Part shown: positions 1-64,000 of the stretch, piece after piece
How the letters are laid out: every line of letters begins with the position of its first letter
How positions within the stretch are numbered: the stretch's first letter is position 1
IMG/VR virus record: IMGVR_UViG_3300037258_000279
Span: 29,665 to 93,664 of that record
DNA: 64,000 nt
Source: a virus
Reading direction: 5' to 3' (one strand)
Notes under the pieces: generated by a model
Databases searched by the model: none
The model's input: the letters and a program-made list of their open reading frames with translations, nothing else
Told to the model about the DNA's origin: nothing
Program-made: the position numbers and the translations under genes

Positions 1-27
1 CGCGCTCGCGGCGCGGGTGTCCCTCTG

Positions 28-306
28 ATGGGGGCGCTCCGGGTCAAGATCGTCGGCGCCAAGCACCACGAGGGCGCCGAGGCGCTGATCGGGACGCTGA
101 TGCCGGGAACGCCGATCACCCTGGTGCGCGAACCCACGAACCCTTACGACAAAAGCTGCGTTGCCGTGCATATCGATGGCAGCATGGCGGGCTATGTGCC
201 GCGTTACCGCAATCGCGACCTCGCCATCGCGCTGGACACCGGCCGCGACGTGACGGCGGAAGCCACGGAAATCCCGGGCGAAATTCTGGTCAACTGGAAG
301 GATTGA
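28..306 (+). CDS. HIRAN domain protein
   Basis: LVREPTNPYDKSCVAV...AGYVPR matches the HIRAN signature. Confidence 0.8.
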   Translation: MGALRVKIVGAKHHEGAEALIGTLMPGTPITLVREPTNPYDKSCVAVHIDGSMAGYVPRYRNRDLAIALDTGRDVTAEATEIPGEILVNWKD

Positions 307-713
307 AGATGACGACTCGAGTCGACGAATTACGGGCGGTTCTGACTTCCCGTGCAGCCGAAACCCAAGGCGACGTGACGGCAGCGCGCGGAAGACTAGC
401 GGAGGCCGAGCGGGAAGCGCTTGTCTCCATTGCGGCGCTCAATGCCCATGACGCGGCCGTGGCGGCGATGGGCAGCGGAACTATGCCGAGTACCCAGGCT
501 GGTGCTGCCCTGCCTGGCCGCGCACCGCGGCGCAGCATGCCGGACGAGATCGAAAAGACCTTGCGCGCCTCGCCGACGCCGATGACGGTGAGCGACCTCG
601 TCAAAGCGATCGATGGCTTGCGCGTCGCGCCGGCGACCGCGGCCCTGACCAAGTTGCACAGTGAGGGCAAGGCCGTGGAGCGCGACAGCCGCTGGACGGT
701 CCCGGCCGGCTGA
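303..713 (+). CDS. hypothetical protein, possible C-terminal winged HTH
   Basis: 4-nt overlap with the upstream gene; C-terminus PMTVSDLVKA...ALTKLHSEGKAVER...W is wHTH-like. Confidence 0.55.
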   Translation: MKMTTRVDELRAVLTSRAAETQGDVTAARGRLAEAEREALVSIAALNAHDAAVAAMGSGTMPSTQAGAALPGRAPRRSMPDEIEKTLRASPTPMTVSDLVKAIDGLRVAPATAALTKLHSEGKAVERDSRWTVPAG

Positions 714-717
714 TCCC

Positions 718-1191
718 ATGCCAGGAAGATACGCCCAGGAAACAACAGTCTCGTCGGAGCGGTCACGAGCGGAGATCGAAACCGTCCTGCGCAAGTATGG
801 TGCAGGCGGCTTTCTCTCCGGCTACGACGAGAATCGCGCGTTCATTGCCTTTAAGATGGCAGACCGGCAAGTCAAGTTCTTCATGGATCTTCCGTCGCCA
901 GCCGAAGCGCGTTTTACACACACGGCATCGAGGGGCAAACGCCGCAGTGCAGAAGATGTGCATCGAGGGTGGGAGCAAGCGTGCCGTCAGCAATGGCGCG
1001 CGCTGGCGCTCGTCATCAAAGCCAAGCTCGAGGCCGTGGCTGCCGGAATCACCATCTTCGAGGACGAATTCCTGGCACATATCGTTCTGCCCGATGGCAA
1101 GACGATAGCCGATCATGTGCGTCCTGCCCTCGTACGCGCATATGATTCGGGAAAAGTACCGCCGCTTTTGCCTAATTACAGTGACAAATGA
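718..1191 (+). CDS. hypothetical phage protein
   Basis: ATG at 718 (MPGRYAQETTVSSERSRAEIE...WRALALVIKAKLEAV...FEDEFLAHIV); tightly packed in the operon. Confidence 0.7.
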   Translation: MPGRYAQETTVSSERSRAEIETVLRKYGAGGFLSGYDENRAFIAFKMADRQVKFFMDLPSPAEARFTHTASRGKRRSAEDVHRGWEQACRQQWRALALVIKAKLEAVAAGITIFEDEFLAHIVLPDGKTIADHVRPALVRAYDSGKVPPLLPNYSDK

Positions 1192-1574
1192 CTAGGCAGC
1201 CCTACGTCGCGCCGACGGCACTGGCCAGCATCGATATCACCGCGCCACCGGTGGGATGGTGGATGGTGCGCCTGTCATCGCAGGGAGCCGAGGTGCCGGC
1301 GTGCTGCTTCTGGTGCGACTACGAACCTGGCGAGCCGGAAAACAAACTCGATCGAAAACCGTATCTGGTGGCGGCGATCGCCGGTACGGAGGTCGATCCG
1401 CTCGAGTTCCGGTATATCGGCCGACCGATCGCGCAAGAAGAATATGACAAGGCATTGCAACGCCTGCGCTGGCTGCAAGATCACCAGCCCGATCACCCGG
1501 CATGCAATCCCTACAAGCCGGTCGACGTCGCGAGCCTTCCCCTTCCAACTTTTCCAACGGACGCCGATCTATGA
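1188..1574 (+). CDS. hypothetical phage protein
   Basis: ATGA overlaps at both ends. Confidence 0.65.
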   Translation: MTRQPYVAPTALASIDITAPPVGWWMVRLSSQGAEVPACCFWCDYEPGEPENKLDRKPYLVAAIAGTEVDPLEFRYIGRPIAQEEYDKALQRLRWLQDHQPDHPACNPYKPVDVASLPLPTFPTDADL

Positions 1575-2395
1575 CCGAAGATAACCAACTCGTAACCGAC
1601 GAGACGCCCGGCATCGGCCACAATCAAGGTCCCGAGTTTCTTGAGGTGATCGACCTGCCGACACTCCTGGCGGACCTGCGCGAGGACCGCGCCCGCGGCG
1701 ATGATCTGGTCGCGACCTTCAACAAGGCGCTGATCGTCGATGGCCCGACCGCGACTAGCGCCACCCAGCTTGCCGCGCAGATCAAGGAACATGGCGAAAA
1801 GGTCGATGCTCGGCGCGTCGATCGCAAGAAACCCTTTCTCGAGCAGGAGCGCCTGATCGACGAGCAATACGGCTCGATCATCAAGCCGCTGGAAACCGCC
1901 TATGCGGCGTTGCGCAAGATGCTCAACACCTTCATCCAGCGCCAGGCGGCGGAAGCGGCAGCCGAGAAGGCCAGGGCGCTGGAAGAACAGCGCCAACGCC
2001 AGATCGATGCTGACCGTCTCCGCGAGGCGGCCGAGAAGGCAGCCGCCAACCCGGCCGGCGATACGGCGCGGCTTCAAGCGCTGAGAGCTCAAGAGGATGC
2101 CGACAGCGCCGCGCGGCGGGCCGAGGCGATCCGTCCGGAGCCCATCCGCAGCGATGCGGGTTCGGTCGGTAGCGTGCGTGTCAGGCAGTTCGAGATCACC
2201 GACCCCAAGGTCCTCCTTGCGGCGCTCTTCAAGACCGAGCGCGCGGCGTTGCTCGAAGCGATTGAGCCCATCGTCAAACGCAAACTGGATGGTTTTTCGT
2301 TCGAGAATATCGAGAAAAACCAGGGCGGCGCGCTTGATGGGTTGCCGGGCGTTCGCGCTTGGGTTGGTGCGCGCGCGGCGGTGCGCAGGCGTTAG
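1571..2395 (+). CDS. phage coiled-coil protein of the recombination module
   Basis: ATG at 1571; GIGHN motif, RVDRKKPF, long Ala/Glu/Arg-rich helix; upstream of RecT. Confidence 0.6.
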   Translation: MTEDNQLVTDETPGIGHNQGPEFLEVIDLPTLLADLREDRARGDDLVATFNKALIVDGPTATSATQLAAQIKEHGEKVDARRVDRKKPFLEQERLIDEQYGSIIKPLETAYAALRKMLNTFIQRQAAEAAAEKARALEEQRQRQIDADRLREAAEKAAANPAGDTARLQALRAQEDADSAARRAEAIRPEPIRSDAGSVGSVRVRQFEITDPKVLLAALFKTERAALLEAIEPIVKRKLDGFSFENIEKNQGGALDGLPGVRAWVGARAAVRRR

Positions 2396-2683
2396 ATGCT
2401 TGAATCGCGCGAAATCACCGTGGCCCAGGCATTGGAGCTTCACGCCGAAGCCGCCGAGAGCGGAATCTTGCTCTTGTGGACCGTCACCGACGGCACCAAG
2501 GACTATGGCGATCAGTATGTGGCTCGGCCGCATCAGATCAACAAAGAGCGCTTTGGCCCCGCGCATATTCATCTGATCGCCGATTCGCTTGAGAACCTGC
2601 GCCTAAAACTGCGCGCGTTGCATCTGGTTCGCCTCGATCGCCATGTCAAAGACGAGCCGATCATCGTCGAGGTCTGGCTATGA
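2396..2683 (+). CDS. hypothetical protein
   Basis: abuts the upstream stop; ends DEPIIVEVWL. Confidence 0.6.
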   Translation: MLESREITVAQALELHAEAAESGILLLWTVTDGTKDYGDQYVARPHQINKERFGPAHIHLIADSLENLRLKLRALHLVRLDRHVKDEPIIVEVWL

Positions 2684-2750
2684 ACGATTTGCCGGCGACG
2701 TCCTGTGTCTTCTGCATGCTTATCCGGTTGACATCCATGAGTGCTAAATC

Positions 2751-3287
2751 TTGATCGTCGCCGCGCACCGCTTCGATAACGCCAAGCGCCGCCGCTCGGA
2801 CGGTCATGCCCGCAATGCGATGCTCACGCCGGGCTATGTGCTTGAACCGATCCGGCTGTTACTTGGCGGTATTGGCCTCGATCCATGTACCGAACCGGAT
2901 AACCCGACCGGCGCGGATGAGTTTTACGCGCTTCCGCAGGACGGCGCGACGCTTCCGTGGTCGCAGCCGACCGTATTCTGTAATCCACCTTACGGCGAGG
3001 CGCGCAACCGCTGGGTAGACCGCTGTATTAGCGAGGGAAAATTGCGTGGCGTGGTACTTTTGATCCCATCGCATACCGAAACGAAGATATTCCAAGTAGC
3101 CCTTCGTGCTTGTCGCTCAGTTGTTTTTGTGAGCGCCCGTTTGCGGTTTGGCGTCTTGCGAGAAAATCGCCGACAAGAAGCGGCGTCACACGGATCGGCC
3201 ATCTTTGGCTTTGGTGTGGACGTTTCGCCGCTCGGCAATCTTGGCACACCGATGGTCGTCCCAATGAATGGTAGCGATGGGCGCTAA
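2751..3287 (+). CDS. phage DNA N6-adenine methyltransferase (Dam-like)
   Basis: TP..V...IGLDPC...DG...W...VFCNPPY catalytic motif; start uncertain. Confidence 0.85.
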   Translation: MIVAAHRFDNAKRRRSDGHARNAMLTPGYVLEPIRLLLGGIGLDPCTEPDNPTGADEFYALPQDGATLPWSQPTVFCNPPYGEARNRWVDRCISEGKLRGVVLLIPSHTETKIFQVALRACRSVVFVSARLRFGVLRENRRQEAASHGSAIFGFGVDVSPLGNLGTPMVVPMNGSDGR

Positions 3288-3353
3288 CCGGATAAGCATG
3301 ATCTTCTGTAATCACTGGCATCATATCGAACGCGGCAACTTTGCGAGGAAACC

Positions 3354-4835
3354 ATGAACGACACGGAAACCAACCAGAACCAGCAAGTCGCGGCCACATC
3401 GGAGCCGCGCGGCAACGCCATGGAGGCGTTCCGTGAACAACTTGTACGAGTCGAACAGCAATTCGCTAGCGTGCTTCCAAGCACGGTGTCGATGGCCAAG
3501 TTCAAGGCGGTCCTTATGTCGGCCGTCAACCAGAACCCGGACCTGATCTTTTGCGATCGCCGCTCATTTTGGAGCTCATCCGTCAAATGCGCCGCTGACG
3601 GCTTAGTGCCCGATGGCCGCGAGGCAGTCCTTCTACCATTCAAGTCGAGGGTCAAGCGCCGCGATCCGGTTACGGGCATCGACCGGGAAATTTGGGTCGA
3701 TCTCGTGACCTATATCCCCATGATCGCCGGCGTCCGAAAGCGCATGCGCAACAGCGGCGAGGTCAACTCGGCTGTTGCTGAAGTCGTCTTTCGTGGCGAC
3801 AAGTTCAAGTATCGTCTCGGTGACGACGCCTTCATCGAGCATGAGCCGCCGCCCTTGGATCAGGACCGCGGCGATGCCGTGGGTGCCTATGCCGTCATCC
3901 GGCTTTCCAACGGCGAAGTGATTCGCGAGGTCATGTCGTTCAAGGAGATCGAGCGTATCCGCCTGTCGAGCAAAGCCAAGGACGGCCCCGCGTGGAAGAA
4001 CCATTGGGGCGAGATGGCGCGCAAGACCGTGATGAAGCGCGCGTCGAAGTCGGCGCCGATGTCCGCAGACCTTAACCGCCTGATGAGCCGCGAAGACGAG
4101 CCTGCGGAGATCCCGGACGACGCTCCGCATACGGTCGGCGATCAAGACGAGACAAGGATGCTGGCGACCGGCAATGGCGAGCCTATCCCGAACGACGATC
4201 GGCCGGTCTACGAGGTGACGTCATGCGACGGCGAGGTGATCGGGTTCCGCACGATCAAGACGGCCGAGGATGCCCTCGTCATCGTGGCTGAAGAAGCCGG
4301 GCGCCAGGGGATCGACATCCTGCGCGGCATGCTCGAGAGCAATCAAGCCGTGATCGCCCAGATCCACGCCACGGACGCCGGCGCCGCGAACCGCATCGCT
4401 GCCGCATTCAACGAGCAGCGTGTCCGCATCGAAGGCACGGCCCAGGCGCAGAAAACCGACGCACCGCAACAGCAGGAAAGCCGCTCAGCATCGGCGGCGC
4501 CGGTCCAGCAGGCCACCGTGGCGCAGTCCGAACAGACGCGCGGCACGCCCCCGCCGGCCGGCACGGCGGCGGAGAGCGTGTCCTGGTTCGACAACACGCA
4601 GCAGGGTGATTTGCTACTCGGGGTTCCCCAGCGCGGCGGCAAGCCCGACTACCGCTCGTGGATGGTGGCGCTGTTCATGCCGCGGCTGAGACAAGCCGTC
4701 ACGGCCGATCACATCACCTATCTGATGGGCGACAACGAGAAGAACTTGTCGGACTGGCGCATGCAGGCGACGGAGCAGCAACGTCGCGAATTCGACGATC
4801 TCCTGCTGATCGAGCAGCGCCGCGTCAAAAGATAA
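3354..4835 (+). CDS. recT: RecT-family single-strand annealing recombinase with long C-terminal extension
   Basis: CAADGLVPDGREAVLLPF, VVFRGDKF, VGAYAV, GPAWKNHWGEMARKTVMKRASK motifs. Confidence 0.9.
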   Translation: MNDTETNQNQQVAATSEPRGNAMEAFREQLVRVEQQFASVLPSTVSMAKFKAVLMSAVNQNPDLIFCDRRSFWSSSVKCAADGLVPDGREAVLLPFKSRVKRRDPVTGIDREIWVDLVTYIPMIAGVRKRMRNSGEVNSAVAEVVFRGDKFKYRLGDDAFIEHEPPPLDQDRGDAVGAYAVIRLSNGEVIREVMSFKEIERIRLSSKAKDGPAWKNHWGEMARKTVMKRASKSAPMSADLNRLMSREDEPAEIPDDAPHTVGDQDETRMLATGNGEPIPNDDRPVYEVTSCDGEVIGFRTIKTAEDALVIVAEEAGRQGIDILRGMLESNQAVIAQIHATDAGAANRIAAAFNEQRVRIEGTAQAQKTDAPQQQESRSASAAPVQQATVAQSEQTRGTPPPAGTAAESVSWFDNTQQGDLLLGVPQRGGKPDYRSWMVALFMPRLRQAVTADHITYLMGDNEKNLSDWRMQATEQQRREFDDLLLIEQRRVKR

Positions 4836-4882
4836 GATGATCCCACGCGTCGAGCCCTGCCAGCGTTACTGAAAGGGAAGAA

Positions 4883-5230
4883 GTGATGGCTGATGTACCG
4901 GAGGCGCTGCGAGACGCGGTGCGGGAAGCGTTAGACGCCGCGCTCGTTGAGGAAGGCGACGTAAAAGCCTGTGTCGAAATAGGTTGGAACGCCGCGCTCA
5001 ACGCGATGGCGGCTTGGAATCTAAGTCAGGCAGCCCCGCTCTCCGCACGCAAAAAAAAACCGCTAGCCCCGCCGAGCGCTGCGGAGCGCCTGCGTATATA
5101 CGCGGAAAAATTCGGGCTTCGGGACACTTTGCATATGGCTAAGATCGTCAGTGGGGACGCTCTTTTCGTAGAGTTTTCGCCCATTCTCCGTAAGCAGTTG
5201 AGGCTCATGAAGGTAAAGCCAAAACATTAG
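4883..5230 (+). CDS. hypothetical protein
   Basis: ORF with purine-rich RBS, continuing the + strand operon. Confidence 0.5.
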   Translation: MMADVPEALRDAVREALDAALVEEGDVKACVEIGWNAALNAMAAWNLSQAAPLSARKKKPLAPPSAAERLRIYAEKFGLRDTLHMAKIVSGDALFVEFSPILRKQLRLMKVKPKH

Positions 5231-5461
5231 TGCCGCTTCCTCATCGCTAGTCTTGTCGCCAATGCCTTCCAGCGCCACCAGGCAGCTACGACTTTGGCAC
5301 TGCTGTGCGGCCCACGTCTTATGCATGAGGATAGATTCTTTAGCTACGCAACGAGCGCCGCGCCACTCGGGGGATGGATAGCCGGGCTACTGATCACGTC
5401 AGGATATGAAGACGGATTTTCCTTTGCCCTCGACAATGACTGCTCTCGAAAGGACTGAACG

Positions 5462-5701
5462 ATGCCTCTTGATGATACGATTGGACTGCTCGACCCCAAG
5501 GTGAAGCCCGAAGTTTTCAGCGTCGAAGGGCTGCGAGATTGGCCGCAGACAATGCCGCCAAATGATTATTACGATTTCCTCGACCCCCAAGGCAAATGTC
5601 TATTCGGGCTTTTTTACGTCGAGCACGCCTGGACTTTCGGCGCTGCCCTTGCTCGTTGCGAGGCATATCTCTCGACTACCAGCGGCGACGGAAGGGATTG
5701 A
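5462..5701 (+). CDS. hypothetical protein
   Basis: AAGGA RBS; protein-like composition. Confidence 0.5.
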   Translation: MPLDDTIGLLDPKVKPEVFSVEGLRDWPQTMPPNDYYDFLDPQGKCLFGLFYVEHAWTFGAALARCEAYLSTTSGDGRD

Positions 5702-5809
5702 ATGACCACCCTTCGCTTCCTCGCTCGTCTCGTCTTGTCGCCGGTTCTGGTGTGGCCATGGCTCAAGGGCGTGGCGCGCGACTACAGGCTCGATCCGCAT
5801 GGGTGAAAC

Positions 5810-5836
5810 AAAAAGGCCGCCCCGAAGGACGGCCTG
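5810..5836 (-). terminator. intrinsic terminator at the convergence of the two gene blocks
   Basis: - strand AGGCCGTCC-TTCG-GGGCGGCCT-TTTT, a cUUCGg hairpin plus U tract. Confidence 0.8.
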
Positions 5837-5868
5837 AGTTTGCGCGCCAGAGGTCAATCAGGCGCGGG

Positions 5869-6756
5869 TTACGCTAGAACGGCTCTTGCTCGATCCAGAT
5901 TTTCCGACGCCGCCATCGTCACGGCCGCAGTTTGAATAGCGGCAATGTTCTCAGCGCTCGCATCATCGAAGTCAGAATCAACGCCAGGCGGCAACGTGAT
6001 GGTGACGCGCTCGACCGCGGCGTTCGGCGACTCGGACGCCAGGCGCTCGACCGGGCTGACCTGGAACGCCATCATTGCCGATACGATGTTCGGCAGTACG
6101 CCGATGAACCCATCATCTCTCAGTGAAATCGGCTTGGTGCGCTGGCCGGTCCCGAGGGATAACACCGCCAATTCGTCGCCGGGCCAAAGATGCCGAGCGT
6201 CAAGGATCGCGGCCAGCGTCGGGTTGTTAAGGCCCATGCCGCCGTCCCAACAGTCAAACTGCTCGCCGGCGGCGCTCTTAATGGAGGCGTGGGGGAAGTA
6301 GGTCGGCGCCGCGCTGGTGGCTCGCGCCACGTCCTTTAGGGCGAAGTCGTGGGACGGCTTGGCCTTCGCGACCCAGGACTTAAAGAACATGACCGATACG
6401 GTGCCCAAGACGCACGTTGGCACGAGCAAGTTGGTACTGGCGCTGCTCAGCATGGCATCGCCGAAAGTCTGCGCCAGGAACGCTTCCAGAGGTTCGGCGC
6501 TGTAGCGCGCATCGAAGGGGCGCAGCACGTCGCGCTGTAGGCTCTTGGCGAAGATCGTGCCCCCGTCCTGCACCAGCATGTTCTCGATCGCGGCGGCCGC
6601 TACCCCATGGGCGAGCCCGCACGCGATGATGCCGCCGATCGAGGTGCCGGACACCAAATCCCAATCGACGGGACCGAGCGCAGCCAAAAAATGCGCCGGC
6701 AGGATGCCGAAGATCCCGCCACCATCGATCGAGAGAATCCGGCGCTTCATCTTCAA
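5869..6756 (-). CDS. patatin-like phospholipase
   Basis: RILSIDGGG oxyanion motif, GTSIG nucleophile, ATSAAPTYF, DGG catalytic Asp, VLSLGTG. Confidence 0.9.
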   Translation of the reverse strand: MKMKRRILSIDGGGIFGILPAHFLAALGPVDWDLVSGTSIGGIIACGLAHGVAAAAIENMLVQDGGTIFAKSLQRDVLRPFDARYSAEPLEAFLAQTFGDAMLSSASTNLLVPTCVLGTVSVMFFKSWVAKAKPSHDFALKDVARATSAAPTYFPHASIKSAAGEQFDCWDGGMGLNNPTLAAILDARHLWPGDELAVLSLGTGQRTKPISLRDDGFIGVLPNIVSAMMAFQVSPVERLASESPNAAVERVTITLPPGVDSDFDDASAENIAAIQTAAVTMAASENLDRARAVLA

Positions 6757-6775
6757 GCTTCCGGTCGTCTTAAAC

Positions 6776-7324
6776 TCACGGAATCTTTGCCAGCGCGCTC
6801 ATCAGCGATGTCAGGTCGGCGACCGTCCGAACCTGATCCATCTGCACGTCGGCGATCAGCGGTCCGCATCCGTTGGCGAAAGTGGTACGCATCGCTGGCG
6901 TGATTACGCCGGCTTTGATCGTATCCGCCGCGTTGAGCGCGGCCTTGGCGATCAAGCGGGCCTCTTCGGCCTTATAGGCGAGCCCCGGTGTCACGCCGGC
7001 GGGAAGAGTCGGCTGGACGATGATCGGTGTCGGAATGATCGGCGTGAACGAACTGACGATCGAATAGAGCGCCGCCGAGCAGTTATAAGACTGAGTGTCC
7101 TTATTCGCTGTCGCCAGCGCTTCCGTGGCGAGCAAGTCGGACGAAGAATATCCGACCAAGCCAGTGCCAGCCGAGCCTGGCGTTGCGGCAACGGCGGCCG
7201 TTGTCGTGGTGACGCCGTTCACGGTGGTGGTACTGGCCGGGGTGCCGGCTGTTGGCAGTGTCGCTGGCGTGCCGCAAGCGGCGAGCACAAGCAACACGAT
7301 GAGCGCGGGGTAACGGTGTTTCAC
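6776..7324 (-). CDS. lipoprotein (possible o-spanin or other lysis accessory)
   Basis: MKHRYPALIVLLVLAAC lipobox; Thr/Ala-rich linker; lysis neighbourhood. Confidence 0.65.
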   Translation of the reverse strand: MKHRYPALIVLLVLAACGTPATLPTAGTPASTTTVNGVTTTTAAVAATPGSAGTGLVGYSSSDLLATEALATANKDTQSYNCSAALYSIVSSFTPIIPTPIIVQPTLPAGVTPGLAYKAEEARLIAKAALNAADTIKAGVITPAMRTTFANGCGPLIADVQMDQVRTVADLTSLMSALAKIP

Positions 7325-7347
7325 GTGTGCCTCCTTTTATGCCGAAT

Positions 7348-7557
7348 TTATGCCGCGCTGGCCGCGACGTCGTCGTACAGCTTCTCGCCGTCGGCAACGT
7401 CTTTTTCGACCACGGCGATGTCGTCCGCCGTGACGACCGGCATCTGCCCGGCCTTGAGCGACGCGACCCACGCCTTGATGATCGGAACGGACTTGGCGAA
7501 ATCGGGAATATCACCCGATGCGTCGCCGGCGAATTTGATGAGTTGTGCAGCGTTCAC
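7348..7557 (-). CDS. hypothetical protein
   Basis: AAGGAG RBS with GTG start. Confidence 0.6.
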   Translation of the reverse strand: MNAAQLIKFAGDASGDIPDFAKSVPIIKAWVASLKAGQMPVVTADDIAVVEKDVADGEKLYDDVAASAA

Positions 7558-7601
7558 GGCTTGCTCCTTGACTGTCTTATTGGAATTGAGACAAGTAAAT
7601 C

Positions 7602-8051
7602 CTATACCATAGGTGGTGCTGGCACGCCCCCGTTTTTGTTCAATTCAATCACTTGCGCGAGCGCGGCAGTATGGACGTCGTCCGGCACCGCAGCGATTGC
7701 CGCGTGGGTCAGTTGATCGGGAGCGACGCCAGCGCGCTCAGCGGCTACGGCAACACGGGTGGCGGCAGCCCCTTCGTTCTTGACCTCAACGACCTGCTGT
7801 TCAGTCTTCTGTGCGGCCCAGCGCTGCATCAGACGCGACAGCACGACGCCCGCGATTCCGAATGCACCGATCGCTGCTGGTTCGGCAGCCCAATGCCACG
7901 CATTTAGGGTTGTCGCGTTGACCCCGAGGTGCGTTAGCGCGCTGAAGGCACCGCCCCACATAATGCGTGTGAGTTGCAGAATGATCGTTTCGCGATGATC
8001 GGCCGCCAGCTTCGTCAGCTTGCGCGCCCCAGACAACATGATCGCTTTCAT
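7602..8051 (-). CDS. membrane protein, holin-like
   Basis: probable ATG at 8051 (MKAIML); two hydrophobic segments; lysis context. Confidence 0.5.
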   Translation of the reverse strand: MKAIMLSGARKLTKLAADHRETIILQLTRIMWGGAFSALTHLGVNATTLNAWHWAAEPAAIGAFGIAGVVLSRLMQRWAAQKTEQQVVEVKNEGAAATRVAVAAERAGVAPDQLTHAAIAAVPDDVHTAALAQVIELNKNGGVPAPPMV

Positions 8052-8283
8052 GCGGTCAGCCCGGCGTGTCGCGTGCCGAGATTCGGAATCGCCATCGGAT
8101 CCGACTGCGCCAACCCCAATCCCCCAGCGGAAAGACGAGCCGGTTAGCCTGGAAGGTTCCCCACCCAACCTCCCCGGCTCAAGTTTAGGGAGGAAACGCC
8201 TAGAAGACGTACAGCATGATCATCGGGCGACGACCAAGCCGCGAACAATTTATACCGGATTTTGCGGTCGCTTGCTAGCGTGA

Positions 8284-8829
8284 TTAGCGCTCGAGCTCGG
8301 CCGACCAGTAAAGCCAATCGCCGAACGATTCTTTGACGTCATTCGGCAGCAGCTCGAGCCCGGCCCGCAGCAACTCGCTGTGGGTCGGCTGCCGCGGGAG
8401 CGATAGCGGCTTCATCAAGTCGCCGTCCCTCTTCGCCAGATTGCATGGCGAGCACGACGTCAGGATGTTGTCCCAGGTCGTCTTGCCACCCCTGGCGCGC
8501 GGGTTAAGGTGATCGAACGTCAGATCCTGGCGCTCGAACCGCTCGCCGCAATATTGGCACCGGTAGCGATCGCGCAGATAGACCGACGCGCGGCAGAACT
8601 TCGGCTTGCCATGCACCGGCGCGAACTCGCGCAGCATCACGACCTTCGGCACAGTGATCGTGGTCGACGGCGAGCGCAGTGCTTCCGGTCATTCGTCGAT
8701 CGCGACGACGCGGTCCATGTAGATGGCGTGTACGGCGTCCTCGGCCGACCAGATGCTCAAGGGCCAGGTCGAGAGAGGTCTGGCGTCCGAATTGAGGACG
8801 AGACAGCGTCTTTGTAGGCCGGCGTTCAT
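8284..8829 (-). pseudogene. HNH endonuclease interrupted by one in-frame TGA (8689-8691)
   Basis: ORFs 8689..8916 and 8284..8652 share a frame: LVLNSDARPLS...IDE*PEALRSPS...RDRYRCQYCG...LTFDHLNPRARGGKTTWDNILTSCSPCN. Confidence 0.8.
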
Positions 8830-8855
8830 GTCGAAGGCGTCCTTGGTGATGATGA

Positions 8856-8930
8856 TGGAGCCGGCGGAGGGAATCGAACCCGTCGTTGGGACGTTACGAA
8901 TGTCCTGTCCTGCCACTGAACGACGCCGGC
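8856..8930 (-). tRNA. tRNA-Thr(CGT)
   Basis: cloverleaf, loop TT-CGT-AA, encoded CCA. Confidence 0.85.
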
Positions 8931-8935
8931 GATGG

Positions 8936-9009
8936 TGGTGGGCCTGCTCGGAATTGAACCGAGATCAACGCCTTAAAAGGGCGCAGCTTGACCTTCCAGC
9001 TACAGACCC
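8936..9009 (-). tRNA. tRNA-Lys(TTT)
   Basis: loop CT-TTT-AA, CCA. Confidence 0.85.
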
Positions 9010-9013
9010 GAAT

Positions 9014-9090
9014 TGGTGCGTCGCCTCGGATTCGAACCGAGACTTGCCGGGATTTGAAGCCGGTGCTTCTGCCAATTGAGCGAGCGACGC
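9014..9090 (-). tRNA. tRNA-Leu(CAA), short variable arm
   Basis: CCGGC-TTCAAAT-CCCGG with C31.C39 mismatch, A73, CCA. Confidence 0.7.
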
Positions 9091-9094
9091 GAAA

Positions 9095-9169
9095 TGGTGG
9101 TCCCGCAAGGAATCGAACCTTGATCCCGAGATTCGGATTCTCGGATGCTATCCGTTGCACTACGGAACC
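9095..9169 (-). tRNA. tRNA-Arg(CCG)
   Basis: loop AT-CCG-AA, CCA. Confidence 0.85.
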
Positions 9170-9246
9170 GGCACCGGTGACAGGAGTCGAACCTGCATCG
9201 TCCAGTTATGCACCGACCGCTTAGAAGGCGAGGCCAATACACCGGC
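9170..9246 (-). tRNA. atypical tRNA-Arg(TCT)-like gene, no D arm, long variable arm
   Basis: acceptor GCCGGTG/CACCGGT, T arm GCAGG-TTCGACT-CCTGT, CGC-CTTCTAA-GCG; ends GCC with no full CCA. Confidence 0.6.
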
Positions 9247-9254
9247 AAAAAGTC

Positions 9255-9331
9255 TGGCGCACCCGGAGGGATTCGAACCCCCAACCTCTCGATCCGTAGT
9301 CGAGCGCTCGGTCCAGTCGAGCTGCGGGTGC
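9255..9331 (-). tRNA. tRNA-Arg(ACG)
   Basis: loop CT-ACG-GA, CCA. Confidence 0.9.
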
Positions 9332-9335
9332 AATC

Positions 9336-9411
9336 TGGCGCCTCGTAGCGGATTCGAACCGCTGTCTCCGGAGTGAAGGTCCGGCCACCTAGCCGCTAGT
9401 AAGAACGAGGC
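9336..9411 (-). tRNA. tRNA-Glu(TTC)
   Basis: loop CC-TTC-AC (C33), CCA. Confidence 0.8.
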
Positions 9412-9415
9412 AATC

Positions 9416-9490
9416 TGGTAGGCGCGGGCGGGGTTGAACCGCCGACCTCCTGCGTGTCGAGCAAGCGATCTACCGCTGATCTACGCGCCC
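9416..9490 (-). tRNA. tRNA-Val(GAC)
   Basis: loop TC-GAC-AC (C33), CCA. Confidence 0.85.
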
Positions 9491-9494
9491 AAGC

Positions 9495-9569
9495 TGGTAC
9501 CCCGCGACGGGATCGAACCGCCGACATCCTCGGTGTAAACGAAGCGCTCTACCTCTGAGCTAGCGGGGC
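9495..9569 (-). tRNA. tRNA-Val(TAC)
   Basis: loop TT-TAC-AC, CCA. Confidence 0.9.
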
Positions 9570-9574
9570 ATGTT

Positions 9575-9651
9575 TGGTCGGAGTGAGTGGATTCGAACCA
9601 CCGGCCCCAGCGTCCCGAACGCTGTGCTCTGCCATGCTGAGCTACACTCCG
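9575..9651 (-). tRNA. tRNA-Pro(CGG)
   Basis: loop TT-CGG-GA, C1-G72, CCA. Confidence 0.9.
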
Positions 9652-9656
9652 TCATC

Positions 9657-9732
9657 TGGCGCTCTTGGTGAGGCTCGAACTCACAACCCCCGAACTAGGA
9701 TTTCGGTGCTCGTCCGATCGAGCTGCAAGAGC
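9657..9732 (-). tRNA. tRNA-Arg(CCT)
   Basis: loop AT-CCT-AG, CCA. Confidence 0.85.
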
Positions 9733-9736
9733 AAAT

Positions 9737-9814
9737 TGGTGCGGGCGACAGGATTCGAACCTGCGACTTCCCGGTCCCAAACCGGGCGCTCTGGCCTGAC
9801 TGAGCTACACCCAC
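9737..9814 (-). tRNA. tRNA-Pro(TGG)
   Basis: loop TT-TGG-GA, CCA; G1-C72 instead of the usual C1-G72. Confidence 0.85.
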
Positions 9815-9823
9815 GAACGAAAC

Positions 9824-9897
9824 TGGCGCTTCCAGTCGGGATCGAACCGGCGTTGACGGCGTGACAAGCCGCTCTCCTACCATTGGAGGATGGAAGC
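9824..9897 (-). tRNA. tRNA-Asp(GTC)
   Basis: loop TT-GTC-AC, G73, CCA. Confidence 0.85.
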
Positions 9898-9906
9898 AAA
9901 CGAATT

Positions 9907-9981
9907 TGGTGGGCTGCCAGGGACTCGAACCCTGAACCTACGGATTAAGAGTCCGCTGCGCTACCATTGCGCCAGCAACCC
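9907..9981 (-). tRNA. tRNA-Lys(CTT)
   Basis: loop CT-CTT-AA, CCA. Confidence 0.9.
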
Positions 9982-9984
9982 GAT

Positions 9985-10060
9985 TGGTGGGCCAGTACGG
10001 GGTCGAACCGTCATCGGACGCTTATCAAGCGTCTGCTCGCAGCCGTTGAGCTACAGGCCC
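9985..10060 (-). tRNA. tRNA-Ile(GAT)
   Basis: loop TT-GAT-AA, CCA. Confidence 0.85.
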
Positions 10061-10061
10061 G

Positions 10062-10146
10062 TGGTGGGTCGGCGTGGTGTCGATCCACTCCCCCGCAGGG
10101 ACGGGTTTTACAGACCCGCTGCCGGATCCGCCGGCTTTGCCTTCCC
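10062..10146 (-). tRNA. divergent tRNA-Tyr(GTA)
   Basis: CGGGT-CTGTAAA-ACCCG, long V arm, 5-bp D stem, ATCGACA T loop, CCA. Confidence 0.75.
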
Positions 10147-10152
10147 GTGATC

Positions 10153-10227
10153 TGGTGCCCGGTGACGGATTTGAACCGCCGGCCTCTCCCTTACCGAGGG
10201 ATTGCACTGCCGCTGTGCTAACCGGGC
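10153..10227 (-). tRNA. tRNA-Thr(GGT)
   Basis: loop TC-GGT-AA (C33), CCA. Confidence 0.85.
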
Positions 10228-10232
10228 ATACC

Positions 10233-10324
10233 TGGCGGTGCCGGAGGGATTCGAACCCTCGGGCCGGCTTTCACCGGCCAACGGTTTAGCAAACCGCCGC
10301 CTTCGGCCACTCGGCCACAGCACC
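10233..10324 (-). tRNA. tRNA-Ser(GCT)
   Basis: loop TT-GCT-AA, long V arm, G73. Confidence 0.9.
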
Positions 10325-10328
10325 ATGT

Positions 10329-10418
10329 TGGAGGAACGTGATGGCATCGAACCATCAGCCGCTCGCGCGGCGCCCCGGGTTTCAGAGCCGGTGAAGGAGC
10401 CAACCTTCGGCACGTTCC
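10329..10418 (-). tRNA. divergent tRNA-Ser(TGA)
   Basis: CCGGC-TCTGAAA-CCCGG, long V arm, 5-bp D stem GAAGG/CCTTC, U73. Confidence 0.7.
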
Positions 10419-10421
10419 AAT

Positions 10422-10509
10422 TGGCGGTTGGGGTGAGATTCGAACTCACGGTGCCCGTAGGCACTCCGGGTTTCGGGTCCGGCGCAATCGGCCACTCTGC
10501 CACCCAACC
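10422..10509 (-). tRNA. tRNA-Ser(CGA)
   Basis: loop CC-CGA-AA (C33), long V arm. Confidence 0.8.
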
Positions 10510-10518
10510 AAACGAATC

Positions 10519-10608
10519 TGGCGGACGGTGAAGGATTCGAACCTTCGGTGCCCAGAACGGGCACGCCGCGATTCCAACGCGGTGCAATCGCCACTCTGCC
10601 AACCGTCC
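10519..10608 (-). tRNA. tRNA-Ser(GGA)
   Basis: loop TT-GGA-AT, long V arm. Confidence 0.9.
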
Positions 10609-10612
10609 GAAC

Positions 10613-10696
10613 TGGTGTCCCCGGGGAGAGTCGAACTCCCACGCCGCGAGGCACAGGCACCTCAAGCCTGCGCGTCTACCATTCCGCCACGAGGAC
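10613..10696 (-). tRNA. tRNA-Leu(GAG)
   Basis: loop TT-GAG-GT, long V arm. Confidence 0.9.
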
Positions 10697-10701
10697 AATT
10701 T

Positions 10702-10786
10702 TGGTGCGAGCCGGGAGAGTCGAACTCCCATGTCTTGCGACACTCGGTCCTGAGCCGAGCGCGTCTGCCTATTCCGCCAGGCTCGC
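10702..10786 (-). tRNA. tRNA-Leu(CAG)
   Basis: loop CT-CAG-GA, long V arm. Confidence 0.9.
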
Positions 10787-10792
10787 GTGATC

Positions 10793-10868
10793 TGGTGCGG
10801 GCATCGGGAGTCGAACCCAATGGAAGCCAGGGTTTAGGCCCGGCCGCGTCACCGTGCGCCATGCCCGC
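10793..10868 (-). tRNA. tRNA-Leu(TAA), short variable arm
   Basis: CCGGG-CCTAAAC-CCTGG (C33), A73, CCA. Confidence 0.7.
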
Positions 10869-10872
10869 ATAT

Positions 10873-10948
10873 TGGCGTCCCGCGGGGGAATTGAACCCGC
10901 CGTTTCCCGAGTGAGAGTCGGGGTTCCTGACCGCTAGAAGAGCGGGAC
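10873..10948 (-). tRNA. tRNA-Glu(CTC)
   Basis: loop CT-CTC-AC, CCA. Confidence 0.85.
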
Positions 10949-10953
10949 ATGGT

Positions 10954-11029
10954 TGGCTGCGGCGGAACGGATTCGAACCTTCGACCTGCGCGCTCAAAAC
11001 GCGCTGCTCTACCGCTGAGCTACGCCGCA
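10954..11029 (-). tRNA. tRNA-Gln(TTG)
   Basis: loop TT-TTG-AG, U1-A72, G73. Confidence 0.85.
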
Positions 11030-11035
11030 ACAAAT

Positions 11036-11109
11036 TGGCAGGGCGGCTCGGATTCGAACCGAGGCGAACGGAGTCAGAGTCCGTTATGCTGCCGTTACAT
11101 CACCGCCCA
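11036..11109 (-). tRNA. tRNA-Gln(CTG)
   Basis: loop CT-CTG-AC, CCA. Confidence 0.85.
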
Positions 11110-11116
11110 TCAAAAC

Positions 11117-11191
11117 TGGTGCCGGTAGAGAGGATTGAACTCCCGACCTTCGCATTACAAATGCACTGCTCTGCCGCTGAGCTATACCGGC
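11117..11191 (-). tRNA. tRNA-Thr(TGT)
   Basis: loop TT-TGT-AA, CCA. Confidence 0.9.
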
Positions 11192-11268
11192 TGGGGTGAG
11201 TAGTGGGGATCGAACCCACGAATGATCGGTTCACAGCCGACCGCGTTAGCCACTTCGCCATACCCACC
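11192..11268 (-). tRNA. tRNA-His(GTG) with encoded G-1:C73
   Basis: loop CT-GTG-AA; G-GTGGGTA...TACTCAC-C-CCA. Confidence 0.9.
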
Positions 11269-11271
11269 ACG

Positions 11272-11356
11272 AAAATGCTACCCGGTGGTCTTGCCTTGAA
11301 ACGACGCCCCACGCGTGAGACGGACAGGTATCGAAACCTGCATCACCGGGTTCTTT
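11272..11356 (-). ncRNA. circularly permuted tRNA-like RNA (resembles the YrlA tRNA-mimic domain)
   Basis: terminal stem ACCCGGTG/CACCGGGT enclosing a T-like arm, a loop-closed acceptor-like hairpin and a D-like arm, in that order. Confidence 0.65.
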
Positions 11357-11430
11357 TGGAGGTGCGCCGCGGAGTCGAACCGCGATTGCGGGATTTGCAG
11401 TCCCGAGCCTAGCCGTTCGGCCAGCGCACC
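11357..11430 (-). tRNA. tRNA-Cys(GCA)
   Basis: loop CT-GCA-AA, U73. Confidence 0.9.
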
Positions 11431-11434
11431 AATC

Positions 11435-11510
11435 TGGCACCGGGGGAGGGATTCGAACTCTCGACACGCGGTTTTGGAGACCGCTGCTCTAGCCACTGAG
11501 CTACCCCGGT
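11435..11510 (-). tRNA. tRNA-Trp(CCA)
   Basis: loop CT-CCA-AA, G73. Confidence 0.9.
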
Positions 11511-11513
11511 AGA

Positions 11514-12107
11514 TCAATAAACTCCGTTCCTGCTGTCGGTGCGAAGCCATTTTCTGACGGCCGCTTCTGATACGCCATATCTCGCGGCGACTTTGACTCG
11601 AGATGCCCGCACCACCATTTCCCGAAGCCGCTTTCCTTCGGGTCTGTCCGGGACCTTAGCTTTAGCCTGAGACCGACATCGATTGCTGCAAAACTTTAAG
11701 CCGGCTCGCAAAGGGGCGCCGCACTTTTCGCATGCTGCCCCATCGTCACGCGGGAGGGTCGCAATGTTCCTTCTCGTGACGCGACCATTACGCATAGATA
11801 GCGGGATTGTTGCCTCGTCAAAGCGCCGAATATTGTCTGGGATTCTGGTGCTCCCCTCATGCACCTCGTCGTGGCAGTTGTGACATAGCATCACACATTT
11901 TCTTGCCTCGTCCGCGACCCGCTTCCATGATCGCGGGACACCGTTGGACGCCATGCTAAATTTTTTCTGCGCCGGCTCGACGTGATGGAACGTCAAGGCG
12001 CGCATCGACTTCGCGTAACCGCAAATTCCACAACGGCCGCCGAACGCGACGACGAGCTTTTCTTTCATTCGTTGCCGCCAACGAACGACCGCAGCGCCAC
12101 CGCTCAT
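11514..12107 (-). CDS. HNH (homing-type) endonuclease with zinc ribbon and C-terminal HTH, inside the tRNA array
   Basis: ATG at 12107; GGRCGICGY...LTFHH...KCVMLCHNCHDEVH; CEKC...FCSNRC; VAARYGVSEAAVRKW. Confidence 0.85.
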   Translation of the reverse strand: MSGGAAVVRWRQRMKEKLVVAFGGRCGICGYAKSMRALTFHHVEPAQKKFSMASNGVPRSWKRVADEARKCVMLCHNCHDEVHEGSTRIPDNIRRFDEATIPLSMRNGRVTRRNIATLPRDDGAACEKCGAPLRAGLKFCSNRCRSQAKAKVPDRPEGKRLREMVVRASRVKVAARYGVSEAAVRKWLRTDSRNGVY

Positions 12108-12109
12108 TT

Positions 12110-12184
12110 TGGCTCCCCGAGCTGGACTCGAACCAGCGACCTGCCGCTTAACAGGCGGTTGTTCTACCACTGAACTACCGGGGA
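12110..12184 (-). tRNA. tRNA-Asn(GTT)
   Basis: loop CT-GTT-AA, G73. Confidence 0.9.
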
Positions 12185-12189
12185 AAAAA

Positions 12190-12292
12190 CTGAAAGAGAG
12201 TTGCCGAAGCTCCCACTGCCCGGGCTTTTCCGCGCGGGTTCGCCACACGATTTCTCGCTGGCGTGGCCCCGACGGACGGCTGCCCGTGTCGG
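12190..12292 (-). ncRNA. unassigned structured RNA (four hairpins) in the tRNA array
   Basis: CCGAC/GTCGG, GCCACG/TGTGGC, CCCG/CGGG and GGGAG/CTCTC stems in an array whose other spacers are 0-10 nt. Confidence 0.4.
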
Positions 12293-12293
12293 A

Positions 12294-12368
12294 TGGAGCG
12301 GGCGACGAGAATCGAACTCGCGACATTCTGCTTGGAAGGCAGAAGCTCTACCCCTGAGCTACACCCGC
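12294..12368 (-). tRNA. tRNA-Gly(TCC)
   Basis: loop CT-TCC-AA, U73. Confidence 0.9.
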
Positions 12369-12377
12369 AATCTTGTG

Positions 12378-12441
12378 CTCGCCCCGGTCGGCGCTGTCGT
12401 GAACAGCATGGAGTGACTTGGCCACAACCGACCGGGACGAA
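12378..12441 (-). ncRNA. unassigned three-way-junction RNA
   Basis: ~15-bp stem TTCGTCCCGGTCGGT/GCCGACCGGGGCGAG capped by hairpins GTGGC-CAA-GTCAC and GCTGT-TCACG-ACAGC. Confidence 0.5.
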
Positions 12442-12442
12442 T

Positions 12443-12518
12443 TGGTGCCGAAGAGTGGAATCGAACCACTGACACCCACGCCTTCAACGTAGTGCTCTAC
12501 CTGCTGAGCTACTTCGGC
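12443..12518 (-). tRNA. tRNA-Phe(GAA)
   Basis: loop TT-GAA-GG, CCA. Confidence 0.9.
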
Positions 12519-12521
12519 AAA

Positions 12522-12750
12522 TTTCTCGGGGCTGGATTTGTCATTCCTCCGTTCCTTGCTAGCAGGGGGAGTCGCAGATACCAGCATACAGGATTGCGGC
12601 ACAGCCACCTTTAGGCTGGCGCTACCAGCCGCTGCGTCCTTGGTGTTTGGACGACCCGAGAATCTTCCGGCGACCGGACCAAGTTCTCATGCAGGAGATC
12701 CCGCCAAGGTCCGAACATTTGCATCATTGACGCCTTAGGGGCGTACCGCC
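12522..12750 (-). ncRNA. unassigned multi-branched structured RNA
   Basis: TTCTCGGG/CCCGAGAA closes a ~140-nt domain with CGTCC/GGACG, CAGCC/GGCTG, GCTGG/CCAGC and CTCC/GGAG stems; upstream CGGACC/GGTCCG domain. Confidence 0.45.
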
Positions 12751-12754
12751 GAGT

Positions 12755-12831
12755 TGGTTGCGCTGGCCGGCAATCGAAGCCGGCGACCTTCGGGTTATGG
12801 ACCCGACGAGCTACCTCTGCTCCACAGCGCG
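12755..12831 (-). tRNA. initiator tRNA-fMet(CAT)
   Basis: C1.A72 mismatch, GGG/CCC anticodon stem, loop TC-CAT-AA. Confidence 0.85.
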
Positions 12832-12836
12832 TCAAA

Positions 12837-12912
12837 TGGTGGCAGGGGTGGGAGTCGAACCCGACGACCTGAGCGTTATGAGCGCACCGATCTACCGCTG
12901 ATCTACCCTGCT
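12837..12912 (-). tRNA. tRNA with CAT anticodon (elongator Met or Ile2 not resolved)
   Basis: loop CT-CAT-AA; A1.C72; lacks the three G-C pairs of initiators. Confidence 0.75.
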
Positions 12913-12919
12913 ATCGAAT

Positions 12920-12994
12920 TGGAGCGGGCAATGGGAGTCGAACCCACGACCTCAACCTTGGCAAGGTTGCGCTCTGCCCCTGAGCTATGCCCGC
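12920..12994 (-). tRNA. tRNA-Gly(GCC)
   Basis: loop TT-GCC-AA, U73. Confidence 0.9.
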
Positions 12995-12998
12995 AAAT

Positions 12999-13074
12999 TG
13001 GTGGAGGTAGAGGGACTCGAACCCACGACATCCTGCTTGCAAAACAGGCGCTCTCCCAACTGAGCTATACCCCC
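12999..13074 (-). tRNA. tRNA-Ala(TGC)
   Basis: G3.U70, loop TT-TGC-AA. Confidence 0.9.
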
Positions 13075-13092
13075 GGAAAAAATCTGGCGCAT

Positions 13093-13245
13093 CTGGCTTT
13101 CAAGGGACCACCGGATCGCCCGGCCGTCTTCCTAGTGGTGTGGCCCGGCGCACGCGGCGCCAGTTGTCCCGATGCAGAGCCGGGGAAGGTCGAACCAGAC
13201 CTTGCTTGCCGGTGGTCTACAACCCCTACGCCTTCGACAAACCAA
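13093..13245 (-). ncRNA. Y RNA-like ncRNA
   Basis: 5' TTGGTTTGTCGAAGG (contains GNCGAAG) pairs with 3' CCTTGAAAGCCAG as a bulged helix; 13-nt asymmetric loop; perfect 9-bp GACCACCGG/CCGGTGGTC stem; branched apical domain. Confidence 0.6.
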
Positions 13246-13250
13246 TAACG

Positions 13251-13280
13251 AAAAAACCTCCCGCGGTTTCCCGGGGAGGC
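13251..13280 (-). terminator. intrinsic terminator (candidate attenuator) upstream of the RNA array
   Basis: GCCTCCCCGG-GAAA-CCGCGGGAGG-TTTTTT. Confidence 0.85.
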
Positions 13281-13309
13281 TCTTCGATCTTTCGATCTGA
13301 TCCGAGTAT

Positions 13310-13447
13310 TTATTTCTCGGACGAAGCCTCCCTGCGGGCGGGTTGCCGCTGCGCGCTATTACCCATCGGGTGATGGATAAAGGACGTGCGCGACCACCCG
13401 AATGTTTCGGATAGTTTCGCTCGCAGATTTGAGGCCGTTAAGAGCAT
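13310..13447 (-). CDS. putative attenuator leader peptide, 45 aa (MLLTASNLRAKLSETFGWSRTSFIHHPMGNSAQRQPARREASSEK)
   Basis: ATG at 13447 to TAA at 13310, between promoter and terminator; GGGAGGCT at 13325-13332 is complementary to terminator arm AGCCTCCC at 13274-13281. Confidence 0.65.
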   Translation of the reverse strand: MLLTASNLRAKLSETFGWSRTSFIHHPMGNSAQRQPARREASSEK

Positions 13448-13454
13448 GGCGGGA

Positions 13455-13483
13455 AACCTAGTGTCTACCGACCGACTTGTAAA
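13455..13483 (-). promoter_or_regulatory. sigma70-type promoter of the tRNA island
   Basis: TTTACA-N17-TAGGTT, then 7 nt to the leader ATG, so the transcript would be leaderless. Confidence 0.6.
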
Positions 13484-13511
13484 GGGGGTTTCTCGCGATA
13501 TTTTTTACGAA

Positions 13512-13937
13512 CTATTTCACGTTGGCGAAAAACATGGTGCTGCCTTGTTTCCCCGTCATTGTGGCACCTTGCGTCCATGCCGGCGCCGCGATGGTATCGG
13601 CGTAGAAATTGACGGCACCGCCGGTCGGATCCCCCTCGCCCGCCACCACCGCCGCCAAGACTTCATCGTAGGCTGCGAGCGCGTCGAGGATCACCGGATC
13701 GTCGGGTGCTTTCGCGGCCACGCGTTCGAGATTGGCATTGTCTGCCGAATCCGCGTTCCATTCGCTGAACTGCATGCGCTTCAGACACACCGCCGCTGGC
13801 GTCGAGCCATAGCGCGCCGGATTGATCTGAGCACGATTGAAGATCACCCAGACGATCCAGCGCCGTGCCGTTGGGTCATTCTCTTCGCATGCCGCCGTGA
13901 TGGCGCACACGATGCGATCGGCAAAGCCCGTGTTCAT
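13512..13937 (-). CDS. cell wall hydrolase / endolysin (SleB, Hydrolase_2-like)
   Basis: EE...VIFNR...VCLKRMQFSEWN...DPTGGAVNFY...PAW motifs. Confidence 0.85.
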   Translation of the reverse strand: MNTGFADRIVCAITAACEENDPTARRWIVWVIFNRAQINPARYGSTPAAVCLKRMQFSEWNADSADNANLERVAAKAPDDPVILDALAAYDEVLAAVVAGEGDPTGGAVNFYADTIAAPAWTQGATMTGKQGSTMFFANVK

Positions 13938-14314
13938 ATGCGTGCCGGCCTGTTCTGGCCGAGGTCGGTATTCTTGAGCGCCAGAACCAGAATCTCGTCG
14001 AAGCGCTCGCGCAGGGCGTTCAGCGCCACCGTCTGGTCGCGCATGCCGAACTCAAGGCGAGTGATATCGCCATCGAGATCGTCCCGGCGCACGTAGTTGT
14101 CTTTCACGGCCGATATCTCGTTGCGGGCGATGTTGAATTTGCCGTCAAGAGAGGTCGCTACTCCTTCGATCTTCTCGAGCAATATTTGTTCGCCCTTTTC
14201 GCGGCGTTCGTCAACGCGGTTGATGTACGCGATGAGACGCCACGCCACCGTTCCAAGCGTACCGGCACCAGTCCCGACCAGCGCCACAAGCGCTATGATT
14301 TCGCCGGCTCCCAT
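13934..14314 (-). CDS. membrane protein (N-terminal TM plus coiled coil), holin/antiholin candidate
   Basis: hydrophobic N-terminus; ATGA-coupled to the endolysin. Confidence 0.55.
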   Translation of the reverse strand: MGAGEIIALVALVGTGAGTLGTVAWRLIAYINRVDERREKGEQILLEKIEGVATSLDGKFNIARNEISAVKDNYVRRDDLDGDITRLEFGMRDQTVALNALRERFDEILVLALKNTDLGQNRPARI

Positions 14315-14401
14315 CTCTTATTCTCCCAATCGATGGTTCGGGCCCAATAAGCAGGTGAGGCGATTAAGCCCCACCTGTTCTCGGCGATCAGACTGGAAGT
14401 G

Positions 14402-14902
14402 TTAGGGTGCGAAGTAGGCCGCGACGCGGATGCACTCGATCAGGTGGTTTTCCTGAGCCGATGGAACGAACGTCACGGCAACGCCGGCCGCCGCGCTTTT
14501 GAGAGGCGTGGCGTAGGTTTCCGCGAGCTGGCGGAAGGTGCCGTTGGCACCGGCCGTCGGAACCAGCGTCGCCAACGACCAGAACGGGGCGCCGGTGATG
14601 TTGGTGGTCGACAGCGTCGAAACCTGCGTGACGCCGGTGACATCCGCGGTCAGATCGATATAGACGCCGGTGATGTAGACATACTGTCCGCCAGGCGGCG
14701 TGATGGTGACGGTAGCGTTGGCCGCCGTGGTATTGACGGTCGCGCAGGTGGTGGCGCCGCCGAGCGGCCCATAGAGGCCGGTTGCCGCATCGGCGCGTGT
14801 GCCGGTTTGCTGGACGGCGGGCGCCTGTTGTGCACTTGCAAAGCCGATTGCCGAGATCGCCAGGAGCCCGGCAAGGGCCAGAGACTTGAAGAACCGAGTC
14901 AT
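14402..14902 (-). CDS. beta-rich protein with Sec-type signal peptide
   Basis: MTRFFKSLALAGLLAISAIGFASA|QQ; GAGGA RBS. Confidence 0.75.
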   Translation of the reverse strand: MTRFFKSLALAGLLAISAIGFASAQQAPAVQQTGTRADAATGLYGPLGGATTCATVNTTAANATVTITPPGGQYVYITGVYIDLTADVTGVTQVSTLSTTNITGAPFWSLATLVPTAGANGTFRQLAETYATPLKSAAAGVAVTFVPSAQENHLIECIRVAAYFAP

Positions 14903-14990
14903 CTCTTAGTCCTCATTGACGCGCCGGGCTGTTTTGGCATCGCCGCGTCGATCCGACGCGCAATCTCGTCGCAGCGATGTTCATGACGGG

Positions 14991-15635
14991 TCAGCAAATC
15001 GGTATCAGACCGGGCTGCCCGTAATAGTCCTTAATCAGCAACCATCTTCCTCCCACTGTCGGCGCCTTCGTGACATTGACAGGAATGGTTGGTGCCCCCA
15101 CGCACGCGGCGAACGGATAGGCGCCGGAAATAACCGATGCCGGGGCCGTGAATTGCAAAATGCCGGGAGGCAAGAAAAACGTGGCGCTGTTCGATGCGAA
15201 TGTGCCGGGCACGACACCCAGATTGGGATTGGACGCGGGCGCTTGGGTCGGCGATCCGACGGTCCAATAATTGTTACCGTCGCTGACCAGATTGACCGTC
15301 TCGCCCTGCACCAATGCCGCCGTCGCGCGGCCATTGACGAGTCCGGCCGCCGTGGTGATCGTCACCCCGCCGGGGCCTCCCGGAATCAACGTCACGAAAT
15401 AGCCCTGCGGCGTGTTTATTGCCGCCGGCGCCGACACGATCGTGCCGGTCAGATTGACGAAAACGAAGACATTGCAGCCGTTTTGTGACGTGAGTTGGAG
15501 GGTGGCGGCGGTGATGATCTTCGGCGTCATCGACGCGATCGGGCAGGCAGCACCGCCACCTTGCGCCCAGGACGTCCCCTGGAACAACATCCCGGCAAGT
15601 GCGGCAATGCCGATCAGTCTCAAGAGCTGGCGCAC
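14991..15635 (-). CDS. tail-fibre-like beta protein with Sec-type signal peptide
   Basis: GTG at 15635 after GGAGGA; MRQLLRLIGIAALAGMLFQGTSWA|Q; VNLVSDGNNYW motif. Confidence 0.7.
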   Translation of the reverse strand: MRQLLRLIGIAALAGMLFQGTSWAQGGGAACPIASMTPKIITAATLQLTSQNGCNVFVFVNLTGTIVSAPAAINTPQGYFVTLIPGGPGGVTITTAAGLVNGRATAALVQGETVNLVSDGNNYWTVGSPTQAPASNPNLGVVPGTFASNSATFFLPPGILQFTAPASVISGAYPFAACVGAPTIPVNVTKAPTVGGRWLLIKDYYGQPGLIPIC

Positions 15636-15755
15636 TGCAATGTCCTCCCCCGCCCGGATTAACGGCGCTGGCCGATAGTACACCGCGCTCGCTGTAAATT
15701 GAAGCCCGATATTTTAGGGGTTCGCGGACAATCCCTCGGCGCGCCGCAACAGCGA

Positions 15756-18700
15756 TTATGGATAAGGGTTCTGCGTGATCCCTTGAGCTTTTTGGGTCTT
15801 TTTCATTTCATAAGCGCGCGGGTCACTCATCTGCTCAACAGATTTTCTGATGGCCTCGATGATGTCAGAGGGCTTCTTAGCAAGCCCGGGATTCGCAATA
15901 ACGAGACGCTTTGCTTGATCTGTCAGCTCGGCTGCCTCGTTGGCATCGCCGGCAATGCGCGCGCGGGCTGCTCGCGTGATAAGCAATGCCGCATCGCGCT
16001 CGACACGCTGACGCAGTTCATCGTTTTGATGTTCAAGCCGATAGGCGTAGTCGGACTGTGCGTATTCCTGTTCCTGTTGGAGCGGTTGGAAGCCAAGCGC
16101 CTGCTTGGCTATATCCGCGCCCGGCATGTCGGCAGGACGGTCGAGCATAGTACCTTTTTGCGAAATTCGGCCTTGGTCGGATTCAAGCAATGCACGAGCC
16201 GGATTGCGAAGCGCCGATGGCAGAAGCTCCGCTGCGGCCGCGCCAGCACCCTGGGTCTGATCGCGCGTATAAGCGGCCTGCAACCGCTGATACAGCATCG
16301 AGGGAATGGTGCCAATGACATTGGTTGGGTCCATTTCTCTGGAGATGACATCGCCGAAACCGATTCGGCTCGAGAGATTTACACCTGCGAGCGAGGCGAT
16401 TGGGCCACGTAGCATGACGTCGGCCCCGGCCTTTGAAAATCCGGCATCAGACATCATCTCGCGCAGATGGGCGTCCGTCATCGGATCGCTGCCCCCATTT
16501 AGCATGCGCCCCAGGGCATCAGCGGCGGACTCGGCGTCTTGCGTGAATGGAAGTCCATAGGCGCCAGCGCCGAGCATCAGAGTCCCCATCATCCAAGCAA
16601 ACGCCGTCTTGCCTTCCGGGCCCATGTTTTTCATCAAACGAAAAGCCGTCGAGAGATAGCGCGTCTGAAAGCCGTGCAGCGAGAACAGGAGCGTTCCCAT
16701 CGGGCCGCGCATTACGGGAGAACGGTTTTCGCTACCCCACTCGTAGGCACCTTCCGACAGCATGAACCGGGAGAAATTCTCCGGCGTCAAACCATCACGC
16801 TCAACCATATCGCGGAACAAGGCACTGTGTTCGGCGAGCGGCTTCGCCATCGCCGCCAGCGTTTTTGGATTGCTGGCGAGCCGGTAAGAAGACAGTGCGA
16901 CAGCGGCACGATTGGCTTGGTCGACGATGCCGATATTCGAGGTGGCAATATCCATGGCACGGCGAAACCGCCCCGCCGCATCGCCAAACGTCGAGGCTTG
17001 CCGTTCGCTCAACGCACGCAGATCGTCGGCACCGAGCGCACGCAAGCGCCCCTCATTAGCGAGAGATGAGATGAGGGCTTTTTCGTCGGGCGTGCGTCCC
17101 ATTCGATCGAGATTGATGAAGAATCCATTCTTACGGTCAGCACCGGCGTGCCCATAAGCCTCGCGCAGCGCGCCAGCTAATGCGGCGCCGGCGCGCACCA
17201 TGCCAATGCCGGTCGAGAGTACGGGAGCCGCTGCCATCGGGGTATGCAGCGCGATTACCAGAGTCGACGATGGATTCATGGCGAGCGCGTAGGAAAACCC
17301 GATCTGAGCAGCATGCGTCGAGGCGCGCGAGAGAATGCCTTTTTGGTCTTCCTGCGCCCCACGCCACTTTTGCCAATAGTCGCGCACGCTTTGATGCGGA
17401 TGATTGTCTTGGATGTTATCGTAGGCTTCCTCCACGGCGTTATGATGCACCATGTTGGCCGCGTTGTGCGATACCTGCCAGATATGCGTGCCGATCGCGC
17501 GATCAAAATCCTGCGAATAACCCGGTGTGAGGTCGGCTCGGCGTTTGAAGCCAGCAGTCAGCGCCTCGTAGATCGAGTCCAGCAACGCTTCTTTCGCGGC
17601 ACCCGTTGTTGCCCGATAGCGGTCCAATGCCTCGCCGCCGACGAGGCGTCCGGATTTATCGTATTGAGCAGCTTCGCCTTTCGCCTGCTTGGTTTGCGTT
17701 CGGGTAAGACCCTCCGGCGGAGTCTTTTCCTGCATGATCTGCGAAATCATTTTGCCAGTGGCATCGCGTTCCATGAGCGCGAACAGTTTTTCGAGCGCCG
17801 GCATATCGATTTCGCGCAGGATGTCCGGCTTGCGGCGCAAATCTCCCGTTTCAATTATATGTGTCGGCGATTCCCATCGTCCCGGTCCGACGCGCTGGAA
17901 AGCACCAAATGCCGGCGCCCCTGTGTTATCTGGCATTGTGCCAAGTGCGGCGATACGGTTTTTGACTGCGGCAATATCGTCGGCGTTCCGCCGCGTGGTG
18001 CCGAGCCAGTCTTCCATCGAGCTTTTCTCAACGGTTTCGAACCATTTCACCTCGGGATAACCGCCGAGCGATTCAGGGTCTTGACCTTGTTTCGGCCGCA
18101 CGGCGACATAATAATCGCCAAAGCGCATGGCCGGAAAATAAGGGCGGTCCAACGCCCGCTGAGCCTCATGGAGCGCTGTCGCGAGGCGTGCCAGTCGATG
18201 GCCCTCCGGTGTACCGATACCTGCCTCGCGAGCCCCAGCGCTCACGGCGGCAGCAGTTAGATCGCCATTCCAGCCTTCGCGTTTCGCCATCGCCGACATG
18301 ATGGTGCGCCAGCCTTCGTCACCTAGCCGCAAGCTATCGTGAAACGCCTTTGTCTCTTGCGGTGATAGGAGATAGTCGTCACCAGGTTTTGACATGCGCG
18401 CTTGCCAGAACGACGTATTGTGCACGCGGATCGGCGCGCCATCATCGGGAGGGCGCCAGTTCCATTTTCGGGCAAGTTCGAGCGCCGCATAGACGCGATT
18501 TCGCGACGGCGAATCGAGGCTCACCAGCGAATCAGCGACAATTTTCCGTAGATTATTGCCATTTCGTGCCGCCTCATCGTCACGGGCGCGCCACGCATTC
18601 CAAAAGCGTGCCGACATATCATCCAGCGTTGCGAGCGTTCGCGGGAAGATCGAGAATCGCTCTACCGGATTAAGATTTTTGATCTGTCGCGTACCACGTC

Positions 18701-21700
18701 GAGCAAGTTCCGGAAGTGCCCGTTCCTCGGTCGTCGGTCCTTTACCGGAAGGTGCTCCGGGTGATCCCGATACTGAATCGATCAGTCCGGAAACCGCGTC
18801 GCGGTGGAGAGCCTCTTCCGGTGTCAGCCGTTGTTCTGGCGAAGTATTTCGTTCCGCTGCAAAATCGGGGCGGTCTTCGGCTAGACCGGCGACTGCTCCT
18901 TGCGCTTCGCCAGTTCCTGCTCGGCTCTCGATCGTTCCCGCTTCACGTCCGGATCGTCCTGCGGCAGGTTGTCTAATTCCTTCAGAAAGTCTTGCCATGC
19001 TTTCGTCGGGGCGAATGGTGTCGGCGGATCGATCAGACCGTGCATTGGCATCCTCTCTAGGCTTAGCATCAAAAAATGTCTGGGCAGCTCGCTGCACCCT
19101 GTCAGCTGCCTCCCGAATGATGTCACGAGCACCCGGCACGTCGGCCAGATCGCGTGACGACATGTAATCAATCACACCGCCGGAATCCAGTGCCCGATTA
19201 ATCAGGTCGGAATAAATGGAGTCCGCGTGTTCTTGTGTAATCTCCGCCGAATTAACAAGACGGTCTAGCCCACGAAAGACGGCATTTTCCGCAGTGGCAT
19301 AGAGGCCGCCGATTGCTCGCTCGGCGTCCCCCTGACTTCCCAACCATTCCTTGGCTTCCGGCGTCAACTGGGCGACATAGGTGTTTCCATCATGGCCGTG
19401 AGCAACGATAGTTCGAAGGCCCGGAAAGGCCAGCTGTCGCATGTCCTGTTCACTCAGGGAATTACCCAACGGGTGGTTGTGATGGACCACCATCGTACTG
19501 GACTGATCCTCAAGGCGCCCCACGAGGTCTGGTGTAAAAGCGACGTATTTCGGCGATGCCATCGTGTAGGCATGAGTCAGTTCACCGCGGTCCTGATCGA
19601 TCGCAGCCAAATGTTCATGGCCAGAGTTTTGTCCGTGATAGATGGTCCAGTTGCGCGCGGCGGTATGCGGATCGCCGGTCTGAGCGAAATCATCACGCAG
19701 GTCTGTGATGGCCGCACCGACGGGTGCCTCTTTGTCGTTGCCCTCGAACAGCGCCTGCCCTCGCATGACGCTTTCGCGCATCTTCGGGGTGATCTCGACG
19801 GAGTGGACCAATTTATTCGCTGGACCAGAAGCAAAATCTCGTGCGCCTCTTTCCGTGTTAAATTCCCGATAATCATACTGGTCGCCCGGCATGTATGCGA
19901 TCCATGTACCTTCTGAGTCCTGCGTAACTTTATACGGGCGCTGCTGCGCATTGATTTCGGAATCCTCGGCCTTCGCGCCCCACTTCTTGCTAAGGCTGTT
20001 CACGATCTGCGGCAATTGACGATCATAGAACGCCACCATGCCAGCACTGCCAACCTTCAGATCATCACCGCGCAGCGTTCCAGCGCCTTCCGGCTCGCCG
20101 TGGTCGCGGCCAACATTATCGACGATCTTTTTGGCGGCATCCTTGCCGACGATGTCCTCAAGCTGTTGCGGCGTGAGATCGCGGCGACCGAGCACTTCCT
20201 CGAAATCACCGGAGCGAGGACTGCCGCGCTTCCTGGCGCTGATCGTGTAGCGTCCGTCATCTTGCTTCGCGTATCTGATCTCGTCGATTTGTTTGCTCAG
20301 GTCGTACCGGTCCGCGTTCGTCGCGCCGGTATCCCAGGACAATTTTTGGTAGCCGTTTTCGGCGGCGTATCTGAGCAAACGCTTAACCGCAAGCTCCGGC
20401 CATGAGGTTTTGAAGGGAGCGTCCGGGACTAGATCGCCAGCCTCTGCCGCGTAGGCTGCATTGCGTTCACGTTGCAGCTCCTGGTTCCTCGCCAGCAGAT
20501 CTGGGTGCCTCTGCCAGGACGCCATTAGCGCAGCATCGCTGTGAAGGTATTTCGCCTCGGCGCGGATTTTCGCTTCGTCTTCGTTCGCGGCATCTACTTC
20601 GTAGCGATGTCCGGTGCGGGCATCCGTAACAACCCACTCTCCAAGCTCGTAGCCGTGAGTTTTGTTGACCCCAACCTTTTCTGCCAAAAGCTGCGGCGCG
20701 TCGCGGCGTTCAAGTTCCATCAAGACGCCATCCATATCATCGTCAATTTCGCTGACTGAGCGCCCTTTGTGTTGCCCCCGATACCCGCGCTTTCTTCCGG
20801 CCTGATGGAGATCGCTCTGAATCTCCGCGACGTGCAGCACCCTCTCGCCGTTCGGCCCAGTGCGATCGTCAAAACGGACATGCGCCAGGACGTTCGGCTC
20901 TTGCCAGTGACCTGAGCGGTAATCCTGCCGTTCAGCACCGCGCCGATTGCGCGCGAGCATCTGCGCTGTGTTGGCGATAACGGCCTCGTCGTCCGAAACG
21001 GAGTCATGCGTGATGGCGACGACCTCACCCTTCGCGTCCAGCACCTCGGCGCCATCCGGCCCCTTGTCACGGACCGTCCAGCCGGTTGTATCAATTTTTG
21101 GCTCGCGCTGCGGCATCGTGAGTAGAAGTTCGCGGTAATTCTCGCCACCAGGAAGACGGTAGTGGCCGTACTTTGCCGGGGCGCCGCTGAGTCCTTGGCG
21201 CGCCATTGTCTCGTCAACCATGCGACCGTGTAGCGCTTCGCGCTCTGCTGAAAGGCGGCCGCCCTCGTGGCGCAGGTCAGATGCGCGCTGCGTATCGTTG
21301 GCGTAGTGTGCGCTGCGCTCTTCGGTATCGACATCGTGAATGCGGCGGTTCAAATCCTCAAACGCTGCGGCATGTTCTTGTTGCGCCCGCGCATCTGGCA
21401 CGGTTTCGTCTCGCACTGGGCCGTGCATCACCTCCTGCACTTGGACATTGTTCTCGCGAACGGCTTGGAGCAGATCAGCCTTCGTCACCGCGCCCTTTTT
21501 GCTGTCCAAGAAATCGTTCACGCCCGTCCAATCGACTTCCTCTTTTTTGATCCCCGGCATGTTGCGGATCATGCCCTTCCAGGATTCAGGCGAGGCTTTG
21601 TCTAGCTTGGCGTTCTCGATGCCGCGTTCAAGCGCCGAGTAAAAGATTGGCGATGCTTCGGCCAATCCGCGCCGTGTTGGCGGCTCTCCAAAAGGCAATT

Positions 21701-24700
21701 CCGCCGTATTGTCTATGGGCTTGAACAATCCCTCATCGGCGTCTTTTTGCTGAACACGGGACCGGATGCGCCCACGCCCTTCCGCTTCGCGCGATGAGGC
21801 CGCCTGGCGCGCCGATTGTTCGGCGCCAGGAAGGACTACTTGTTCTCCGGCTGCGGTTGATTCTGTTGCCGGCTCGCGCCCAATGCCTTCACCGCGGACT
21901 TGATCGCCGCGAGTTGCGATCGCACCAGATTCTTCACGACGCGTCTGCGCTGCTGATTGAGCGGCTGATTCTGCAAATCGCGGAGTCGTTTCAGGCGCTC
22001 GCGACTGTGGTTCAGGTGTTGCTGAGCTTCGTTCATCGTCACCAATCCAGGGAATATCTTCTGCCGCAGCCACGGCGTCAATATCGCGCTCAATCTGGGC
22101 TCGGACTGTATCCGAATGAGCACCATCCGCGATGATTGCCTCACGCTCATGAATCATGGCGAGAAGATCGTCATTATGGGGATGGCTGGCCGGATCGATG
22201 CCCAGCGCTGAAGCGCGCGCTTCTAACTCGTTGTGATAAGGATTGCCCTCGTAGGCGCGTTTATGGTCTTCCCAATCCCGTAGTGCGCCAACATCGTCGG
22301 CGGAATAGCGCGCATTGCCGCGGAGCGTGTCATCGATCGCACTGTAGAGATCGCTAATGGTCGAATCGCTGGGCCGATTTGGATTATCGCGCGGGAGATA
22401 CCCGGCTTCCTGGGCGATTTCGCGCGCGTGGTCGTCGTTCATTCCGCGCCCGTCTTTGCGCACCAGCATGCCGTATCCCGGAATGAATTTCTTATGTGCA
22501 TCCATCGCGCGCAATTCGCCGGAAGGGTTAAGACCGCCGCGCGACGCCAGAAACTCCACGATGTTCATGGGACGCCGGGGGGCGTTCTCTCTTGAAGAAG
22601 GTGGCGTTGTTGCTGTCTCGGCAGCAACCGGTTTGGTGGTGTCGCCCTCTTTCAGCCAGGTCTTCAGCTCATCGAGCGACATCGGCGTGACATTCCCGAT
22701 GCGCTGTTCGCCTTTGCCATCGGAAAATGCCCCGACATAAGCTTGGTGCGCGCCCTGCCAGTCATTGAAGCCAAGCATAACTTTAGCTTCGTCGTAAGCG
22801 CCTGACGCCGGATCGATTTGGTCTATAACAAAAGCGCGCTGGCTATCATGGTTCGGCCCCATATAGGCATCCACATGTTCGCCGTCGGCAGCTTCGGTTT
22901 TTGATATGTAGCCGTAGTCGCTTGGAAGCTGTGCTGTCCAAGGTTGACCATCGGCACCGACACCATGACGTACTGAGCCTTCCGGGTTTTCCATGACGAA
23001 CGGAATCCCATGAAATGAGACGCGGCCCTTGGAATAATTCCCAGAATCAATTTGTCCTGGCGTGGGATTTGTTTCGGTTGTCGCGCGCGCCTGATCGATC
23101 TGCTGCGCGATTTCTTCCGGCGTGCGAGTACCGCGCGTCAGGGGTAGTTCGCCTTCAGGTCCAGGAGGCGACGGGGAAGGGGCCGCACCCCCCACCGGTA
23201 ACGGCGCCGACTTGTCCGGTGCCTCCTGGATTGCTGGCGGCTGGTTGATTTTTAAGTCAACCGGTGATGCCACAATAGGTTGATCCGGCGCCGCCGCTTG
23301 CGCTGGCTGGGGCTCTACCGGTTGTGCCTGACGGCGCGCCGCGATTTGATTCAGATCTTCGGCATATTGCCCGGCCGCTTCGGGTGTCGGGACGATCTGG
23401 CCAGGGTGAGTCGTCTTCGTCGCTTCCGCCTGCTGGATGATATCCTGTGGCGTGACCGGCGGCTGTGGTTGGGCCTGCGCCTCGAGTTGCGCCTTCGCCG
23501 CAGTCAGGCGTGCCTCAACCGGGGCGGCTGGCTGCCCGCGCGCGGCGGCCGCCGCGCTGGTCGCCTCGCCCTTAAGCGCGTCGAGCGCCGGGGATTGAGG
23601 CTTCGGTATCGGTATTGGTACCAATGGGGCAGGCCCGCTCGGCGGACCGCTTTCTGGAGAACCTCGATACCTTGAGACGGCATAGGCATTAATGCTGTAC
23701 TGGTTGCCGCTTGGATCGCCCAATATCACATCGTGCGCGGGGGTAAATCCCTGCACCTGCATCGGGATAACGTCATTACCGACCGGCATCGGGATCATTT
23801 CGCCAATCTTAGGCGTTCCTAGACCACCACGGACAGATGGTGCGGGCTGCGATTCCGCGGCGATGGCGGGCGGCGGCGGCGCTGGTGGTGGCGGATTAAC
23901 GCTCGCTGCCGCTGCTTCTGGGGTCGGATGTCGAGCATCTGTCACGATCCCGTCGGGGCCGCGTAATCCCCAAAGTCCCGTGGCCGGATCAAGCGCCACA
24001 TCCGGTTTTTCAGTCGGCGCTGTTTCGGGAGGGCCATGCGCGCGGTCCGATCCTGGAATATTGCCTGGTGGTGGAGGCCCAGGTGTCGATCTCAATGCGT
24101 GCGCGATACCGGCATGGACAATTGCGGGCGCGGCAGTCCCAACCACCGCGCCCGGAACGCCTGACAAGACGTCTTGGCCGATCGGCTTGCCTTCGGCGAC
24201 ATTCTCGACCGCTTTCTGACCGACTGCCACGGCAGGCTGCAACCCGAACGCCTGAAAGACGGCGTCTTTCAGCACATTCTTGAACGGTGCGAAACCGAAT
24301 AATCCATAGGACACGCCAGCGGCGCCGGATTCGATGCCGGTGCGCTTCAAGGCCAAACTCCATGCCGCTTCGTTGTCGCCCTTGGTTTCCTGCAATGCCT
24401 GGCCGAAATTCACGCCAAGACTCTGAATCGTGTTACCTGCCGCAGCGCCAGCCGCGGTGCCGGCGATGCCTGTCGCCCACGAAATCGGGTCTTCAGGGCC
24501 ACCACCCAGAGCAATACCGGCCAACCCGCCGCCGTAAGCCGCTGCCGCCGTCGGCGCCGCGGCGGCAAACTGATAGAGCGTCTTTTTCAGCAACGTAAGC
24601 GGCTTCCACAGATCACTCCCCTCGATCGGCTGCGCGGCCAGAAGATCTGGCTCCTGCACGTCCGGTTTTCCCCCCGTCACGGCTTGGCCGGTTTGCATGA

Positions 24701-25190
24701 CGCTCCGGCCAGCCTGAAAAAGACCGGCGATGGGGGCGCCCAGCAAGCCCGTGTCGCGCAGCGCTGGCTGAAGACCCGCCGCGGTATAGTCGATCGGCGG
24801 CGGGGCGGTCTGTCCGGTCTTCGTTTCTTTCGTCTCGACCGCCGGCGCTTCCTTGGTGCGCATCAGACCGTTCGGCGTCTGGACGAAACTTCCCGGCGCT
24901 AATGCGCCGATCTGGGCAGCATAATCTTCCTGCGAAAGTCCCTGGGTTGGAACAAAGGGTTTATCTCGCGTCCATTGCGCCGGCGTAGGTGGTTCATCCA
25001 AGAATTTAGCACCCGAAGGCAGCGGTGGAAGTCCGGGCGTTGCCGCTTGCGGTTCAATGAAACTTGCGCCTTTGGGAAGCGGTGGGAGAGTTGGTTCCTG
25101 ATCGGCAACCGGAATGGCACCTGCTGGCAGCGGCGGAAGGTCGCCTGATCCAGAATCAGGTATAGACGAATTGTCAAGCGGCGCTGCCAT
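15756..25190 (-). CDS. giant (3144 aa) DNA ejection / polyvalent protein with inorganic pyrophosphatase-like and JAB/MPN-like domains
   Basis: GNYSKG...ENPEGSVR...DYGYI...ADGEHVDAYMGP...YDEAKVMLGF (PPase-like); EH...HHNHPLGNSLSEQD (JAB-like); last gene of the tail module. Confidence 0.8.
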   Translation of the reverse strand: MAAPLDNSSIPDSGSGDLPPLPAGAIPVADQEPTLPPLPKGASFIEPQAATPGLPPLPSGAKFLDEPPTPAQWTRDKPFVPTQGLSQEDYAAQIGALAPGSFVQTPNGLMRTKEAPAVETKETKTGQTAPPPIDYTAAGLQPALRDTGLLGAPIAGLFQAGRSVMQTGQAVTGGKPDVQEPDLLAAQPIEGSDLWKPLTLLKKTLYQFAAAAPTAAAAYGGGLAGIALGGGPEDPISWATGIAGTAAGAAAGNTIQSLGVNFGQALQETKGDNEAAWSLALKRTGIESGAAGVSYGLFGFAPFKNVLKDAVFQAFGLQPAVAVGQKAVENVAEGKPIGQDVLSGVPGAVVGTAAPAIVHAGIAHALRSTPGPPPPGNIPGSDRAHGPPETAPTEKPDVALDPATGLWGLRGPDGIVTDARHPTPEAAAASVNPPPPAPPPPAIAAESQPAPSVRGGLGTPKIGEMIPMPVGNDVIPMQVQGFTPAHDVILGDPSGNQYSINAYAVSRYRGSPESGPPSGPAPLVPIPIPKPQSPALDALKGEATSAAAAARGQPAAPVEARLTAAKAQLEAQAQPQPPVTPQDIIQQAEATKTTHPGQIVPTPEAAGQYAEDLNQIAARRQAQPVEPQPAQAAAPDQPIVASPVDLKINQPPAIQEAPDKSAPLPVGGAAPSPSPPGPEGELPLTRGTRTPEEIAQQIDQARATTETNPTPGQIDSGNYSKGRVSFHGIPFVMENPEGSVRHGVGADGQPWTAQLPSDYGYISKTEAADGEHVDAYMGPNHDSQRAFVIDQIDPASGAYDEAKVMLGFNDWQGAHQAYVGAFSDGKGEQRIGNVTPMSLDELKTWLKEGDTTKPVAAETATTPPSSRENAPRRPMNIVEFLASRGGLNPSGELRAMDAHKKFIPGYGMLVRKDGRGMNDDHAREIAQEAGYLPRDNPNRPSDSTISDLYSAIDDTLRGNARYSADDVGALRDWEDHKRAYEGNPYHNELEARASALGIDPASHPHNDDLLAMIHEREAIIADGAHSDTVRAQIERDIDAVAAAEDIPWIGDDERSSATPEPQSRAPETTPRFAESAAQSAAQTRREESGAIATRGDQVRGEGIGREPATESTAAGEQVVLPGAEQSARQAASSREAEGRGRIRSRVQQKDADEGLFKPIDNTAELPFGEPPTRRGLAEASPIFYSALERGIENAKLDKASPESWKGMIRNMPGIKKEEVDWTGVNDFLDSKKGAVTKADLLQAVRENNVQVQEVMHGPVRDETVPDARAQQEHAAAFEDLNRRIHDVDTEERSAHYANDTQRASDLRHEGGRLSAEREALHGRMVDETMARQGLSGAPAKYGHYRLPGGENYRELLLTMPQREPKIDTTGWTVRDKGPDGAEVLDAKGEVVAITHDSVSDDEAVIANTAQMLARNRRGAERQDYRSGHWQEPNVLAHVRFDDRTGPNGERVLHVAEIQSDLHQAGRKRGYRGQHKGRSVSEIDDDMDGVLMELERRDAPQLLAEKVGVNKTHGYELGEWVVTDARTGHRYEVDAANEDEAKIRAEAKYLHSDAALMASWQRHPDLLARNQELQRERNAAYAAEAGDLVPDAPFKTSWPELAVKRLLRYAAENGYQKLSWDTGATNADRYDLSKQIDEIRYAKQDDGRYTISARKRGSPRSGDFEEVLGRRDLTPQQLEDIVGKDAAKKIVDNVGRDHGEPEGAGTLRGDDLKVGSAGMVAFYDRQLPQIVNSLSKKWGAKAEDSEINAQQRPYKVTQDSEGTWIAYMPGDQYDYREFNTERGARDFASGPANKLVHSVEITPKMRESVMRGQALFEGNDKEAPVGAAITDLRDDFAQTGDPHTAARNWTIYHGQNSGHEHLAAIDQDRGELTHAYTMASPKYVAFTPDLVGRLEDQSSTMVVHHNHPLGNSLSEQDMRQLAFPGLRTIVAHGHDGNTYVAQLTPEAKEWLGSQGDAERAIGGLYATAENAVFRGLDRLVNSAEITQEHADSIYSDLINRALDSGGVIDYMSSRDLADVPGARDIIREAADRVQRAAQTFFDAKPREDANARSDRSADTIRPDESMARLSEGIRQPAAGRSGREAGTIESRAGTGEAQGAVAGLAEDRPDFAAERNTSPEQRLTPEEALHRDAVSGLIDSVSGSPGAPSGKGPTTEERALPELARRGTRQIKNLNPVERFSIFPRTLATLDDMSARFWNAWRARDDEAARNGNNLRKIVADSLVSLDSPSRNRVYAALELARKWNWRPPDDGAPIRVHNTSFWQARMSKPGDDYLLSPQETKAFHDSLRLGDEGWRTIMSAMAKREGWNGDLTAAAVSAGAREAGIGTPEGHRLARLATALHEAQRALDRPYFPAMRFGDYYVAVRPKQGQDPESLGGYPEVKWFETVEKSSMEDWLGTTRRNADDIAAVKNRIAALGTMPDNTGAPAFGAFQRVGPGRWESPTHIIETGDLRRKPDILREIDMPALEKLFALMERDATGKMISQIMQEKTPPEGLTRTQTKQAKGEAAQYDKSGRLVGGEALDRYRATTGAAKEALLDSIYEALTAGFKRRADLTPGYSQDFDRAIGTHIWQVSHNAANMVHHNAVEEAYDNIQDNHPHQSVRDYWQKWRGAQEDQKGILSRASTHAAQIGFSYALAMNPSSTLVIALHTPMAAAPVLSTGIGMVRAGAALAGALREAYGHAGADRKNGFFINLDRMGRTPDEKALISSLANEGRLRALGADDLRALSERQASTFGDAAGRFRRAMDIATSNIGIVDQANRAAVALSSYRLASNPKTLAAMAKPLAEHSALFRDMVERDGLTPENFSRFMLSEGAYEWGSENRSPVMRGPMGTLLFSLHGFQTRYLSTAFRLMKNMGPEGKTAFAWMMGTLMLGAGAYGLPFTQDAESAADALGRMLNGGSDPMTDAHLREMMSDAGFSKAGADVMLRGPIASLAGVNLSSRIGFGDVISREMDPTNVIGTIPSMLYQRLQAAYTRDQTQGAGAAAAELLPSALRNPARALLESDQGRISQKGTMLDRPADMPGADIAKQALGFQPLQQEQEYAQSDYAYRLEHQNDELRQRVERDAALLITRAARARIAGDANEAAELTDQAKRLVIANPGLAKKPSDIIEAIRKSVEQMSDPRAYEMKKTQKAQGITQNPYP
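18881..19045 (-). CDS. candidate nested alternative-frame gene, 54 aa
   Basis: AGAGAGG RBS 6 nt before ATG; amphipathic helical sequence inside a low-complexity linker of the giant ORF. Confidence 0.5.
   Translation of the reverse strand: MHGLIDPPTPFAPTKAWQDFLKELDNLPQDDPDVKRERSRAEQELAKRKEQSPV
21836..22036 (-). CDS. candidate nested alternative-frame gene, 66 aa
   Basis: helical-hairpin-like MNEAQQHLNHSRERLKRL...VVKNLVRSQLAAIKSAVKAL inside a second linker; RBS weak. Confidence 0.4.
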   Translation of the reverse strand: MNEAQQHLNHSRERLKRLRDLQNQPLNQQRRRVVKNLVRSQLAAIKSAVKALGASRQQNQPQPENK

Positions 25191-25199
25191 TTCGCTCCG

Positions 25200-28100
25200 T
25201 TATTGCACGGGCGTATGATTGGCGTCGTACCAGCCCTTGCCATCACTGTAGATAATCTGGCCGTTCGGCATGGCGGCTGCTTTGCCAATGGCCCACGAAG
25301 GAGGTGCTGCCGCTTTCTGCGGCGACTGACTCTTAGGTGCAGTCCCTGGCGTTGTGATCTTGGGGGCAGTAGCAGACGTTTCTCCCAGCATCGTCTGCAC
25401 ATTCTTTTGCGCCATAGCCGAAATCTCGGTTGGCGATTTTCCGATGTTTCCAACGTTGCCTTGGAGTGTTTTTTCTTCGGCCTGCACAAGCCGCGTGTAT
25501 TCCGCGCTGTGTTGGAACCCTGTCGGGTCTTTCTGGTACGCCGCACGCTTCTGGTCGGCGTCGGCAAGATCGGTAGCTTCGCCTTTTGCAACCATCTCCT
25601 GCAAAACGGCGTTGGCGCCGGTGGCTGGTTTTGCCGTGCCGACGTTGGGGAAAAACTTCGCGCCGCCGTTGGGTTCGTTTGGACTGGGGAATTTCAGCGA
25701 ATACCAGAGGCCGTTGGTCTTTTGACCGGGATGATCTGGATCGTCACCGGGGCCATAGACCGGCGGATTGTATTCCCCGAGTTGCACTTTGATCCCGGCG
25801 AGTTGGAGATTTGCCGCCGTCGCTTCCGCCTTTGACTGCGCCGCGGCTTGGCGATCGGCGAGTTCGGCGGTGCCATGCGCCATCTTCCACTCAAGATCAG
25901 CATTGCGCTGCTGATAAAGCCTGTCAGCGGCCGTTGCTTGATCTGCGACACGTTGCGCTTGGATGTTCAGGCGCCCTTCGGTATTTGCAGAACGCTCTGC
26001 ATTCATCTGCCCCATCATCTGGGTTCGATTCTCGCTTGCTTCTGCGCGTTCTTGCCCTTGAAAATAGGGAGACGCCGCGCGGAAACCTTCGGCCACTGCG
26101 TTCGGCGAACGCGAACCCAAGGCGGAAAGGCCCGCCACCATCAGCGGCATCCAATTGTTGGACAACGAGAAACCGCGTCGCGCGCTGTCCGGATAATCGC
26201 TGGGGCCGAATCCTTGCCCTTGCGTCATCATGCCCATGCGCCGGCCCATGCCAGGCTCCGTCGCCTGTGCTGTGTCGGGGACGCCGGCCGCGGCGGGCAA
26301 GAGACTGAGGCGCGTGTTGCGCGGCGCCGCCGTGTTGCTGCCGGCCAGTGACGGCCACTCGCTGCTGAGCGCCTGGCGGATCTGATCGGTTTTCCCGGCC
26401 TTGAAATCGTCCACCAGGTTGCCGCCGGTGACATCGTTGTAGCGCTTCTCGGCCCAGGACAGTCCCGCCTTGACCTGCGAGGGCGCGCTGAAATCGTTAA
26501 CGCCAGCGAGCGCAGCCGCTTGGTGCCACGTTCCGGGCTCGAGTTGTGGGATTCCCGCAGCGTGCGTCGGCTTTCCATCTGGGCCAACACCGCCTTGCCA
26601 GCCAGCATCAGCCGGATGCTGCCTCATGTCGCTGAAAGTGCCTCCGCCATAAAGCGTGTTCGCCTTGGCGCCCTCGCCTTTCCACAGGAAGTTGGCGAGC
26701 GCCGTCTGAGTCGGATCAAATCCCGCCGCTTTGGCAAGATCCGGCGACACCGGACCTCCGACGGCACCGCTGCTCGATGCTGGCGGCTGGGCTGCTATCG
26801 GCGGCATGGCCGATGCCGGTTCGGAAGACCGCGCCGCCGGAGGTGCCGCAGGCGTTGCCGCGGGCGTAGTTGGCGGTGGGCTGGCTCCCATGCCGGCTGC
26901 TGGGGGTGCCGCTGTGGGCGGTGCTGCCGATGCGGTGGCTACCGCGCCGCGCATTGCCGGGGCTGCGCCCATGCCCATCACCCCAACGCCAGCGTCAGGA
27001 CCGGCGGCGTCGCGGGCCTTGAGCGACTCATGACTGCCTTCCCACGGTGTTTCAGCCGAAGATCCAGCACTTCCGGTCCAATCGGCGCCATGCGGCCGCG
27101 ACGTGAAGGAACTTGGCTCGGCCGGTGCCGGAACTGCGTCCGGCGACGGCGAATCTTGTGTCAGTCCCGACTCATACCATTGCACCAACGGGCCGTTGAA
27201 GATTTCCGATGGTGACGCATCTCCCGGATTTGGTGCGGCGACATCACCGCCATCGTCGAAATGAGCGCGCCCACCACGGTGGTAAAAGTTACCATAGCTC
27301 AGTGGTATCCCGTTCATAAATGAATCTGATGCTGGACTGCTTGGAGCGCCATTACTGCCTGCACCGCCTGCCCAAGTCGGGATCGATGCGCCCGGGCTGA
27401 GCGCACTGATAACCCCGGCCATCTGTGGCTCAGAAGCGATGGTATTCGCGCCGGTCGCGCCCTGTTGTGGCAGAGGGACATCCCAATTGCCTAGACCTTC
27501 GCCCGGTACTGCATTGGGCGGCGCGTAGAGTGAATTGCTGAGTTGCGGTAGCGCGACGCCGTTGCCGGTCGGAAGACTCGTCACAAAAGGCGTGGCGCCG
27601 GGACCTCCACTTTCGCCCGATGACGTACCAAGAAGCGGCGCATTATCCGCCGGGCCAGCCGGTGCCGACGTCGCGCCAGGCTTAGTTGTCCATTGGCCGC
27701 TCGAGAAGGATGCCTCGGGATAAAGTCCCGCGGCGCCTCCCGCTGCGTAACCCGAGCGTTTCAGCGTCGGCAATCCGAGATCCAGCACCGTGCCTTCGGA
27801 TGGGTAGCGCACCTTCACCGTATCGCCGGAATGATCGACGATCGGGTGAGGGTCGAGCTCGCTCTCTGTGACGTAGCCAGGTGTGGTATCTCCACCCGTC
27901 GCGAGACTTGCTCCCGGAACCGGTTGCGACATCGCTACCTGCGCTGTTCCGCCGGATGCCGGCGGGGCCGCCGTTGCACCCGACGCGCTGGCACCAAGGG
28001 CGCCGATCCCGGCATAGCTCGGCGACACCGGCGCGGTTTGCCCCATGCCCATCTGCTTCGATTTGAGCGCGCGCTGGATGTATTGGCCCTGCGGGCTTGT

Positions 28101-29699
28101 CGGCGGGACCGCACTCGCCAACTCCTGGAGTTTTTCCGTCGGCATCGTCATAAGCTGCTGATAATAGCCCTGGGCATTCGGCGAACCGCCCATGACACCG
28201 GTAGCCGCCGCAATATCCGCGGTGCCTCCATCTTGCAGACGAATCGCACCACCGCGCTTGTCACCCGACAGAAGACCCGATTTTTTTAGCTGCTCGGCAC
28301 CCTGCAAGAATTGCGTGCCGTTCTGCGTTCCGAATCCCTGATTGGCGGCGCTTGCTGGCATCTGTGGAGCCTTGGGCGGCCCACTGCCTTTGACGGCCGG
28401 TCCTGGCGCCGAGATGTAGTCGAGGCTGAGCCTCGGCACAGTCGGCAATTGTCCGTTGGTCGCTTGCGGTGCCGGCGCCGAGCCCATGCCGATCGAGCCG
28501 CCACCATCGAAGTGGATGCGGCCACCGCTCTTGATGAACTTTGCGGCAAGACCCGCGAGACTTAAGAGATCGCCAAGCCCACCACCGCCGCTGCTCTGAG
28601 TCTGAGTCACGTCGGGCTGGAACGGGCTAAGACCCGATTTGGTGGAAATGCCGCCCGGTGCGCCTTGCGGGATGTAGGAGAGATTGATTTCCGGCACGCT
28701 GTTTCCCATGCCAGGCACGATCGGCAAACTCAGGCCACCACCACCAGCGCGATGGATACGGCCACCCTGTTTCGCGAGGCCATTATAGGCATCGACAGCG
28801 TCTGTACCGATAGAGCCGACAGCGTTGCTGGCACCCGACAAATTGTTATAAAGCCCATATGCGCCCAGCCCCGTCAGGCCGAGGCCCGTGAGCTGCGACA
28901 AGGCGCTTTGGCCTGGCGTCGTCGTCGATCCCGTGCCGCCGGAAAGCGAGCCGGTGCCCTCGACGATCGGCGCCAAGAAACCAAGCTGCTGATAGGGATA
29001 TGCCTGCTGCTGGACAAACTGCTCGTAGGGAATGTTGAGATTTTCCTGCGCGAGCTGCTGCTCCAAGCCACCGGCTTGAAGTTCGGCTGAAGCGCCGGTG
29101 AGCGCCTGGTTCTGCGCCTGCGTGCCCAGGCCCGCCACGCCAAATCCTGCCTGCGACGAAAGCCAATCCTGCGCTTCGTTCGCGCCAAGCGCTGTTTGGT
29201 AGCCCTGCTGCAAGGTGTTCGCCATCGTCGGCGCTTCGGCCAAGCCTTGCTGTTGCGCCGTGAGCGCCTGCGCGACGGCTTCGCGATCGCCGCCATATGC
29301 GTTTGCGAGAGTGGCGTTGCCGGCGACTTGCTCGAGTTGTTGCGCGTTCTGTTGGTTAAAGAGATTGCCGAGCGAGCTTGTGACGGCGCTCGTGTATGGG
29401 CTCTCGTAGTTACCAACGGTATTGTAGAGCGGTGCGGTCGCGGCGCCGAATTCCTGCGCCGCCGAGTTGATGTAGGGTGTCCCGATGCCCTGTGAATTAC
29501 CGATCGTGCCGAAGGCTTGCTGTTGCGCCGGCGTGAAACCGGCAACCATCGGACCGCCATACTGCGACAATGGCTGCTCGGCAACATTGGTCGCCGCGCC
29601 GGTCAGTCCTTGATATGCCTGAAGGACTTGGGGCGGCGGTCCGCTCGTGGTCGTTGCCGTGTTTGTGCCGGCGGTCAAGCGCCATCCCCCGAATTTCAC
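25200..29699 (-). CDS. internal virion / ejection protein with lambda-R-type lysozyme domain
   Basis: Gln/Ala/Gly-rich N-terminus (YESPYT...AYGGDR); GEG...LYGGGTFSDMRQHP...AAGIPQ...TW...DFSAPSQ...EWPSL; start uncertain. Confidence 0.8.
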   Translation of the reverse strand: MKFGGWRLTAGTNTATTTSGPPPQVLQAYQGLTGAATNVAEQPLSQYGGPMVAGFTPAQQQAFGTIGNSQGIGTPYINSAAQEFGAATAPLYNTVGNYESPYTSAVTSSLGNLFNQQNAQQLEQVAGNATLANAYGGDREAVAQALTAQQQGLAEAPTMANTLQQGYQTALGANEAQDWLSSQAGFGVAGLGTQAQNQALTGASAELQAGGLEQQLAQENLNIPYEQFVQQQAYPYQQLGFLAPIVEGTGSLSGGTGSTTTPGQSALSQLTGLGLTGLGAYGLYNNLSGASNAVGSIGTDAVDAYNGLAKQGGRIHRAGGGGLSLPIVPGMGNSVPEINLSYIPQGAPGGISTKSGLSPFQPDVTQTQSSGGGGLGDLLSLAGLAAKFIKSGGRIHFDGGGSIGMGSAPAPQATNGQLPTVPRLSLDYISAPGPAVKGSGPPKAPQMPASAANQGFGTQNGTQFLQGAEQLKKSGLLSGDKRGGAIRLQDGGTADIAAATGVMGGSPNAQGYYQQLMTMPTEKLQELASAVPPTSPQGQYIQRALKSKQMGMGQTAPVSPSYAGIGALGASASGATAAPPASGGTAQVAMSQPVPGASLATGGDTTPGYVTESELDPHPIVDHSGDTVKVRYPSEGTVLDLGLPTLKRSGYAAGGAAGLYPEASFSSGQWTTKPGATSAPAGPADNAPLLGTSSGESGGPGATPFVTSLPTGNGVALPQLSNSLYAPPNAVPGEGLGNWDVPLPQQGATGANTIASEPQMAGVISALSPGASIPTWAGGAGSNGAPSSPASDSFMNGIPLSYGNFYHRGGRAHFDDGGDVAAPNPGDASPSEIFNGPLVQWYESGLTQDSPSPDAVPAPAEPSSFTSRPHGADWTGSAGSSAETPWEGSHESLKARDAAGPDAGVGVMGMGAAPAMRGAVATASAAPPTAAPPAAGMGASPPPTTPAATPAAPPAARSSEPASAMPPIAAQPPASSSGAVGGPVSPDLAKAAGFDPTQTALANFLWKGEGAKANTLYGGGTFSDMRQHPADAGWQGGVGPDGKPTHAAGIPQLEPGTWHQAAALAGVNDFSAPSQVKAGLSWAEKRYNDVTGGNLVDDFKAGKTDQIRQALSSEWPSLAGSNTAAPRNTRLSLLPAAAGVPDTAQATEPGMGRRMGMMTQGQGFGPSDYPDSARRGFSLSNNWMPLMVAGLSALGSRSPNAVAEGFRAASPYFQGQERAEASENRTQMMGQMNAERSANTEGRLNIQAQRVADQATAADRLYQQRNADLEWKMAHGTAELADRQAAAQSKAEATAANLQLAGIKVQLGEYNPPVYGPGDDPDHPGQKTNGLWYSLKFPSPNEPNGGAKFFPNVGTAKPATGANAVLQEMVAKGEATDLADADQKRAAYQKDPTGFQHSAEYTRLVQAEEKTLQGNVGNIGKSPTEISAMAQKNVQTMLGETSATAPKITTPGTAPKSQSPQKAAAPPSWAIGKAAAMPNGQIIYSDGKGWYDANHTPVQ

Positions 29700-29733
29700 A
29701 GAACCGGGGCGTACTTTACCCGAATGACGACGC

Positions 29734-30276
29734 TCAATCCACTCTGAACAAGGCTCCTACCTGCCGACCGCCCCATCGGCGCCAAAGCCGGAGCATCCCC
29801 TCGAAGTGCTCGCCTTGGTGGACAAACCCGGTGAATAGCGGAAACGGCAGTTTGTAATTCTGCTTCTCGAGATCGGCCCTCATCGAATCGTGCGCCCAAT
29901 GCGCGAAGGCGCGAAGGTCGGCTTCGTGATTCTCCCGTGCTTCAGGCCGGAGAAATACCCACAACTCCGTCAGACTTGTTCCAGGGTCGGTGAACCACAT
30001 CGCGGGCTCGAGGAAGAGGCCGATACTGCCGACCAGGCGCCCGTCTTTGCCGTCGATGATCCCGACGATGCCCATGCGCTCGTCACTCGGCGTCGTCCGT
30101 GTCGCCAGATTTTGCCTGGTTGCCGTCTCGATCCGCGCGAGCACGATCTCGGGACGAAACGGAAATCCCCAACCATTCTCGTTATTTTTCCACATATCGA
30201 CAAGCAGCGCGTAGAGCGCGCTCTCGTCGGCCATACCGGCTACGCGGACGCTTTCAGGCTTCGGTGTGAGCACCAC
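29734..30276 (-). CDS. GNAT-fold-like protein of the tail/ejection module
   Basis: GRLVGSIGL...WF...LTELWVFLRPEAR pattern; position before the ejection genes. Confidence 0.6.
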   Translation of the reverse strand: MVLTPKPESVRVAGMADESALYALLVDMWKNNENGWGFPFRPEIVLARIETATRQNLATRTTPSDERMGIVGIIDGKDGRLVGSIGLFLEPAMWFTDPGTSLTELWVFLRPEARENHEADLRAFAHWAHDSMRADLEKQNYKLPFPLFTGFVHQGEHFEGMLRLWRRWGGRQVGALFRVD

Positions 30277-31229
30277 TACTTCTTCGGCGGCGGCGCGTTT
30301 TTCAGGAATTTTTTGGTGTGATCGCGGACACGCTTAATCATGTCGTCTATCGTTGCATGGCCTTTCTTGAAGTCGCCGTTGCCGAACGATCGCACGCCGC
30401 GGTGCAGGTAGAGCTTGCCGTCTTCGGGGTCGCGCGCCACCCAATTCTCCGGCGGCCAGACGAATTCGCCGCCCGCCGCCAAGATGCCAACCCGACCCGG
30501 ATAGCCGCCGCGCGCCATCATGGTAGCTTGCTCGGACGGCGGCCGCGGAATGGTGTGGCCGTGATCCTCACGCGGGAGCGCCGTACCCCAGGGACCGATG
30601 CGCGATGCGAGCGTCAGGATGCGCGCGCCGGCGAGCGTGTTGCCCTGGCCGACGCCGCTCACGACATCGGCGGGCGCCACATGCGCTTCCGTGCCGACCG
30701 CGAGCGGCAAGCGATCGGTGCGGCCGGCGATCGAAGAGTCGATCAATCCCCCATGGAAGGGGATATCAGCTTGGCGCGCCTCGCTGCGCTCCCACCAGGG
30801 ATTGTCCTGGCCGAAGGACGGCTGGCCGCCGCTGTCGAAATGGGCTCGAGTCCCCATACCGACGTCGCCGCCGGTATAGAATCCCGTATGCGCTCCGCCG
30901 GCCATGCCGCGCGCTTCCGATCGCTCCCACCAGGGCGATGCTTGGCTCGGACTGATAGCTTTACCGCCGCCACCGCCCATGCCTCCGGCGCCCCCAGCAC
31001 CGGTCATCTTGACCGTGCCAGGCGCCTCAAGGTGAAATGCCGGCGCATGGTGCATGCCGGGAATACCGCCAGCGGCAAGCCCCTTCGTCGCGGCGAATTC
31101 CCGGATTTTGGCAAGGCTCATCGAGTCGGAAAGTTTTCGCACCTCGGCGCTGGCATGAGCCAAGTGGCCGCGCTTATAGGCATCGGCCATCCCGAATAGA
31201 TGTTGTTGGGCCGCGCTAACCGCCGGCAT
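30276..31229 (-). CDS. putative internal virion protein
   Basis: MPAVSAAQQHLFG N-terminus; duplicated PWWERSEAR; GRTDRLP...HVAPADVVSGVGQGNTLAG; GGEFV. Confidence 0.7.
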   Translation of the reverse strand: MPAVSAAQQHLFGMADAYKRGHLAHASAEVRKLSDSMSLAKIREFAATKGLAAGGIPGMHHAPAFHLEAPGTVKMTGAGGAGGMGGGGGKAISPSQASPWWERSEARGMAGGAHTGFYTGGDVGMGTRAHFDSGGQPSFGQDNPWWERSEARQADIPFHGGLIDSSIAGRTDRLPLAVGTEAHVAPADVVSGVGQGNTLAGARILTLASRIGPWGTALPREDHGHTIPRPPSEQATMMARGGYPGRVGILAAGGEFVWPPENWVARDPEDGKLYLHRGVRSFGNGDFKKGHATIDDMIKRVRDHTKKFLKNAPPPKK

Positions 31230-31506
31230 CTTGGTTCTCTTGTTCGGTGCCTACAGGTCCAGAAATTCCGGGATACGGCGGCTTCAGCGGCGCGATGAAC
31301 TCGACCCAGCCCTGCACCTGCACGTCCATGCCCGTCGCGCGCGACAACGCATCCCGAACTTCGATCGCCATGCGGAACGGCGTTGGGCGAAGAATCACGA
31401 CATTGCCGCCCTCGGATGCATCTCTCCCCTGTTGTACAGCGATCAACACCGCTTCGACAGCTTTCGCGAACGCATGGCGCTCGATATAGACCGTACCGTT
31501 GCTCAC
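31216..31506 (-). CDS. hypothetical protein
   Basis: overlap-coupled in the operon. Confidence 0.55.
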   Translation of the reverse strand: MSNGTVYIERHAFAKAVEAVLIAVQQGRDASEGGNVVILRPTPFRMAIEVRDALSRATGMDVQVQGWVEFIAPLKPPYPGISGPVGTEQENQDAGG

Positions 31507-31802
31507 GAACCCCTCGCGATCTGGCGCGTAATGTCCATGATGTCGGGCTTTGGCGACTCTTGCGCAAAGCGACCCGGAAAACTAGCGAACATTCCTGCGT
31601 CAATGAGGACACAAAGCGTATCCATAAGTTCTCGTGACGGCCCTTTGTAGGGCAGCGTGTCCATCACGGTTTTAGCGCCAATGCCCTGTAATCCATGGGC
31701 ATAGGCTTTTACCCATTGATCGCGCGCGACAGCTTCCTCTTTGCACTGTTTGCACGTGTCAAAAAAGATCCTGCCGTGTGGACAGCGGTTGAAGAGTGTC
31801 AT
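31503..31802 (-). CDS. hypothetical protein (CPHG...CKQC)
   Basis: overlap-coupled in the operon. Confidence 0.55.
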   Translation of the reverse strand: MTLFNRCPHGRIFFDTCKQCKEEAVARDQWVKAYAHGLQGIGAKTVMDTLPYKGPSRELMDTLCVLIDAGMFASFPGRFAQESPKPDIMDITRQIARGS

Positions 31803-32293
31803 CAGGCGCTCCGGCTGATATGGCTCCGGCGCGGCCCGAGCACGCGGCGATGATCACCTTCGCCGACAGGTACGTCCATCAAGGCCGGCGCCGGTGTACC
31901 AATCTCGGTGCCGACAGGCGCCAGCGGAGCGGCTTCGGGCTCTGCGCGCGCGGCATCCGGACCGGATTTGCCCGATGCCTTCATCGCGCGCTCGCGCTGT
32001 TCCTGTTCCGCCACTTCGCGATCGCTGACGGGAATCCATTCCTCGGTCAGCTCATTTTTCTGGGACCGGCGCACCGCAACCAGATCGCCGGTCTTTTGCG
32101 TAGCACCGCCCTTACCCAGGACGACACCTAGGATCTTGACCATCACAACATCGCGTCCGAATGTTTCGATGACTTCCGAGCGCACCATCTCGCCGGGGAG
32201 CGTGACGGTCAAAAAACCGCCGACCTCCGGAGTGAACTCGCCGCGGCGCGCATGAACGGGCCGGACAGGATCAAGATATGTGGGATTGGGCAT
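31802..32293 (-). CDS. hypothetical protein
   Basis: AGGA RBS, typical codon usage. Confidence 0.65.
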   Translation of the reverse strand: MPNPTYLDPVRPVHARRGEFTPEVGGFLTVTLPGEMVRSEVIETFGRDVVMVKILGVVLGKGGATQKTGDLVAVRRSQKNELTEEWIPVSDREVAEQEQRERAMKASGKSGPDAARAEPEAAPLAPVGTEIGTPAPALMDVPVGEGDHRRVLGPRRSHISRSA

Positions 32294-32362
32294 CGGCTTT
32301 CCTGTGCGTTAATTCGCGTAAGAAATTTAGTACAAAACCGCCCATCGTGTCGAGAACCAATG

Positions 32363-33454
32363 CTACGCGCTGGTGCCTCCTAACATAGTTTGCCACTGGC
32401 CGGTGGTCAGACAGAACACGAAAATCCTCTTGCCATTGGTCAGAGCGACTCCTACCGATCCCGCAATCCCGTCGATCGTATCTGTGCCATTGCCGAAAAT
32501 CTGCGCGGCTGCGGCGCCATCATTGATGACCACACGGAAATCCGTGGCCACAGCCGCCGGCAAGACGGCGCTGTTTGCCGCTGTCGCGCACACGGCGATC
32601 CTGTTCATCTGCGCGGCCAGTACCGGCGCGCCAGGTCGGCCGCCACCGACAAGCGCCGTGATGCCGTCGAGCGCCGACGGCATGATCTCGCCCGTCGCCG
32701 AGAGATTGGCAAATCCGGCCGTTCCGGTGAATGTCGGCGAGGCCGACAAGGCAACGTCGCCGGTGCCGGTGACGGCAATCTCGGATGGCGGCGCGGGTCC
32801 CCCGGTCAGGTTGCCGAGGATCTTTGCGGAACTGACATTCTGGATGAGCGGGTAGGTGATATTGGCAAGCGAGATGTCGGCCGTAACGATCGGGCCGAAA
32901 CTCGGCATTCCGCCGACATTGCCGTGGAGCACGGTCGTTGTGGCTCCAAGACTGCCCAGCGTAAATGGCGCCACCCCTGCGCCGCCGCCCAGCATGATCT
33001 GGTTTGCTTGCAACAGACCGGAAGAGCCGATTTGCTCCACCCCGGTAAAGGCCAGGACGCCGCCGGATGTCCCGCTCGTCAGGCCGGTGCCGCCCTGCAA
33101 TACCGGCAGTGCCGCAGCGAGGTGCACGGACTGCACGAACGGATTCGGATAATCGCCGCTCAAGTCGCCACCGGCCGCCCCTGAGGGCTGGCCAAACGCG
33201 TTGCCGGTGCCGCCCTGCGTCAGGGGCAGCGGGAGCGCCAAGTGCGTAGCGACGACGAATATCGGCCCTGGATAGATTCCCGACAGATCTCCCGATGCTT
33301 TCGCGCCAAGGTTCGATTCGATGACCTGCGCCTGTGCATTCGTGGCGTTGACGAGGTCCTGTAGCGTTTGCAGAAAGAGTGCCCATGGCGGACCGCCAGG
33401 ACCAGGCTGGACCGGTGGCGGACCGATCGGCGGGGCGCCAGAAGGTTCGGCCAT
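32363..33454 (-). CDS. tail fibre / needle-like protein
   Basis: GDLSGxYP and GGTG repeats; GTDTIDG fibre motif; follows the nozzle gene. Confidence 0.7.
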   Translation of the reverse strand: MAEPSGAPPIGPPPVQPGPGGPPWALFLQTLQDLVNATNAQAQVIESNLGAKASGDLSGIYPGPIFVVATHLALPLPLTQGGTGNAFGQPSGAAGGDLSGDYPNPFVQSVHLAAALPVLQGGTGLTSGTSGGVLAFTGVEQIGSSGLLQANQIMLGGGAGVAPFTLGSLGATTTVLHGNVGGMPSFGPIVTADISLANITYPLIQNVSSAKILGNLTGGPAPPSEIAVTGTGDVALSASPTFTGTAGFANLSATGEIMPSALDGITALVGGGRPGAPVLAAQMNRIAVCATAANSAVLPAAVATDFRVVINDGAAAAQIFGNGTDTIDGIAGSVGVALTNGKRIFVFCLTTGQWQTMLGGTSA

Positions 33455-33457
33455 AGC

Positions 33458-35326
33458 CTATAGTTTCCCGTCCGGCTGAACTCTGACGCGTGGCGTGCCG
33501 AAACGCGCCCATGATCCGAGTGCGCTGAAATCGAGTCTGAGCGCCATCTCGCGCGCCCTGATGCCCATGATCGGATAGGGCACAAGGCGCCCGATACCGA
33601 CGAGCTGCGTCGTCGGCGTGATATTGAAGGGACCCACCTCCGTTGGCGCCTCGCCGGGAAAATTCCGGAAGAGGAAATTCACGTTGAGATTTGGCGTCTC
33701 TCCCTCCCACAAAAAATCCGGAATGAATCGATTCGCCAGAACGATCTCGCCGCCGCTTGAGATATCCGTGTACCCCGACTGCACGAACGAACCCGCCATC
33801 GCTACGCCATCGGCGTCAAAGCCGGTGTCCTGCTGCTGGATTAAATTGTTGAGGTCCACACTCAATGGAGGGCCAGGCTGGTTGAAGTCGGTCCACGCCG
33901 TGCGCGCCAGGGGCCCGCTTCCCTTGTCCCAGGTATTTTCGGCAACGTTGTATTTGACGTAGGAATCGATCTCTCCTGTCCCTCCCGATTTCGAGGGAAA
34001 GAAGAACATGACTTCGGAATAATGATAGTCGGTCGCGGCGACGCATTTGTCTTGGTTGGCTTGGTCCAGATCCTTGAAGACGAAATCCCAAACCGTGCAC
34101 GGGATCTGTTCGGCACCGCTTGAGCCCATGCGGAAAAAGCCGTGGTCACTCATCCAATACGGCACCGAGCCCAGAACTGTCACGGCATTTTGCGCAATCG
34201 CGCCGCAGTTCGATCCGATCTCGACGAACGAAAACACCAGCGGGAAGCCGATGTATTGCATTGCCCAAACATCAATGTCCGTCCAGATGAAGGCCCCGAG
34301 CGGCGTCTGAATTCCGGCATTGATTCGGCTGCCGCGCGGTAGCCGAAAACTGCCTGCCTGGTTCGTGGTCGACGGCGTCCACACCTGATAATTCGATTGA
34401 TCGCTCCACCGGATTGTCATCGGGTCCTGGGTCGTCATCCCAAGCGGCGTGCTGCCGAATACGACCAGGATCTGTGCCGGCATCGCCACAAATCCGCCTT
34501 GGTTGATCGCTGGCGCTTGACTGCCTTGTGCCAGATTTTCCGCGGCGCCCGGCGTCCAGCCGATAGTGGTCGAAATGTCCGTGCCGGTGAGCGGCGGCGT
34601 CGCATAGGAAAGAGTCGCGGCCGAACCGATGAGTACAGTCTGCGCGATAAGTTGCCAGTTGCCGTCGGTCAAGACACTGCCGGCAACGGTCACGCCAGGA
34701 AGCGCCGCCTGGATGATCGCGGCGACGTCCGCTACGGTCCCCACCGCGGAAAAATTCAGTCCTGCGGCATTCACCACGGCGCCGTTGACCGTCATGGTGA
34801 ACCCACCGTTGTTGATGGCCTGCCATACCGCCAGGTCTGAAGTGATTTCGCCGCCGGTGAGAATTGCCGGATTCGCTGTGACCAATGTGGCTGGCGCGGG
34901 TACGTTGGACGGAACCCATGCGTAGATTGGGCCGCCCGACGGTATCGCGATAAGGTTCTCGCCGAAATTATCGAGCGACCAGATGCGCAGACTGAACGGC
35001 TTTGGGCCGCTCGACACCAATCCAGGAACATAGCCAACCGGCGTTATATCGACGAGCTGCGGGACTTGGTTGATGTTCTGCACGATCTCCAGGTTTGAGG
35101 TCGTGCCTGCGGCAAGCCACGGATTCCCGGTAAGATCGCTCCAATAATGCAAGCACCGGCAGAGGCCCGTCAGGGTGGCCGGCAGGACATGCTCCCAGCC
35201 CATCTGCTTTTCCGGCATACCCTCGCGCCACCGGATAAGATTGCAGTCGGACCAGCCGCCCCGATTCGCTGTCTGGGAAAGTTCTAGGTCGATGCCTGGC
35301 TTATAGACGAGACGCGTCTCCGGCAT
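33458..35326 (-). CDS. tail nozzle / tubular protein (P22 gp10-like)
   Basis: WSLDNFGENLIA, IRWSDQ...NQAGSFRL, YWMS..GFF, C-terminal GTPRVRVQPDGK. Confidence 0.8.
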   Translation of the reverse strand: MPETRLVYKPGIDLELSQTANRGGWSDCNLIRWREGMPEKQMGWEHVLPATLTGLCRCLHYWSDLTGNPWLAAGTTSNLEIVQNINQVPQLVDITPVGYVPGLVSSGPKPFSLRIWSLDNFGENLIAIPSGGPIYAWVPSNVPAPATLVTANPAILTGGEITSDLAVWQAINNGGFTMTVNGAVVNAAGLNFSAVGTVADVAAIIQAALPGVTVAGSVLTDGNWQLIAQTVLIGSAATLSYATPPLTGTDISTTIGWTPGAAENLAQGSQAPAINQGGFVAMPAQILVVFGSTPLGMTTQDPMTIRWSDQSNYQVWTPSTTNQAGSFRLPRGSRINAGIQTPLGAFIWTDIDVWAMQYIGFPLVFSFVEIGSNCGAIAQNAVTVLGSVPYWMSDHGFFRMGSSGAEQIPCTVWDFVFKDLDQANQDKCVAATDYHYSEVMFFFPSKSGGTGEIDSYVKYNVAENTWDKGSGPLARTAWTDFNQPGPPLSVDLNNLIQQQDTGFDADGVAMAGSFVQSGYTDISSGGEIVLANRFIPDFLWEGETPNLNVNFLFRNFPGEAPTEVGPFNITPTTQLVGIGRLVPYPIMGIRAREMALRLDFSALGSWARFGTPRVRVQPDGKL

Positions 35327-36142
35327 TTAACGCGCCTGTGCCTGGGCCATTTGCGCCAGCATCGCCGGGTTAGGCATCGTCGGATTGGGCGGATAAGGCG
35401 ACGCGCCATCCACCTTAGCCTTTTTGCGAATTTCCTCGATCGACGCGTCTTTCTTGAGCGTCTGATAGAGCGTTCGCCAGCTCATGGCTTGCCGTGGATC
35501 GTCCGCCTGTGCGCCAAAATTATGCAGGAGCGCGCCGGTCGCATATTCCATCGCCTTCGCCAGGTACAGATCCGGCAGATACAGGGTCAGAAAGTTCGTC
35601 GAGTTGGCGGCCGACAATTCGGCGGGGCGATTGGTTCCGGTGAATTCGGTGATGTAGGCGTTGTCAGGCGTGGGCGCCACCAGGATCGAACTTGGGAGTG
35701 CCGTCGATTCGTCGATCTCGGCCCCCTGTGCCGCTCCCTGCTCTTCGTTGAACAACGCGAAATAGCCGCCCACCAGCGGATCCGGCGTCTGGACCTGGCT
35801 TTCCGTCGGCCAGATCAAATCGATGAACTGACGCGTGGTGCGCAGCAAGGGGATGCGCATGGCGCCAGCAACCCACGGCGCGGTATTTGCCGGCATGATA
35901 AGACTCACACCCTCGATCACGATGAAGGCCGACGGAATCGGAACCGCGCGGCTGCCATTGGTGGTGATCTGGCTCACGTCCGAGATGCGCGTCACCAGAA
36001 AATCGAAATCCGGATCGCGATACATCGCATTCTCGACATAGGTAATAATCGCCGGTGTAAGCGACACCAGCATCGCTTGGCTCGTCGCATCCAACAGCAC
36101 CAGCAATTGATTCAGGTACTGGATGAATTGCGTGTAGGTCAC
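35327..36142 (-). CDS. head-tail adaptor-like virion protein
   Basis: GTG at 36142 (MTYTQF); VAPTPDNAY...TNFLTLYLPDLYL. Confidence 0.7.
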   Translation of the reverse strand: MTYTQFIQYLNQLLVLLDATSQAMLVSLTPAIITYVENAMYRDPDFDFLVTRISDVSQITTNGSRAVPIPSAFIVIEGVSLIMPANTAPWVAGAMRIPLLRTTRQFIDLIWPTESQVQTPDPLVGGYFALFNEEQGAAQGAEIDESTALPSSILVAPTPDNAYITEFTGTNRPAELSAANSTNFLTLYLPDLYLAKAMEYATGALLHNFGAQADDPRQAMSWRTLYQTLKKDASIEEIRKKAKVDGASPYPPNPTMPNPAMLAQMAQAQAR

Positions 36143-36158
36143 GCGATTCGACCTCTCG

Positions 36159-39100
36159 TCACCAAGCGTCGTAGTTACAGGTGAACCCGAATTGGATCGT
36201 CCCCGACAGCGCGCCGACCGCAAGACCGGCGATGGCTTCGTTGATGCCCGCTTGGAGGACCGAGATTGAGGTCGCTCCCGCTCCAAGATTGAGCAACGGA
36301 AACGTATAGCCGGATGTCAGTGCGGTGATTCCCTCAAACGAGGTGATGGAGCACTGCCCTACGTCAATGCTCTCATTCGCCGTCGGATAAGGTAATGGCG
36401 TGATAATAATGTTGCCGGAAGCACCGGAGAGTGTCCCCGTGATAGTGCCCCTAAGCGTCACGCGCCGGCCATCGATTTCGTATGACGCCTCGTTGCCTGC
36501 TGCTGTGAAAGTGCCCGCCGTCACTGAACCGGCGAGGACCATGTTAAACGTGCGACCTTCTTGTGGACCAACGTTGTTCGTGCGCGCCGTATCGCTGTCG
36601 ATGACAAGCGTTGTGACGGTGCCGTGCTGATAGGTGAATGTACCGTTGTTATAGGTGGTGCTGGCGCCTAGATTGACACCCGTGTTGACCGATGCAAGGG
36701 TGCCCCCAACCTGATTGTAGCTAGCCGAGCCGCTCAGCGAGATGCCGATTGAACCCGTGTCGACCGGGTCGGTGCCCGTAATCCGCGCATGGAAAAGCGA
36801 AGCCGAACCGTTGCTATCGCTGATTCCCGTAAAGTGCGTCACGCCATCATAACCCGCCTGCGTGAACGCGCCCTGGATATTCATGGCATTGCATTTGTCG
36901 GCATCGAGGCCGCCATGCCATGAGAAGAAATTGCTTCCCGCGTTTACAGTCAAACCGGAACATTTGGCACCGCCAACCGGCGTGATTCCAGAATTTATTT
37001 CGATGCCGATGTTCGAGAGAACATCAGTCATGTCGTTGATGATTGTGCCTTCGCTATAGGCCGAAAAATAGATCGGTTCGTCGGCATAGATCGAGATGGC
37101 ACGTGAAACCGTCGCACCATAATTATTGTTGCCGCCAAATTCGATGGCGTGGGTTCCAGTGACCGGCGTAATCGGGGGGCCGCCAGTGAACGGGCCATTG
37201 TACCAAATATCCTCTAGGTCCGCGTACCAAGTCCCGCCGACTAGAAGCCCCTCCGTGAATGAATTCGGATACGGCGTAGTTACCAAACCAGAACTTAGAC
37301 AGTAAATCTTGTTCGCCATCAGCGTAGGGTGAGCGAAACTTCCGATGCTCGGAAATGTCACTTCTATGCACCCACTAGCCGCACTTGCGTTGTTGGCCGT
37401 GAACCAAGCTGGCCCCCTTAGATTCACCGGATTCGTGACTGCTGATTGCGGGAAGTCATACCCCCACCCGGTTGTCTTAACCGTCACCGATGAATTATTG
37501 AAATCGATGTTGATGGGGCCACCGCCGCCAGTGACAGTGCTGCTGATGACGTACTTCCCGCCGGCGGGATAAACGATCTGTAGACCAAGTGCTTCGCTGC
37601 CGTCGCGGATCGCGGTCTGCAAGCACGACGAAATATCCGTGGAATTGTTGAACGCGCAACCCCACTCGCGCACATCGGCGCGGTTTTGGTAGAAGTGCGC
37701 GATCCACGAATTTCCGTCGCCGGCCGTGGTGTTGGCGCATGAGCCGCCGTCGCTGATATACCCATTCGCCGCGCAGGTGCCGGTTTGCGGCGTATAGAAC
37801 AGCGGCGGCGCGCCGAAGCCAGCCGAAAAATCATCGCGCCAGACCCCGTTGGGGAATATTGCGGTCGCTATTGCGACTAGGGCCGCTTCGGTCGCGACAT
37901 GCGGCGCGAGATAGCTGACGAGGCCCGGCGCGCTCGTGATATTGTCCGCGAGGATGGTACCCGTCAGCGCGTTCGACGCATTCACTGCGCCAGCCAAATG
38001 CCAACCCAGATTGCCAGCCGACCCGCCGATGGCAGTGTCGTAGCTCAACACATAGCGATTGTATTGTTGAATCTCGCCGCCAACGAGCGCGACCGGTCCT
38101 GCCGTACTGTCCTGATAGACGGGTTCGGGAGTCGAACTGTTGAAACTGAAAGTAGCGGCGGCGGTATTGGTGAAACCGGCAATGACTTGCACCGACGTTC
38201 CCTGCAACGGTGCTGGTGCACCAGAGACGGCGGCAATCTGCGCGTTGGCCGATCCCGTTGTGACGGGCAAACTCTGTATTGATACGCCGCCACTGGCGCG
38301 CTGATATGCCGTAACGATCCAATTTCCAGAGCCAAGCGCCTGCGCCATGGCCGTGTCGCCAGCGCCGGTGACAATACTCGCGACGCCTGGCACGATCATC
38401 GACGTGGCGTTGTAGGTCAGCGTTAGCGCGCTTTGGAATGTCAGATATTTGACCGTGCCAGCCGCGGCCGAGGATCCGAACGAAGCGATCGTCGCTGTGC
38501 CCGTGATCGTGATGAGATTTTGCGGCACCGAGCCAAGGTCGACCGTCGTGGCGCTGGCAAGCGTCGCCACACCGATGATCGTGCCGGAACCTGATGCGCG
38601 CTGGTAAACCAACACGATCCAGTTGCCGCTCCCGAGATATTGGACGATGGCGGTGTCATTCGCGGCCACCGAGATGTTGGCCGCACCCGGAAGGATCATC
38701 GACGTGGCGTTGTAGACCAGCGATGACGCACCCGAAAACGTCAGGAACTTGATCGTGCCGACGGCTGCGGATGTGCCGAAGGACGAGATCGCATTCGTGC
38801 CGGAGATAGCGACGCCTGCTTGAGGCACCGAGCCAAGGTCGACCGTACCAGCACTGGCAAGCGTCGTGACCGCGCCGCCGCCGACTGGCGGCGTCCATAT
38901 GCCATTGGCCGTATCGAGCGCGCCGATCGTCGCCCAGGTCGACCCAAGATATTCTTGAAGCAGCGGCGGCGATTTGCTGGTGTTGATCCAGAGTTGATAT
39001 TGGAATGGGCTCGACGGCGCTGTCGAACTCACGATCGGCTGCCCGATGCGCAAGCTCGGCGAATTCGACGTCGTGCACGGCGCTGTGTTGGTCGGGCATC

Positions 39101-39248
39101 CTGTGCCCTGGTCGAGCGGCACGAAGTCCGGGACATTGCCCAGCGGCTGCGATGCCGGCGGCAAGCCGCTGAAGGTGCCCTGCGCCAGGACCGGCGCCGC
39201 AAGTCCTGCGACGATCAGCAACGCAGCCACAAATTTAACGAATCGCAT
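36159..39248 (-). CDS. tail fibre / tailspike (beta-helix-like) with Sec-type signal peptide
   Basis: MRFVKFVAALLIVAGLAAPVLA|Q; two tandem ~95-aa repeats (TLASA.TVDLGSVPQ...LGSGNWIV..YQRASG); DVREWG...D....Q.AI spike entry motif. Confidence 0.8.
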   Translation of the reverse strand: MRFVKFVAALLIVAGLAAPVLAQGTFSGLPPASQPLGNVPDFVPLDQGTGCPTNTAPCTTSNSPSLRIGQPIVSSTAPSSPFQYQLWINTSKSPPLLQEYLGSTWATIGALDTANGIWTPPVGGGAVTTLASAGTVDLGSVPQAGVAISGTNAISSFGTSAAVGTIKFLTFSGASSLVYNATSMILPGAANISVAANDTAIVQYLGSGNWIVLVYQRASGSGTIIGVATLASATTVDLGSVPQNLITITGTATIASFGSSAAAGTVKYLTFQSALTLTYNATSMIVPGVASIVTGAGDTAMAQALGSGNWIVTAYQRASGGVSIQSLPVTTGSANAQIAAVSGAPAPLQGTSVQVIAGFTNTAAATFSFNSSTPEPVYQDSTAGPVALVGGEIQQYNRYVLSYDTAIGGSAGNLGWHLAGAVNASNALTGTILADNITSAPGLVSYLAPHVATEAALVAIATAIFPNGVWRDDFSAGFGAPPLFYTPQTGTCAANGYISDGGSCANTTAGDGNSWIAHFYQNRADVREWGCAFNNSTDISSCLQTAIRDGSEALGLQIVYPAGGKYVISSTVTGGGGPINIDFNNSSVTVKTTGWGYDFPQSAVTNPVNLRGPAWFTANNASAASGCIEVTFPSIGSFAHPTLMANKIYCLSSGLVTTPYPNSFTEGLLVGGTWYADLEDIWYNGPFTGGPPITPVTGTHAIEFGGNNNYGATVSRAISIYADEPIYFSAYSEGTIINDMTDVLSNIGIEINSGITPVGGAKCSGLTVNAGSNFFSWHGGLDADKCNAMNIQGAFTQAGYDGVTHFTGISDSNGSASLFHARITGTDPVDTGSIGISLSGSASYNQVGGTLASVNTGVNLGASTTYNNGTFTYQHGTVTTLVIDSDTARTNNVGPQEGRTFNMVLAGSVTAGTFTAAGNEASYEIDGRRVTLRGTITGTLSGASGNIIITPLPYPTANESIDVGQCSITSFEGITALTSGYTFPLLNLGAGATSISVLQAGINEAIAGLAVGALSGTIQFGFTCNYDAW

Positions 39249-39316
39249 CGCATTCCCCCGCCAAGTCTCGACGAGGCAATACTACATTAATTCAGGTGTG
39301 ATTTACCAGAACGGCG

Positions 39317-39637
39317 CTAAGTCTCGAGCGCTTCGGCCAGCGGGAAGTTCGGCAGCACCGGGAGTTGCTTGCCCGAGGGCGACGCCGCTTCCTGCTGGTA
39401 GGACCAGGGACGTGGATCGCGGACAACACCCTCGGGGCCCGTTATGATGATAGGAGCCAGGAACCAGGCTGGGGAATCGTAATCTTCCGGGCGCACGCGC
39501 AAGTGGAGATTCTGCAAAGATGCGCCTCTAACGTCCCACTGCCATGAGAGGTCGGAGAGGTCGCGTAAAAAGCCAGACCTGTCGCAGATGCCGGTAGGTC
39601 GGAAGTCAAGCGGATTGGCTTGCTTATGCGGCCACAT
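39317..39637 (-). CDS. small virion-module protein (ICDRSGF)
   Basis: GICDRSGF...WQW...DPRP motif; position after the adaptor gene. Confidence 0.6.
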   Translation of the reverse strand: MWPHKQANPLDFRPTGICDRSGFLRDLSDLSWQWDVRGASLQNLHLRVRPEDYDSPAWFLAPIIITGPEGVVRDPRPWSYQQEAASPSGKQLPVLPNFPLAEALET

Positions 39638-40478
39638 ATCCGTATGTCCTTCCTGTCCTAATCATCCGAACGGTTCTCGGAGTCACTTTGTACCGCTTTG
39701 CCAGCGACCTGTCACTTGCACCTTTGCTGATCGCCAGTTTTATCACGGCAACCGACTCGAGTTTTAGCGCGAAGGGACCGCCCCTCGCACGGCCACGCGC
39801 TGATCTATCTTCCATGTTCTGTTTTTGGGTGCCGTAATACAGATTGGTCGCTATTGCATTGGTCCTATTGTCATCCTTGTGAAGGACGCTCAAGCCAGTC
39901 GGGCGCGGACCTATAAACGCTTCTGCCACGGCCTGATGTACGGCAACGCTCTTCGAGCCTGCCTCCCCTACTGGGTTAATCCACAGATACCCATCACTAT
40001 TTTTGCTTCTTTTTAAGATCATGGCCCTTTTATATTTCAGGTTGCCGTTATGTAGATAACGACGCGCAAGCCTTCGCGCTCTGCCAAATGAGGAAATTTC
40101 ATAGTGCCCGTCATGCCTTGGGAGGGGCCGCCATTCTTCGCCCGGCAAACACCAGGCATCGGGCTTTGGGAATATCTTTTGCCTTTGCGTTTTGTTAAAT
40201 CTTTCGCGCTTCCTCCTAACATTAAATTCCGGCTTGAGCAGCGCAATCAGCCGCACCTCTTCATCTAGGATTTCATCAAAAGACACGCGCTCAACCAGCA
40301 CCCTGTACCGAAACATTCTCGGACCGTGTTTTCTGATTGCTAAGTGAAATGGATTTCGGCGCGCGCCAGTTGCAGCAGCTCTTCGCTGATTACGTATCCG
40401 AACTGAGATTGGCCAGGTGGTGCGACCGATATAGCGCTTACCATCAACGAGATCAGTGGCCTGATAGATAACAAACAT
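39624..40478 (-). CDS. homing endonuclease (GIY-YIG plus NUMOD4 plus HNH)
   Basis: VIY...YIGRT; EEWRP...YEISSFGR; VHQAVAEAFIG...VLHKDDNRTN...NL; lower GC. Confidence 0.85.
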   Translation of the reverse strand: MFVIYQATDLVDGKRYIGRTTWPISVRIRNQRRAAATGARRNPFHLAIRKHGPRMFRYRVLVERVSFDEILDEEVRLIALLKPEFNVRRKRERFNKTQRQKIFPKPDAWCLPGEEWRPLPRHDGHYEISSFGRARRLARRYLHNGNLKYKRAMILKRSKNSDGYLWINPVGEAGSKSVAVHQAVAEAFIGPRPTGLSVLHKDDNRTNAIATNLYYGTQKQNMEDRSARGRARGGPFALKLESVAVIKLAISKGASDRSLAKRYKVTPRTVRMIRTGRTYGYVAA

Positions 40479-40503
40479 CGCAACATTTTACGCGATATTG
40501 TTT

Positions 40504-41850
40504 TTAGTTGAAATACCCGCTCATATCACCTGCCCAATAACTTGAAACTTTCTCGCGATCTTCCGACGCCGCCTCTTCCCACGCCGCTTCCGCCAACGCC
40601 AGTTTCGTCGCATGCTGGGCTGGCTTATATTTTTCCGCCAAGTCGGCCGCCAGGTATGAAACGAACACATTGTAGAACCGTTCCGGCATGTCGAGGATCT
40701 GCCCCCCAATCGGATTGGCATTCTGAATCCGCTTGAGCCGGAAAGCGATGAAAGCGAACCAGGGACCGGTCATCGAGCCGGGTGATGTCGGCGGCAGCAC
40801 GATCGTGCCGTTGGTGGTTGTCGGCATCGGACATACCGGCCAGGTGATGAGCCGCGGCGGCAGCACGCGATTGAACCAATATTGAGTCGGTCGGCCGGGC
40901 TCGAGTTTATTCGGCAGCATCGCGAAGTCGTTGCGGGATAGGGGCCATAGAAAAACGTCCGTGTATTGAGTGCCTGGCATTTGCGCCACGACGTTGGCTT
41001 GGCCGCCGTTTTCGAAAGCGCATTTTGTGACGCCTGCTATCCCGCTCGCCTGAATGGTGAATTCGTAGGAATTCTGTACCGATTGAATCGTGTAGATACC
41101 GGAGAGCGTAAGACCGCCGACATTGACCGGAATGCCGACCGGAAAAGGCGCCCCGACAGCCAGACCGTGCCCGGTCAGCACCACGGTGACGAGATCCGAC
41201 CCTGCTGTCGTTGTGAACAGTGGCGTGCCGCCACCGTTGGTCTGTGTCTCGAGCGCCGGCGTCGGCAACATAAATTGAAGATGAGAGGAATCGATCACGT
41301 TCGAAACGATGCTGAAACCGTTCGTCACCGACACGCCGCCAAGCCCTATCGGACAGCCCCAGAAGAGTGGATTGCCGGCGACCTGTCCGTGCGCGGGCCA
41401 ATACATCGTCGCCACCGAAGATCCCGCCACGGTGGAGAACACGTTGCCGGGTTGGATCACCAGGGGATCGCCATAGGGTTGAGCCACCAACGGCTTGCCG
41501 TTTTGCCCCACCAGCGCCGTCAGGACATTACCGACATTGGCGCCGGTCCCTCCCGCCGGCGTGTAGGTGCGCAGGTACGAATCAAGCAGGTCGACCGTGT
41601 CGGCTGGAAGGAGGTATTCCTGCACCCCCGGAATGAGCGGGATCATAATGTCCGGGTCGCCGACCTTCCACAGGTTGACGCCGCGGTTGGCAAAGGTCGA
41701 TGAAAGCCGATAATTCATCGAGCGGCGCGCGCTGATGACATGGCGCGTCTCAATCGATGGCCCCTCGATCTGGATGCGCTCGAAGGCATCCAGCATATGC
41801 TCGGAAAGAGCCGGGGTCCAATTCGCCACACCAGATGGGCCTTGCGCCAT
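40504..41850 (-). CDS. tail adaptor / tubular protein A with inserted beta domains
   Basis: AFERI...SARRSMN...NRGVNLW; GRPTQYW; DMPERF...EDRE. Confidence 0.75.
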   Translation of the reverse strand: MAQGPSGVANWTPALSEHMLDAFERIQIEGPSIETRHVISARRSMNYRLSSTFANRGVNLWKVGDPDIMIPLIPGVQEYLLPADTVDLLDSYLRTYTPAGGTGANVGNVLTALVGQNGKPLVAQPYGDPLVIQPGNVFSTVAGSSVATMYWPAHGQVAGNPLFWGCPIGLGGVSVTNGFSIVSNVIDSSHLQFMLPTPALETQTNGGGTPLFTTTAGSDLVTVVLTGHGLAVGAPFPVGIPVNVGGLTLSGIYTIQSVQNSYEFTIQASGIAGVTKCAFENGGQANVVAQMPGTQYTDVFLWPLSRNDFAMLPNKLEPGRPTQYWFNRVLPPRLITWPVCPMPTTTNGTIVLPPTSPGSMTGPWFAFIAFRLKRIQNANPIGGQILDMPERFYNVFVSYLAADLAEKYKPAQHATKLALAEAAWEEAASEDREKVSSYWAGDMSGYFN

Positions 41851-41895
41851 TCCTGCGCTCCTGTCAGGCCGGCGATTCGGAAGAGAACCGGCGAT

Positions 41896-42117
41896 TTAAC
41901 CTTTCGGCCCGGTGTGCTTCCACTTCTTCATCGTCTCGGCGCGCTTGGCGTCCCGCGCCTTTTCCGGATCGCTCGAGCGCGTCGCGGCGCGCAGTTTGTC
42001 GGCCGGGATCTTTTCCCCTTCCGGAATTCCCATCTCGCGGTGAAGTTTTCCTTTTTCACCGCCCGGATGGAAATTTGGCGTCCGACCGCCCCGCTTGAAG
42101 CCGCCGGCGAGGCCCAT
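41896..42117 (-). CDS. small basic virion-module protein
   Basis: GKLHREMGIPEGEKIPADKL...AKRAETMKK; GGAG RBS. Confidence 0.7.
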   Translation of the reverse strand: MGLAGGFKRGGRTPNFHPGGEKGKLHREMGIPEGEKIPADKLRAATRSSDPEKARDAKRAETMKKWKHTGPKG

Positions 42118-42173
42118 GTCTCCATGAGCTGCGCCGCGGCTGACCTCCGTTACTGACCGTGCGTCACCACCAC

Positions 42174-42575
42174 CTAGTCCGGTTCCGCGGGCACTTTCTG
42201 GCCCTCGTGACCGTCATTGCCGCCGCCCATGGTGATCGTGCGACCGCTCGAATAGGGCGAGTGACTTCCGGCACGGCCGCCAGCCTTGCGCATCTCGTGC
42301 CCCCGGCCGCGCTTCGCCATATCGTGGCGTTTCATGCCACGCTCGCCGCGAGCCTCGCCGCCGGCCTTGCGCTCCTTGTGACGGGCGCCGCCCTTCTTGA
42401 AGCCCGGCTCTTCGTCGTCGGCCTCGCGGACCTCCGGCGAGCCCTGAGCATTGTACTCGTTGATTTTCTTCTCGTCCTTCGCGGCACCACCCCGGGCACG
42501 GCGCTCATGGCGACCATGGCGCATTGCGCCACCCTTTTTGGCGGTGGTTCCCTCGGTGTGCATTTCCATTGCCAT
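42174..42575 (-). CDS. basic low-complexity protein with repeated KxGG/RxGG motifs
   Basis: GAGGG RBS; AKKGG, RARGG, FKKGG, RKAGG. Confidence 0.65.
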   Translation of the reverse strand: MAMEMHTEGTTAKKGGAMRHGRHERRARGGAAKDEKKINEYNAQGSPEVREADDEEPGFKKGGARHKERKAGGEARGERGMKRHDMAKRGRGHEMRKAGGRAGSHSPYSSGRTITMGGGNDGHEGQKVPAEPD

Positions 42576-42702
42576 AGCCGACGATCCCCTCATGCGGAAA
42601 GCGATTGTGGTCGTGATTATAGGCGTATTTTACAGCGCCGTCTCGTAAAAATTGGCGCCCTATTTCAGTGTCGGCGCCGGTGGTCGTCGAGAACGTCGAG
42701 CA

Positions 42703-43212
42703 TCAGTCTTTCAGGATCGGTTCCAAAGCCGCAAGAAAGCCCGCCGGGATCGGGTTCTTCTTGAGATCGGCGGTCAGTTCTTTGCGGCTCAACAGAACGA
42801 TGCGGTAATACGCCTTGGTCTGATCGTCTATCGCGACCTCAGCATTGACTCTTGCGGCGGCGCCATCTGTCATCTTCTCCGCGCCTTTATAAGCAGCGGC
42901 GATTTTACTGTTCACGGCAACTTGACGCTCACGCTGCGCCTCGGTCAGAACGAATTGGTCACGCGCCATGTCGCGCATCAGGCCGAGGCCGAAATCATAT
43001 CGCTCGGTGATCTGCTTCTTGGTACTGCCGTCCGCCACCGCATCCTGGTAAGTGCCGGTGCCAAGAACATTGAGCGCCCCGAGGGCGGTCATGGCGTCGT
43101 TGAGCGTCATCTTCACGCCCTCGGCATCGGGCTTCGGCGGGGCTTGCCCGAACGCCAGCGCGGGAAAAAGAACGAGCGCCGAAATATAGAGTCCAAATAT
43201 TGAATACTTCAC
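42703..43212 (-). CDS. fibre-chaperone-like helical protein with signal peptide
   Basis: GTG at 43212 after GAGGAG; MKYSIFGLYISALVLFPALAFG|Q. Confidence 0.65.
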   Translation of the reverse strand: MKYSIFGLYISALVLFPALAFGQAPPKPDAEGVKMTLNDAMTALGALNVLGTGTYQDAVADGSTKKQITERYDFGLGLMRDMARDQFVLTEAQRERQVAVNSKIAAAYKGAEKMTDGAAARVNAEVAIDDQTKAYYRIVLLSRKELTADLKKNPIPAGFLAALEPILKD

Positions 43213-43257
43213 TTGCCGTTCTCCTCGATTTCGTGCTGCGGATGCCACCGGGGTTGA

Positions 43258-44238
43258 TCAAAACGCCGGGATATACCGGGTATTCGTGCCGTCCGAGACG
43301 GTGAACCATTCTTGCACCGTCGCGTGCGCGCCAGCTGGCCCGACATTCGACAGCGCCAGCACCGTCGAGCCGTTGGCGGTAAAACCGCCGGAAAAGGTTA
43401 GACTGGCGGTCGCGATAAAAGGCGTCTCGATTGTGACGCCGGCGCTCTTGGTCCATTTCATCATTTCGCCAGCGGAGCCAGCGTTGTCGTACATCCTGAT
43501 ATAGGGCGTGGCGGCCGCCACCAACTGCAATAGAAAATCCGGCGTCCCGGTGCCGCTCGTTTTTAGTTCCAGTGCTTGGTTGCCCGTGCCACTGATCAGG
43601 ATCGAATTAGCCGTCGTTAAGCCGCTGCTGGAATATGTCCCGCTATCGGCGAATGTAACAGTTCCGGTCGCCTGGATCGTGGTGCCTTTGATCGCAAGCG
43701 GCGTGGTGACCCCGAGACTCATATTGTCGATCGTGCTCGCGGCTGTCGGATTGATCGTCAGCGCGCCCGCTGGAGAAATGGTGACGGTGCCAGAGCCAGT
43801 GGGACTCAACACCACATTGGCGCTCGCCGGACTTAACGCCACTGCGCCATTGGCGGTAAAAGCCGCCGTGATCGTCCCCGCGCCAGTTATCGAATGACCA
43901 CCCATGGCGATGTTACCCGCCATCGTCCCGCCGGCAAGGAGCAGATAACCCCCTAAATCGCTCTCAAGCGCGAAACCGCCCGAACCGCCGGCCGTGTTGC
44001 CGAGAGCGGATGCCACACCCGTGCCGACCGGAAGCTCCCCGAGTACGCTAGCGTTATCGTAGAGGATGCGGCCCGACGTTCCGTTCGCGATGGCCGTGGT
44101 GCCGACCGTCAGGCCGCCGCCATCCCCGGAACTACCGATGGCACTGCTAGGCCCGAGCGGCGGCCCCTGAAACTGCGCGTGCGCGGTTCCCGCGAACAGA
44201 AGCGCTGCTAAGAGGGTAAACCCAATTCGACGAATCAT
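43258..44238 (-). CDS. fibre-like beta protein with signal peptide
   Basis: MIRRIGFTLLAALLFAGTAHA|Q; GGTMAGNIAMG, SPTGSGTV fibre motifs; ends RYIPAF. Confidence 0.75.
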   Translation of the reverse strand: MIRRIGFTLLAALLFAGTAHAQFQGPPLGPSSAIGSSGDGGGLTVGTTAIANGTSGRILYDNASVLGELPVGTGVASALGNTAGGSGGFALESDLGGYLLLAGGTMAGNIAMGGHSITGAGTITAAFTANGAVALSPASANVVLSPTGSGTVTISPAGALTINPTAASTIDNMSLGVTTPLAIKGTTIQATGTVTFADSGTYSSSGLTTANSILISGTGNQALELKTSGTGTPDFLLQLVAAATPYIRMYDNAGSAGEMMKWTKSAGVTIETPFIATASLTFSGGFTANGSTVLALSNVGPAGAHATVQEWFTVSDGTNTRYIPAF

Positions 44239-44247
44239 GGGTCCAAC

Positions 44248-44625
44248 CTATTTGTAATAATCGATGTCGAGCGGCCCGGCACCGGCCGCCTGCTGGATAA
44301 ACTGAAGTGCTGCCAGCGGCCCGGAATAGGCGAAACAAAATGGAGCGGTGACACTGCCGGCCGCGACTGGAACGCCGACACTCGCGGTCGGCGCCGTACC
44401 ATCGTCGCGATACCGTACCGCGCCGCCTTCGTTGCAGATCTCCGCGATCGTGGCACCGGCTGGAACCGTGAGCAGCGCAGCGGTGCCCGAGATCGTGAGT
44501 TGCTGGAAGCCGAGAATAACCGTGTAGCGGTACGGCGCCACCGACACCGGGGGCGCCTGCGCAAATGCGCCCCACGTCAACATCGTCACATAAGCGATCG
44601 ATGCTAGGCCGAAACGGATCTTCAA
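44248..44625 (-). CDS. small beta-sandwich protein with signal peptide
   Basis: TTG at 44625 overlapping the upstream stop; ...TWGAFA|Q; VRYRDDGTAPTASVG. Confidence 0.65.
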   Translation of the reverse strand: MKIRFGLASIAYVTMLTWGAFAQAPPVSVAPYRYTVILGFQQLTISGTAALLTVPAGATIAEICNEGGAVRYRDDGTAPTASVGVPVAAGSVTAPFCFAYSGPLAALQFIQQAAGAGPLDIDYYK

Positions 44626-45290
44626 TTTCTGATCCCCGATTGCCGCAAGATCAACTCGCCCTGTCCCGCGCCGAGCGTGATCGTGAGCCGAATACCGGAT
44701 ACCGCGCGATTCACCACACCTTGCGCCGGGCCCACCATGTTTCCCAATCCCAGCCACGAATACGGATTAGGAATCGGCGGCGCCTGGCTATAGCCGGGCT
44801 GGTAGATCGGCAGTGGCGCCAAAACCGATTCGTCGCAAACCTCGACGCTGGCCGTCACGGCACCCGAAAGAAGCTCGAATGCCGCCGACACTTCGAACGG
44901 CGTGATGTTGTAGTTGGGAACCCACCACCGCGTGCTGCCGGTCGTGTTGGTGCCGACCTCCACCGTCGTTGCGACGGCGCCTGATGCCGCCACCTGCGTG
45001 ACGGTAAGGAAATCCTGCTGTGTCGCCACCGCTCCGGCATTGGCTCCGGCTAGTGTCTCGGAGATCGGAACGCCAGCATCGTTCGTACCGGTGACGGTGA
45101 ACTTGATACCGGAATCGTTTCCACCGCTGGTGATGAGCACGCGGCGTTGCGTGTCGAGAATCGCGACGCCGGCCACCGCATCGGCGCCGTTGATAAGCAG
45201 ATTGCCGGCGGCACCGAGCGGTTGCGATGCGCAAATGGCAGTCGCACTGGCCGCGGCGAGCTGCTTGGTGAGCGTCGTCGATTGGCCCAT
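44622..45290 (-). CDS. virion structural protein
   Basis: RRVLITSGGNDSGIKFTVTGT...SETLAG motif, resembling 45316..46296. Confidence 0.7.
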   Translation of the reverse strand: MGQSTTLTKQLAAASATAICASQPLGAAGNLLINGADAVAGVAILDTQRRVLITSGGNDSGIKFTVTGTNDAGVPISETLAGANAGAVATQQDFLTVTQVAASGAVATTVEVGTNTTGSTRWWVPNYNITPFEVSAAFELLSGAVTASVEVCDESVLAPLPIYQPGYSQAPPIPNPYSWLGLGNMVGPAQGVVNRAVSGIRLTITLGAGQGELILRQSGIRN

Positions 45291-45315
45291 CTTTCTCCGC
45301 CCCGATCAGGGGAAA

Positions 45316-46296
45316 TCAGACCTGCGGAACGCCGAAAAGTCCCTGCAAGAAATTGGCGTAGAGGGGACCGATAACATTGGCGAGTGACATGCGCACGGCG
45401 ATCTGAAGGCTCTTCGCGCCATCGCTCGCGCTTTGCGTCGCGTAGGTCCCGCGCACGTCGCCCGTGAGCGCCGTCGCCGGGCTCGTCGTGTCGGCCGCGG
45501 TGAAACCCGTGCTCGACGAAATCCCGGCGCTGTTCCAGACCAGCGTATCGAGATAAGCGATCTCGTTGACTTGGAGGTTGAAGCCGTAAATGTCGCTGGT
45601 GCCGATCGACACCAAGTTGGCGCTGGCCGCATTCGGCGTAACCGAAGCGACCCATTTGAAAGCCTTCTTGGTATTGACCGTGTTGTTGTTCGGCCCCGCC
45701 AAGGTCTGCGTCATCGGATTGCCGTAGATGTCATAACCCTTGACGGTGTAATTGATGCCCGACAGGTTTGACACCGACGTCAATGAGACGCAGCGCGCAA
45801 GTCCCTTGGTCGGATCGAACCAGGAGAACGCCCCGACCGGTCCCGCGCCAGCCCAATTCGGATTGCCGTCGATCGCAAGCGATCCCGCAGGTACGACCAA
45901 GCCGGTCGGCAACACTGTGAAGGGAGTCGCCAACAGCGTGATACCCGCGCCGGATACCGCCACAAGATTGAGTGGCGTGTTCATGACGGAAGCCTGCGCT
46001 GCCGCGATGTTCACGTTCGAAATCGTGGACGGCACTGCGTCCGTCACCATCGGATCGGGGCCATAGAAGCCGACGTCCTGGTTCGGATAGCCGCCCGCAA
46101 CGTTGGCGCCGGCGCCGATGCGCTGCAAATACCGAATGTCGCGCAGACCGATGCCCATGAAATACAGGGACGGACCTGCATCCTGATTGAGATTGCTCAC
46201 CAATGCGGCGCCACCACCGATATATGGCATCGGGCCATTCAGGGGCGGCTTCAGGCCCTCAACGGAAGTCGGGCCGGGCTGACCACTCGCGCTCAT
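45316..46296 (-). CDS. virion structural / decoration protein
   Basis: YTVKGYDIYG.PMTQTL...KKAFK...TGDVRGTY; downstream of the major capsid gene. Confidence 0.7.
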   Translation of the reverse strand: MSASGQPGPTSVEGLKPPLNGPMPYIGGGAALVSNLNQDAGPSLYFMGIGLRDIRYLQRIGAGANVAGGYPNQDVGFYGPDPMVTDAVPSTISNVNIAAAQASVMNTPLNLVAVSGAGITLLATPFTVLPTGLVVPAGSLAIDGNPNWAGAGPVGAFSWFDPTKGLARCVSLTSVSNLSGINYTVKGYDIYGNPMTQTLAGPNNNTVNTKKAFKWVASVTPNAASANLVSIGTSDIYGFNLQVNEIAYLDTLVWNSAGISSSTGFTAADTTSPATALTGDVRGTYATQSASDGAKSLQIAVRMSLANVIGPLYANFLQGLFGVPQV

Positions 46297-46585
46297 GCGG
46301 CCTTCTCCTTGTCGGCAACCGCGGGCAGACCTGCCGCCCGCATGAAGATGTTCTTGGCACGCCCCGCCAACAAAGGCTCATAACCGCCAGAATCGAGCTC
46401 CGCCCCCGTCACGAGCACATCGGTGTGACGGTTTCCACCGCCCTGGCCCGTCAATTCGATGCCACGGGTCGTCACAACGAGTTCGTGCTCGACGCCATGC
46501 TCCCTCGCCAACGACTCAGCCAGCGGGTGAAGCATCTGCGCGATGGCGTCGTGGCGCCGGCGGTGTGGCGTGTGCTGGGCGGCCG

Positions 46586-47248
46586 TCATGCCGACTCCTT
46601 GCGCGCAACGAGCGGCACGACATTCGACGACGGATCCGCGGCGTGCTGCTCGAGATAAGATGCCGTCAGACGAAGCGTCTGCACGTTCTCGCGCGAGTGT
46701 CCGATCATCAGATTGCAGCCGTTGCACACCAAACCGCGCACGGCGCCAGTATCGTGATTGTGGTCAACGGCCAGCGCCCGCACGCGCCCACGGTAAGTGG
46801 ACGTCTCGGACTTGCCGCAGCAGGCGCAGACGCCGCCTTGCGCCACGAGCATCGCCTCGTATTGCTCGCGTGTCAGACCGAAATCGCGCTTGATCTGGTG
46901 CCAACGAAAGCGTTCTGGATTGCGCTCTCGGGCAGCGCGATCATACGCATTGCGACCTTCACGCTTGGCGTAATGAAATTCGCCGTACGTCAGGTTCTCG
47001 ATCCGGCAATCCTGTCCATCGCCGTTCTTGAACCGCAGGATGCGCTCCGGCCACTCGCCATGGACGTAGAACCACGCGACACGTTGCGCCGGATACTTCT
47101 TTCGGTCGAGCATGATCAGCCGATAGCCCATGTCGCGGTTGAAACCCGCGACCTTGCCACTGACTCGCCAATAGAACATGCCCGTGGCCCGATCGTACTC
47201 GACCAGTTCCAGGAGCCGCTCATGCGTGATCAAACTCTTTTGTGTCAC
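46586..47248 (-). CDS. homing endonuclease (degenerate HNH plus endonuclease VII domain)
   Basis: YDRATGMFYWR...YVHGEWP; QGGVCACC...LAVDHNHDTGAVRGLVCNGCN. Confidence 0.85.
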   Translation of the reverse strand: MTQKSLITHERLLELVEYDRATGMFYWRVSGKVAGFNRDMGYRLIMLDRKKYPAQRVAWFYVHGEWPERILRFKNGDGQDCRIENLTYGEFHYAKREGRNAYDRAARERNPERFRWHQIKRDFGLTREQYEAMLVAQGGVCACCGKSETSTYRGRVRALAVDHNHDTGAVRGLVCNGCNLMIGHSRENVQTLRLTASYLEQHAADPSSNVVPLVARKESA

Positions 47249-47295
47249 TTCCGATAGCCGTCTTTTTTCCTAATGTGTTAGATTAAGATAACACA

Positions 47296-48204
47296 CTATG
47301 CGGTTGGAGCAGAAATCCAAATTCCCCTCGGATTTTTCCATGCGACGCCGTAGCGCTGATAGCCCACAATCAGCAAGTTTCCTGTGACGGGGTCGACCTG
47401 CATGTCGAGCTCGAACGGAATGCGCTCGTAGGACACCAAGCCCTTGATGGTCGACAGCACGCACCAGAGGTACGACGAGGTGAGGTAGTCCATCACCTGG
47501 TAGGCTTCCGGCAGCGCGCCCGCCGAAATGAAGGCGGTGATGTCGTTGGTGTTGGTGCCCGGCCGAAGCTCGGCGTTGGTCAGGCGCTCGGCGGTGTATT
47601 GGAGCGAAATCGGCACGACAAGTTTGCGCGAGCGCGCGAGCAACCGATTGCCGGCTTGGTCGGGAAACACGCGGATCTGCTGCGTCGCGTATTCGATCGC
47701 CGCTTCGTTGAGGTCGAGGTCGGGCGACGGCCGGTTGGCGTAGACGCCGTTGTCGATCGGATGCTGCGTCGATGCCAAGGGCTGCGCGTCGCCGATGACC
47801 GTTGGGTTCACCGAAGTCGAGGTGTTGATGACGTTGGCGTGCACGATTTCTTCGGTTTGAGCGAACGACTCGGCCAAGCCGATCGTCATCGGGCCGAAAT
47901 GATCCTTGTAGAGGTTGTCGTCCAATGCCTCGCGGGTCAGGGCCGTGCCGAGACCGTAGGCGTTGTGTTCGATCTGCCAGATGAAGCGTTCACCGGGCGC
48001 GTTATCGAAGGTGGTGGCGCCGCCCTCCATCTTGAGCTGCGCGAGGCCCGTGTAGCGCATTTCGGCGATGCGCTCCATGGCCATCTTCGAGAAGCCGCGG
48101 AAGAAGACACCGGGCCACTGGCGCTGGATTTGTGGATACTTGCCTTCCACACCGGCAAGGCCCGGGAGCAATAAATCTCTCTCACTTCCGCGAGTTATGG
48201 CCAC
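47296..48204 (-). CDS. major capsid protein
   Basis: LLLPGL...EGG...TREALDDNLY...GD.QPL.ST.HP...KLVVP...RY; follows the scaffold genes. Confidence 0.85.
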   Translation of the reverse strand: MAITRGSERDLLLPGLAGVEGKYPQIQRQWPGVFFRGFSKMAMERIAEMRYTGLAQLKMEGGATTFDNAPGERFIWQIEHNAYGLGTALTREALDDNLYKDHFGPMTIGLAESFAQTEEIVHANVINTSTSVNPTVIGDAQPLASTQHPIDNGVYANRPSPDLDLNEAAIEYATQQIRVFPDQAGNRLLARSRKLVVPISLQYTAERLTNAELRPGTNTNDITAFISAGALPEAYQVMDYLTSSYLWCVLSTIKGLVSYERIPFELDMQVDPVTGNLLIVGYQRYGVAWKNPRGIWISAPTA

Positions 48205-48338
48205 CTGTCACGCCCTCCTTGCGAATTCGCCGAGATGTTCTCGATCGAACATCTCTGTCAGCGCTTCCCACGTCAGGAAGCTCTCGAAGTCTGTCGGGTT
48301 GCCCCGGTTTGATCCGTCCTTGGCCATCTTCTGCCGGC

Positions 48339-48926
48339 TTACGGGGAGACGAGATTGTTGAACATGACCTCGATCATGTCGTAGAGCGAGGTCGGATCGC
48401 TTGGTGGATTCGGCACGATTCCGGTGATCCGGAACGGCAGACTCGCGCCTGCGCCCATGTCGGCGCAATCGGCCGAATAGGTCGAGATCTGGTTGTTGCC
48501 CGGCGTGGCACCACGAGCGAAGTTGATGTTCGAGCCGATATTGGTTTGCCCGATAATCACACCGCCGGCGCCGTTGGTACGCACCCGGAATTTCGCCTGC
48601 GAATTGATGACGACTTTGCAGATGATCGAGCCGCCAGCCACGACGTCGGCCGTGTTACCAAGCCACGCACGGCCGCGATAGGTACCGCCGAACGAAATGC
48701 TCTGCCAGACGAAATCTGGTAGGAACACGCCACCGATCTGGGCGCCTCCGCCAACTTCCGCGGCATAATCGTAGTAGCCGCCCGCAAGCACCGCCGCGAC
48801 ATCGCCGCCGAAGATCGAGTGGGCATTGTTGACCGCGATCTGTCCGGTATAGACGCCGAAATTCGGCGAAATGCCGTCGAGCAGACCGGTTTCGGCGAAG
48901 CCAAACGGCGTGGATGGATTCGACAT
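48339..48926 (-). CDS. capsid-associated (cement-like) protein
   Basis: MSNPSTPFGF...IFGGD; immediately upstream of the capsid gene. Confidence 0.65.
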   Translation of the reverse strand: MSNPSTPFGFAETGLLDGISPNFGVYTGQIAVNNAHSIFGGDVAAVLAGGYYDYAAEVGGGAQIGGVFLPDFVWQSISFGGTYRGRAWLGNTADVVAGGSIICKVVINSQAKFRVRTNGAGGVIIGQTNIGSNINFARGATPGNNQISTYSADCADMGAGASLPFRITGIVPNPPSDPTSLYDMIEVMFNNLVSP

Positions 48927-48928
48927 CG

Positions 48929-49534
48929 TTAAGCCTCCACCTCGACGTCATCGTCGTCGGGAACGAGGTTCGCTCCGCGTTCGACGTGACGGGAAATTTG
49001 CGTCTTATCGCCGATCGCTCGCTTCGAGCTGGAGCGAAGCCGATTCATCTGATCATCGACCTGGCGGTTCGCCTTTGTCTCTTCTTCCCGGCGTGCCACG
49101 TCGCTGAGCGTGTTGGGACGCACCAGGAGCATCAAGTCGCGATCGACGATCGGATCGTCGTCTTGCACCTTCTTCAGGTAGCCGAGTTCGATGAGGCGCG
49201 GATCGGCCGTGTTGCGCAGGCCGCTCAGGTCCGGAAAATCCGCCGCACGAACGATCTGCCATCCGGCACGCAGAAATTCCGTGAAGCGCGGATTGGGCTG
49301 CCCCTTGATTTTCACAGCGCCCCAGAAATAATCCATGCCCTTCTGGCGGGCGCTCTTCTCGATCCCGTAGCGCTCGTGGTCTTCACGGGGCCGCATGCGC
49401 GTGAAACCCGCTTCCGCGCGCGCATCCATGCGGCCGCGATCACGGCCATCGTCGGCGGACGGCGCGGGTGGCCGCGCGACGGCTGCCGGTGGGACGACGG
49501 CGGGTTCGGAAGCGGCTGCGTGTCCGTTGGCCAT
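48929..49534 (-). CDS. head-module protein
   Basis: GMDYFW...GWQIV...DLMLLVRP pattern; position. Confidence 0.65.
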   Translation of the reverse strand: MANGHAAASEPAVVPPAAVARPPAPSADDGRDRGRMDARAEAGFTRMRPREDHERYGIEKSARQKGMDYFWGAVKIKGQPNPRFTEFLRAGWQIVRAADFPDLSGLRNTADPRLIELGYLKKVQDDDPIVDRDLMLLVRPNTLSDVARREEETKANRQVDDQMNRLRSSSKRAIGDKTQISRHVERGANLVPDDDDVEVEA

Positions 49535-49539
49535 GATGT

Positions 49540-50640
49540 TTACCCCACGACCGCATCGCGCGCCCAGGCGCGGCGACGGGTCGATCCATGTGTCGGGCTG
49601 TGCGCCAGCGCGTGATACCAGCGAATGATCGTCTCGTCGGTGCGATCGGTGGCGTTGGGCTCGATCGACTCATAGAGCGAGCGCGCCGTCTCGAGTTCCA
49701 TCATGGTGGGCTCGATCCGGCCGTTGCGCGTCTGTGATGCGGAACGCTGCGATGCCTCGACGATTCGGCGCGACGGTGGCGCCGCAACCGCGCGCATGCC
49801 ATCGCCGCCCTTACCGACGGCCCGCGTTTGCTGTTGTTGCTGTTGATCCGCCGGCACCGCATCGATGCGCATGACGGGCGCGTCGCGAGTGTTGCCCACG
49901 GGTGCCGCCTCCAAAGTGTGCTGCTGTTGCATCGGCGTCACGACCGGCGGTGCATCGCCCGCATGGGCATCCGGATCGGCGCCGGAGAACGGCGAATCGC
50001 CACCGTCGCTACCTTCCACTTGAGCGGCAGCGCGCGCCGCCGCTTGCGCGGCGGCATCGCCACCGGCCGGCGGTGCCCGGTCCGGGTAAACGGCCTTTTC
50101 GATTTCGGCGAAATACTCGGGCGTGTCCTGGGCCAATCCCCTGACATCGCGCGCATAGGCGGCGGCGGCATTGGCCTTTTTCTGGAAAGCCGGGTCTGCC
50201 GTATAGGCCGGATTGCGCGCAATCCAAGTCTGCTCGGCAGCGGTGTAGGTGGTCTGCGCCGGCGCTGGCGGCGCCGCGGCTTGGCGATCGGCGATCTGGC
50301 GCTGCTCGCCCACCCATGCCTTCCGGTCGCGCAGGCTCTGCAAGCGCGCTGAAGCGTCCGACATCTTCGCCATGGCATCGGCGGCTTTATCGAACTCGCC
50401 ATCCTTCTGCAAGGTCGCCCATTGCGACTTGTAGGCATTCACCTCGCCGTCTGTCTGGGTAATGGCACCGTCGATCTGCGATTCCTGCGATGCCCACTGT
50501 TTGCCGGTTTCGACGCGAAGCTGTTGCTGAAGCTGGGTCGCTCCTTGCACCGCTACCTGTTCGCGCCGTGTCGCCGCGGCGAGTGCCGCGCGGAGCGCTT
50601 CGGTTTCGGCGTTGGGAGTGGCTGCTGCGGGTTCGGCCAT
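49540..50640 (-). CDS. capsid scaffolding protein
   Basis: coiled coil, W..RNP.Y, PEYFAEI, VAAP; upstream of the capsid genes. Confidence 0.7.
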   Translation of the reverse strand: MAEPAAATPNAETEALRAALAAATRREQVAVQGATQLQQQLRVETGKQWASQESQIDGAITQTDGEVNAYKSQWATLQKDGEFDKAADAMAKMSDASARLQSLRDRKAWVGEQRQIADRQAAAPPAPAQTTYTAAEQTWIARNPAYTADPAFQKKANAAAAYARDVRGLAQDTPEYFAEIEKAVYPDRAPPAGGDAAAQAAARAAAQVEGSDGGDSPFSGADPDAHAGDAPPVVTPMQQQHTLEAAPVGNTRDAPVMRIDAVPADQQQQQQTRAVGKGGDGMRAVAAPPSRRIVEASQRSASQTRNGRIEPTMMELETARSLYESIEPNATDRTDETIIRWYHALAHSPTHGSTRRRAWARDAVVG

Positions 50641-50655
50641 GGTGTGAGGCTCCGA

Positions 50656-51087
50656 TCAGGCAACCAAGTCGGGGCGGGAAATCTTCGCCAGAATGTACTG
50701 GCACCCGACGAACCGACAGGGTTGCGTATCCAGGAAGAACGGGTGGGACGTCTTGACGTCGAACATCACCCAATCGCCGGCCTTCGGCGGCGCCGGATTG
50801 CCGTCCTTGTCGGCGAACCATCCGGTGGTCTTTTCGGTGTTGTAGGCAAATGGGCCAACTTTCATCACCAAGCCGGTGACGCCCTGCCACCGATATTCAT
50901 TGCGCGAGCCGTCCGGCATGATGATGCCGCCCGCGGTCTTCGCGTCCTTTGGCGGCTCGTACACCGCGACAAGAACGTCCTGACCGCCGACCTCGATATG
51001 ATCCAACAGAGGGTTGACGCGAAGACGAATCGCTATTGCAGGATCGTCACCGGTAATCCTGAGTGCTCTGCTGATAAGCTCGGACAC
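50656..51087 (-). CDS. GroES-like co-chaperonin
   Basis: KTAGGIIMPD...GLVMKVGP...GDWVMF. Confidence 0.85.
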   Translation of the reverse strand: MSELISRALRITGDDPAIAIRLRVNPLLDHIEVGGQDVLVAVYEPPKDAKTAGGIIMPDGSRNEYRWQGVTGLVMKVGPFAYNTEKTTGWFADKDGNPAPPKAGDWVMFDVKTSHPFFLDTQPCRFVGCQYILAKISRPDLVA

Positions 51088-51138
51088 GTAATCCCCACCC
51101 CCGCGCTTCCGACACCAAACTACATTTCGATTGTGGAA

Positions 51139-51167
51139 AATATCACGGAATCGGGGGGTTGCGTCAA
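51139..51167 (-). promoter_or_regulatory. candidate sigma70 promoter for the head operon
   Basis: TTGACG-N17-GATATT in an intergenic gap. Confidence 0.4.
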
Positions 51168-51204
51168 GGACGATCTACAGCATCGACGGTGTGATTTGTA
51201 ATTC

Positions 51205-51444
51205 TCAGTCTTCGACGTTCGGCAGCGGGCGCGATTCCGGCTTCTTCCGGTCGATGCCTTTGCGGATATCGATGCACAGCGCGATCACGTCTTCGATCTC
51301 ATTCACCCGGCCACACAAGGCCGCATATTCGTAGGGGTCTAAACTCCCCGACAGGATTCTTTTCGCGTACCCTTCGTGCTCTTCCCGTAGGTGTTTCAGC
51401 AGTCGGCCAAGTTCGCTCGACGTTTCGATTTCCATATCAGCCAT
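51205..51444 (-). CDS. hypothetical head-module protein
   Basis: GAGGA RBS; EY..LCG motif. Confidence 0.65.
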   Translation of the reverse strand: MADMEIETSSELGRLLKHLREEHEGYAKRILSGSLDPYEYAALCGRVNEIEDVIALCIDIRKGIDRKKPESRPLPNVED

Positions 51445-51847
51445 CGGTTTCTTCCTCGGATTCCGGTGACTCTATTTCCTTTGGTGGACGATCCATCCCC
51501 GCGGCAACGAGAAGTCCACGCTTGATCTGCGCCATGTCTCGCGATCCGAGCGCGTTCAACCCAGCGACCGATTCATTGCGCGCGACTCGCCGCGCCAGTT
51601 CGCGCAAGCCCGGTGCTTTGACTTCGTCTTTTTCGATTTCGCCGGCGAGCCAGTCGAGCAATTCACGCTGGCGCGCGTAGGCTTCGCCCAGGATCATTTG
51701 AAGCCGCATCTCGGGATCACCAGCAACGACACGCAGCCCCGTGTCCACTGCATGAGAGATCCGGCGCCGCCGCTCTTCCGGCGACGTACCGGCCGTCTCG
51801 ACAGTGATTTGAACGCCGCCGCGGCGCGGAGCCGGCGCCTTCGACAT
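51437..51847 (-). CDS. hypothetical protein
   Basis: TAATG coupling at 51847. Confidence 0.55.
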   Translation of the reverse strand: MSKAPAPRRGGVQITVETAGTSPEERRRRISHAVDTGLRVVAGDPEMRLQMILGEAYARQRELLDWLAGEIEKDEVKAPGLRELARRVARNESVAGLNALGSRDMAQIKRGLLVAAGMDRPPKEIESPESEEETDG

Positions 51848-52059
51848 TAAGGATTGCGCTCTTCGCGCTCCTTGATGGTGAGGCCGCGCGCCGCCAGTTC
51901 CATTTCCTGACGGATCCATTCTTTCATCGCGGCAGGATCGCCAGCGGCTGCGGCGCTTTCCTTGAACTTCGCGTCGACTGCCGCGCTGATGATCTGCTTG
52001 ATTTCGTCGGCAGTGAGCGCCGGTGGGGCTGGCGGTGTCGCCGCTTCGTCGGGTGCCAT
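51847..52059 (-). CDS. hypothetical protein
   Basis: GAGGA RBS. Confidence 0.6.
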   Translation of the reverse strand: MAPDEAATPPAPPALTADEIKQIISAAVDAKFKESAAAAGDPAAMKEWIRQEMELAARGLTIKEREERNP

Positions 52060-52091
52060 GTCGCTGTCCTCAATTTGCTTTCAGAAAAAAA

Positions 52092-52907
52092 TCAGTAGGG
52101 AAGCGCTTTCGTCTTCTCGAGGCGCCCTTCGCCCGAGAGCGAGCCCGCCGTCATCTTGGGACGACCGGCGCGGCCTCCTTCGGCACGTTTCGCGCGGCCG
52201 CCTGACTTCGTCATCGGCGGTGCGCCCATGCCGCCAGGGGCTACGCCTGGCTGGCCTTGCGCCATTTGGGCCATCTTCATCTGCTGGATCTGCTGCGGCG
52301 TAACCGCTGTTCCGCCGTCTGGTCCCGGCATGCCGCCACCCATATCCCGATGGGGATGGCGTTCCTTTTTCTCGCCCGCGCGGCCGCCAGCCTTGCGCAT
52401 CATCGGCATGGCACCCGCAGCGCCCGGCGGCATTCCAACGCCCGGCGGCGGCATCGGCGGCCGCATTCCAGCACCCGGCGGCATGGCGCCTGCCGGCGGC
52501 GGAGGCGGGGCGGCCGGGACAGGCCGCGGCGGAGGCATCGGCATGGCGCCGCCCATCGGCGGTCCGGCCGGAGGCATGGCACCATGGCCTGGGGCCATGA
52601 TAATGTTGATCTTGGTTTTGGCGTCCTTGCCCCTGCCGCGTGCGCCCTTATCCGCGCGCCGTGGCCCAGCATCGCCACCGGCCGAGCCGCCATCGGCAAG
52701 GCGGATGCGTTCGTGCTTGCCGCCGTGTTCGGCGTTTTCGTGTTGGCGCAGCGCGGATTTAATCATCCGCGCGTCTTCGCCCTTGTCGTCATCGTGCGAG
52801 CGGCCACCGGTGCGCATGTGACCGCCGGCCTTGCCGAGATGATGTCCGGTGCGAGCGATGAGTTCCCGGGCCTTTTTTCGACCTTCGCGCTCGTGATGGA
52901 ATGCCAT
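52092..52907 (-). CDS. Gly/Pro/Met-rich protein with repeated xxGG motifs
   Basis: KTKINII, AG..SGEGRLEK, many KAGG/ADGG motifs. Confidence 0.7.
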   Translation of the reverse strand: MAFHHEREGRKKARELIARTGHHLGKAGGHMRTGGRSHDDDKGEDARMIKSALRQHENAEHGGKHERIRLADGGSAGGDAGPRRADKGARGRGKDAKTKINIIMAPGHGAMPPAGPPMGGAMPMPPPRPVPAAPPPPPAGAMPPGAGMRPPMPPPGVGMPPGAAGAMPMMRKAGGRAGEKKERHPHRDMGGGMPGPDGGTAVTPQQIQQMKMAQMAQGQPGVAPGGMGAPPMTKSGGRAKRAEGGRAGRPKMTAGSLSGEGRLEKTKALPY

Positions 52908-52965
52908 GGGATAACCCCCGCCTGTCGAGAATCCGCTTACACCATATCACGCGTGCCCGACATCG

Positions 52966-53313
52966 TCACGCCGGTTCGTCGGGCGCCGACTCCAACCCAA
53001 GCCGACGATATACCGCACGAGTGGTCCACCGCTCGGTGATCTCCGAGGAAATTCTTGTTCTTATAAAATCCGGCACGGAGTCCGATGGCATTTTAGAGCG
53101 TGGAGTAACCGCCAAGCCGACTGTGCTCCCGCCATCAACACCCCAAACGACCATCGCCATGCCGGCGATATCTTTCCCCTGGATTCGCATAACGTCCGCC
53201 ATTTCCCGCTCAATCATCCGGCGCGCGTCTTCGGGACCGCGCAACTTGAGGTTCCGAATTTCGCCGCCGCCCTTGAATCGCACCGAGCGAAGTTTCAGGT
53301 AGGATTGCTTCAT
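52966..53313 (-). CDS. hypothetical protein
   Basis: ATGA coupling. Confidence 0.55.
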   Translation of the reverse strand: MKQSYLKLRSVRFKGGGEIRNLKLRGPEDARRMIEREMADVMRIQGKDIAGMAMVVWGVDGGSTVGLAVTPRSKMPSDSVPDFIRTRISSEITERWTTRAVYRRLGLESAPDEPA

Positions 53314-53495
53314 GCTTCGGCTGCCATGCTCCGATAGATTTCGCTCAGAAATTTCGTCAGATCTTGGTCGAAATAATCATGGAGATCCGACAGCGTCGAT
53401 CGTCGACGCAGGAACGCGACCTTGCCGGCGGCAAGCATCGCCGGCGACACCTTGATAGTAGATTTGGTCGGCTGTTCGGCCGTGGCTGTCGACAC
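53310..53495 (-). CDS. hypothetical protein
   Basis: packed in the operon. Confidence 0.5.
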   Translation of the reverse strand: MSTATAEQPTKSTIKVSPAMLAAGKVAFLRRRSTLSDLHDYFDQDLTKFLSEIYRSMAAEA

Positions 53496-53504
53496 CGGGC
53501 CCCG

Positions 53505-53720
53505 TTATTGCTTGGTGTATTTGTATTTGCCGATGATGTTGGTACGATGGTGCTTGCCTTTCGAATCGGCCGCCATGAACGCCGCGTGATCGGCCGCTGG
53601 CACGTCGTGATAGATGTACTGGCTGCCCCCACGAAAATGCACATGGAGTTCGTTCTTCTCGGGATCATGTCCGATCTTGTCGATGTTGGACGATTCGACG
53701 TCGACCATGCGTACGGCCAT
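53505..53720 (-). CDS. KTSC domain protein
   Basis: VESSNIDKIGHD...LHVHF..GSQYIY.DVP...FMAADSKGK. Confidence 0.85.
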   Translation of the reverse strand: MAVRMVDVESSNIDKIGHDPEKNELHVHFRGGSQYIYHDVPAADHAAFMAADSKGKHHRTNIIGKYKYTKQ

Positions 53721-56075
53721 CTATTCGCCTCCTGGCAATGGGGTTTTCTGGGCTGTGGCGATCGCGTCGTGTCCCGCCTGTTGCGCCGTCTGTGATGAAT
53801 CATGCCCGGCCTTTTGCGCAGCGAGCGCGGCATCGACATTTCCCTGGCGCGTGATCTGCTCGAGGGACGCCGCTCGATCGTTGTTGGCCTGCGTACTGGC
53901 TTTGGCGACATCGCCGGCCGTCTTGGTCTGCTGCAACTGGCGCTGCGTCTCGTTGTCCGCGGCCGCGGCGGCGGTGTCGGCCGCCAGCTTGTCGCGCTCG
54001 AGCCCGATCTTCTGCGTTTGGACTTGCGCGTTGATGAGCGTGTCCTGCTGCTTCTGCTGCGCCTGAATGGTCGCGGCCGTGACTTTTGGGTCGGGCGCGG
54101 GCGGCGCCGCGGCTTGCTGGTCGGGCTGCACGATGTAGCGATCGGGATCGGCGCCGATGACGCTGAGCGCGCTCGAGAGCACTTCGCGCATGTCCATGAG
54201 TTGCGGGACCTGCTGGGCGAGCATGACCAGAACGTTCGCCAGCATGATCGAATGCGTGCGCGACGGCGCGTTCGGATCCGAGGCCGGCACCAAGTTGAGG
54301 TCGGTGAACTCTTCGGCCTTGGCCCAGAGCCGCGCGTCGCGATCGGGTGCGCGCGGGCGATCGCGGCAGAGTCGGTTAAGCTGTTCCGGGTCTTCGGCGA
54401 AAAGTTCGCGGATCTTGCGCAACTCTTCCTTCTGGGCGCGATGGTTGCGCTTATGGACCGCGGCCATGACCTGGATTTGCTGCTCGATCATCGCGAGCAC
54501 GGTGCCGACCGGCATATTGGCGCGGCCCTCGCCCACCTCGAGCTGCACGGTCGAGCCCAGCCGCATCGCGTCGTTCTTGATGATCTCGATCAACTGCACG
54601 AACGCCTGGCTCGGCTCCTTGTAGGGCATCGCCATGGCGAGCTTGCGGATGTCGGCGTTCGGGCCGAGACCCTTGATGTCGATATCGACCCACTCGCCAG
54701 GCCGCGGCGCGATTTCGTTGGTCGACGTGCGCACGCCGGCGAGTTTGATTCCGCCAGGAAAGTTCGAGAACATTCCGGCGTCGATCAGCAGCCGCCAGCA
54801 TGAGCGCAGCGCCCGGGTCTGGTTGCCGAGAAGCTGCAAGAATCCCCAATTGTGATAACCGAGCCCCGGCACGAGCCCGAACTTCACGTACATATTCCGG
54901 TTTTTATACATCTGGTCTTCGGGGCGCCAATTGCGCCAGATGCCGAGGACCTGCTTCGACTGCCGGTCGATTGTGATCTTGTAGGGAAGCGGCATTCCCC
55001 AGGGCGAATCTTTCTCGTAGTGGCCGATCAGTTTGTAATCGTCGACGTCGATCTCGGTATCGGTTTCCCAAATCTCGTAGGGCTGGTCCTGGGGCCGCGT
55101 CGCCGATTCGGTTATCCCGACGGAGAGATTGATCGCGCGCTGTGCCTGCCGGCCGATGCCGTAGCTGCCGGTAGGCATGCCGAGATCGATCTTGCGGTAC
55201 TGGCCGACAAGTTGCATGCGCGCGAGTTGGCCGCGCATCATCTGGATGCTGTGGGTGCGCCGCAGCGCGCTGTCGAGATCGGTTGCCTCTTCCGAGACGA
55301 TCATGTCGGGCGCGAGGATCGATTCGCTGGTCGGGCGCTGGCGGATCGGGTCCTTGTAGATTTTCTTGTAACCGAGTCCGCAATAACCCTGGTTCATCAG
55401 CATGCCCGAGGTATCAGGGTAATACTCCGTCATCACCTCGGTCAGCAGATAGTTCATATCGTCGGCGAAGTCGCTGGCGCGCAATTCCTCATTGACGGAA
55501 ACGCGGCCGATTGTTGACACTTTTGCTGGACCCGCCGCGGGGAGCATTTCGCCTTCGGCCGAGGCGCCATACTTGACCATCGCTTCGATCAGGAGCGGAT
55601 GCCCCACCCGCGATATGCCGCGCTGGCCGACACCGGACTGCCCCGGTTCTTCGTTCCTGAGCGAAAGAAGATCGATGCCTTTGGTATATTGCTCGGTCCA
55701 ACCGGACCGCGATTGGATGTCGGACTCGACGCCGTCGGACACGTCCGATGCCAGACGCGCCAGGTCTGCGTCGCCCATTGTGATCGCGAGGTTCTCGCCG
55801 AAATCCTTGCTTTCGTCTTGGGTGCCAGTGCCGTGCACGGCCGGCGCCAGCATCGTTACGGAGCCATCATCCCCAATCTCAAGATCGGGATCGATGCCGT
55901 CTCCGATGTCGATGACGATTTCCGGACCTTCGCCGTTGCCCTTGATGATGGGCATATCGGACAGCCGGGCCCGAAGTGGCACACCGAGTTTTGTCGCCAT
56001 GCCGGCTTCATTGCCCAGAATAGTCGGGCGCTGACTCGGCAGGACGACAGTGGCGTCACTCGGCGGCATGGCCAC
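53721..56075 (-). CDS. portal protein
   Basis: FGENLA, HPLLIEA, MNYLLTEVM.EY, KKIYKD, LIDAG.FSN.PGG, MPYKEPS, PVGTVLAMIEQ. Confidence 0.9.
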   Translation of the reverse strand: MAMPPSDATVVLPSQRPTILGNEAGMATKLGVPLRARLSDMPIIKGNGEGPEIVIDIGDGIDPDLEIGDDGSVTMLAPAVHGTGTQDESKDFGENLAITMGDADLARLASDVSDGVESDIQSRSGWTEQYTKGIDLLSLRNEEPGQSGVGQRGISRVGHPLLIEAMVKYGASAEGEMLPAAGPAKVSTIGRVSVNEELRASDFADDMNYLLTEVMTEYYPDTSGMLMNQGYCGLGYKKIYKDPIRQRPTSESILAPDMIVSEEATDLDSALRRTHSIQMMRGQLARMQLVGQYRKIDLGMPTGSYGIGRQAQRAINLSVGITESATRPQDQPYEIWETDTEIDVDDYKLIGHYEKDSPWGMPLPYKITIDRQSKQVLGIWRNWRPEDQMYKNRNMYVKFGLVPGLGYHNWGFLQLLGNQTRALRSCWRLLIDAGMFSNFPGGIKLAGVRTSTNEIAPRPGEWVDIDIKGLGPNADIRKLAMAMPYKEPSQAFVQLIEIIKNDAMRLGSTVQLEVGEGRANMPVGTVLAMIEQQIQVMAAVHKRNHRAQKEELRKIRELFAEDPEQLNRLCRDRPRAPDRDARLWAKAEEFTDLNLVPASDPNAPSRTHSIMLANVLVMLAQQVPQLMDMREVLSSALSVIGADPDRYIVQPDQQAAAPPAPDPKVTAATIQAQQKQQDTLINAQVQTQKIGLERDKLAADTAAAAADNETQRQLQQTKTAGDVAKASTQANNDRAASLEQITRQGNVDAALAAQKAGHDSSQTAQQAGHDAIATAQKTPLPGGE

Positions 56076-56079
56076 TTAT

Positions 56080-56646
56080 TTATCCCAATTTCTCCGCGAT
56101 GGGTAGTCCAGCGTCGACAGCACCATCATCTCGCTCGAGCGTCAGGAGTGCCGCAATGACGATCGCCGTCGGCACGTTAATGGTGGTTTTGACGTAGATC
56201 TGGTGTTCGGGTGCGTAGCCGGATGCGATCTCGGCAAAAGGTCCCTCCCCGGCAACACCGAACCGCCACAGATGGTAGGCTTTCGGTATCAGGCTTATCG
56301 CCGCGTCGAAGGAGGCGCGGAAAAGTAAGAGATGGCCTGACCACGGCATCGCTGGATTTTCGGGCTGCGGGTTGGCGGCTTCGAACTCGGCGAACTGGCG
56401 TCGTGTGGGATTGGTCAGGCGCAAGGTGCGGCGCTTGGTTTCGTATTCCTTGTGCGCTGGCGTGGTCCAATCCCCTAAGAATTTATCAGTGTCGGGTGGC
56501 AGGCCAGCATAGGGCAGATGACCATTGCCCCATTCGGCATCCGACGGGATCACGACAAGCCGCTTTGCGACCTCCATGTCGAGGTCGCGCGAGAACACGT
56601 CCTTGTCGAGACGAATTCGGGCGATGAGGTCGTCAAGGTCGCTCAC
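56080..56646 (-). CDS. hypothetical phage protein
   Basis: GTG at 56646; SRDLD...SFDAAISLIP resembles 63460..63873. Confidence 0.6.
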   Translation of the reverse strand: MSDLDDLIARIRLDKDVFSRDLDMEVAKRLVVIPSDAEWGNGHLPYAGLPPDTDKFLGDWTTPAHKEYETKRRTLRLTNPTRRQFAEFEAANPQPENPAMPWSGHLLLFRASFDAAISLIPKAYHLWRFGVAGEGPFAEIASGYAPEHQIYVKTTINVPTAIVIAALLTLERDDGAVDAGLPIAEKLG

Positions 56647-56957
56647 GACGTGCCGCCGGCGCGCGCCAGGTCGAGTTTGTCGACGGCCGAGAAATCCATG
56701 GTGTGCATAGCGAACCAACGGCTAAATTCCGGGTGTTCGCCGCACCAGCGTTCATTCATCGTCGGCGGCCATTGCGACTGCACTTGCAAGGTCATCTGTC
56801 CACGAATCGCCCCCGGCGCCGGAACCATCAGCGCCGTCGGCGGGTAGCGGCGGCAAAGACCGCTCTTATCGTCGGTCGGCAAGAAATGAACGCAACTTTT
56901 GCATTTCGGCCGGCTTGCCGCCTGCTTCGCCGTCTCGTTGGTGTCCGCTTCACTCAT
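56643..56957 (-). CDS. small Cys-rich protein
   Basis: CKSCVHF...GLCRRYPP...WP...WCGEH. Confidence 0.7.
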   Translation of the reverse strand: MSEADTNETAKQAASRPKCKSCVHFLPTDDKSGLCRRYPPTALMVPAPGAIRGQMTLQVQSQWPPTMNERWCGEHPEFSRWFAMHTMDFSAVDKLDLARAGGTS

Positions 56958-57400
56958 CAGTGCTCTCCGCCCTTGAGCCATTGCAGGAAGGCGCCGGCGA
57001 ATCGAGTGATCGCGTCGACACCCGGCGCCTCGCCTTCCTTATGCGGCACGGCCTTGATCGCAAGGTCGAGGGCCGTCGCGCGGGTATGGCGCTCAAGCTG
57101 CAATTCCGCGACGCCGCGCTGCTGTGAAAACTGCGCGAACGCTAGGTGCAACTGTTGTTGGTTTTGACCAAGCTGCGTGACCGACGCGATGAGTTGCGTC
57201 GCTTCCGGCATCCTGGCCTCAAGCGCCGCGACGCGAGCGATCAATTCTTCGCCGGCCAAGCCGGCCCTCCTGCGTGGCGCCGCTGTCTCCGCGCGAACCG
57301 GTTCCGCTGGCGGTGCGTCGGTCTGGGCCGCGGCCGGGACTGCGGCCGGTGGCAAGAGCTCACCGCTCTCGGGTGTAGATTCGCGCGCCGACATTGCCAT
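56957..57400 (-). CDS. hypothetical protein
   Basis: AAGG RBS; TGATG coupling. Confidence 0.55.
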   Translation of the reverse strand: MAMSARESTPESGELLPPAAVPAAAQTDAPPAEPVRAETAAPRRRAGLAGEELIARVAALEARMPEATQLIASVTQLGQNQQQLHLAFAQFSQQRGVAELQLERHTRATALDLAIKAVPHKEGEAPGVDAITRFAGAFLQWLKGGEH

Positions 57401-57404
57401 GCTG

Positions 57405-57620
57405 TTACCTTCCCTTGCGCCGCTTGAACATATCGAGCGCGACATCCGCGGCTGGATCGAAGTGGTAGCGATAGGGTGTCGTGGTCGGATCGAGCGGTGT
57501 GCGCATGATGTGCCGCATATCGGCTCTGACCCGAGCTTTCATTTCTTCGAGGGTGAACGGCCGTGTGGTTGCTTGGGCCAGCCCGAATGCGTCTTTATCG
57601 GGTGCGCGCGTTGTGCTCAT
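57405..57620 (-). CDS. hypothetical protein
   Basis: ATGA coupling. Confidence 0.5.
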   Translation of the reverse strand: MSTTRAPDKDAFGLAQATTRPFTLEEMKARVRADMRHIMRTPLDPTTTPYRYHFDPAADVALDMFKRRKGR

Positions 57621-58087
57621 TTGGATCCGACCGCCGGCCGATAATCCTCCTGCTCCGAGATTTGCCGCGCAAAGATGTTCTTCCAGGAATCGTGCCAGTG
57701 CCCGGCAAAACAGTGCAGCAGTTCGTGCGCGATCGTCTCGGTGTCATCATCATCCATCATCGCGTGACCGGTTCTGGGATGCCCCATGATCCGGATGGTT
57801 GTCGGTAAGACCACCACGCAGCGCTCGCCTTGGTGTTCCTCATACGCGACCACTTCAACATTCGGACCGCTTGATTCCACTGCGGCGCGGATTTGCTCCG
57901 GCACCTCGAATCGCAGAACGATATCGCCGGGCGTAACCACGCGTTCGATATAATTCTGGTGAATTTCGGCAGCGGTGATCTGGACTTCGCGCGGCGCCAT
58001 CATCGCGTGTTCGTCGAATCCTATGCCTATTACAACGCCGAGGACAAACGCCCCGCCGATAGGGATAAGCCAGCGCAATTCTTGCAT
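57617..58087 (-). CDS. membrane-anchored HExxH metallopeptidase-like protein
   Basis: N-terminal TM; TIAHELLHCFAGHWH. Confidence 0.6.
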   Translation of the reverse strand: MQELRWLIPIGGAFVLGVVIGIGFDEHAMMAPREVQITAAEIHQNYIERVVTPGDIVLRFEVPEQIRAAVESSGPNVEVVAYEEHQGERCVVVLPTTIRIMGHPRTGHAMMDDDDTETIAHELLHCFAGHWHDSWKNIFARQISEQEDYRPAVGSK

Positions 58088-58353
58088 CAGTGCCCGCTCG
58101 TCACGCCGCGCGCGACCAGTTGCTCGCGCGCCTTGGCCGCAAGTTGGGTCGCGACCACCAGCGCGGTGTCGGGATCCCAATGGCAATGCGCGAAGATGGT
58201 GTCTTTGCGGTCGAGCAAGTTGATGCCGATGCAGTTATCGCCGCAAGTCACGACCTCGGCGCTCGATGCGTTGAGGGTGCCGTCGTCGCTGACGGAGAAA
58301 TCACCCTCTAGCACCTTGGCGGTCATGTTACGCATCCGCACTGTTGGTAGCAT
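58087..58353 (-). CDS. hypothetical protein
   Basis: TGATG coupling. Confidence 0.5.
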   Translation of the reverse strand: MLPTVRMRNMTAKVLEGDFSVSDDGTLNASSAEVVTCGDNCIGINLLDRKDTIFAHCHWDPDTALVVATQLAAKAREQLVARGVTSGH

Positions 58354-58568
58354 TGCGCCCGATCTATTGCACGAACAATTTTACCGGCTTTCTTGCCGCT
58401 TGGCGAAATTCATGTGGCGTACGTGTTCCTCGTGCATGTCGAGGTGCGCAAGCCAGTCCGCGATCGATTTGCATTTGCGGGCAAACTGTCCGTAGAGGCC
58501 GAGAATGGCCGACTCGTCGCCGTCGACAGCGACCGGCTCGAAGCAAAGGGCGATCTTGGGGCCGCGCT

Positions 58569-60305
58569 TCACGTCCCTTCGTACATCTCACGCACAGTCG
58601 ACCGGTCGGTGCGCCCTTTGAAGAGAAGCGATCGCCGCTGCTCGCGCCGGTATTCGTCGCCCAGGCTCAGGATGCCCTGCCGGCGCATCCAAATAAGCGC
58701 CGAGCTCATCGTGTCGCTCAGGTCCGAGAACTGCGCCCGGGGCTGCGCCGCCACTTCCGAGATGACTTGGTCCGCCCAGATCTTGTCCGGCGCCCAGACG
58801 CGATCGTTGGTGAAGAGCGGCACGCATGCCTCAAGCCGGATTTCCTTCGAGCCGGCTGGCTCGAAATAGACGAGGTTGTAGGGCCACTCTGCCATCTGGC
58901 GCTCGAGCTCCTGATAGAGATCGGTGCCGCGGGTCTTGTGCTCGATCAGGATGGTATCAACCTGGCGGGTGCTGGCGATCTCGTGGATCGTCTCGACCAA
59001 GCCCTTCTTTTCCTTCGGGTTCTTCGACTCCGGCATACCGCGTAGGCGCGGACGCCCGCGCCAGGCGTGCATCAGCATGGCCCGCGGCGCGTCTTCTTTG
59101 TCGTGCCACACGCCCCAGCACGTTGCGGCCGACCACGAATTGTCCTGCTTTTCGCCATAGGCGGTATCCACGGAGAGCAGCCGATACGAGAATTCCGGGA
59201 AGGCGATGTGCCGATTGGCCACCGAATCGCAGGACGGACACTCGATCGTCTCGTCGTCGGTATCGGGTTTCCTGCCGTGCCAGCCACACATCGTACACTG
59301 GTAAATCGCGTCGACCAGGTCGGCTTCGGGGAAATCGCCCGGCCACAGGCGCCACATGGCGCGCTTGATGATCTCGCCGCCCTTGGTAGTCGGGCTCTGC
59401 TGGAGCTGCCCGGCCACGCCGTACTCGGTCAACTCCTTCTCTTCCTGCTCGACGATCTCTTCGTTCCAGACTTCGGGCCACAGCAGCTCGCCCTCTTCGG
59501 TGCGTGGATCCTCGGGGACGGCCCGGCGCACTTCATAGCGCATCGGGAACATCAGGTGCTTCACGACGCCCCAATTCTCCAACGCATAGTTCGTGGCGTC
59601 GTCGAGATGGAGCCGCTGCATCACCAAGATTCGCGCCGACCTTCTGGGATCGGTGACGCGAGTGACGAGCGAGCGCATCGCATCAATGGTGGCGCGCCGC
59701 TGGATGTCCGACTCGGCTCCTTCCAAGTTATGTGGGTCGTCGACGATCTGGATGTCGCCGCCGCGGCCGAGCAAGCCACCTTCGATCGAACTCGACAGCC
59801 GCTCGCCGCCGAGCATGTTGGCGAAGTTATTGCGGTTCGACTGATCGTCACGGATCTCGACCTGGTGGCCCCAATGGGACTGGTACCAATACCCCTGAAT
59901 GAGCCGGCGCGCCTTCACTGCGATTTCCTCGGCGAGCTTGGCGCCGTAGGAGACGCACAGAAACTTCACATGTGGCCCCATCAGCGGGGCCCAGCGTTCG
60001 GGCGGCTGGCACCAGATCCACGCCTGGAAACAGATCGAAACGAGGCTGGTCTTGGTCGTGCGCGGCGGCTGGTTGTCGATGAGGTTGCGGATCTCGCCGC
60101 GGGCCACTGCCTCGAGATGTCCCGCGATCACTTGGTGATGCCAGTTGATATCTGGATCGCCAGGCTCGCCCATATGTGGCCACGCGCAGACCAGGAAATC
60201 GAGCAGGGAGTCCTCACATCGCTCGCGTTCGACCCGCCTCTCGTACGCCGATAAAGCTTTCAGCAACGTCTTTCGGGATGTCAGCGTCGATAAGTTTTTG
60301 GACAA
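58569..60305 (-). CDS. terL: terminase large subunit
   Basis: NQPPRTTKT Walker A, GRGGDIQIVDDPH Walker B, MQRLH, GQLQQSP, SVDTAY nuclease, SDLSD. Confidence 0.95.
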   Translation of the reverse strand: MSKNLSTLTSRKTLLKALSAYERRVERERCEDSLLDFLVCAWPHMGEPGDPDINWHHQVIAGHLEAVARGEIRNLIDNQPPRTTKTSLVSICFQAWIWCQPPERWAPLMGPHVKFLCVSYGAKLAEEIAVKARRLIQGYWYQSHWGHQVEIRDDQSNRNNFANMLGGERLSSSIEGGLLGRGGDIQIVDDPHNLEGAESDIQRRATIDAMRSLVTRVTDPRRSARILVMQRLHLDDATNYALENWGVVKHLMFPMRYEVRRAVPEDPRTEEGELLWPEVWNEEIVEQEEKELTEYGVAGQLQQSPTTKGGEIIKRAMWRLWPGDFPEADLVDAIYQCTMCGWHGRKPDTDDETIECPSCDSVANRHIAFPEFSYRLLSVDTAYGEKQDNSWSAATCWGVWHDKEDAPRAMLMHAWRGRPRLRGMPESKNPKEKKGLVETIHEIASTRQVDTILIEHKTRGTDLYQELERQMAEWPYNLVYFEPAGSKEIRLEACVPLFTNDRVWAPDKIWADQVISEVAAQPRAQFSDLSDTMSSALIWMRRQGILSLGDEYRREQRRSLLFKGRTDRSTVREMYEGT

Positions 60306-61077
60306 GGACTTCTCTCAACTGCTCGCTGGTCATGTGCTCGAACTCACCCGGTTTACCGGTTTCCTTGCGCTCGATCAACATGCCGAGGTGCTTGGCAATC
60401 TGTTGAAGCGCCTGGTCCTGGTTGCGCGTCAGGATCTCCATCGAGCCTGACGACGTCTGCTTCACGCCGGCATAGAGGCGCCGCGCGCCGGGCGACAGAT
60501 ACCGCGTGTCCTTGAAGAGCGCCTTGCTCACGCCTTCGCCGTGGCACTCCGGACATTCGCGATTGGGCGGCTTGTGCGGATTGAAGCCGACGCCGCCCTG
60601 CGTCTCGAAGCGCGGGATCGCCTTCTTGGTATTGGGGTGATCCTGATTGTGCTGAAGCACCCGCTGATATTCGATCTGGTAGGCCGCCTTGTCGCGACGC
60701 TGTTCCTCTGGCGTCCGCTGATAGCGAAACCCTTTTCCGTAGCAAAATCGACAGCAATCGCGGCGGTGCTCGACCAATTCGTTGACGTCGGTGGCATGAA
60801 TGCTCCACCAGTTGAGCAGTACCTTTTCGGGCGTGACTTCCGCGCCTTCGACATCATCGTCGGTCAGCACCATCTCGTGGAAGCATTGCAGAATCTTCGG
60901 CTTGCGCATCATGCGCGTGGCGAGCTGTGCCGCACTCTTGGCGCTATAGCCGGCCGCTTTGGCGGCAAGTTCCGGGTTCTGCGGCGCCCCGGCGTGCGCT
61001 TGCAGTTTGAGTTGCCGGACGAACTCGACTTGGTTTGCCTTCAGTCCAGCGAACGAATGGACGTGGGGCGAGGTCAA
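60214..61077 (-). CDS. terS: terminase small subunit with zinc-finger insert
   Basis: AAKAAGYSAKSA HTH; CCRFCYG...CPECHGEG; LYAGVKQT; AKHLGM; upstream of terL. Confidence 0.85.
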   Translation of the reverse strand: MTSPHVHSFAGLKANQVEFVRQLKLQAHAGAPQNPELAAKAAGYSAKSAAQLATRMMRKPKILQCFHEMVLTDDDVEGAEVTPEKVLLNWWSIHATDVNELVEHRRDCCRFCYGKGFRYQRTPEEQRRDKAAYQIEYQRVLQHNQDHPNTKKAIPRFETQGGVGFNPHKPPNRECPECHGEGVSKALFKDTRYLSPGARRLYAGVKQTSSGSMEILTRNQDQALQQIAKHLGMLIERKETGKPGEFEHMTSEQLREVLVQKLIDADIPKDVAESFIGVREAGRTRAM

Positions 61078-61355
61078 TCGCGGGTCTTTACGGGCATCGT
61101 GATTTCCTCGCGCATGCGCCAAATCGCATTGCCGCAACGAGTCGCGGTAAGCGTCACCAGCGCGGCAATCTCCTTGGCGCTGTAATATCGGCCTTTCGGT
61201 GTGCCGGGAAGTTCCTCAGCGAGCCGATCGCACAGCGCCGCGGCATCAGACATGCCGCACCGCATGGCGGCGCGCTCATCTACCGTCCGGTATATCTTCA
61301 TGGCGACTTCCGCCATCTTTACCGCCGAGGGATGGGCCACATGATCCACAGCCAT
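61074..61355 (-). CDS. hypothetical protein
   Basis: GGAGG RBS; overlap coupling. Confidence 0.5.
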   Translation of the reverse strand: MAVDHVAHPSAVKMAEVAMKIYRTVDERAAMRCGMSDAAALCDRLAEELPGTPKGRYYSAKEIAALVTLTATRCGNAIWRMREEITMPVKTRD

Positions 61356-61567
61356 CACTTCCCTCCCTTGGTGGTGCCGGGGGCGATGGATATTCCGCGA
61401 CGCGGGCATAGTGGCGCTTCGCATGTCGCATTCGCTCCGGGCGGACAAATGCAGCCCATTGGCTTCGGCGGTTGCTGGTTGCACCATGCGCATGCTTGCC
61501 ACGGCGTTACGCCGTGCTGACAGCGAAGATCGACACCCGGACCTCCTGATGTGTCTGTAATCGTCAT
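61355..61567 (-). CDS. small Cys-rich protein
   Basis: CQHG...CAWC...GCICPPGAN.TC...CPR. Confidence 0.55.
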   Translation of the reverse strand: MTITDTSGGPGVDLRCQHGVTPWQACAWCNQQPPKPMGCICPPGANATCEAPLCPRRGISIAPGTTKGGK

Positions 61568-61899
61568 TCCGGTTTCCTCGTCTGTGCCGGGGTTTTCGGG
61601 ATGGCGTTGAGCGCGTCGCTCAGAGCGACATAGCATTCCTCGACGCGCCTAAATCGCTTGCCGATCTCCGGCGCGGCATCGCGGATTTCAGCCAACAGGC
61701 TTTGCGCCTCGCTGGCCGCGTCGTAGAGCCGCCTGTCCGCAAATAGATTTCCGAACGGCGACACGAAGGGATCAACTCGTCGTGGCGAAGCGCATCGGCA
61801 AATCGCATCAGGGTTAATCCCCCACGGTCCCTCACCAAGGATCGCCTTGTGGCAGTTCGCGCACGTCCAGCTTTCGCCGTATCCGGGTCTATCGCTCAT
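61564..61899 (-). CDS. hypothetical protein
   Basis: ATGA coupling. Confidence 0.5.
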   Translation of the reverse strand: MSDRPGYGESWTCANCHKAILGEGPWGINPDAICRCASPRRVDPFVSPFGNLFADRRLYDAASEAQSLLAEIRDAAPEIGKRFRRVEECYVALSDALNAIPKTPAQTRKPE

Positions 61900-62111
61900 T
61901 CATTCCTCGTCTGTGGGACGGTGGCGGCGGGCTTAGCGTAGAGCGCGAATCGCCAGAGCGGCGTGTAGCTGACCAGATTATTGTTGCCCGGAACGCGCCA
62001 CTGCACTGTCGGCGAGCCATCCCGCGATGTCTCTGCTTCGATAGCGGAGACGATGCAAATGCGCCGCCGAAAGACATACCGCTCTCCGACCTTAACCGGA
62101 GCGTCGCTCAC
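61896..62111 (-). CDS. hypothetical protein
   Basis: GTGA coupling; GGAG RBS. Confidence 0.5.
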   Translation of the reverse strand: MSDAPVKVGERYVFRRRICIVSAIEAETSRDGSPTVQWRVPGNNNLVSYTPLWRFALYAKPAATVPQTRNE

Positions 62112-62305
62112 CCTTGTTCTCCCCTCTCGGCTCGGTCTTTTTCGCGCGCTGTCCATGCGAGCATCGCCACTTCTTGCAGAAGCTCACCAATTAACTTGCT
62201 CGCTGTGTCATTGTAGAAGCCACGATCTTTGAGAGACGATACTAGGCGCGCGGCCATCTCAAGGCATTCCGATACATATTCCGGTCGGCTATCTCTATCG
62301 CTCAT
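62108..62305 (-). CDS. hypothetical protein
   Basis: ATGA coupling. Confidence 0.5.
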   Translation of the reverse strand: MSDRDSRPEYVSECLEMAARLVSSLKDRGFYNDTASKLIGELLQEVAMLAWTAREKDRAERGEQG

Positions 62306-62649
62306 ACAGCGTCACCCCTCTCAGCGGCGGCGACCAATGATCGCGCCCATTCCATGTCGGCCTCAGTCGGCTTCTCAATTCCAAGACCACTCGCGATGAA
62401 AAAGAATATCAGTGCACCCTCGGTATTGGGGTATCGTTTCACCGCCTCAGCAAACGCCTCTTTGGCGAACGCGCGCTCGACCACGACCATCCCCGCCTCG
62501 GCTCTAGCAGCGTCGAGGGCGGCGAGGGCGATTTCTGCTTGTTTGATGCAGCGCGGTTCTTTCTGGCAGCACGAGTTCAACGGCGACGGGCCGTTAGGGT
62601 AATGACACAGCGCCATCGCGACCTTCTCGACAATGGACGGATCAGTCAT
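62302..62649 (-). CDS. hypothetical protein
   Basis: ATGA coupling. Confidence 0.55.
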   Translation of the reverse strand: MTDPSIVEKVAMALCHYPNGPSPLNSCCQKEPRCIKQAEIALAALDAARAEAGMVVVERAFAKEAFAEAVKRYPNTEGALIFFFIASGLGIEKPTEADMEWARSLVAAAERGDAV

Positions 62650-63191
62650 GCTGGCACCCATTGCGTGAGCGTCGCGGCATCCGGCAACCGAGCCTTGCCG
62701 CGCGCCATCGGGTGTTTCGGTGCGCCGCCGTTAGTAAACCCGAACGCGTAGAGCGGAAAGTCAGTCCCAAGTGCCCGCCAGAATGTCTTAATCCAGTCAT
62801 CTTCGAGATAACAATTGCCCGACGCAGCAACGACAGTATCAGCCTCGCGACAGATTTCGCGCGCGATCGTGAGCGACCATTCGCGGTAAGCGTGGCGCTC
62901 CTCAAGTCCGAGGTCGTCGTACCATTTATAAAGCGCAGACGGCTGGGATGCGCGGAACGGGTGCGGATTGAAAGCGATGTATCGCCCGTAGCCAAGGTGC
63001 CGGAGAAACGTGTTGAGCCGCAGGATGGTCGGATCGTTCTTACCGCCGGCGTCTGATTCTGCCGTTGACGAGTTCTGCATCCCGACCGCTGCCACGCGGG
63101 GATTGACAGGATCGATGATGCGGTCGAGCCGAACGCGAAATAGCGGTTCGCTGAATACAAATTGGCGCTCGACGATGGGCGAGGAGGTCAT
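62646..63191 (-). CDS. DUF1643-like protein
   Basis: NSSTA...NDPTI.R...FRASQP...VVAASG...G.T..GAPKHP pattern. Confidence 0.7.
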   Translation of the reverse strand: MTSSPIVERQFVFSEPLFRVRLDRIIDPVNPRVAAVGMQNSSTAESDAGGKNDPTILRLNTFLRHLGYGRYIAFNPHPFRASQPSALYKWYDDLGLEERHAYREWSLTIAREICREADTVVAASGNCYLEDDWIKTFWRALGTDFPLYAFGFTNGGAPKHPMARGKARLPDAATLTQWVPA

Positions 63192-63463
63192 GCGCGAGCT
63201 TCCTCCGTGAAATCGACGGCGATCCAGTTCTCATCAAGATCGCTGATTTGCTCATTCCAACCGGCGAAGGTCGCCAGTGAGATCACATCCTCGCGTAGAT
63301 CGGCCATGATCGTTTCCGAGAATGGCGCATTGCGCGCCCGCATCTTGCCGTAGAGTTGCCCAAGCGCGAATCCTCGTGCAAACGATGGGGATTGGTCGCG
63401 AAATTTGAACGCCAGTCGCCAACTTTCATGCTCATGATCGTCGCTCATTTTCTTTGCCATCAT
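63188..63463 (-). CDS. hypothetical protein
   Basis: GGAGG RBS; FARGFALG. Confidence 0.55.
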   Translation of the reverse strand: MMAKKMSDDHEHESWRLAFKFRDQSPSFARGFALGQLYGKMRARNAPFSETIMADLREDVISLATFAGWNEQISDLDENWIAVDFTEEARA

Positions 63464-63873
63464 CGTCCCTCCTTCCGGGCGCGCAGGCAGCACTGAACAA
63501 ATGCGAGAATCACATTCCCGTCTTTGCGCTGCCATACTTCCGATGCTTGGGCGCCGCCGTTGAGAGGCAGTTCGACCGTTGCGGTCCCATAAAGTGTGCT
63601 GATTGAATACTCTGCGCCATCCGGTCGCAAGGTCAGCGCCGCGTCCAGCGATGTGGTGTATAGCGGTGGATCATAAACGACGCGTGCGTCTATCGTCGTC
63701 TGTCGCATGACACACCATCGGGAATTAAATGAATTGTCATCGCCGTCGATCAACTGCACGACAATGGCCCTACTAGGCCAGTGCAACGCATAGATGAGGC
63801 AGTCCAGTTCCCGGCTTCCCTCCGTCGCCTGTTCCAATTTCGCAATCAGCACATCGAGTGCGTCAGACATCAT
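63460..63873 (-). CDS. hypothetical phage protein
   Basis: LEQATEGSRELD...YTTSLDAALTL. Confidence 0.6.
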   Translation of the reverse strand: MMSDALDVLIAKLEQATEGSRELDCLIYALHWPSRAIVVQLIDGDDNSFNSRWCVMRQTTIDARVVYDPPLYTTSLDAALTLRPDGAEYSISTLYGTATVELPLNGGAQASEVWQRKDGNVILAFVQCCLRARKEGR

Positions 63874-64000
63874 GAGGCTCCGACATGTCAATGCCGTGAG
63901 CCTCGGGCGCGAACGGCATGTCTTTGTTTGGTGCGGCGAAATGCGAATAGCCGCTGAATATGGCGCTCGCTTGGGCTATCAATTCGGCTGCGGAACGCGC

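Follow-up and report, generated by a model that had tools for sequence, protein, structure and literature searches.

The minus strand of a phage tRNA array carries an 89-nt spacer between its tRNA-Cys and tRNA-His genes, and the question raised by this locus is whether the spacer encodes a tRNA mimic with a task of its own or merely the residue of rearranged tRNA genes. The window that we analysed, a stretch of 64,000 nucleotides, corresponds to bases 29665-93664 of IMG/VR record IMGVR_UViG_3300037258_000279, a complete phage record of 93,664 bp with direct terminal repeats of 127 bp. Its array comprises 35 tRNA genes on the minus strand, most of them separated by 0-9 nt, with about 8 tRNA-sized spacers (Table 1). 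The original prediction for this locus described the minus-strand letters as a circularly permuted tRNA, and both those letters and the two flanking tRNAs were confirmed. The element is 72 nt long and lies flush between its neighbours, with a closing stem that passes straight into the tRNA flanks. No intrinsic terminators or promoters were found on the minus strand of the array, and a reading of the element as a terminator or promoter was dropped for that reason.

Two further units of the array were overlooked by standard searches. A rearranged Arg(UCU)-like tRNA gene is missed by both ARAGORN and Rfam; its acceptor, anticodon loop (CUUCUAA) and T arm are intact, a D-loop-like sequence is placed after the anticodon arm, and a canonical tRNA-Arg(UCU) occupies the same place in the related phage G005. 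The second, probably a tRNA-Ser(UGA), gave no call at default settings, was called by ARAGORN at a relaxed threshold, and scored 37.9 bits with the Rfam tRNA-Sec model. No tRNA-Tyr was found anywhere in the window's array; a candidate in the Y-like region, called by ARAGORN at a 70% threshold, was rejected because its acceptor is mismatched.

Table 1. Coordinates of the element, its neighbours and the related features (window positions unless another sequence is named).
Feature	Position	Strand	Remarks
tRNA array of the window	8856-13074	-	35 tRNA genes
Homologous array, G005	L050:9022-15968		
Homologous array, L116	L116:6858-12450		
tRNA-Cys(GCA)	11357-11430	-	CCA encoded; upstream neighbour of element
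Element	11280-11351	-	72 nt
Closing stem, 5′ strand	11344-11351	-	ACCCGGUG; pairs with 11280-11287, probability about 1.0
Linker AU	11342-11343	-	2 nt, 5′ of T-like arm
T-like arm	11324-11341	-	GCAGG-UUUCGAUA-CCUGU; stem probability about 1.0
Single C	11323	-	between T-like arm and acceptor-like hairpin
Acceptor-like hairpin	11305-11322	-	CGUCUCA/UGGGGCG, 7 bp, loop CGCG; probability 0.82
Linker UC (positions 8-9) and D-like arm	11288-11304	-	GUUU-CAAGGCA-AGAC; from ARAGORN cloverleaf of permuted sequence
Closing stem, 3′ strand	11280-11287	-	CACCGGGU; directly continuous with D-like stem
3′ tail	11268-11279	-	AGCAUUUUCGUG; runs into G-1 of tRNA-His
tRNA-His(GUG)	11192-11267	-	downstream neighbour of element
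Y-like RNA	13093-13245		
Rearranged Arg(UCU)-like gene	9170-9254	-	T arm 9179-9199
tRNA-Ser(UGA), probable	10333-10418	-	
tRNA-Pro(UGG)	9737-9814		
tRNA-His of G005 (His*)	L050:10133-10212	+	
Stem-closed RNAs of G005	L050:13268-13352, 13415-13575	+	just upstream of Ro60-like gene
Ro60-like gene of G005	L050:13604-15241	+	545 aa
Match in Microthrixaceae MAG	L254:5319-5342	-	24 nt
Permuted modules	L104:5986-6052; L133:7915-7990; L134:6379-6459, 12789-12859; L137:2395-2466; L143:11543-11621; L163:4406-4477; L229:2789-2860		

At minimum energy the element folds into a four-way junction in which a closing stem of 8 bp encloses a T-like hairpin and a second hairpin with the loop CGCG. The architecture originally proposed, a tRNA opened at the anticodon and sealed at the acceptor end, with neither anticodon nor CCA, agrees with this fold and with the ARAGORN cloverleaf, and its individual arms required some revision. 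The T-like stem stands as described; its loop, UUUCGAUA, has one U extra and is 8 nt long, or 6 nt if closed by a U-A pair, in place of the canonical 7 nt. The acceptor-like hairpin is also present, as 7 bp with the loop CGCG and not as 8 bp with a 2-nt loop, and it includes three G-U pairs, among them a wobble of the G3:U70 type (tRNA numbering). In the D-like arm the GG and the placement in the cloverleaf held up, and A21 is present; A14 is missing, with C instead, and the stem is thermodynamically weak (pair probability 0.13; alternative fold 2.6 kcal/mol above the minimum). Geometrically, the 5′ strand of the closing stem stands where a tRNA has the 3′ strand of its anticodon stem, and in sequence it resembles an acceptor strand.

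All 24 of the 24 pairs are intact, with zero mismatches. The linkers measure 0 nt between the D-like and closing stems, 1 nt between the T-like and acceptor-like stems, and 2 nt at positions 8-9; these lengths, and the 7 + 5 bp of the minihelix, are what a tRNA in permuted order would have. Elbow nucleotides can be assigned (G18, G19, U54-A58, C56 and G53-C61), as can the tertiary pairs 15-48 (A-U, Levitt-type), 18-55, 19-56, 54-58 and 53-61. The 8-14 pair is lost with C14, the variable region is 2 nt long, and position 26 is absent.

Likenesses to other genes of the array indicate that the element is tRNA-derived and built from tRNA parts. Its T stem, GCAGG/CCUGU, is identical to that of tRNA-Pro(UGG), G-U pair included. 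With the neighbouring GAU and C counted in, the whole arm agrees with that of the Arg(UCU)-like gene at 19 of 21 positions, a score equalled by 1 of 200 shuffles. The acceptor of that Arg(UCU)-like gene, GCCGGUG/CACCGGU, resembles the closing stem, and the closing stem plus tail (ACCCGGU...ACCGGGU-A-GCA) resembles the acceptor of tRNA-Thr(GGU) followed by ACCA. For the D-like arm, the likeness to the 5′ part of tRNA-Thr(CGU), GGCGUCGUUCAGUGGCAGGAC, was not significant (62/200 shuffles equal). When R1, a single-sequence covariance model of the element, was run over 1.2 Mb, its best foreign match was the 3′ half of another phage's tRNA-Pro(UGG) together with the next tRNA.

Statistically, the fold exceeds chance only moderately. 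Its minimum free energy is -30.3 kcal/mol, as compared with -24.9 +/- 3.5 for shuffled sequences (z = -1.53), and 15 of 200 shuffles fold equally well. For a permutation test, the element was cut at the acceptor-like loop, its ends were joined by an anticodon loop, and the product was run in ARAGORN. No tRNA was called at the default setting; at 95% of the threshold the cloverleaf originally drawn was returned. The same test at 95% was passed by 9 of 3000 dinucleotide shuffles and by about 0.4% of 89-nt windows from this genome, giving p values of about 0.003 per spacer and about 0.03 over the roughly 8 tRNA-sized spacers. With about 0.3-0.4% of random 89-nt windows passing, roughly 25-30 such loci are predicted in the window, counting both strands.

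Family models did not recognize the element. Rfam searches at gathering and permissive thresholds returned neither a YrlA nor a tRNA match, and the YrlA covariance model (RF02553, gathering score 69 bits), run on positions 11262-11362 (101 nt) alone, gave no match even at E <= 10. The matches of this model inside the array, at 19-26 bits, are pairs of adjacent tRNAs (tRNA dimers), an artefact of YrlA searches named by Chen et al. (PMC4201824). No canonical tRNA was called in the element by ARAGORN, at the default or a 70% threshold, or by Rfam (RF00005). A tRNA reading in normal order was rejected, as no arm has a usable anticodon loop and there is no 7-nt loop with U33, and ARAGORN found no tmRNA.

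To place the locus among its relatives, we drew on a search with the major capsid protein, which identified 41 related viral contigs. Of these, G001 is the closest complete one (88% capsid identity), with only one tRNA, and the tRNA order of the window's array is found only in G005 and G007 (69% capsid identity) and in an otherwise different phage, L116. An ordered cassette (Ala, Met, ... Trp, Cys, His, Thr, Gln ... Arg, Leu, Thr) that includes HNH endonuclease genes is common to three phage lineages, and because it lies at different genome positions in the three, it behaves as a mobile module.

At the Cys-His site itself, the G005 array has tRNA-Cys, 6 nt, an odd tRNA-His (His*, GGTGATGC...GCATCACCCCA) and then tRNA-Thr, with no extra unit. 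This tRNA-His gene, which ARAGORN and Rfam both miss, has the non-canonical T loop UGCAACC, and several more units of the G005 array look like degenerate tRNAs. In L116 the interval is 395 nt long and holds a unit, GGTGATGC...GTAGCAT, whose fold is a three-way junction. At its start the element has the same 8-mer, GGTGATGC, and GTAGCAT follows the element; the tail GUAGCAU is thus common to the element and the L116 unit, and GCAU to the element and His*. These shared edges point to a shared history of the site, probably involving a duplicated tRNA-His. The interior of the element showed no significant similarity to His* (514/1000 shuffles score equally) or to the L116 unit, and descent of the interior from either was rejected on these grounds.

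Such edges raise the possibility that a duplicated tRNA-His gene decayed here and that its remnant happens to read as a permuted cloverleaf without adopting a tRNA-like 3D fold. His* stands exactly at this position in G005, with the 8-mer at its start and GCAT shared with the element; the L116 interval combines the same edges with a different interior; random 89-nt windows pass the permuted test at the frequency given above; and the D-like arm has a low pair probability. A chance fold accords less well with a T arm near-identical to real T arms of the array, flanking bases included, with linkers of 0, 1 and 2 nt that fit tRNA-like coaxial stacking, with a 7 + 5 bp minihelix of tRNA length, or with an interior that resembles His* no better than half of its shuffled versions do. 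We regard this explanation as rather unlikely.

The permuted cloverleaf is specific to this phage and is absent from the homologous arrays that we found. No exact 23-mer of the element occurs in viral contigs, blastn against GenBank phages returned only noise, a search with the neighbouring hydrolase gene yielded one relative, without tRNAs, the HNH gene in the array has homologues at 48-61% and no close relative in viral contigs, and a tRNA-Cys pattern scan revealed zero further homologous arrays. A 20-mer search of genome contigs gave two matches, both outside any tRNA context. In a Microthrixaceae MAG, 24 nt are identical to the 5′ part of the element, GGTGATGCAGGTTTCGATACCTGT; no tRNA genes lie close by, nothing else of the element accompanies the stretch, and the match is probably due to chance. 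The array of Ruegeria phage RpAliso was considered as a homologue and rejected because it is not syntenic. These searches turned up no ortholog that folds alike, and so no covariation to indicate that the structure is selected.

Permuted modules of the same general design do occur in other phages. We applied ARAGORN to permuted constructs, at the default threshold, for the spacers of 72 other array-bearing loci, and obtained clear acceptor-closed modules with canonical T and D loops in L104, L109, L133, L134, L137, L143, L163, L229 and others, with two modules each in L134 and L137. The class of acceptor-closed permuted modules in phage arrays is real. Several of the clear modules are preceded by a GAATGCC-like motif on the outer stem, and their host phages are unrelated. 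TROVE or DUF2828 was detected in 4 of the 7 module-bearing records that could be searched, as against 0 of 7 array records that have no module; the association involves small numbers, and three of the negative records are fragments.

The array of G005 itself encodes a TROVE+vWA (Ro60-like) protein, whose gene sits between tRNA(CUA) and tRNA-Arg(ACG). At the counterpart of this site in the window (9331-9336) there is no gap and no Ro60-like gene, and six-frame searches of the complete genome for TROVE, DUF2828 and homologs of the G005 protein found none of them. On reading the sequence of the element and its flanks we found no GNCGAAN0-1G Ro-binding motif, as had been noted at the outset, and no CAGCAA after the 5′ strand of the closing stem, where AUGCAGG stands.

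A separate Y-like RNA has been proposed at 13093-13245 of the window, and comparison with G005 bears on it. Two stem-closed RNAs precede the Ro60-like gene of that phage. One of them encloses a complete tRNA with the anticodon CUA in a 10-bp outer stem, and it gives a weak full-length match (15.8 bits) to the Deinococcus Y RNA model. The window's Y-like RNA (13160-13240, minus strand) aligns to the other through TCGAxGGxGTAGG, GGTT and GTCTGGTTCGA, and this alignment supports the assignment of the putative Y-like RNA. The original prediction went on to suggest that the element is its trans-acting partner. Near-identical stems of the two RNAs would then pair to form a bipartite YrlA, with the Ro handle on one RNA and the tRNA-like domain on the other. 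The 10-mer AGACCACCGG and its complement CCGGUG are indeed present in both stems, and the Y-like RNA has an ortholog beside a Ro60-like gene. Yet the 10-mer is not significant, its score being equalled by 31 of 200 shuffles, and 6 intermolecular bp would have to compete with 8-9 intramolecular bp in each stem. The expected co-occurrence also fails, as the homologous G005 array has a Y-like RNA and Ro60 and no such element, and the present genome has no Ro60 gene. We consider pairing in trans to be extremely improbable.

A role as an elbow decoy for tRNA-targeting toxins, sensors or nucleases had likewise been put forward, and nothing in our results speaks for it. The fold is absent from the homologous arrays and is not matched by the YrlA model. 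Lacking both an anticodon loop and a CCA end, the element cannot serve as a decoy substrate for either anticodon nucleases or toxins that act on the acceptor end. A functional stand-alone mimic would have to be an anticodon-less, CCA-less L-shaped RNA that occupies proteins or enzymes binding the elbow or the acceptor-T minihelix, and candidate targets include RNase P, TruB, the CCA-adding enzyme, host tRNA-sensing defence proteins and the host Rsr complex. By analogy with M. smegmatis YrlA, RNase P may cut the element in its CGCG loop. Such a mimic would account for four helices that are perfectly paired despite divergence from every tRNA of the array, for elbow nucleotides and an A15-U48 Levitt-type pair that can still be assigned, for an acceptor-like stem of 7 bp, and for the recurrence of the class in phage arrays. 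The 24 intact pairs are unlike long neutral decay and may reflect a recent origin or continuing selection; it is this intact pairing that keeps a functional reading alive. On the other hand, the element is lineage-specific, being absent at the syntenic G005/G007 site and not conserved in its interior in L116; its T loop, A14 and variable region are degenerate; no covariance model matches it; and the statistics are weak. A stand-alone function is, in our judgement, unlikely.

It is also conceivable, and in our view very improbable, that the element works as a Ro-independent two-piece tRNA mimic that is cut by RNase P, supplied with CCA and charged by alanyl-tRNA synthetase. Like M. smegmatis YrlA, the element would be cleaved in its sealed loop, between the G and the U of CGCG/U; after 3′ trimming and CCA addition, the product would be an anticodon-less split tRNA that, given its G3:U70 pair, alanyl-tRNA synthetase could charge. 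Were this true, a tRNA-shaped molecule would engage translation or defence factors without decoding.

We propose instead, with about even confidence, that the element is an orphan, probably decaying, tRNA-derived mimic module that is passively released from the array transcript. Rearrangement of tRNA parts inside a fast-changing phage array would have produced the module, which would be transcribed along with the array and set free by 3′ maturation of tRNA-Cys and an RNase P cut at G-1 of tRNA-His. The released RNA is predicted in silico to fold into a YrlA-type four-way junction composed of the closing stem, the T arm, the sealed 7-bp hairpin and the D arm. The element would belong to the phage class of acceptor-closed permuted mimics, which are usually accompanied by a Ro60-like protein. 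As the genome has no Ro60-like gene and the element no Ro-binding handle, little or no present function is most likely; at most, the element could bind tRNA-elbow-recognising host factors or host Rsr. Signs of decay relative to the clear modules include the 8-nt T loop, C14, the 2-nt variable region, the sub-threshold ARAGORN score and the failure of covariance models to match. As a copy of a known design, the tRNA-like half of bacterial Y RNAs such as YrlA, the element is weak and confined to its lineage, and nothing points to a conserved role.

What the locus teaches depends on which reading is correct. If the element is functional, a tRNA-mimic domain can work without the Ro-binding half of a Y RNA, and it would offer a simple way towards identifying what the YrlA tRNA-like domain binds as its partner. 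A relic, the reading that we hold to be more likely, would provide a snapshot of the shuffling of tRNA parts in phage arrays, in which Ro60/Y-RNA modules are gained and lost together with the array. The contrast among relatives illustrates this: G005 has an array with a Ro60-like gene, the present phage has the RNAs only, and its nearest relative has almost no tRNAs. Either way, a single instance adds little beyond the known YrlA-type RNAs.

Comparison with YrlA itself (Rfam RF02553; Chen et al. 2014, PMC4201824; structure preprint 10.1101/312249) defines both the likeness and its limits. The published order of the YrlA tRNA-like domain is T, AS, D (PMC4201824), and the YrlA-like topology originally claimed for the element agrees with this order and with the Rfam consensus, the layouts being stem-2-T-1-AS-2-D-0-stem for the element and stem-4-T-0-AS-2-D-0-stem for the consensus. 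Both share the same helix order, a 2-nt linker before the D arm, and the lack of an anticodon and of a free CCA. The acceptor-like stem is 7 bp long, as in M. smegmatis YrlA, which is cleaved by RNase P in its acceptor-like loop (PMC4201824), and mycobacteriophage YrlA RNAs likewise reside in phage tRNA regions. YrlA is recognised by a Ro-binding stem with the GNCGAAN0-1G motif near the 5′ end and by a Ro60/TROVE gene within about 4 kb on the same strand; the element has no such stem or motif, and its genome no such gene. The T and D loops of YrlA are nearly invariant and those of the element deviate in part; the element, at only 72 nt, draws no match from the YrlA covariance model.

Other systems with permuted or dismembered tRNAs offer further points of reference. 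In the permuted tRNA genes of Cyanidioschyzon merolae and the two-piece tmRNA genes of alpha-proteobacteria, the 3′ half precedes the 5′ half and the acceptor strands are joined by a short intervening loop, as they are in the element. Those genes mature into functional tRNA or tmRNA with CCA and an anticodon loop or tag frame, whereas the element has neither anticodon loop sequence nor reading frame. Like the element, tRNA fragments and pseudogenes contain recognisable tRNA pieces and are lineage-specific, and a relative has a tRNA-His at the element's site; ordinary fragments, however, keep the normal order and form no closed four-way junction, and the element differs in both respects. The permuted modules of other phages have 7-nt T loops, a 5-nt variable region and position 26, and pass ARAGORN at default, none of which is true of the element, and many of them have longer stems or "handles" and lie near a TROVE or DUF2828 gene, neither of which the element has. 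What the element shares with these modules is their topology, their setting in tRNA arrays and a D arm, GUUU-CAAGGCA-AGAC, that is close to the GUUU-AGUGGCA-AAAC of L104.

Follow-up and report, generated by a model that had tools for sequence, protein, structure and literature searches.

An array of 35 tRNA genes in this viral DNA is likely to be gated by a conditional terminator, which ends a strongly folded leader RNA and could be opened by refolding of that RNA while it is being made. A conditional terminator is the most economical reading because the leader is extremely structured, its antiterminator is better than chance and no other promoter is apparent. As to what opens it, sequence alone cannot tell a ribosome from a host antitermination factor; we tentatively prefer Nus factors acting on a boxA-like sequence at the 5′ end of the transcript over a ribosome translating a short open reading frame (ORF).

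The window, that is, the whole stretch of 64,000 nt that was analyzed, corresponds to positions 29665-93664 of a virus record that is 93,664 bp long and carries direct terminal repeats. Almost every gene between 64000 and 13512 is encoded on the minus strand. These genes constitute a late block with the large terminase, the portal, structural proteins, ejection proteins, a protein of 3144 aa that has an inorganic-pyrophosphatase domain, and the lysis region. The features from the last lysis gene to the tRNA array are collected in Table 1. The first tRNA of the array, a tRNA-Ala, starts at 13074, 176 nt downstream of the terminator; tRNA-Leu(UAA) is also among the tRNAs encoded there, and a second HNH endonuclease gene follows the array. 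ARAGORN reported no tmRNA, the two-piece form included, and this identity was rejected. No phage RNA polymerase was recognized among the large ORFs, and therefore the signals of the host polymerase should matter.

Table 1. Features between the endolysin gene and the end of the tRNA array, in positions of the window.
Feature	Position	Strand	Remarks
Hydrolase_2 endolysin gene	13937-13512	−	last gene of the lysis region, followed by the leader stretch and then the tRNAs
A/T tract GTAAAAAATAT	13498..13508	−	about −61 to −51 of the predicted start; resembles an UP element
Candidate sigma-70-type promoter, TTTACA-N17-TAGGTT with GC-rich discriminator TCCCGCC	13455..13483	−	8/12 consensus positions
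ORF of 45 codons, ATG to TAA	13310..13447	−	leaderless if transcription starts at 13447; no homologue
boxA-like UGCUCUUAAC, +2 to +11	13437..13446	−	unpaired 5′ tail; predicted transcript starts A-UGCUCUUAAC
Segment 1 (GGCCUC + CUGCG)	13422..13436	−	5′ strand of closing helix 1:2
Hairpins A (13415-13393), B (13383-13356) and C (13349-13338)	13338..13415	−	inside helix 1:2, giving a four-way junction
Segment 2 (CCGCAG-GGAGGCUU)	13324..13337	−	partner is segment 1 or the terminator 5′ arm
Hairpin D (UAA stop in loop) and hairpin E (GAAA tetraloop)	13286..13322	−	arms of the three-way antiterminator
Intrinsic terminator: 5′ arm GAAGAGCCUCCCCGG, GAAA loop, 3′ arm CCGCGGGAGG, U6	13250..13285	−	−24.1 kcal/mol
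Spacer from terminator to first tRNA	13075..13249	−	z = 0.02, no excess structure; no promoter-like site of at least 8/12; no Rfam match
tRNA array, 35 genes	8856..13074	−	ARAGORN; one HNH endonuclease gene inside

An earlier note on this DNA had described a promoter, a short ORF and a strong terminator ahead of the array, and the letters agree with that layout. On the minus strand, TTTACA (13483-13478) and TAGGTT (13460-13455) are separated by 17 nt, and the 7-nt TCCCGCC separates TAGGTT from the ATG at 13447. This ATG, 8 nt past the −10 hexamer, is the predicted +1. The candidate promoter is weak: its 8/12 matches to the sigma-70 consensus fall below the threshold of the promoter scan, and the genome contains two occurrences of the relaxed promoter pattern, with about 2.3 expected. 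It is the sole site of at least 8/12 across the 4.7 kb spanning the array (13520 to 8800, minus strand), and downstream of the terminator, as far as the array extends, no other promoter-like site reaches 8/12. The upstream A/T tract includes a 10-nt A/T stretch, and only 18 A/T runs of at least 9 nt are present in the 93.6-kb genome. With such a tract at the distance of an UP element and a GC-rich discriminator, the region looks like a promoter of stable RNAs, judging from what is known in E. coli. A search for repeated phage promoter motifs found none.

The RNA that would start at this position is exceptionally structured. The 208-nt RNA from 13447 to 13240 (minus strand) folds at −96.2 kcal/mol, as compared with −64.7 ± 4.6 kcal/mol for its shuffles (z = −6.84), and it ranks first among 2337 minus-strand windows of the whole 93.6-kb genome after correction for GC content. 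The 5′ domain by itself has a z of −4.66. The terminator that the earlier note had called strong was confirmed as a stem followed by T6 at 13285-13250 (minus strand), with the energy given in Table 1. Compact canonical terminators are scarce in this genome, where a fold-based census counted only 2-3 including that of the leader; a simple scan missed the latter because its stem has a one-base bulge. The complementarity between GGGAGGCT (13332-13325) and AGCCTCCC (13281-13274) on the minus strand is as claimed, and the two small hairpins said to bring these partners close are also present, namely TCCGAG/CTCGGA with the UAA stop codon in its loop and GATC-GAAA-GATC.

The earlier note had likened this arrangement to trp-type attenuators, and the geometry holds in silico. 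In equilibrium nearest-neighbor predictions on this one sequence, from which all figures of the switch derive, helix 1:2, the antiterminator 2:3 and the terminator 3:4 are mutually exclusive. The 2:3 duplex has an energy of −24.8 kcal/mol, which is matched by 0.6% of shuffles and by 0.6% of genome windows (P = 0.006). A cruder shuffle statistic, in which every pairing of the terminator arm counts, had no discriminating power, and we relied on the duplex-energy test instead. The isolated antiterminator domain (−28.6 kcal/mol) and the terminator (−24.1 kcal/mol) are comparable in stability. Moreover, the 5′ tail, segment 1 and segment 2 are each complementary to adjacent elements of the switch.

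In nascent transcripts of 176-182 nt, which are cut before the 3′ arm of the terminator, the two folds lie within 1-2 kcal/mol of each other; for the 182-nt transcript, the gap between the free and the tail-masked fold is 1.3 kcal/mol. When this RNA is free, nt 3-8 (GCUCUU) pair with nt 164-169 (AAGAGC), and nt 12-26 pair with nt 112-123 to close the four-way junction formed with hairpins A, B and C, leaving the terminator arm available. Covering of the 5′ end lets nt 110-124 and nt 166-178 pair into a 13-bp antiterminator around hairpins D and E. In the absence of a ribosome, the 182-nt transcript has a probability of 0.72 for helix 1:2 and of 0.25 for the antiterminator. The model flips to the antiterminator upon masking of the first 11-28 nt, and a mask over just nt 1-11 is sufficient (antiterminator probability 0.98, against 0.25 in the unmasked RNA). 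The full-length RNA retains the terminator fold under every mask. In attenuators the decision is kinetic, so that a terminator fold in the full-length RNA is normal. In transcripts that read in from the late operon, the terminator-permissive fold is favored with a probability of 0.93.

The stretch whose masking is sufficient to flip the model coincides with the boxA-like sequence. The boxA consensus is UGCUCUUUAACA in E. coli (PMC13753749) and GYTCTTTAANA in gamma-proteobacteria (PMC5725501). UGCUCUUAAC is the E. coli consensus minus one U and with G for the final A, and it contains C4 and T6 of the consensus, although this E. coli/gamma-proteobacterial consensus may not be that of the host. 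Its core, GCTCTTAA, is the same as the functional two-U core that NC_001416 shows for lambda nutL; the lambda genome has CGCTCTTAA at nutL and CGCTCTTAC at nutR. On both strands of the viral genome, UGCUCUUAAC is the sole match to the fuller boxA pattern, while GCTCTTAA is not enriched (2 observed, 1.8 expected). The match was recognized post hoc, which carries a look-elsewhere cost; by our own rough estimate, which includes this cost, the probability of such a match arising by chance if a ribosome were the trigger is roughly 0.002-0.01. In the fold of the 5′ domain, nt 1-11 are unpaired and precede helix 1:2, and their sole partner is nt 164-169 once these have been made. The distance from the boxA-like site to the terminator downstream is 150 nt.

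Within 20 nt of the motif, there is no hairpin that could serve as boxB by virtue of a GNRA-like loop, the GAAA hairpin E being 140 nt away, and no GU-rich element resembling boxC was seen in the leader. According to published work, boxB is dispensable for rrn complexes. boxA alone suffices to prompt the rRNA antitermination complex, which hinders intrinsic termination and blocks Rho, and CRISPR operons are also preceded by boxA (PMC13753749). By analogy with these long untranslated CRISPR arrays, a boxA before 4.4 kb of untranslated tRNA genes makes functional sense. The boxA-like reading would also account for the AUG without translation, as a purine start followed by UG. The ORF alone would then be left unexplained, but it is not improbable given the boxA-like start because open frames are common here. 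Classically, Nus factors and boxA act via modification of the polymerase and not via refolding of the RNA. We infer that occupancy of the boxA-like site is coupled to helix 2:3, and we know of no other boxA embedded in an RNA switch.

Gating by Nus factors could proceed as follows. Host RNA polymerase would start at or near 13447 from the stable-RNA-style promoter, or would read in from the late operon, and would make in turn the 5′ tail, the four-way-junction domain, the two hairpins and the strong intrinsic terminator. By default, the tail would pair with the base of the terminator 5′ arm (GCUCUU/AAGAGC) and segment 1 with segment 2, and transcription would terminate to yield an RNA of ~195 nt. 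An occupant on the first 11-28 nt would free segment 2 to form the 13-bp antiterminator with the terminator 5′ arm, and the array would be transcribed. The likeliest occupant is host NusB-S10 on the boxA-like sequence at +2 to +11, which may need a phage cofactor, as lambda N at the nut sites. Binding of NusB-S10 would nucleate an elongation complex resistant to Rho and to terminators, as in rRNA and CRISPR leaders, and such a complex would suit an untranslated RNA of 4.4 kb.

Leader-peptide attenuation is the established user of the 1:2, 2:3 and 3:4 geometry, and the earlier note had read the leader in this way, with a ribosome as the sensor. The ORF would be leaderless and start at the first base of the transcript. 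An early slow or stalled ribosome would cover the tail and segment 1, allow the antiterminator to form and turn the array on; a ribosome in the last 11 codons or at the stop codon would cover segment 2 and hairpin D and favor the terminator; and without translation, helix 1:2 would lead to termination too. The ORF could thereby work as a general gauge of translation speed, in which lingering at early rare codons opens the terminator to deliver 35 tRNAs on demand and the supplied tRNAs close the gate again by feedback. We regard this reading, including the gauge, as conceivable but doubtful.

Several properties of the ORF fit a ribosome as the trigger. The ATG lies at the predicted +1 in an unpaired 5′ end, and the ORF spans segments 1 and 2, with its stop codon 13 nt past segment 2 and ahead of segment 3. 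When a ribosome footprint was moved along the RNA, the predicted probability of the antiterminator was 0.98-0.99 at codons 1-13, ranged from 0.1 to 0.98 at codons 14-34 and was 0 at codons 35-46. The geometry proposed in the earlier note is thus reproduced by the model, and more broadly than we had expected. The rarest codons are situated where stalling would be most effective: codon 3 is UUA, with a relative use of 0.14, and codon 12 is CUA, with 0.28. A tRNA-Leu(UAA) is encoded in the array. A translation-sensing gate would also be biologically sensible before tRNA genes.

The codon content of the ORF gives less support to a ribosome. The ORF runs from 13447 to 13310 as described, has 34 distinct sense codons, of which the first 20 all differ, and contains no Cys, Asp, Val or Tyr codons. 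The proposal that it samples codons was not sustained and failed the comparison with random sequence by which the earlier note had wished it to be judged: the number of distinct codons is 31.8 ± 2.1 among dinucleotide shuffles without a stop codon, against 34 out of 45 in the ORF (P(≥34) = 0.21). For the first 20 codons, the lack of any repeat has P = 0.026, but this feature was chosen post hoc. Its codon diversity exceeds that of the real genes of the phage only because the base composition of the stretch is more even. The openness of the frame is unremarkable as well: it persists in 28% of dinucleotide shuffles, and a different frame over these bases has no stop for >65 codons. The codon adaptation index of the ORF is 0.58, as compared with 0.71 ± 0.09 for genes and 0.51 ± 0.06 for off-frame sequence, and it is 0.47 over the 12 codons that follow the ATG.

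Other observations also tell against the leader peptide. The ORF has no Shine-Dalgarno sequence, and therefore a leaderless start from the weak candidate promoter would be needed. It contains no run of any one codon that might be regulatory, and a database search with the 45-aa peptide found no homologue. The three long perfect hairpins within the ORF would have no function in this mechanism, and the array provides a nearly complete tRNA set, so that matching of codons to the array is uninformative. The boxA-like reading accounts for the AUG and the next 8 nt far better than chance. A role of the 45-aa peptide as spanin or holin was rejected, as it has neither a transmembrane segment nor a lipobox.

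It is rather unlikely that there is no regulated gate at all and that the leader is a stand-alone structured small RNA, or else the 3′ end of the 47-kb late operon, which would be structured and carry the terminator, with fortuitous pairings and an array transcribed by leakage or from an unrecognized promoter. In favor of such an arrangement, the genes from 64000 to the endolysin lie on the same strand and the terminator of the leader is the first compact one after them. The retention of the terminator fold by full-length RNA under any mask, the preference of read-in transcripts for the terminator-permissive fold and the lack of discrimination by the cruder shuffle statistic point in the same direction. 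Against it stand the rarity of a 2:3 pairing as strong as this one, the complementarity of the tail and both segments to neighboring switch elements, the lack of a promoter-like site downstream of the terminator and the unstructured spacer that follows it.

The relatives of the endolysin bear on the same question. In none of 24 relative loci (0/24) does a terminator follow the stop codon of the endolysin at a distance of up to 500 nt, which argues that the terminator belongs with the array and is not the ancestral end of the operon. This suggests that the leader, the terminator and the array came or evolved together. Synteny in these relatives does not extend past the endolysin gene, and BLAST on viral endolysin loci revealed no trace of the leader RNA. 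Endolysin searches of viral, metagenome and genome collections, with a single query and with an alignment, returned matches of at most 52% identity, none near tRNAs, and the endolysin query found no relative in bacterial genomes. Searches with the C-terminus of the 3144-aa protein and with the large terminase yielded no close relative. DNA patterns, whether exact or structured, gave nothing or chance matches inside genes. A crude look at the tRNA arrays of DSS3_MAL1, RcXuper and CcrColossus showed neither cassettes of promoter, ORF and terminator nor boxA-like motifs. Separately, an endolysin of 64% identity is encoded on a 73-kb contig (P0002).

Control by another effector, in which a small ligand, a phage or host protein or a tRNA would bind the four-way junction and stabilize or disrupt helix 1:2 as in a riboswitch or protein-mediated attenuator, is improbable: the 5′ domain is aptamer-like in its significant structure, its three well-defined enclosed hairpins, a closing helix whose 3′ strand is also the antiterminator strand, two GAAA tetraloops and two states of nearly equal energy, but it has no Rfam match even at E = 10 and no known candidate ligand or protein, and its GGGUGGU, which recalls a T-box, is buried in hairpin A and unmatched by the T-box model. 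Covariance models run over 13060-13530 at E ≤ 10 returned only a chance match to RNAI (14.8 bits, cutoff 47), and a wider Rfam search at E ≤ 1 returned none. A T-box was rejected on these two grounds, the buried motif and the missing model match, and 6S RNA, GOLLD and ROOL were rejected as having no match.

The preferred gating by Nus factors, and the ribosome as its nearest competitor, can be set against known systems. With trpL, hisL, leuL and Sinorhizobium trpL/rnTrpL (PMC6614838), the leader shares a short ORF over segment 1, mutually exclusive helices 1:2, 2:3 and 3:4, and a terminator before the regulated genes. As in these attenuators, termination is predicted both without translation and after completed translation. 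Unlike these leaders, it has neither a run of cognate codons nor a Shine-Dalgarno sequence, which makes a leaderless start necessary, its putative ORF, at 45 codons, is long and crosses a four-way junction, and its targets are tRNAs. In the erm and cat leaders and those of bmrCD, vmlR and lmo0919, stalling of the ribosome within the leader ORF opens the terminator that follows, a logic shared with ribosome-triggered gating; these leaders control resistance genes and respond to peptides stalled by specific drugs. In contrast, no drug-stalling peptide motif is evident here.

With the boxA/Nus signals of rRNA, CRISPR-array and suhB leaders and of lambda nutL and nutR (PMC13753749, PMC5725501, PMC8632103), the leader shares the 5′-proximal single-stranded UGCUCUUAAC with the two-U core of nutL, ahead of a long untranslated transcript with multiple RNAs and with a terminator downstream. 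It differs from them in that the motif is located at +2, not tens of nucleotides downstream of the start, and has no adjacent boxB and no boxC. Unlike in these signals, the motif is complementary to the terminator arm and would thus be part of an RNA switch; the Nus factors of the host may also differ.

To our knowledge, how the expression of large phage tRNA arrays is timed and dosed is largely not understood, and our literature search turned up no report of such an array being controlled by attenuation or by boxA. If the terminator is switchable, the tRNA supply of this phage is regulated and not constitutive. With a ribosome as the trigger, trp-type attenuation would have a new use, the provision of replacement tRNAs on demand, with a bearing on counter-defense against tRNA-cleaving host systems. 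If Nus factors and boxA are the trigger, as we tentatively prefer, the antitermination logic of rRNA and CRISPR arrays extends to phage tRNA arrays, with a boxA placed within an RNA switch. The nearest printed case is the trn operon of Anabaena, a long tRNA array that is induced under translational stress (PMC8421152) and controlled by direct repeats in its promoter and the repressor TrcR, and the papers on it make no mention of attenuation, a leader or a terminator (PMC8421152, PMC10272220). The Anabaena array and the one described here have in common a large set of accessory tRNAs and conditional expression, here predicted, that is tied to the state of translation, and in Anabaena the control lies with a promoter-bound repressor.

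The tRNA array, in which ARAGORN found 35 genes, contains two matches to the Rfam tRNA-Sec model that score below the cutoff. The stronger of these falls between two tRNA-Ser genes in a gap where ARAGORN predicted nothing. This element is probably an additional long-arm tRNA, and the array would therefore probably carry more than 35 tRNAs. The 240-nt gap between tRNA-Met and tRNA-Phe folds weakly better than shuffled sequences (z = -1.42).

Features of the array region and of the wider genome (window positions unless marked)
Feature	Position	Strand	Evidence
Gene of 3144-aa virion-type protein	15756-25190	-	Inorganic pyrophosphatase domain PF18823
HNH homing-endonuclease gene within tRNA array	11514-12326	-	PHROG E = 7.5e-24
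HNH homing-endonuclease gene directly past tRNA array	8284-8652	-	PHROG E = 1e-22
Sigma-70-like promoter TTTACA-N17-TATATT	genome 14289-14317, outside window	+	Sequence match
tRNA-Sec model match, 37.9 bits	10333-10418	-	Rfam, below cutoff
tRNA-Sec model match, 33 bits	10796-10869	-	Rfam, below cutoff
240-nt gap, tRNA-Met to tRNA-Phe	12519-12758	-	No ORF

Upstream of the array, the structured leader RNA includes hairpins A (13393-13415, -) and B (13356-13383, -), which look like duplicated modules because their arms share the same ends (UAUCC...GGGU). The 176-nt spacer between the leader terminator and tRNA-Ala (13075-13250, -), which had been described as Y-RNA-like, folded no better than its shuffles (z = 0.02) and matched nothing in Rfam. 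A U6 run closes this spacer immediately before tRNA-Ala.

Besides the candidate leader promoter, the whole genome contains only one other good sigma-70-like promoter. Its -10 region is overlapped by a hairpin and T-run, and a GC-rich 5′UTR of ~120 nt leads from it to a 521-aa HNH-domain protein, whose start at this position is likely the true one.

In the late block, the 3144-aa protein carries its pyrophosphatase domain at residues 712-847 (E = 6.9e-43), and the viral collection yielded nothing closely related to this protein. Shortly downstream of the array, a sub-threshold Rfam match (8122-8215, -; 30.1 bits vs cutoff 41, E = 0.003) to suhB/mmgR, an alphaproteobacterial sRNA family, hints that the phage host may be alphaproteobacterial.

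The pair of HNH homing-endonuclease genes, within and directly past the array, suggests that it forms a mobile module or one that is actively maintained. Homing endonucleases are also present in the tRNA region of phage T4, which the array resembles in this respect.
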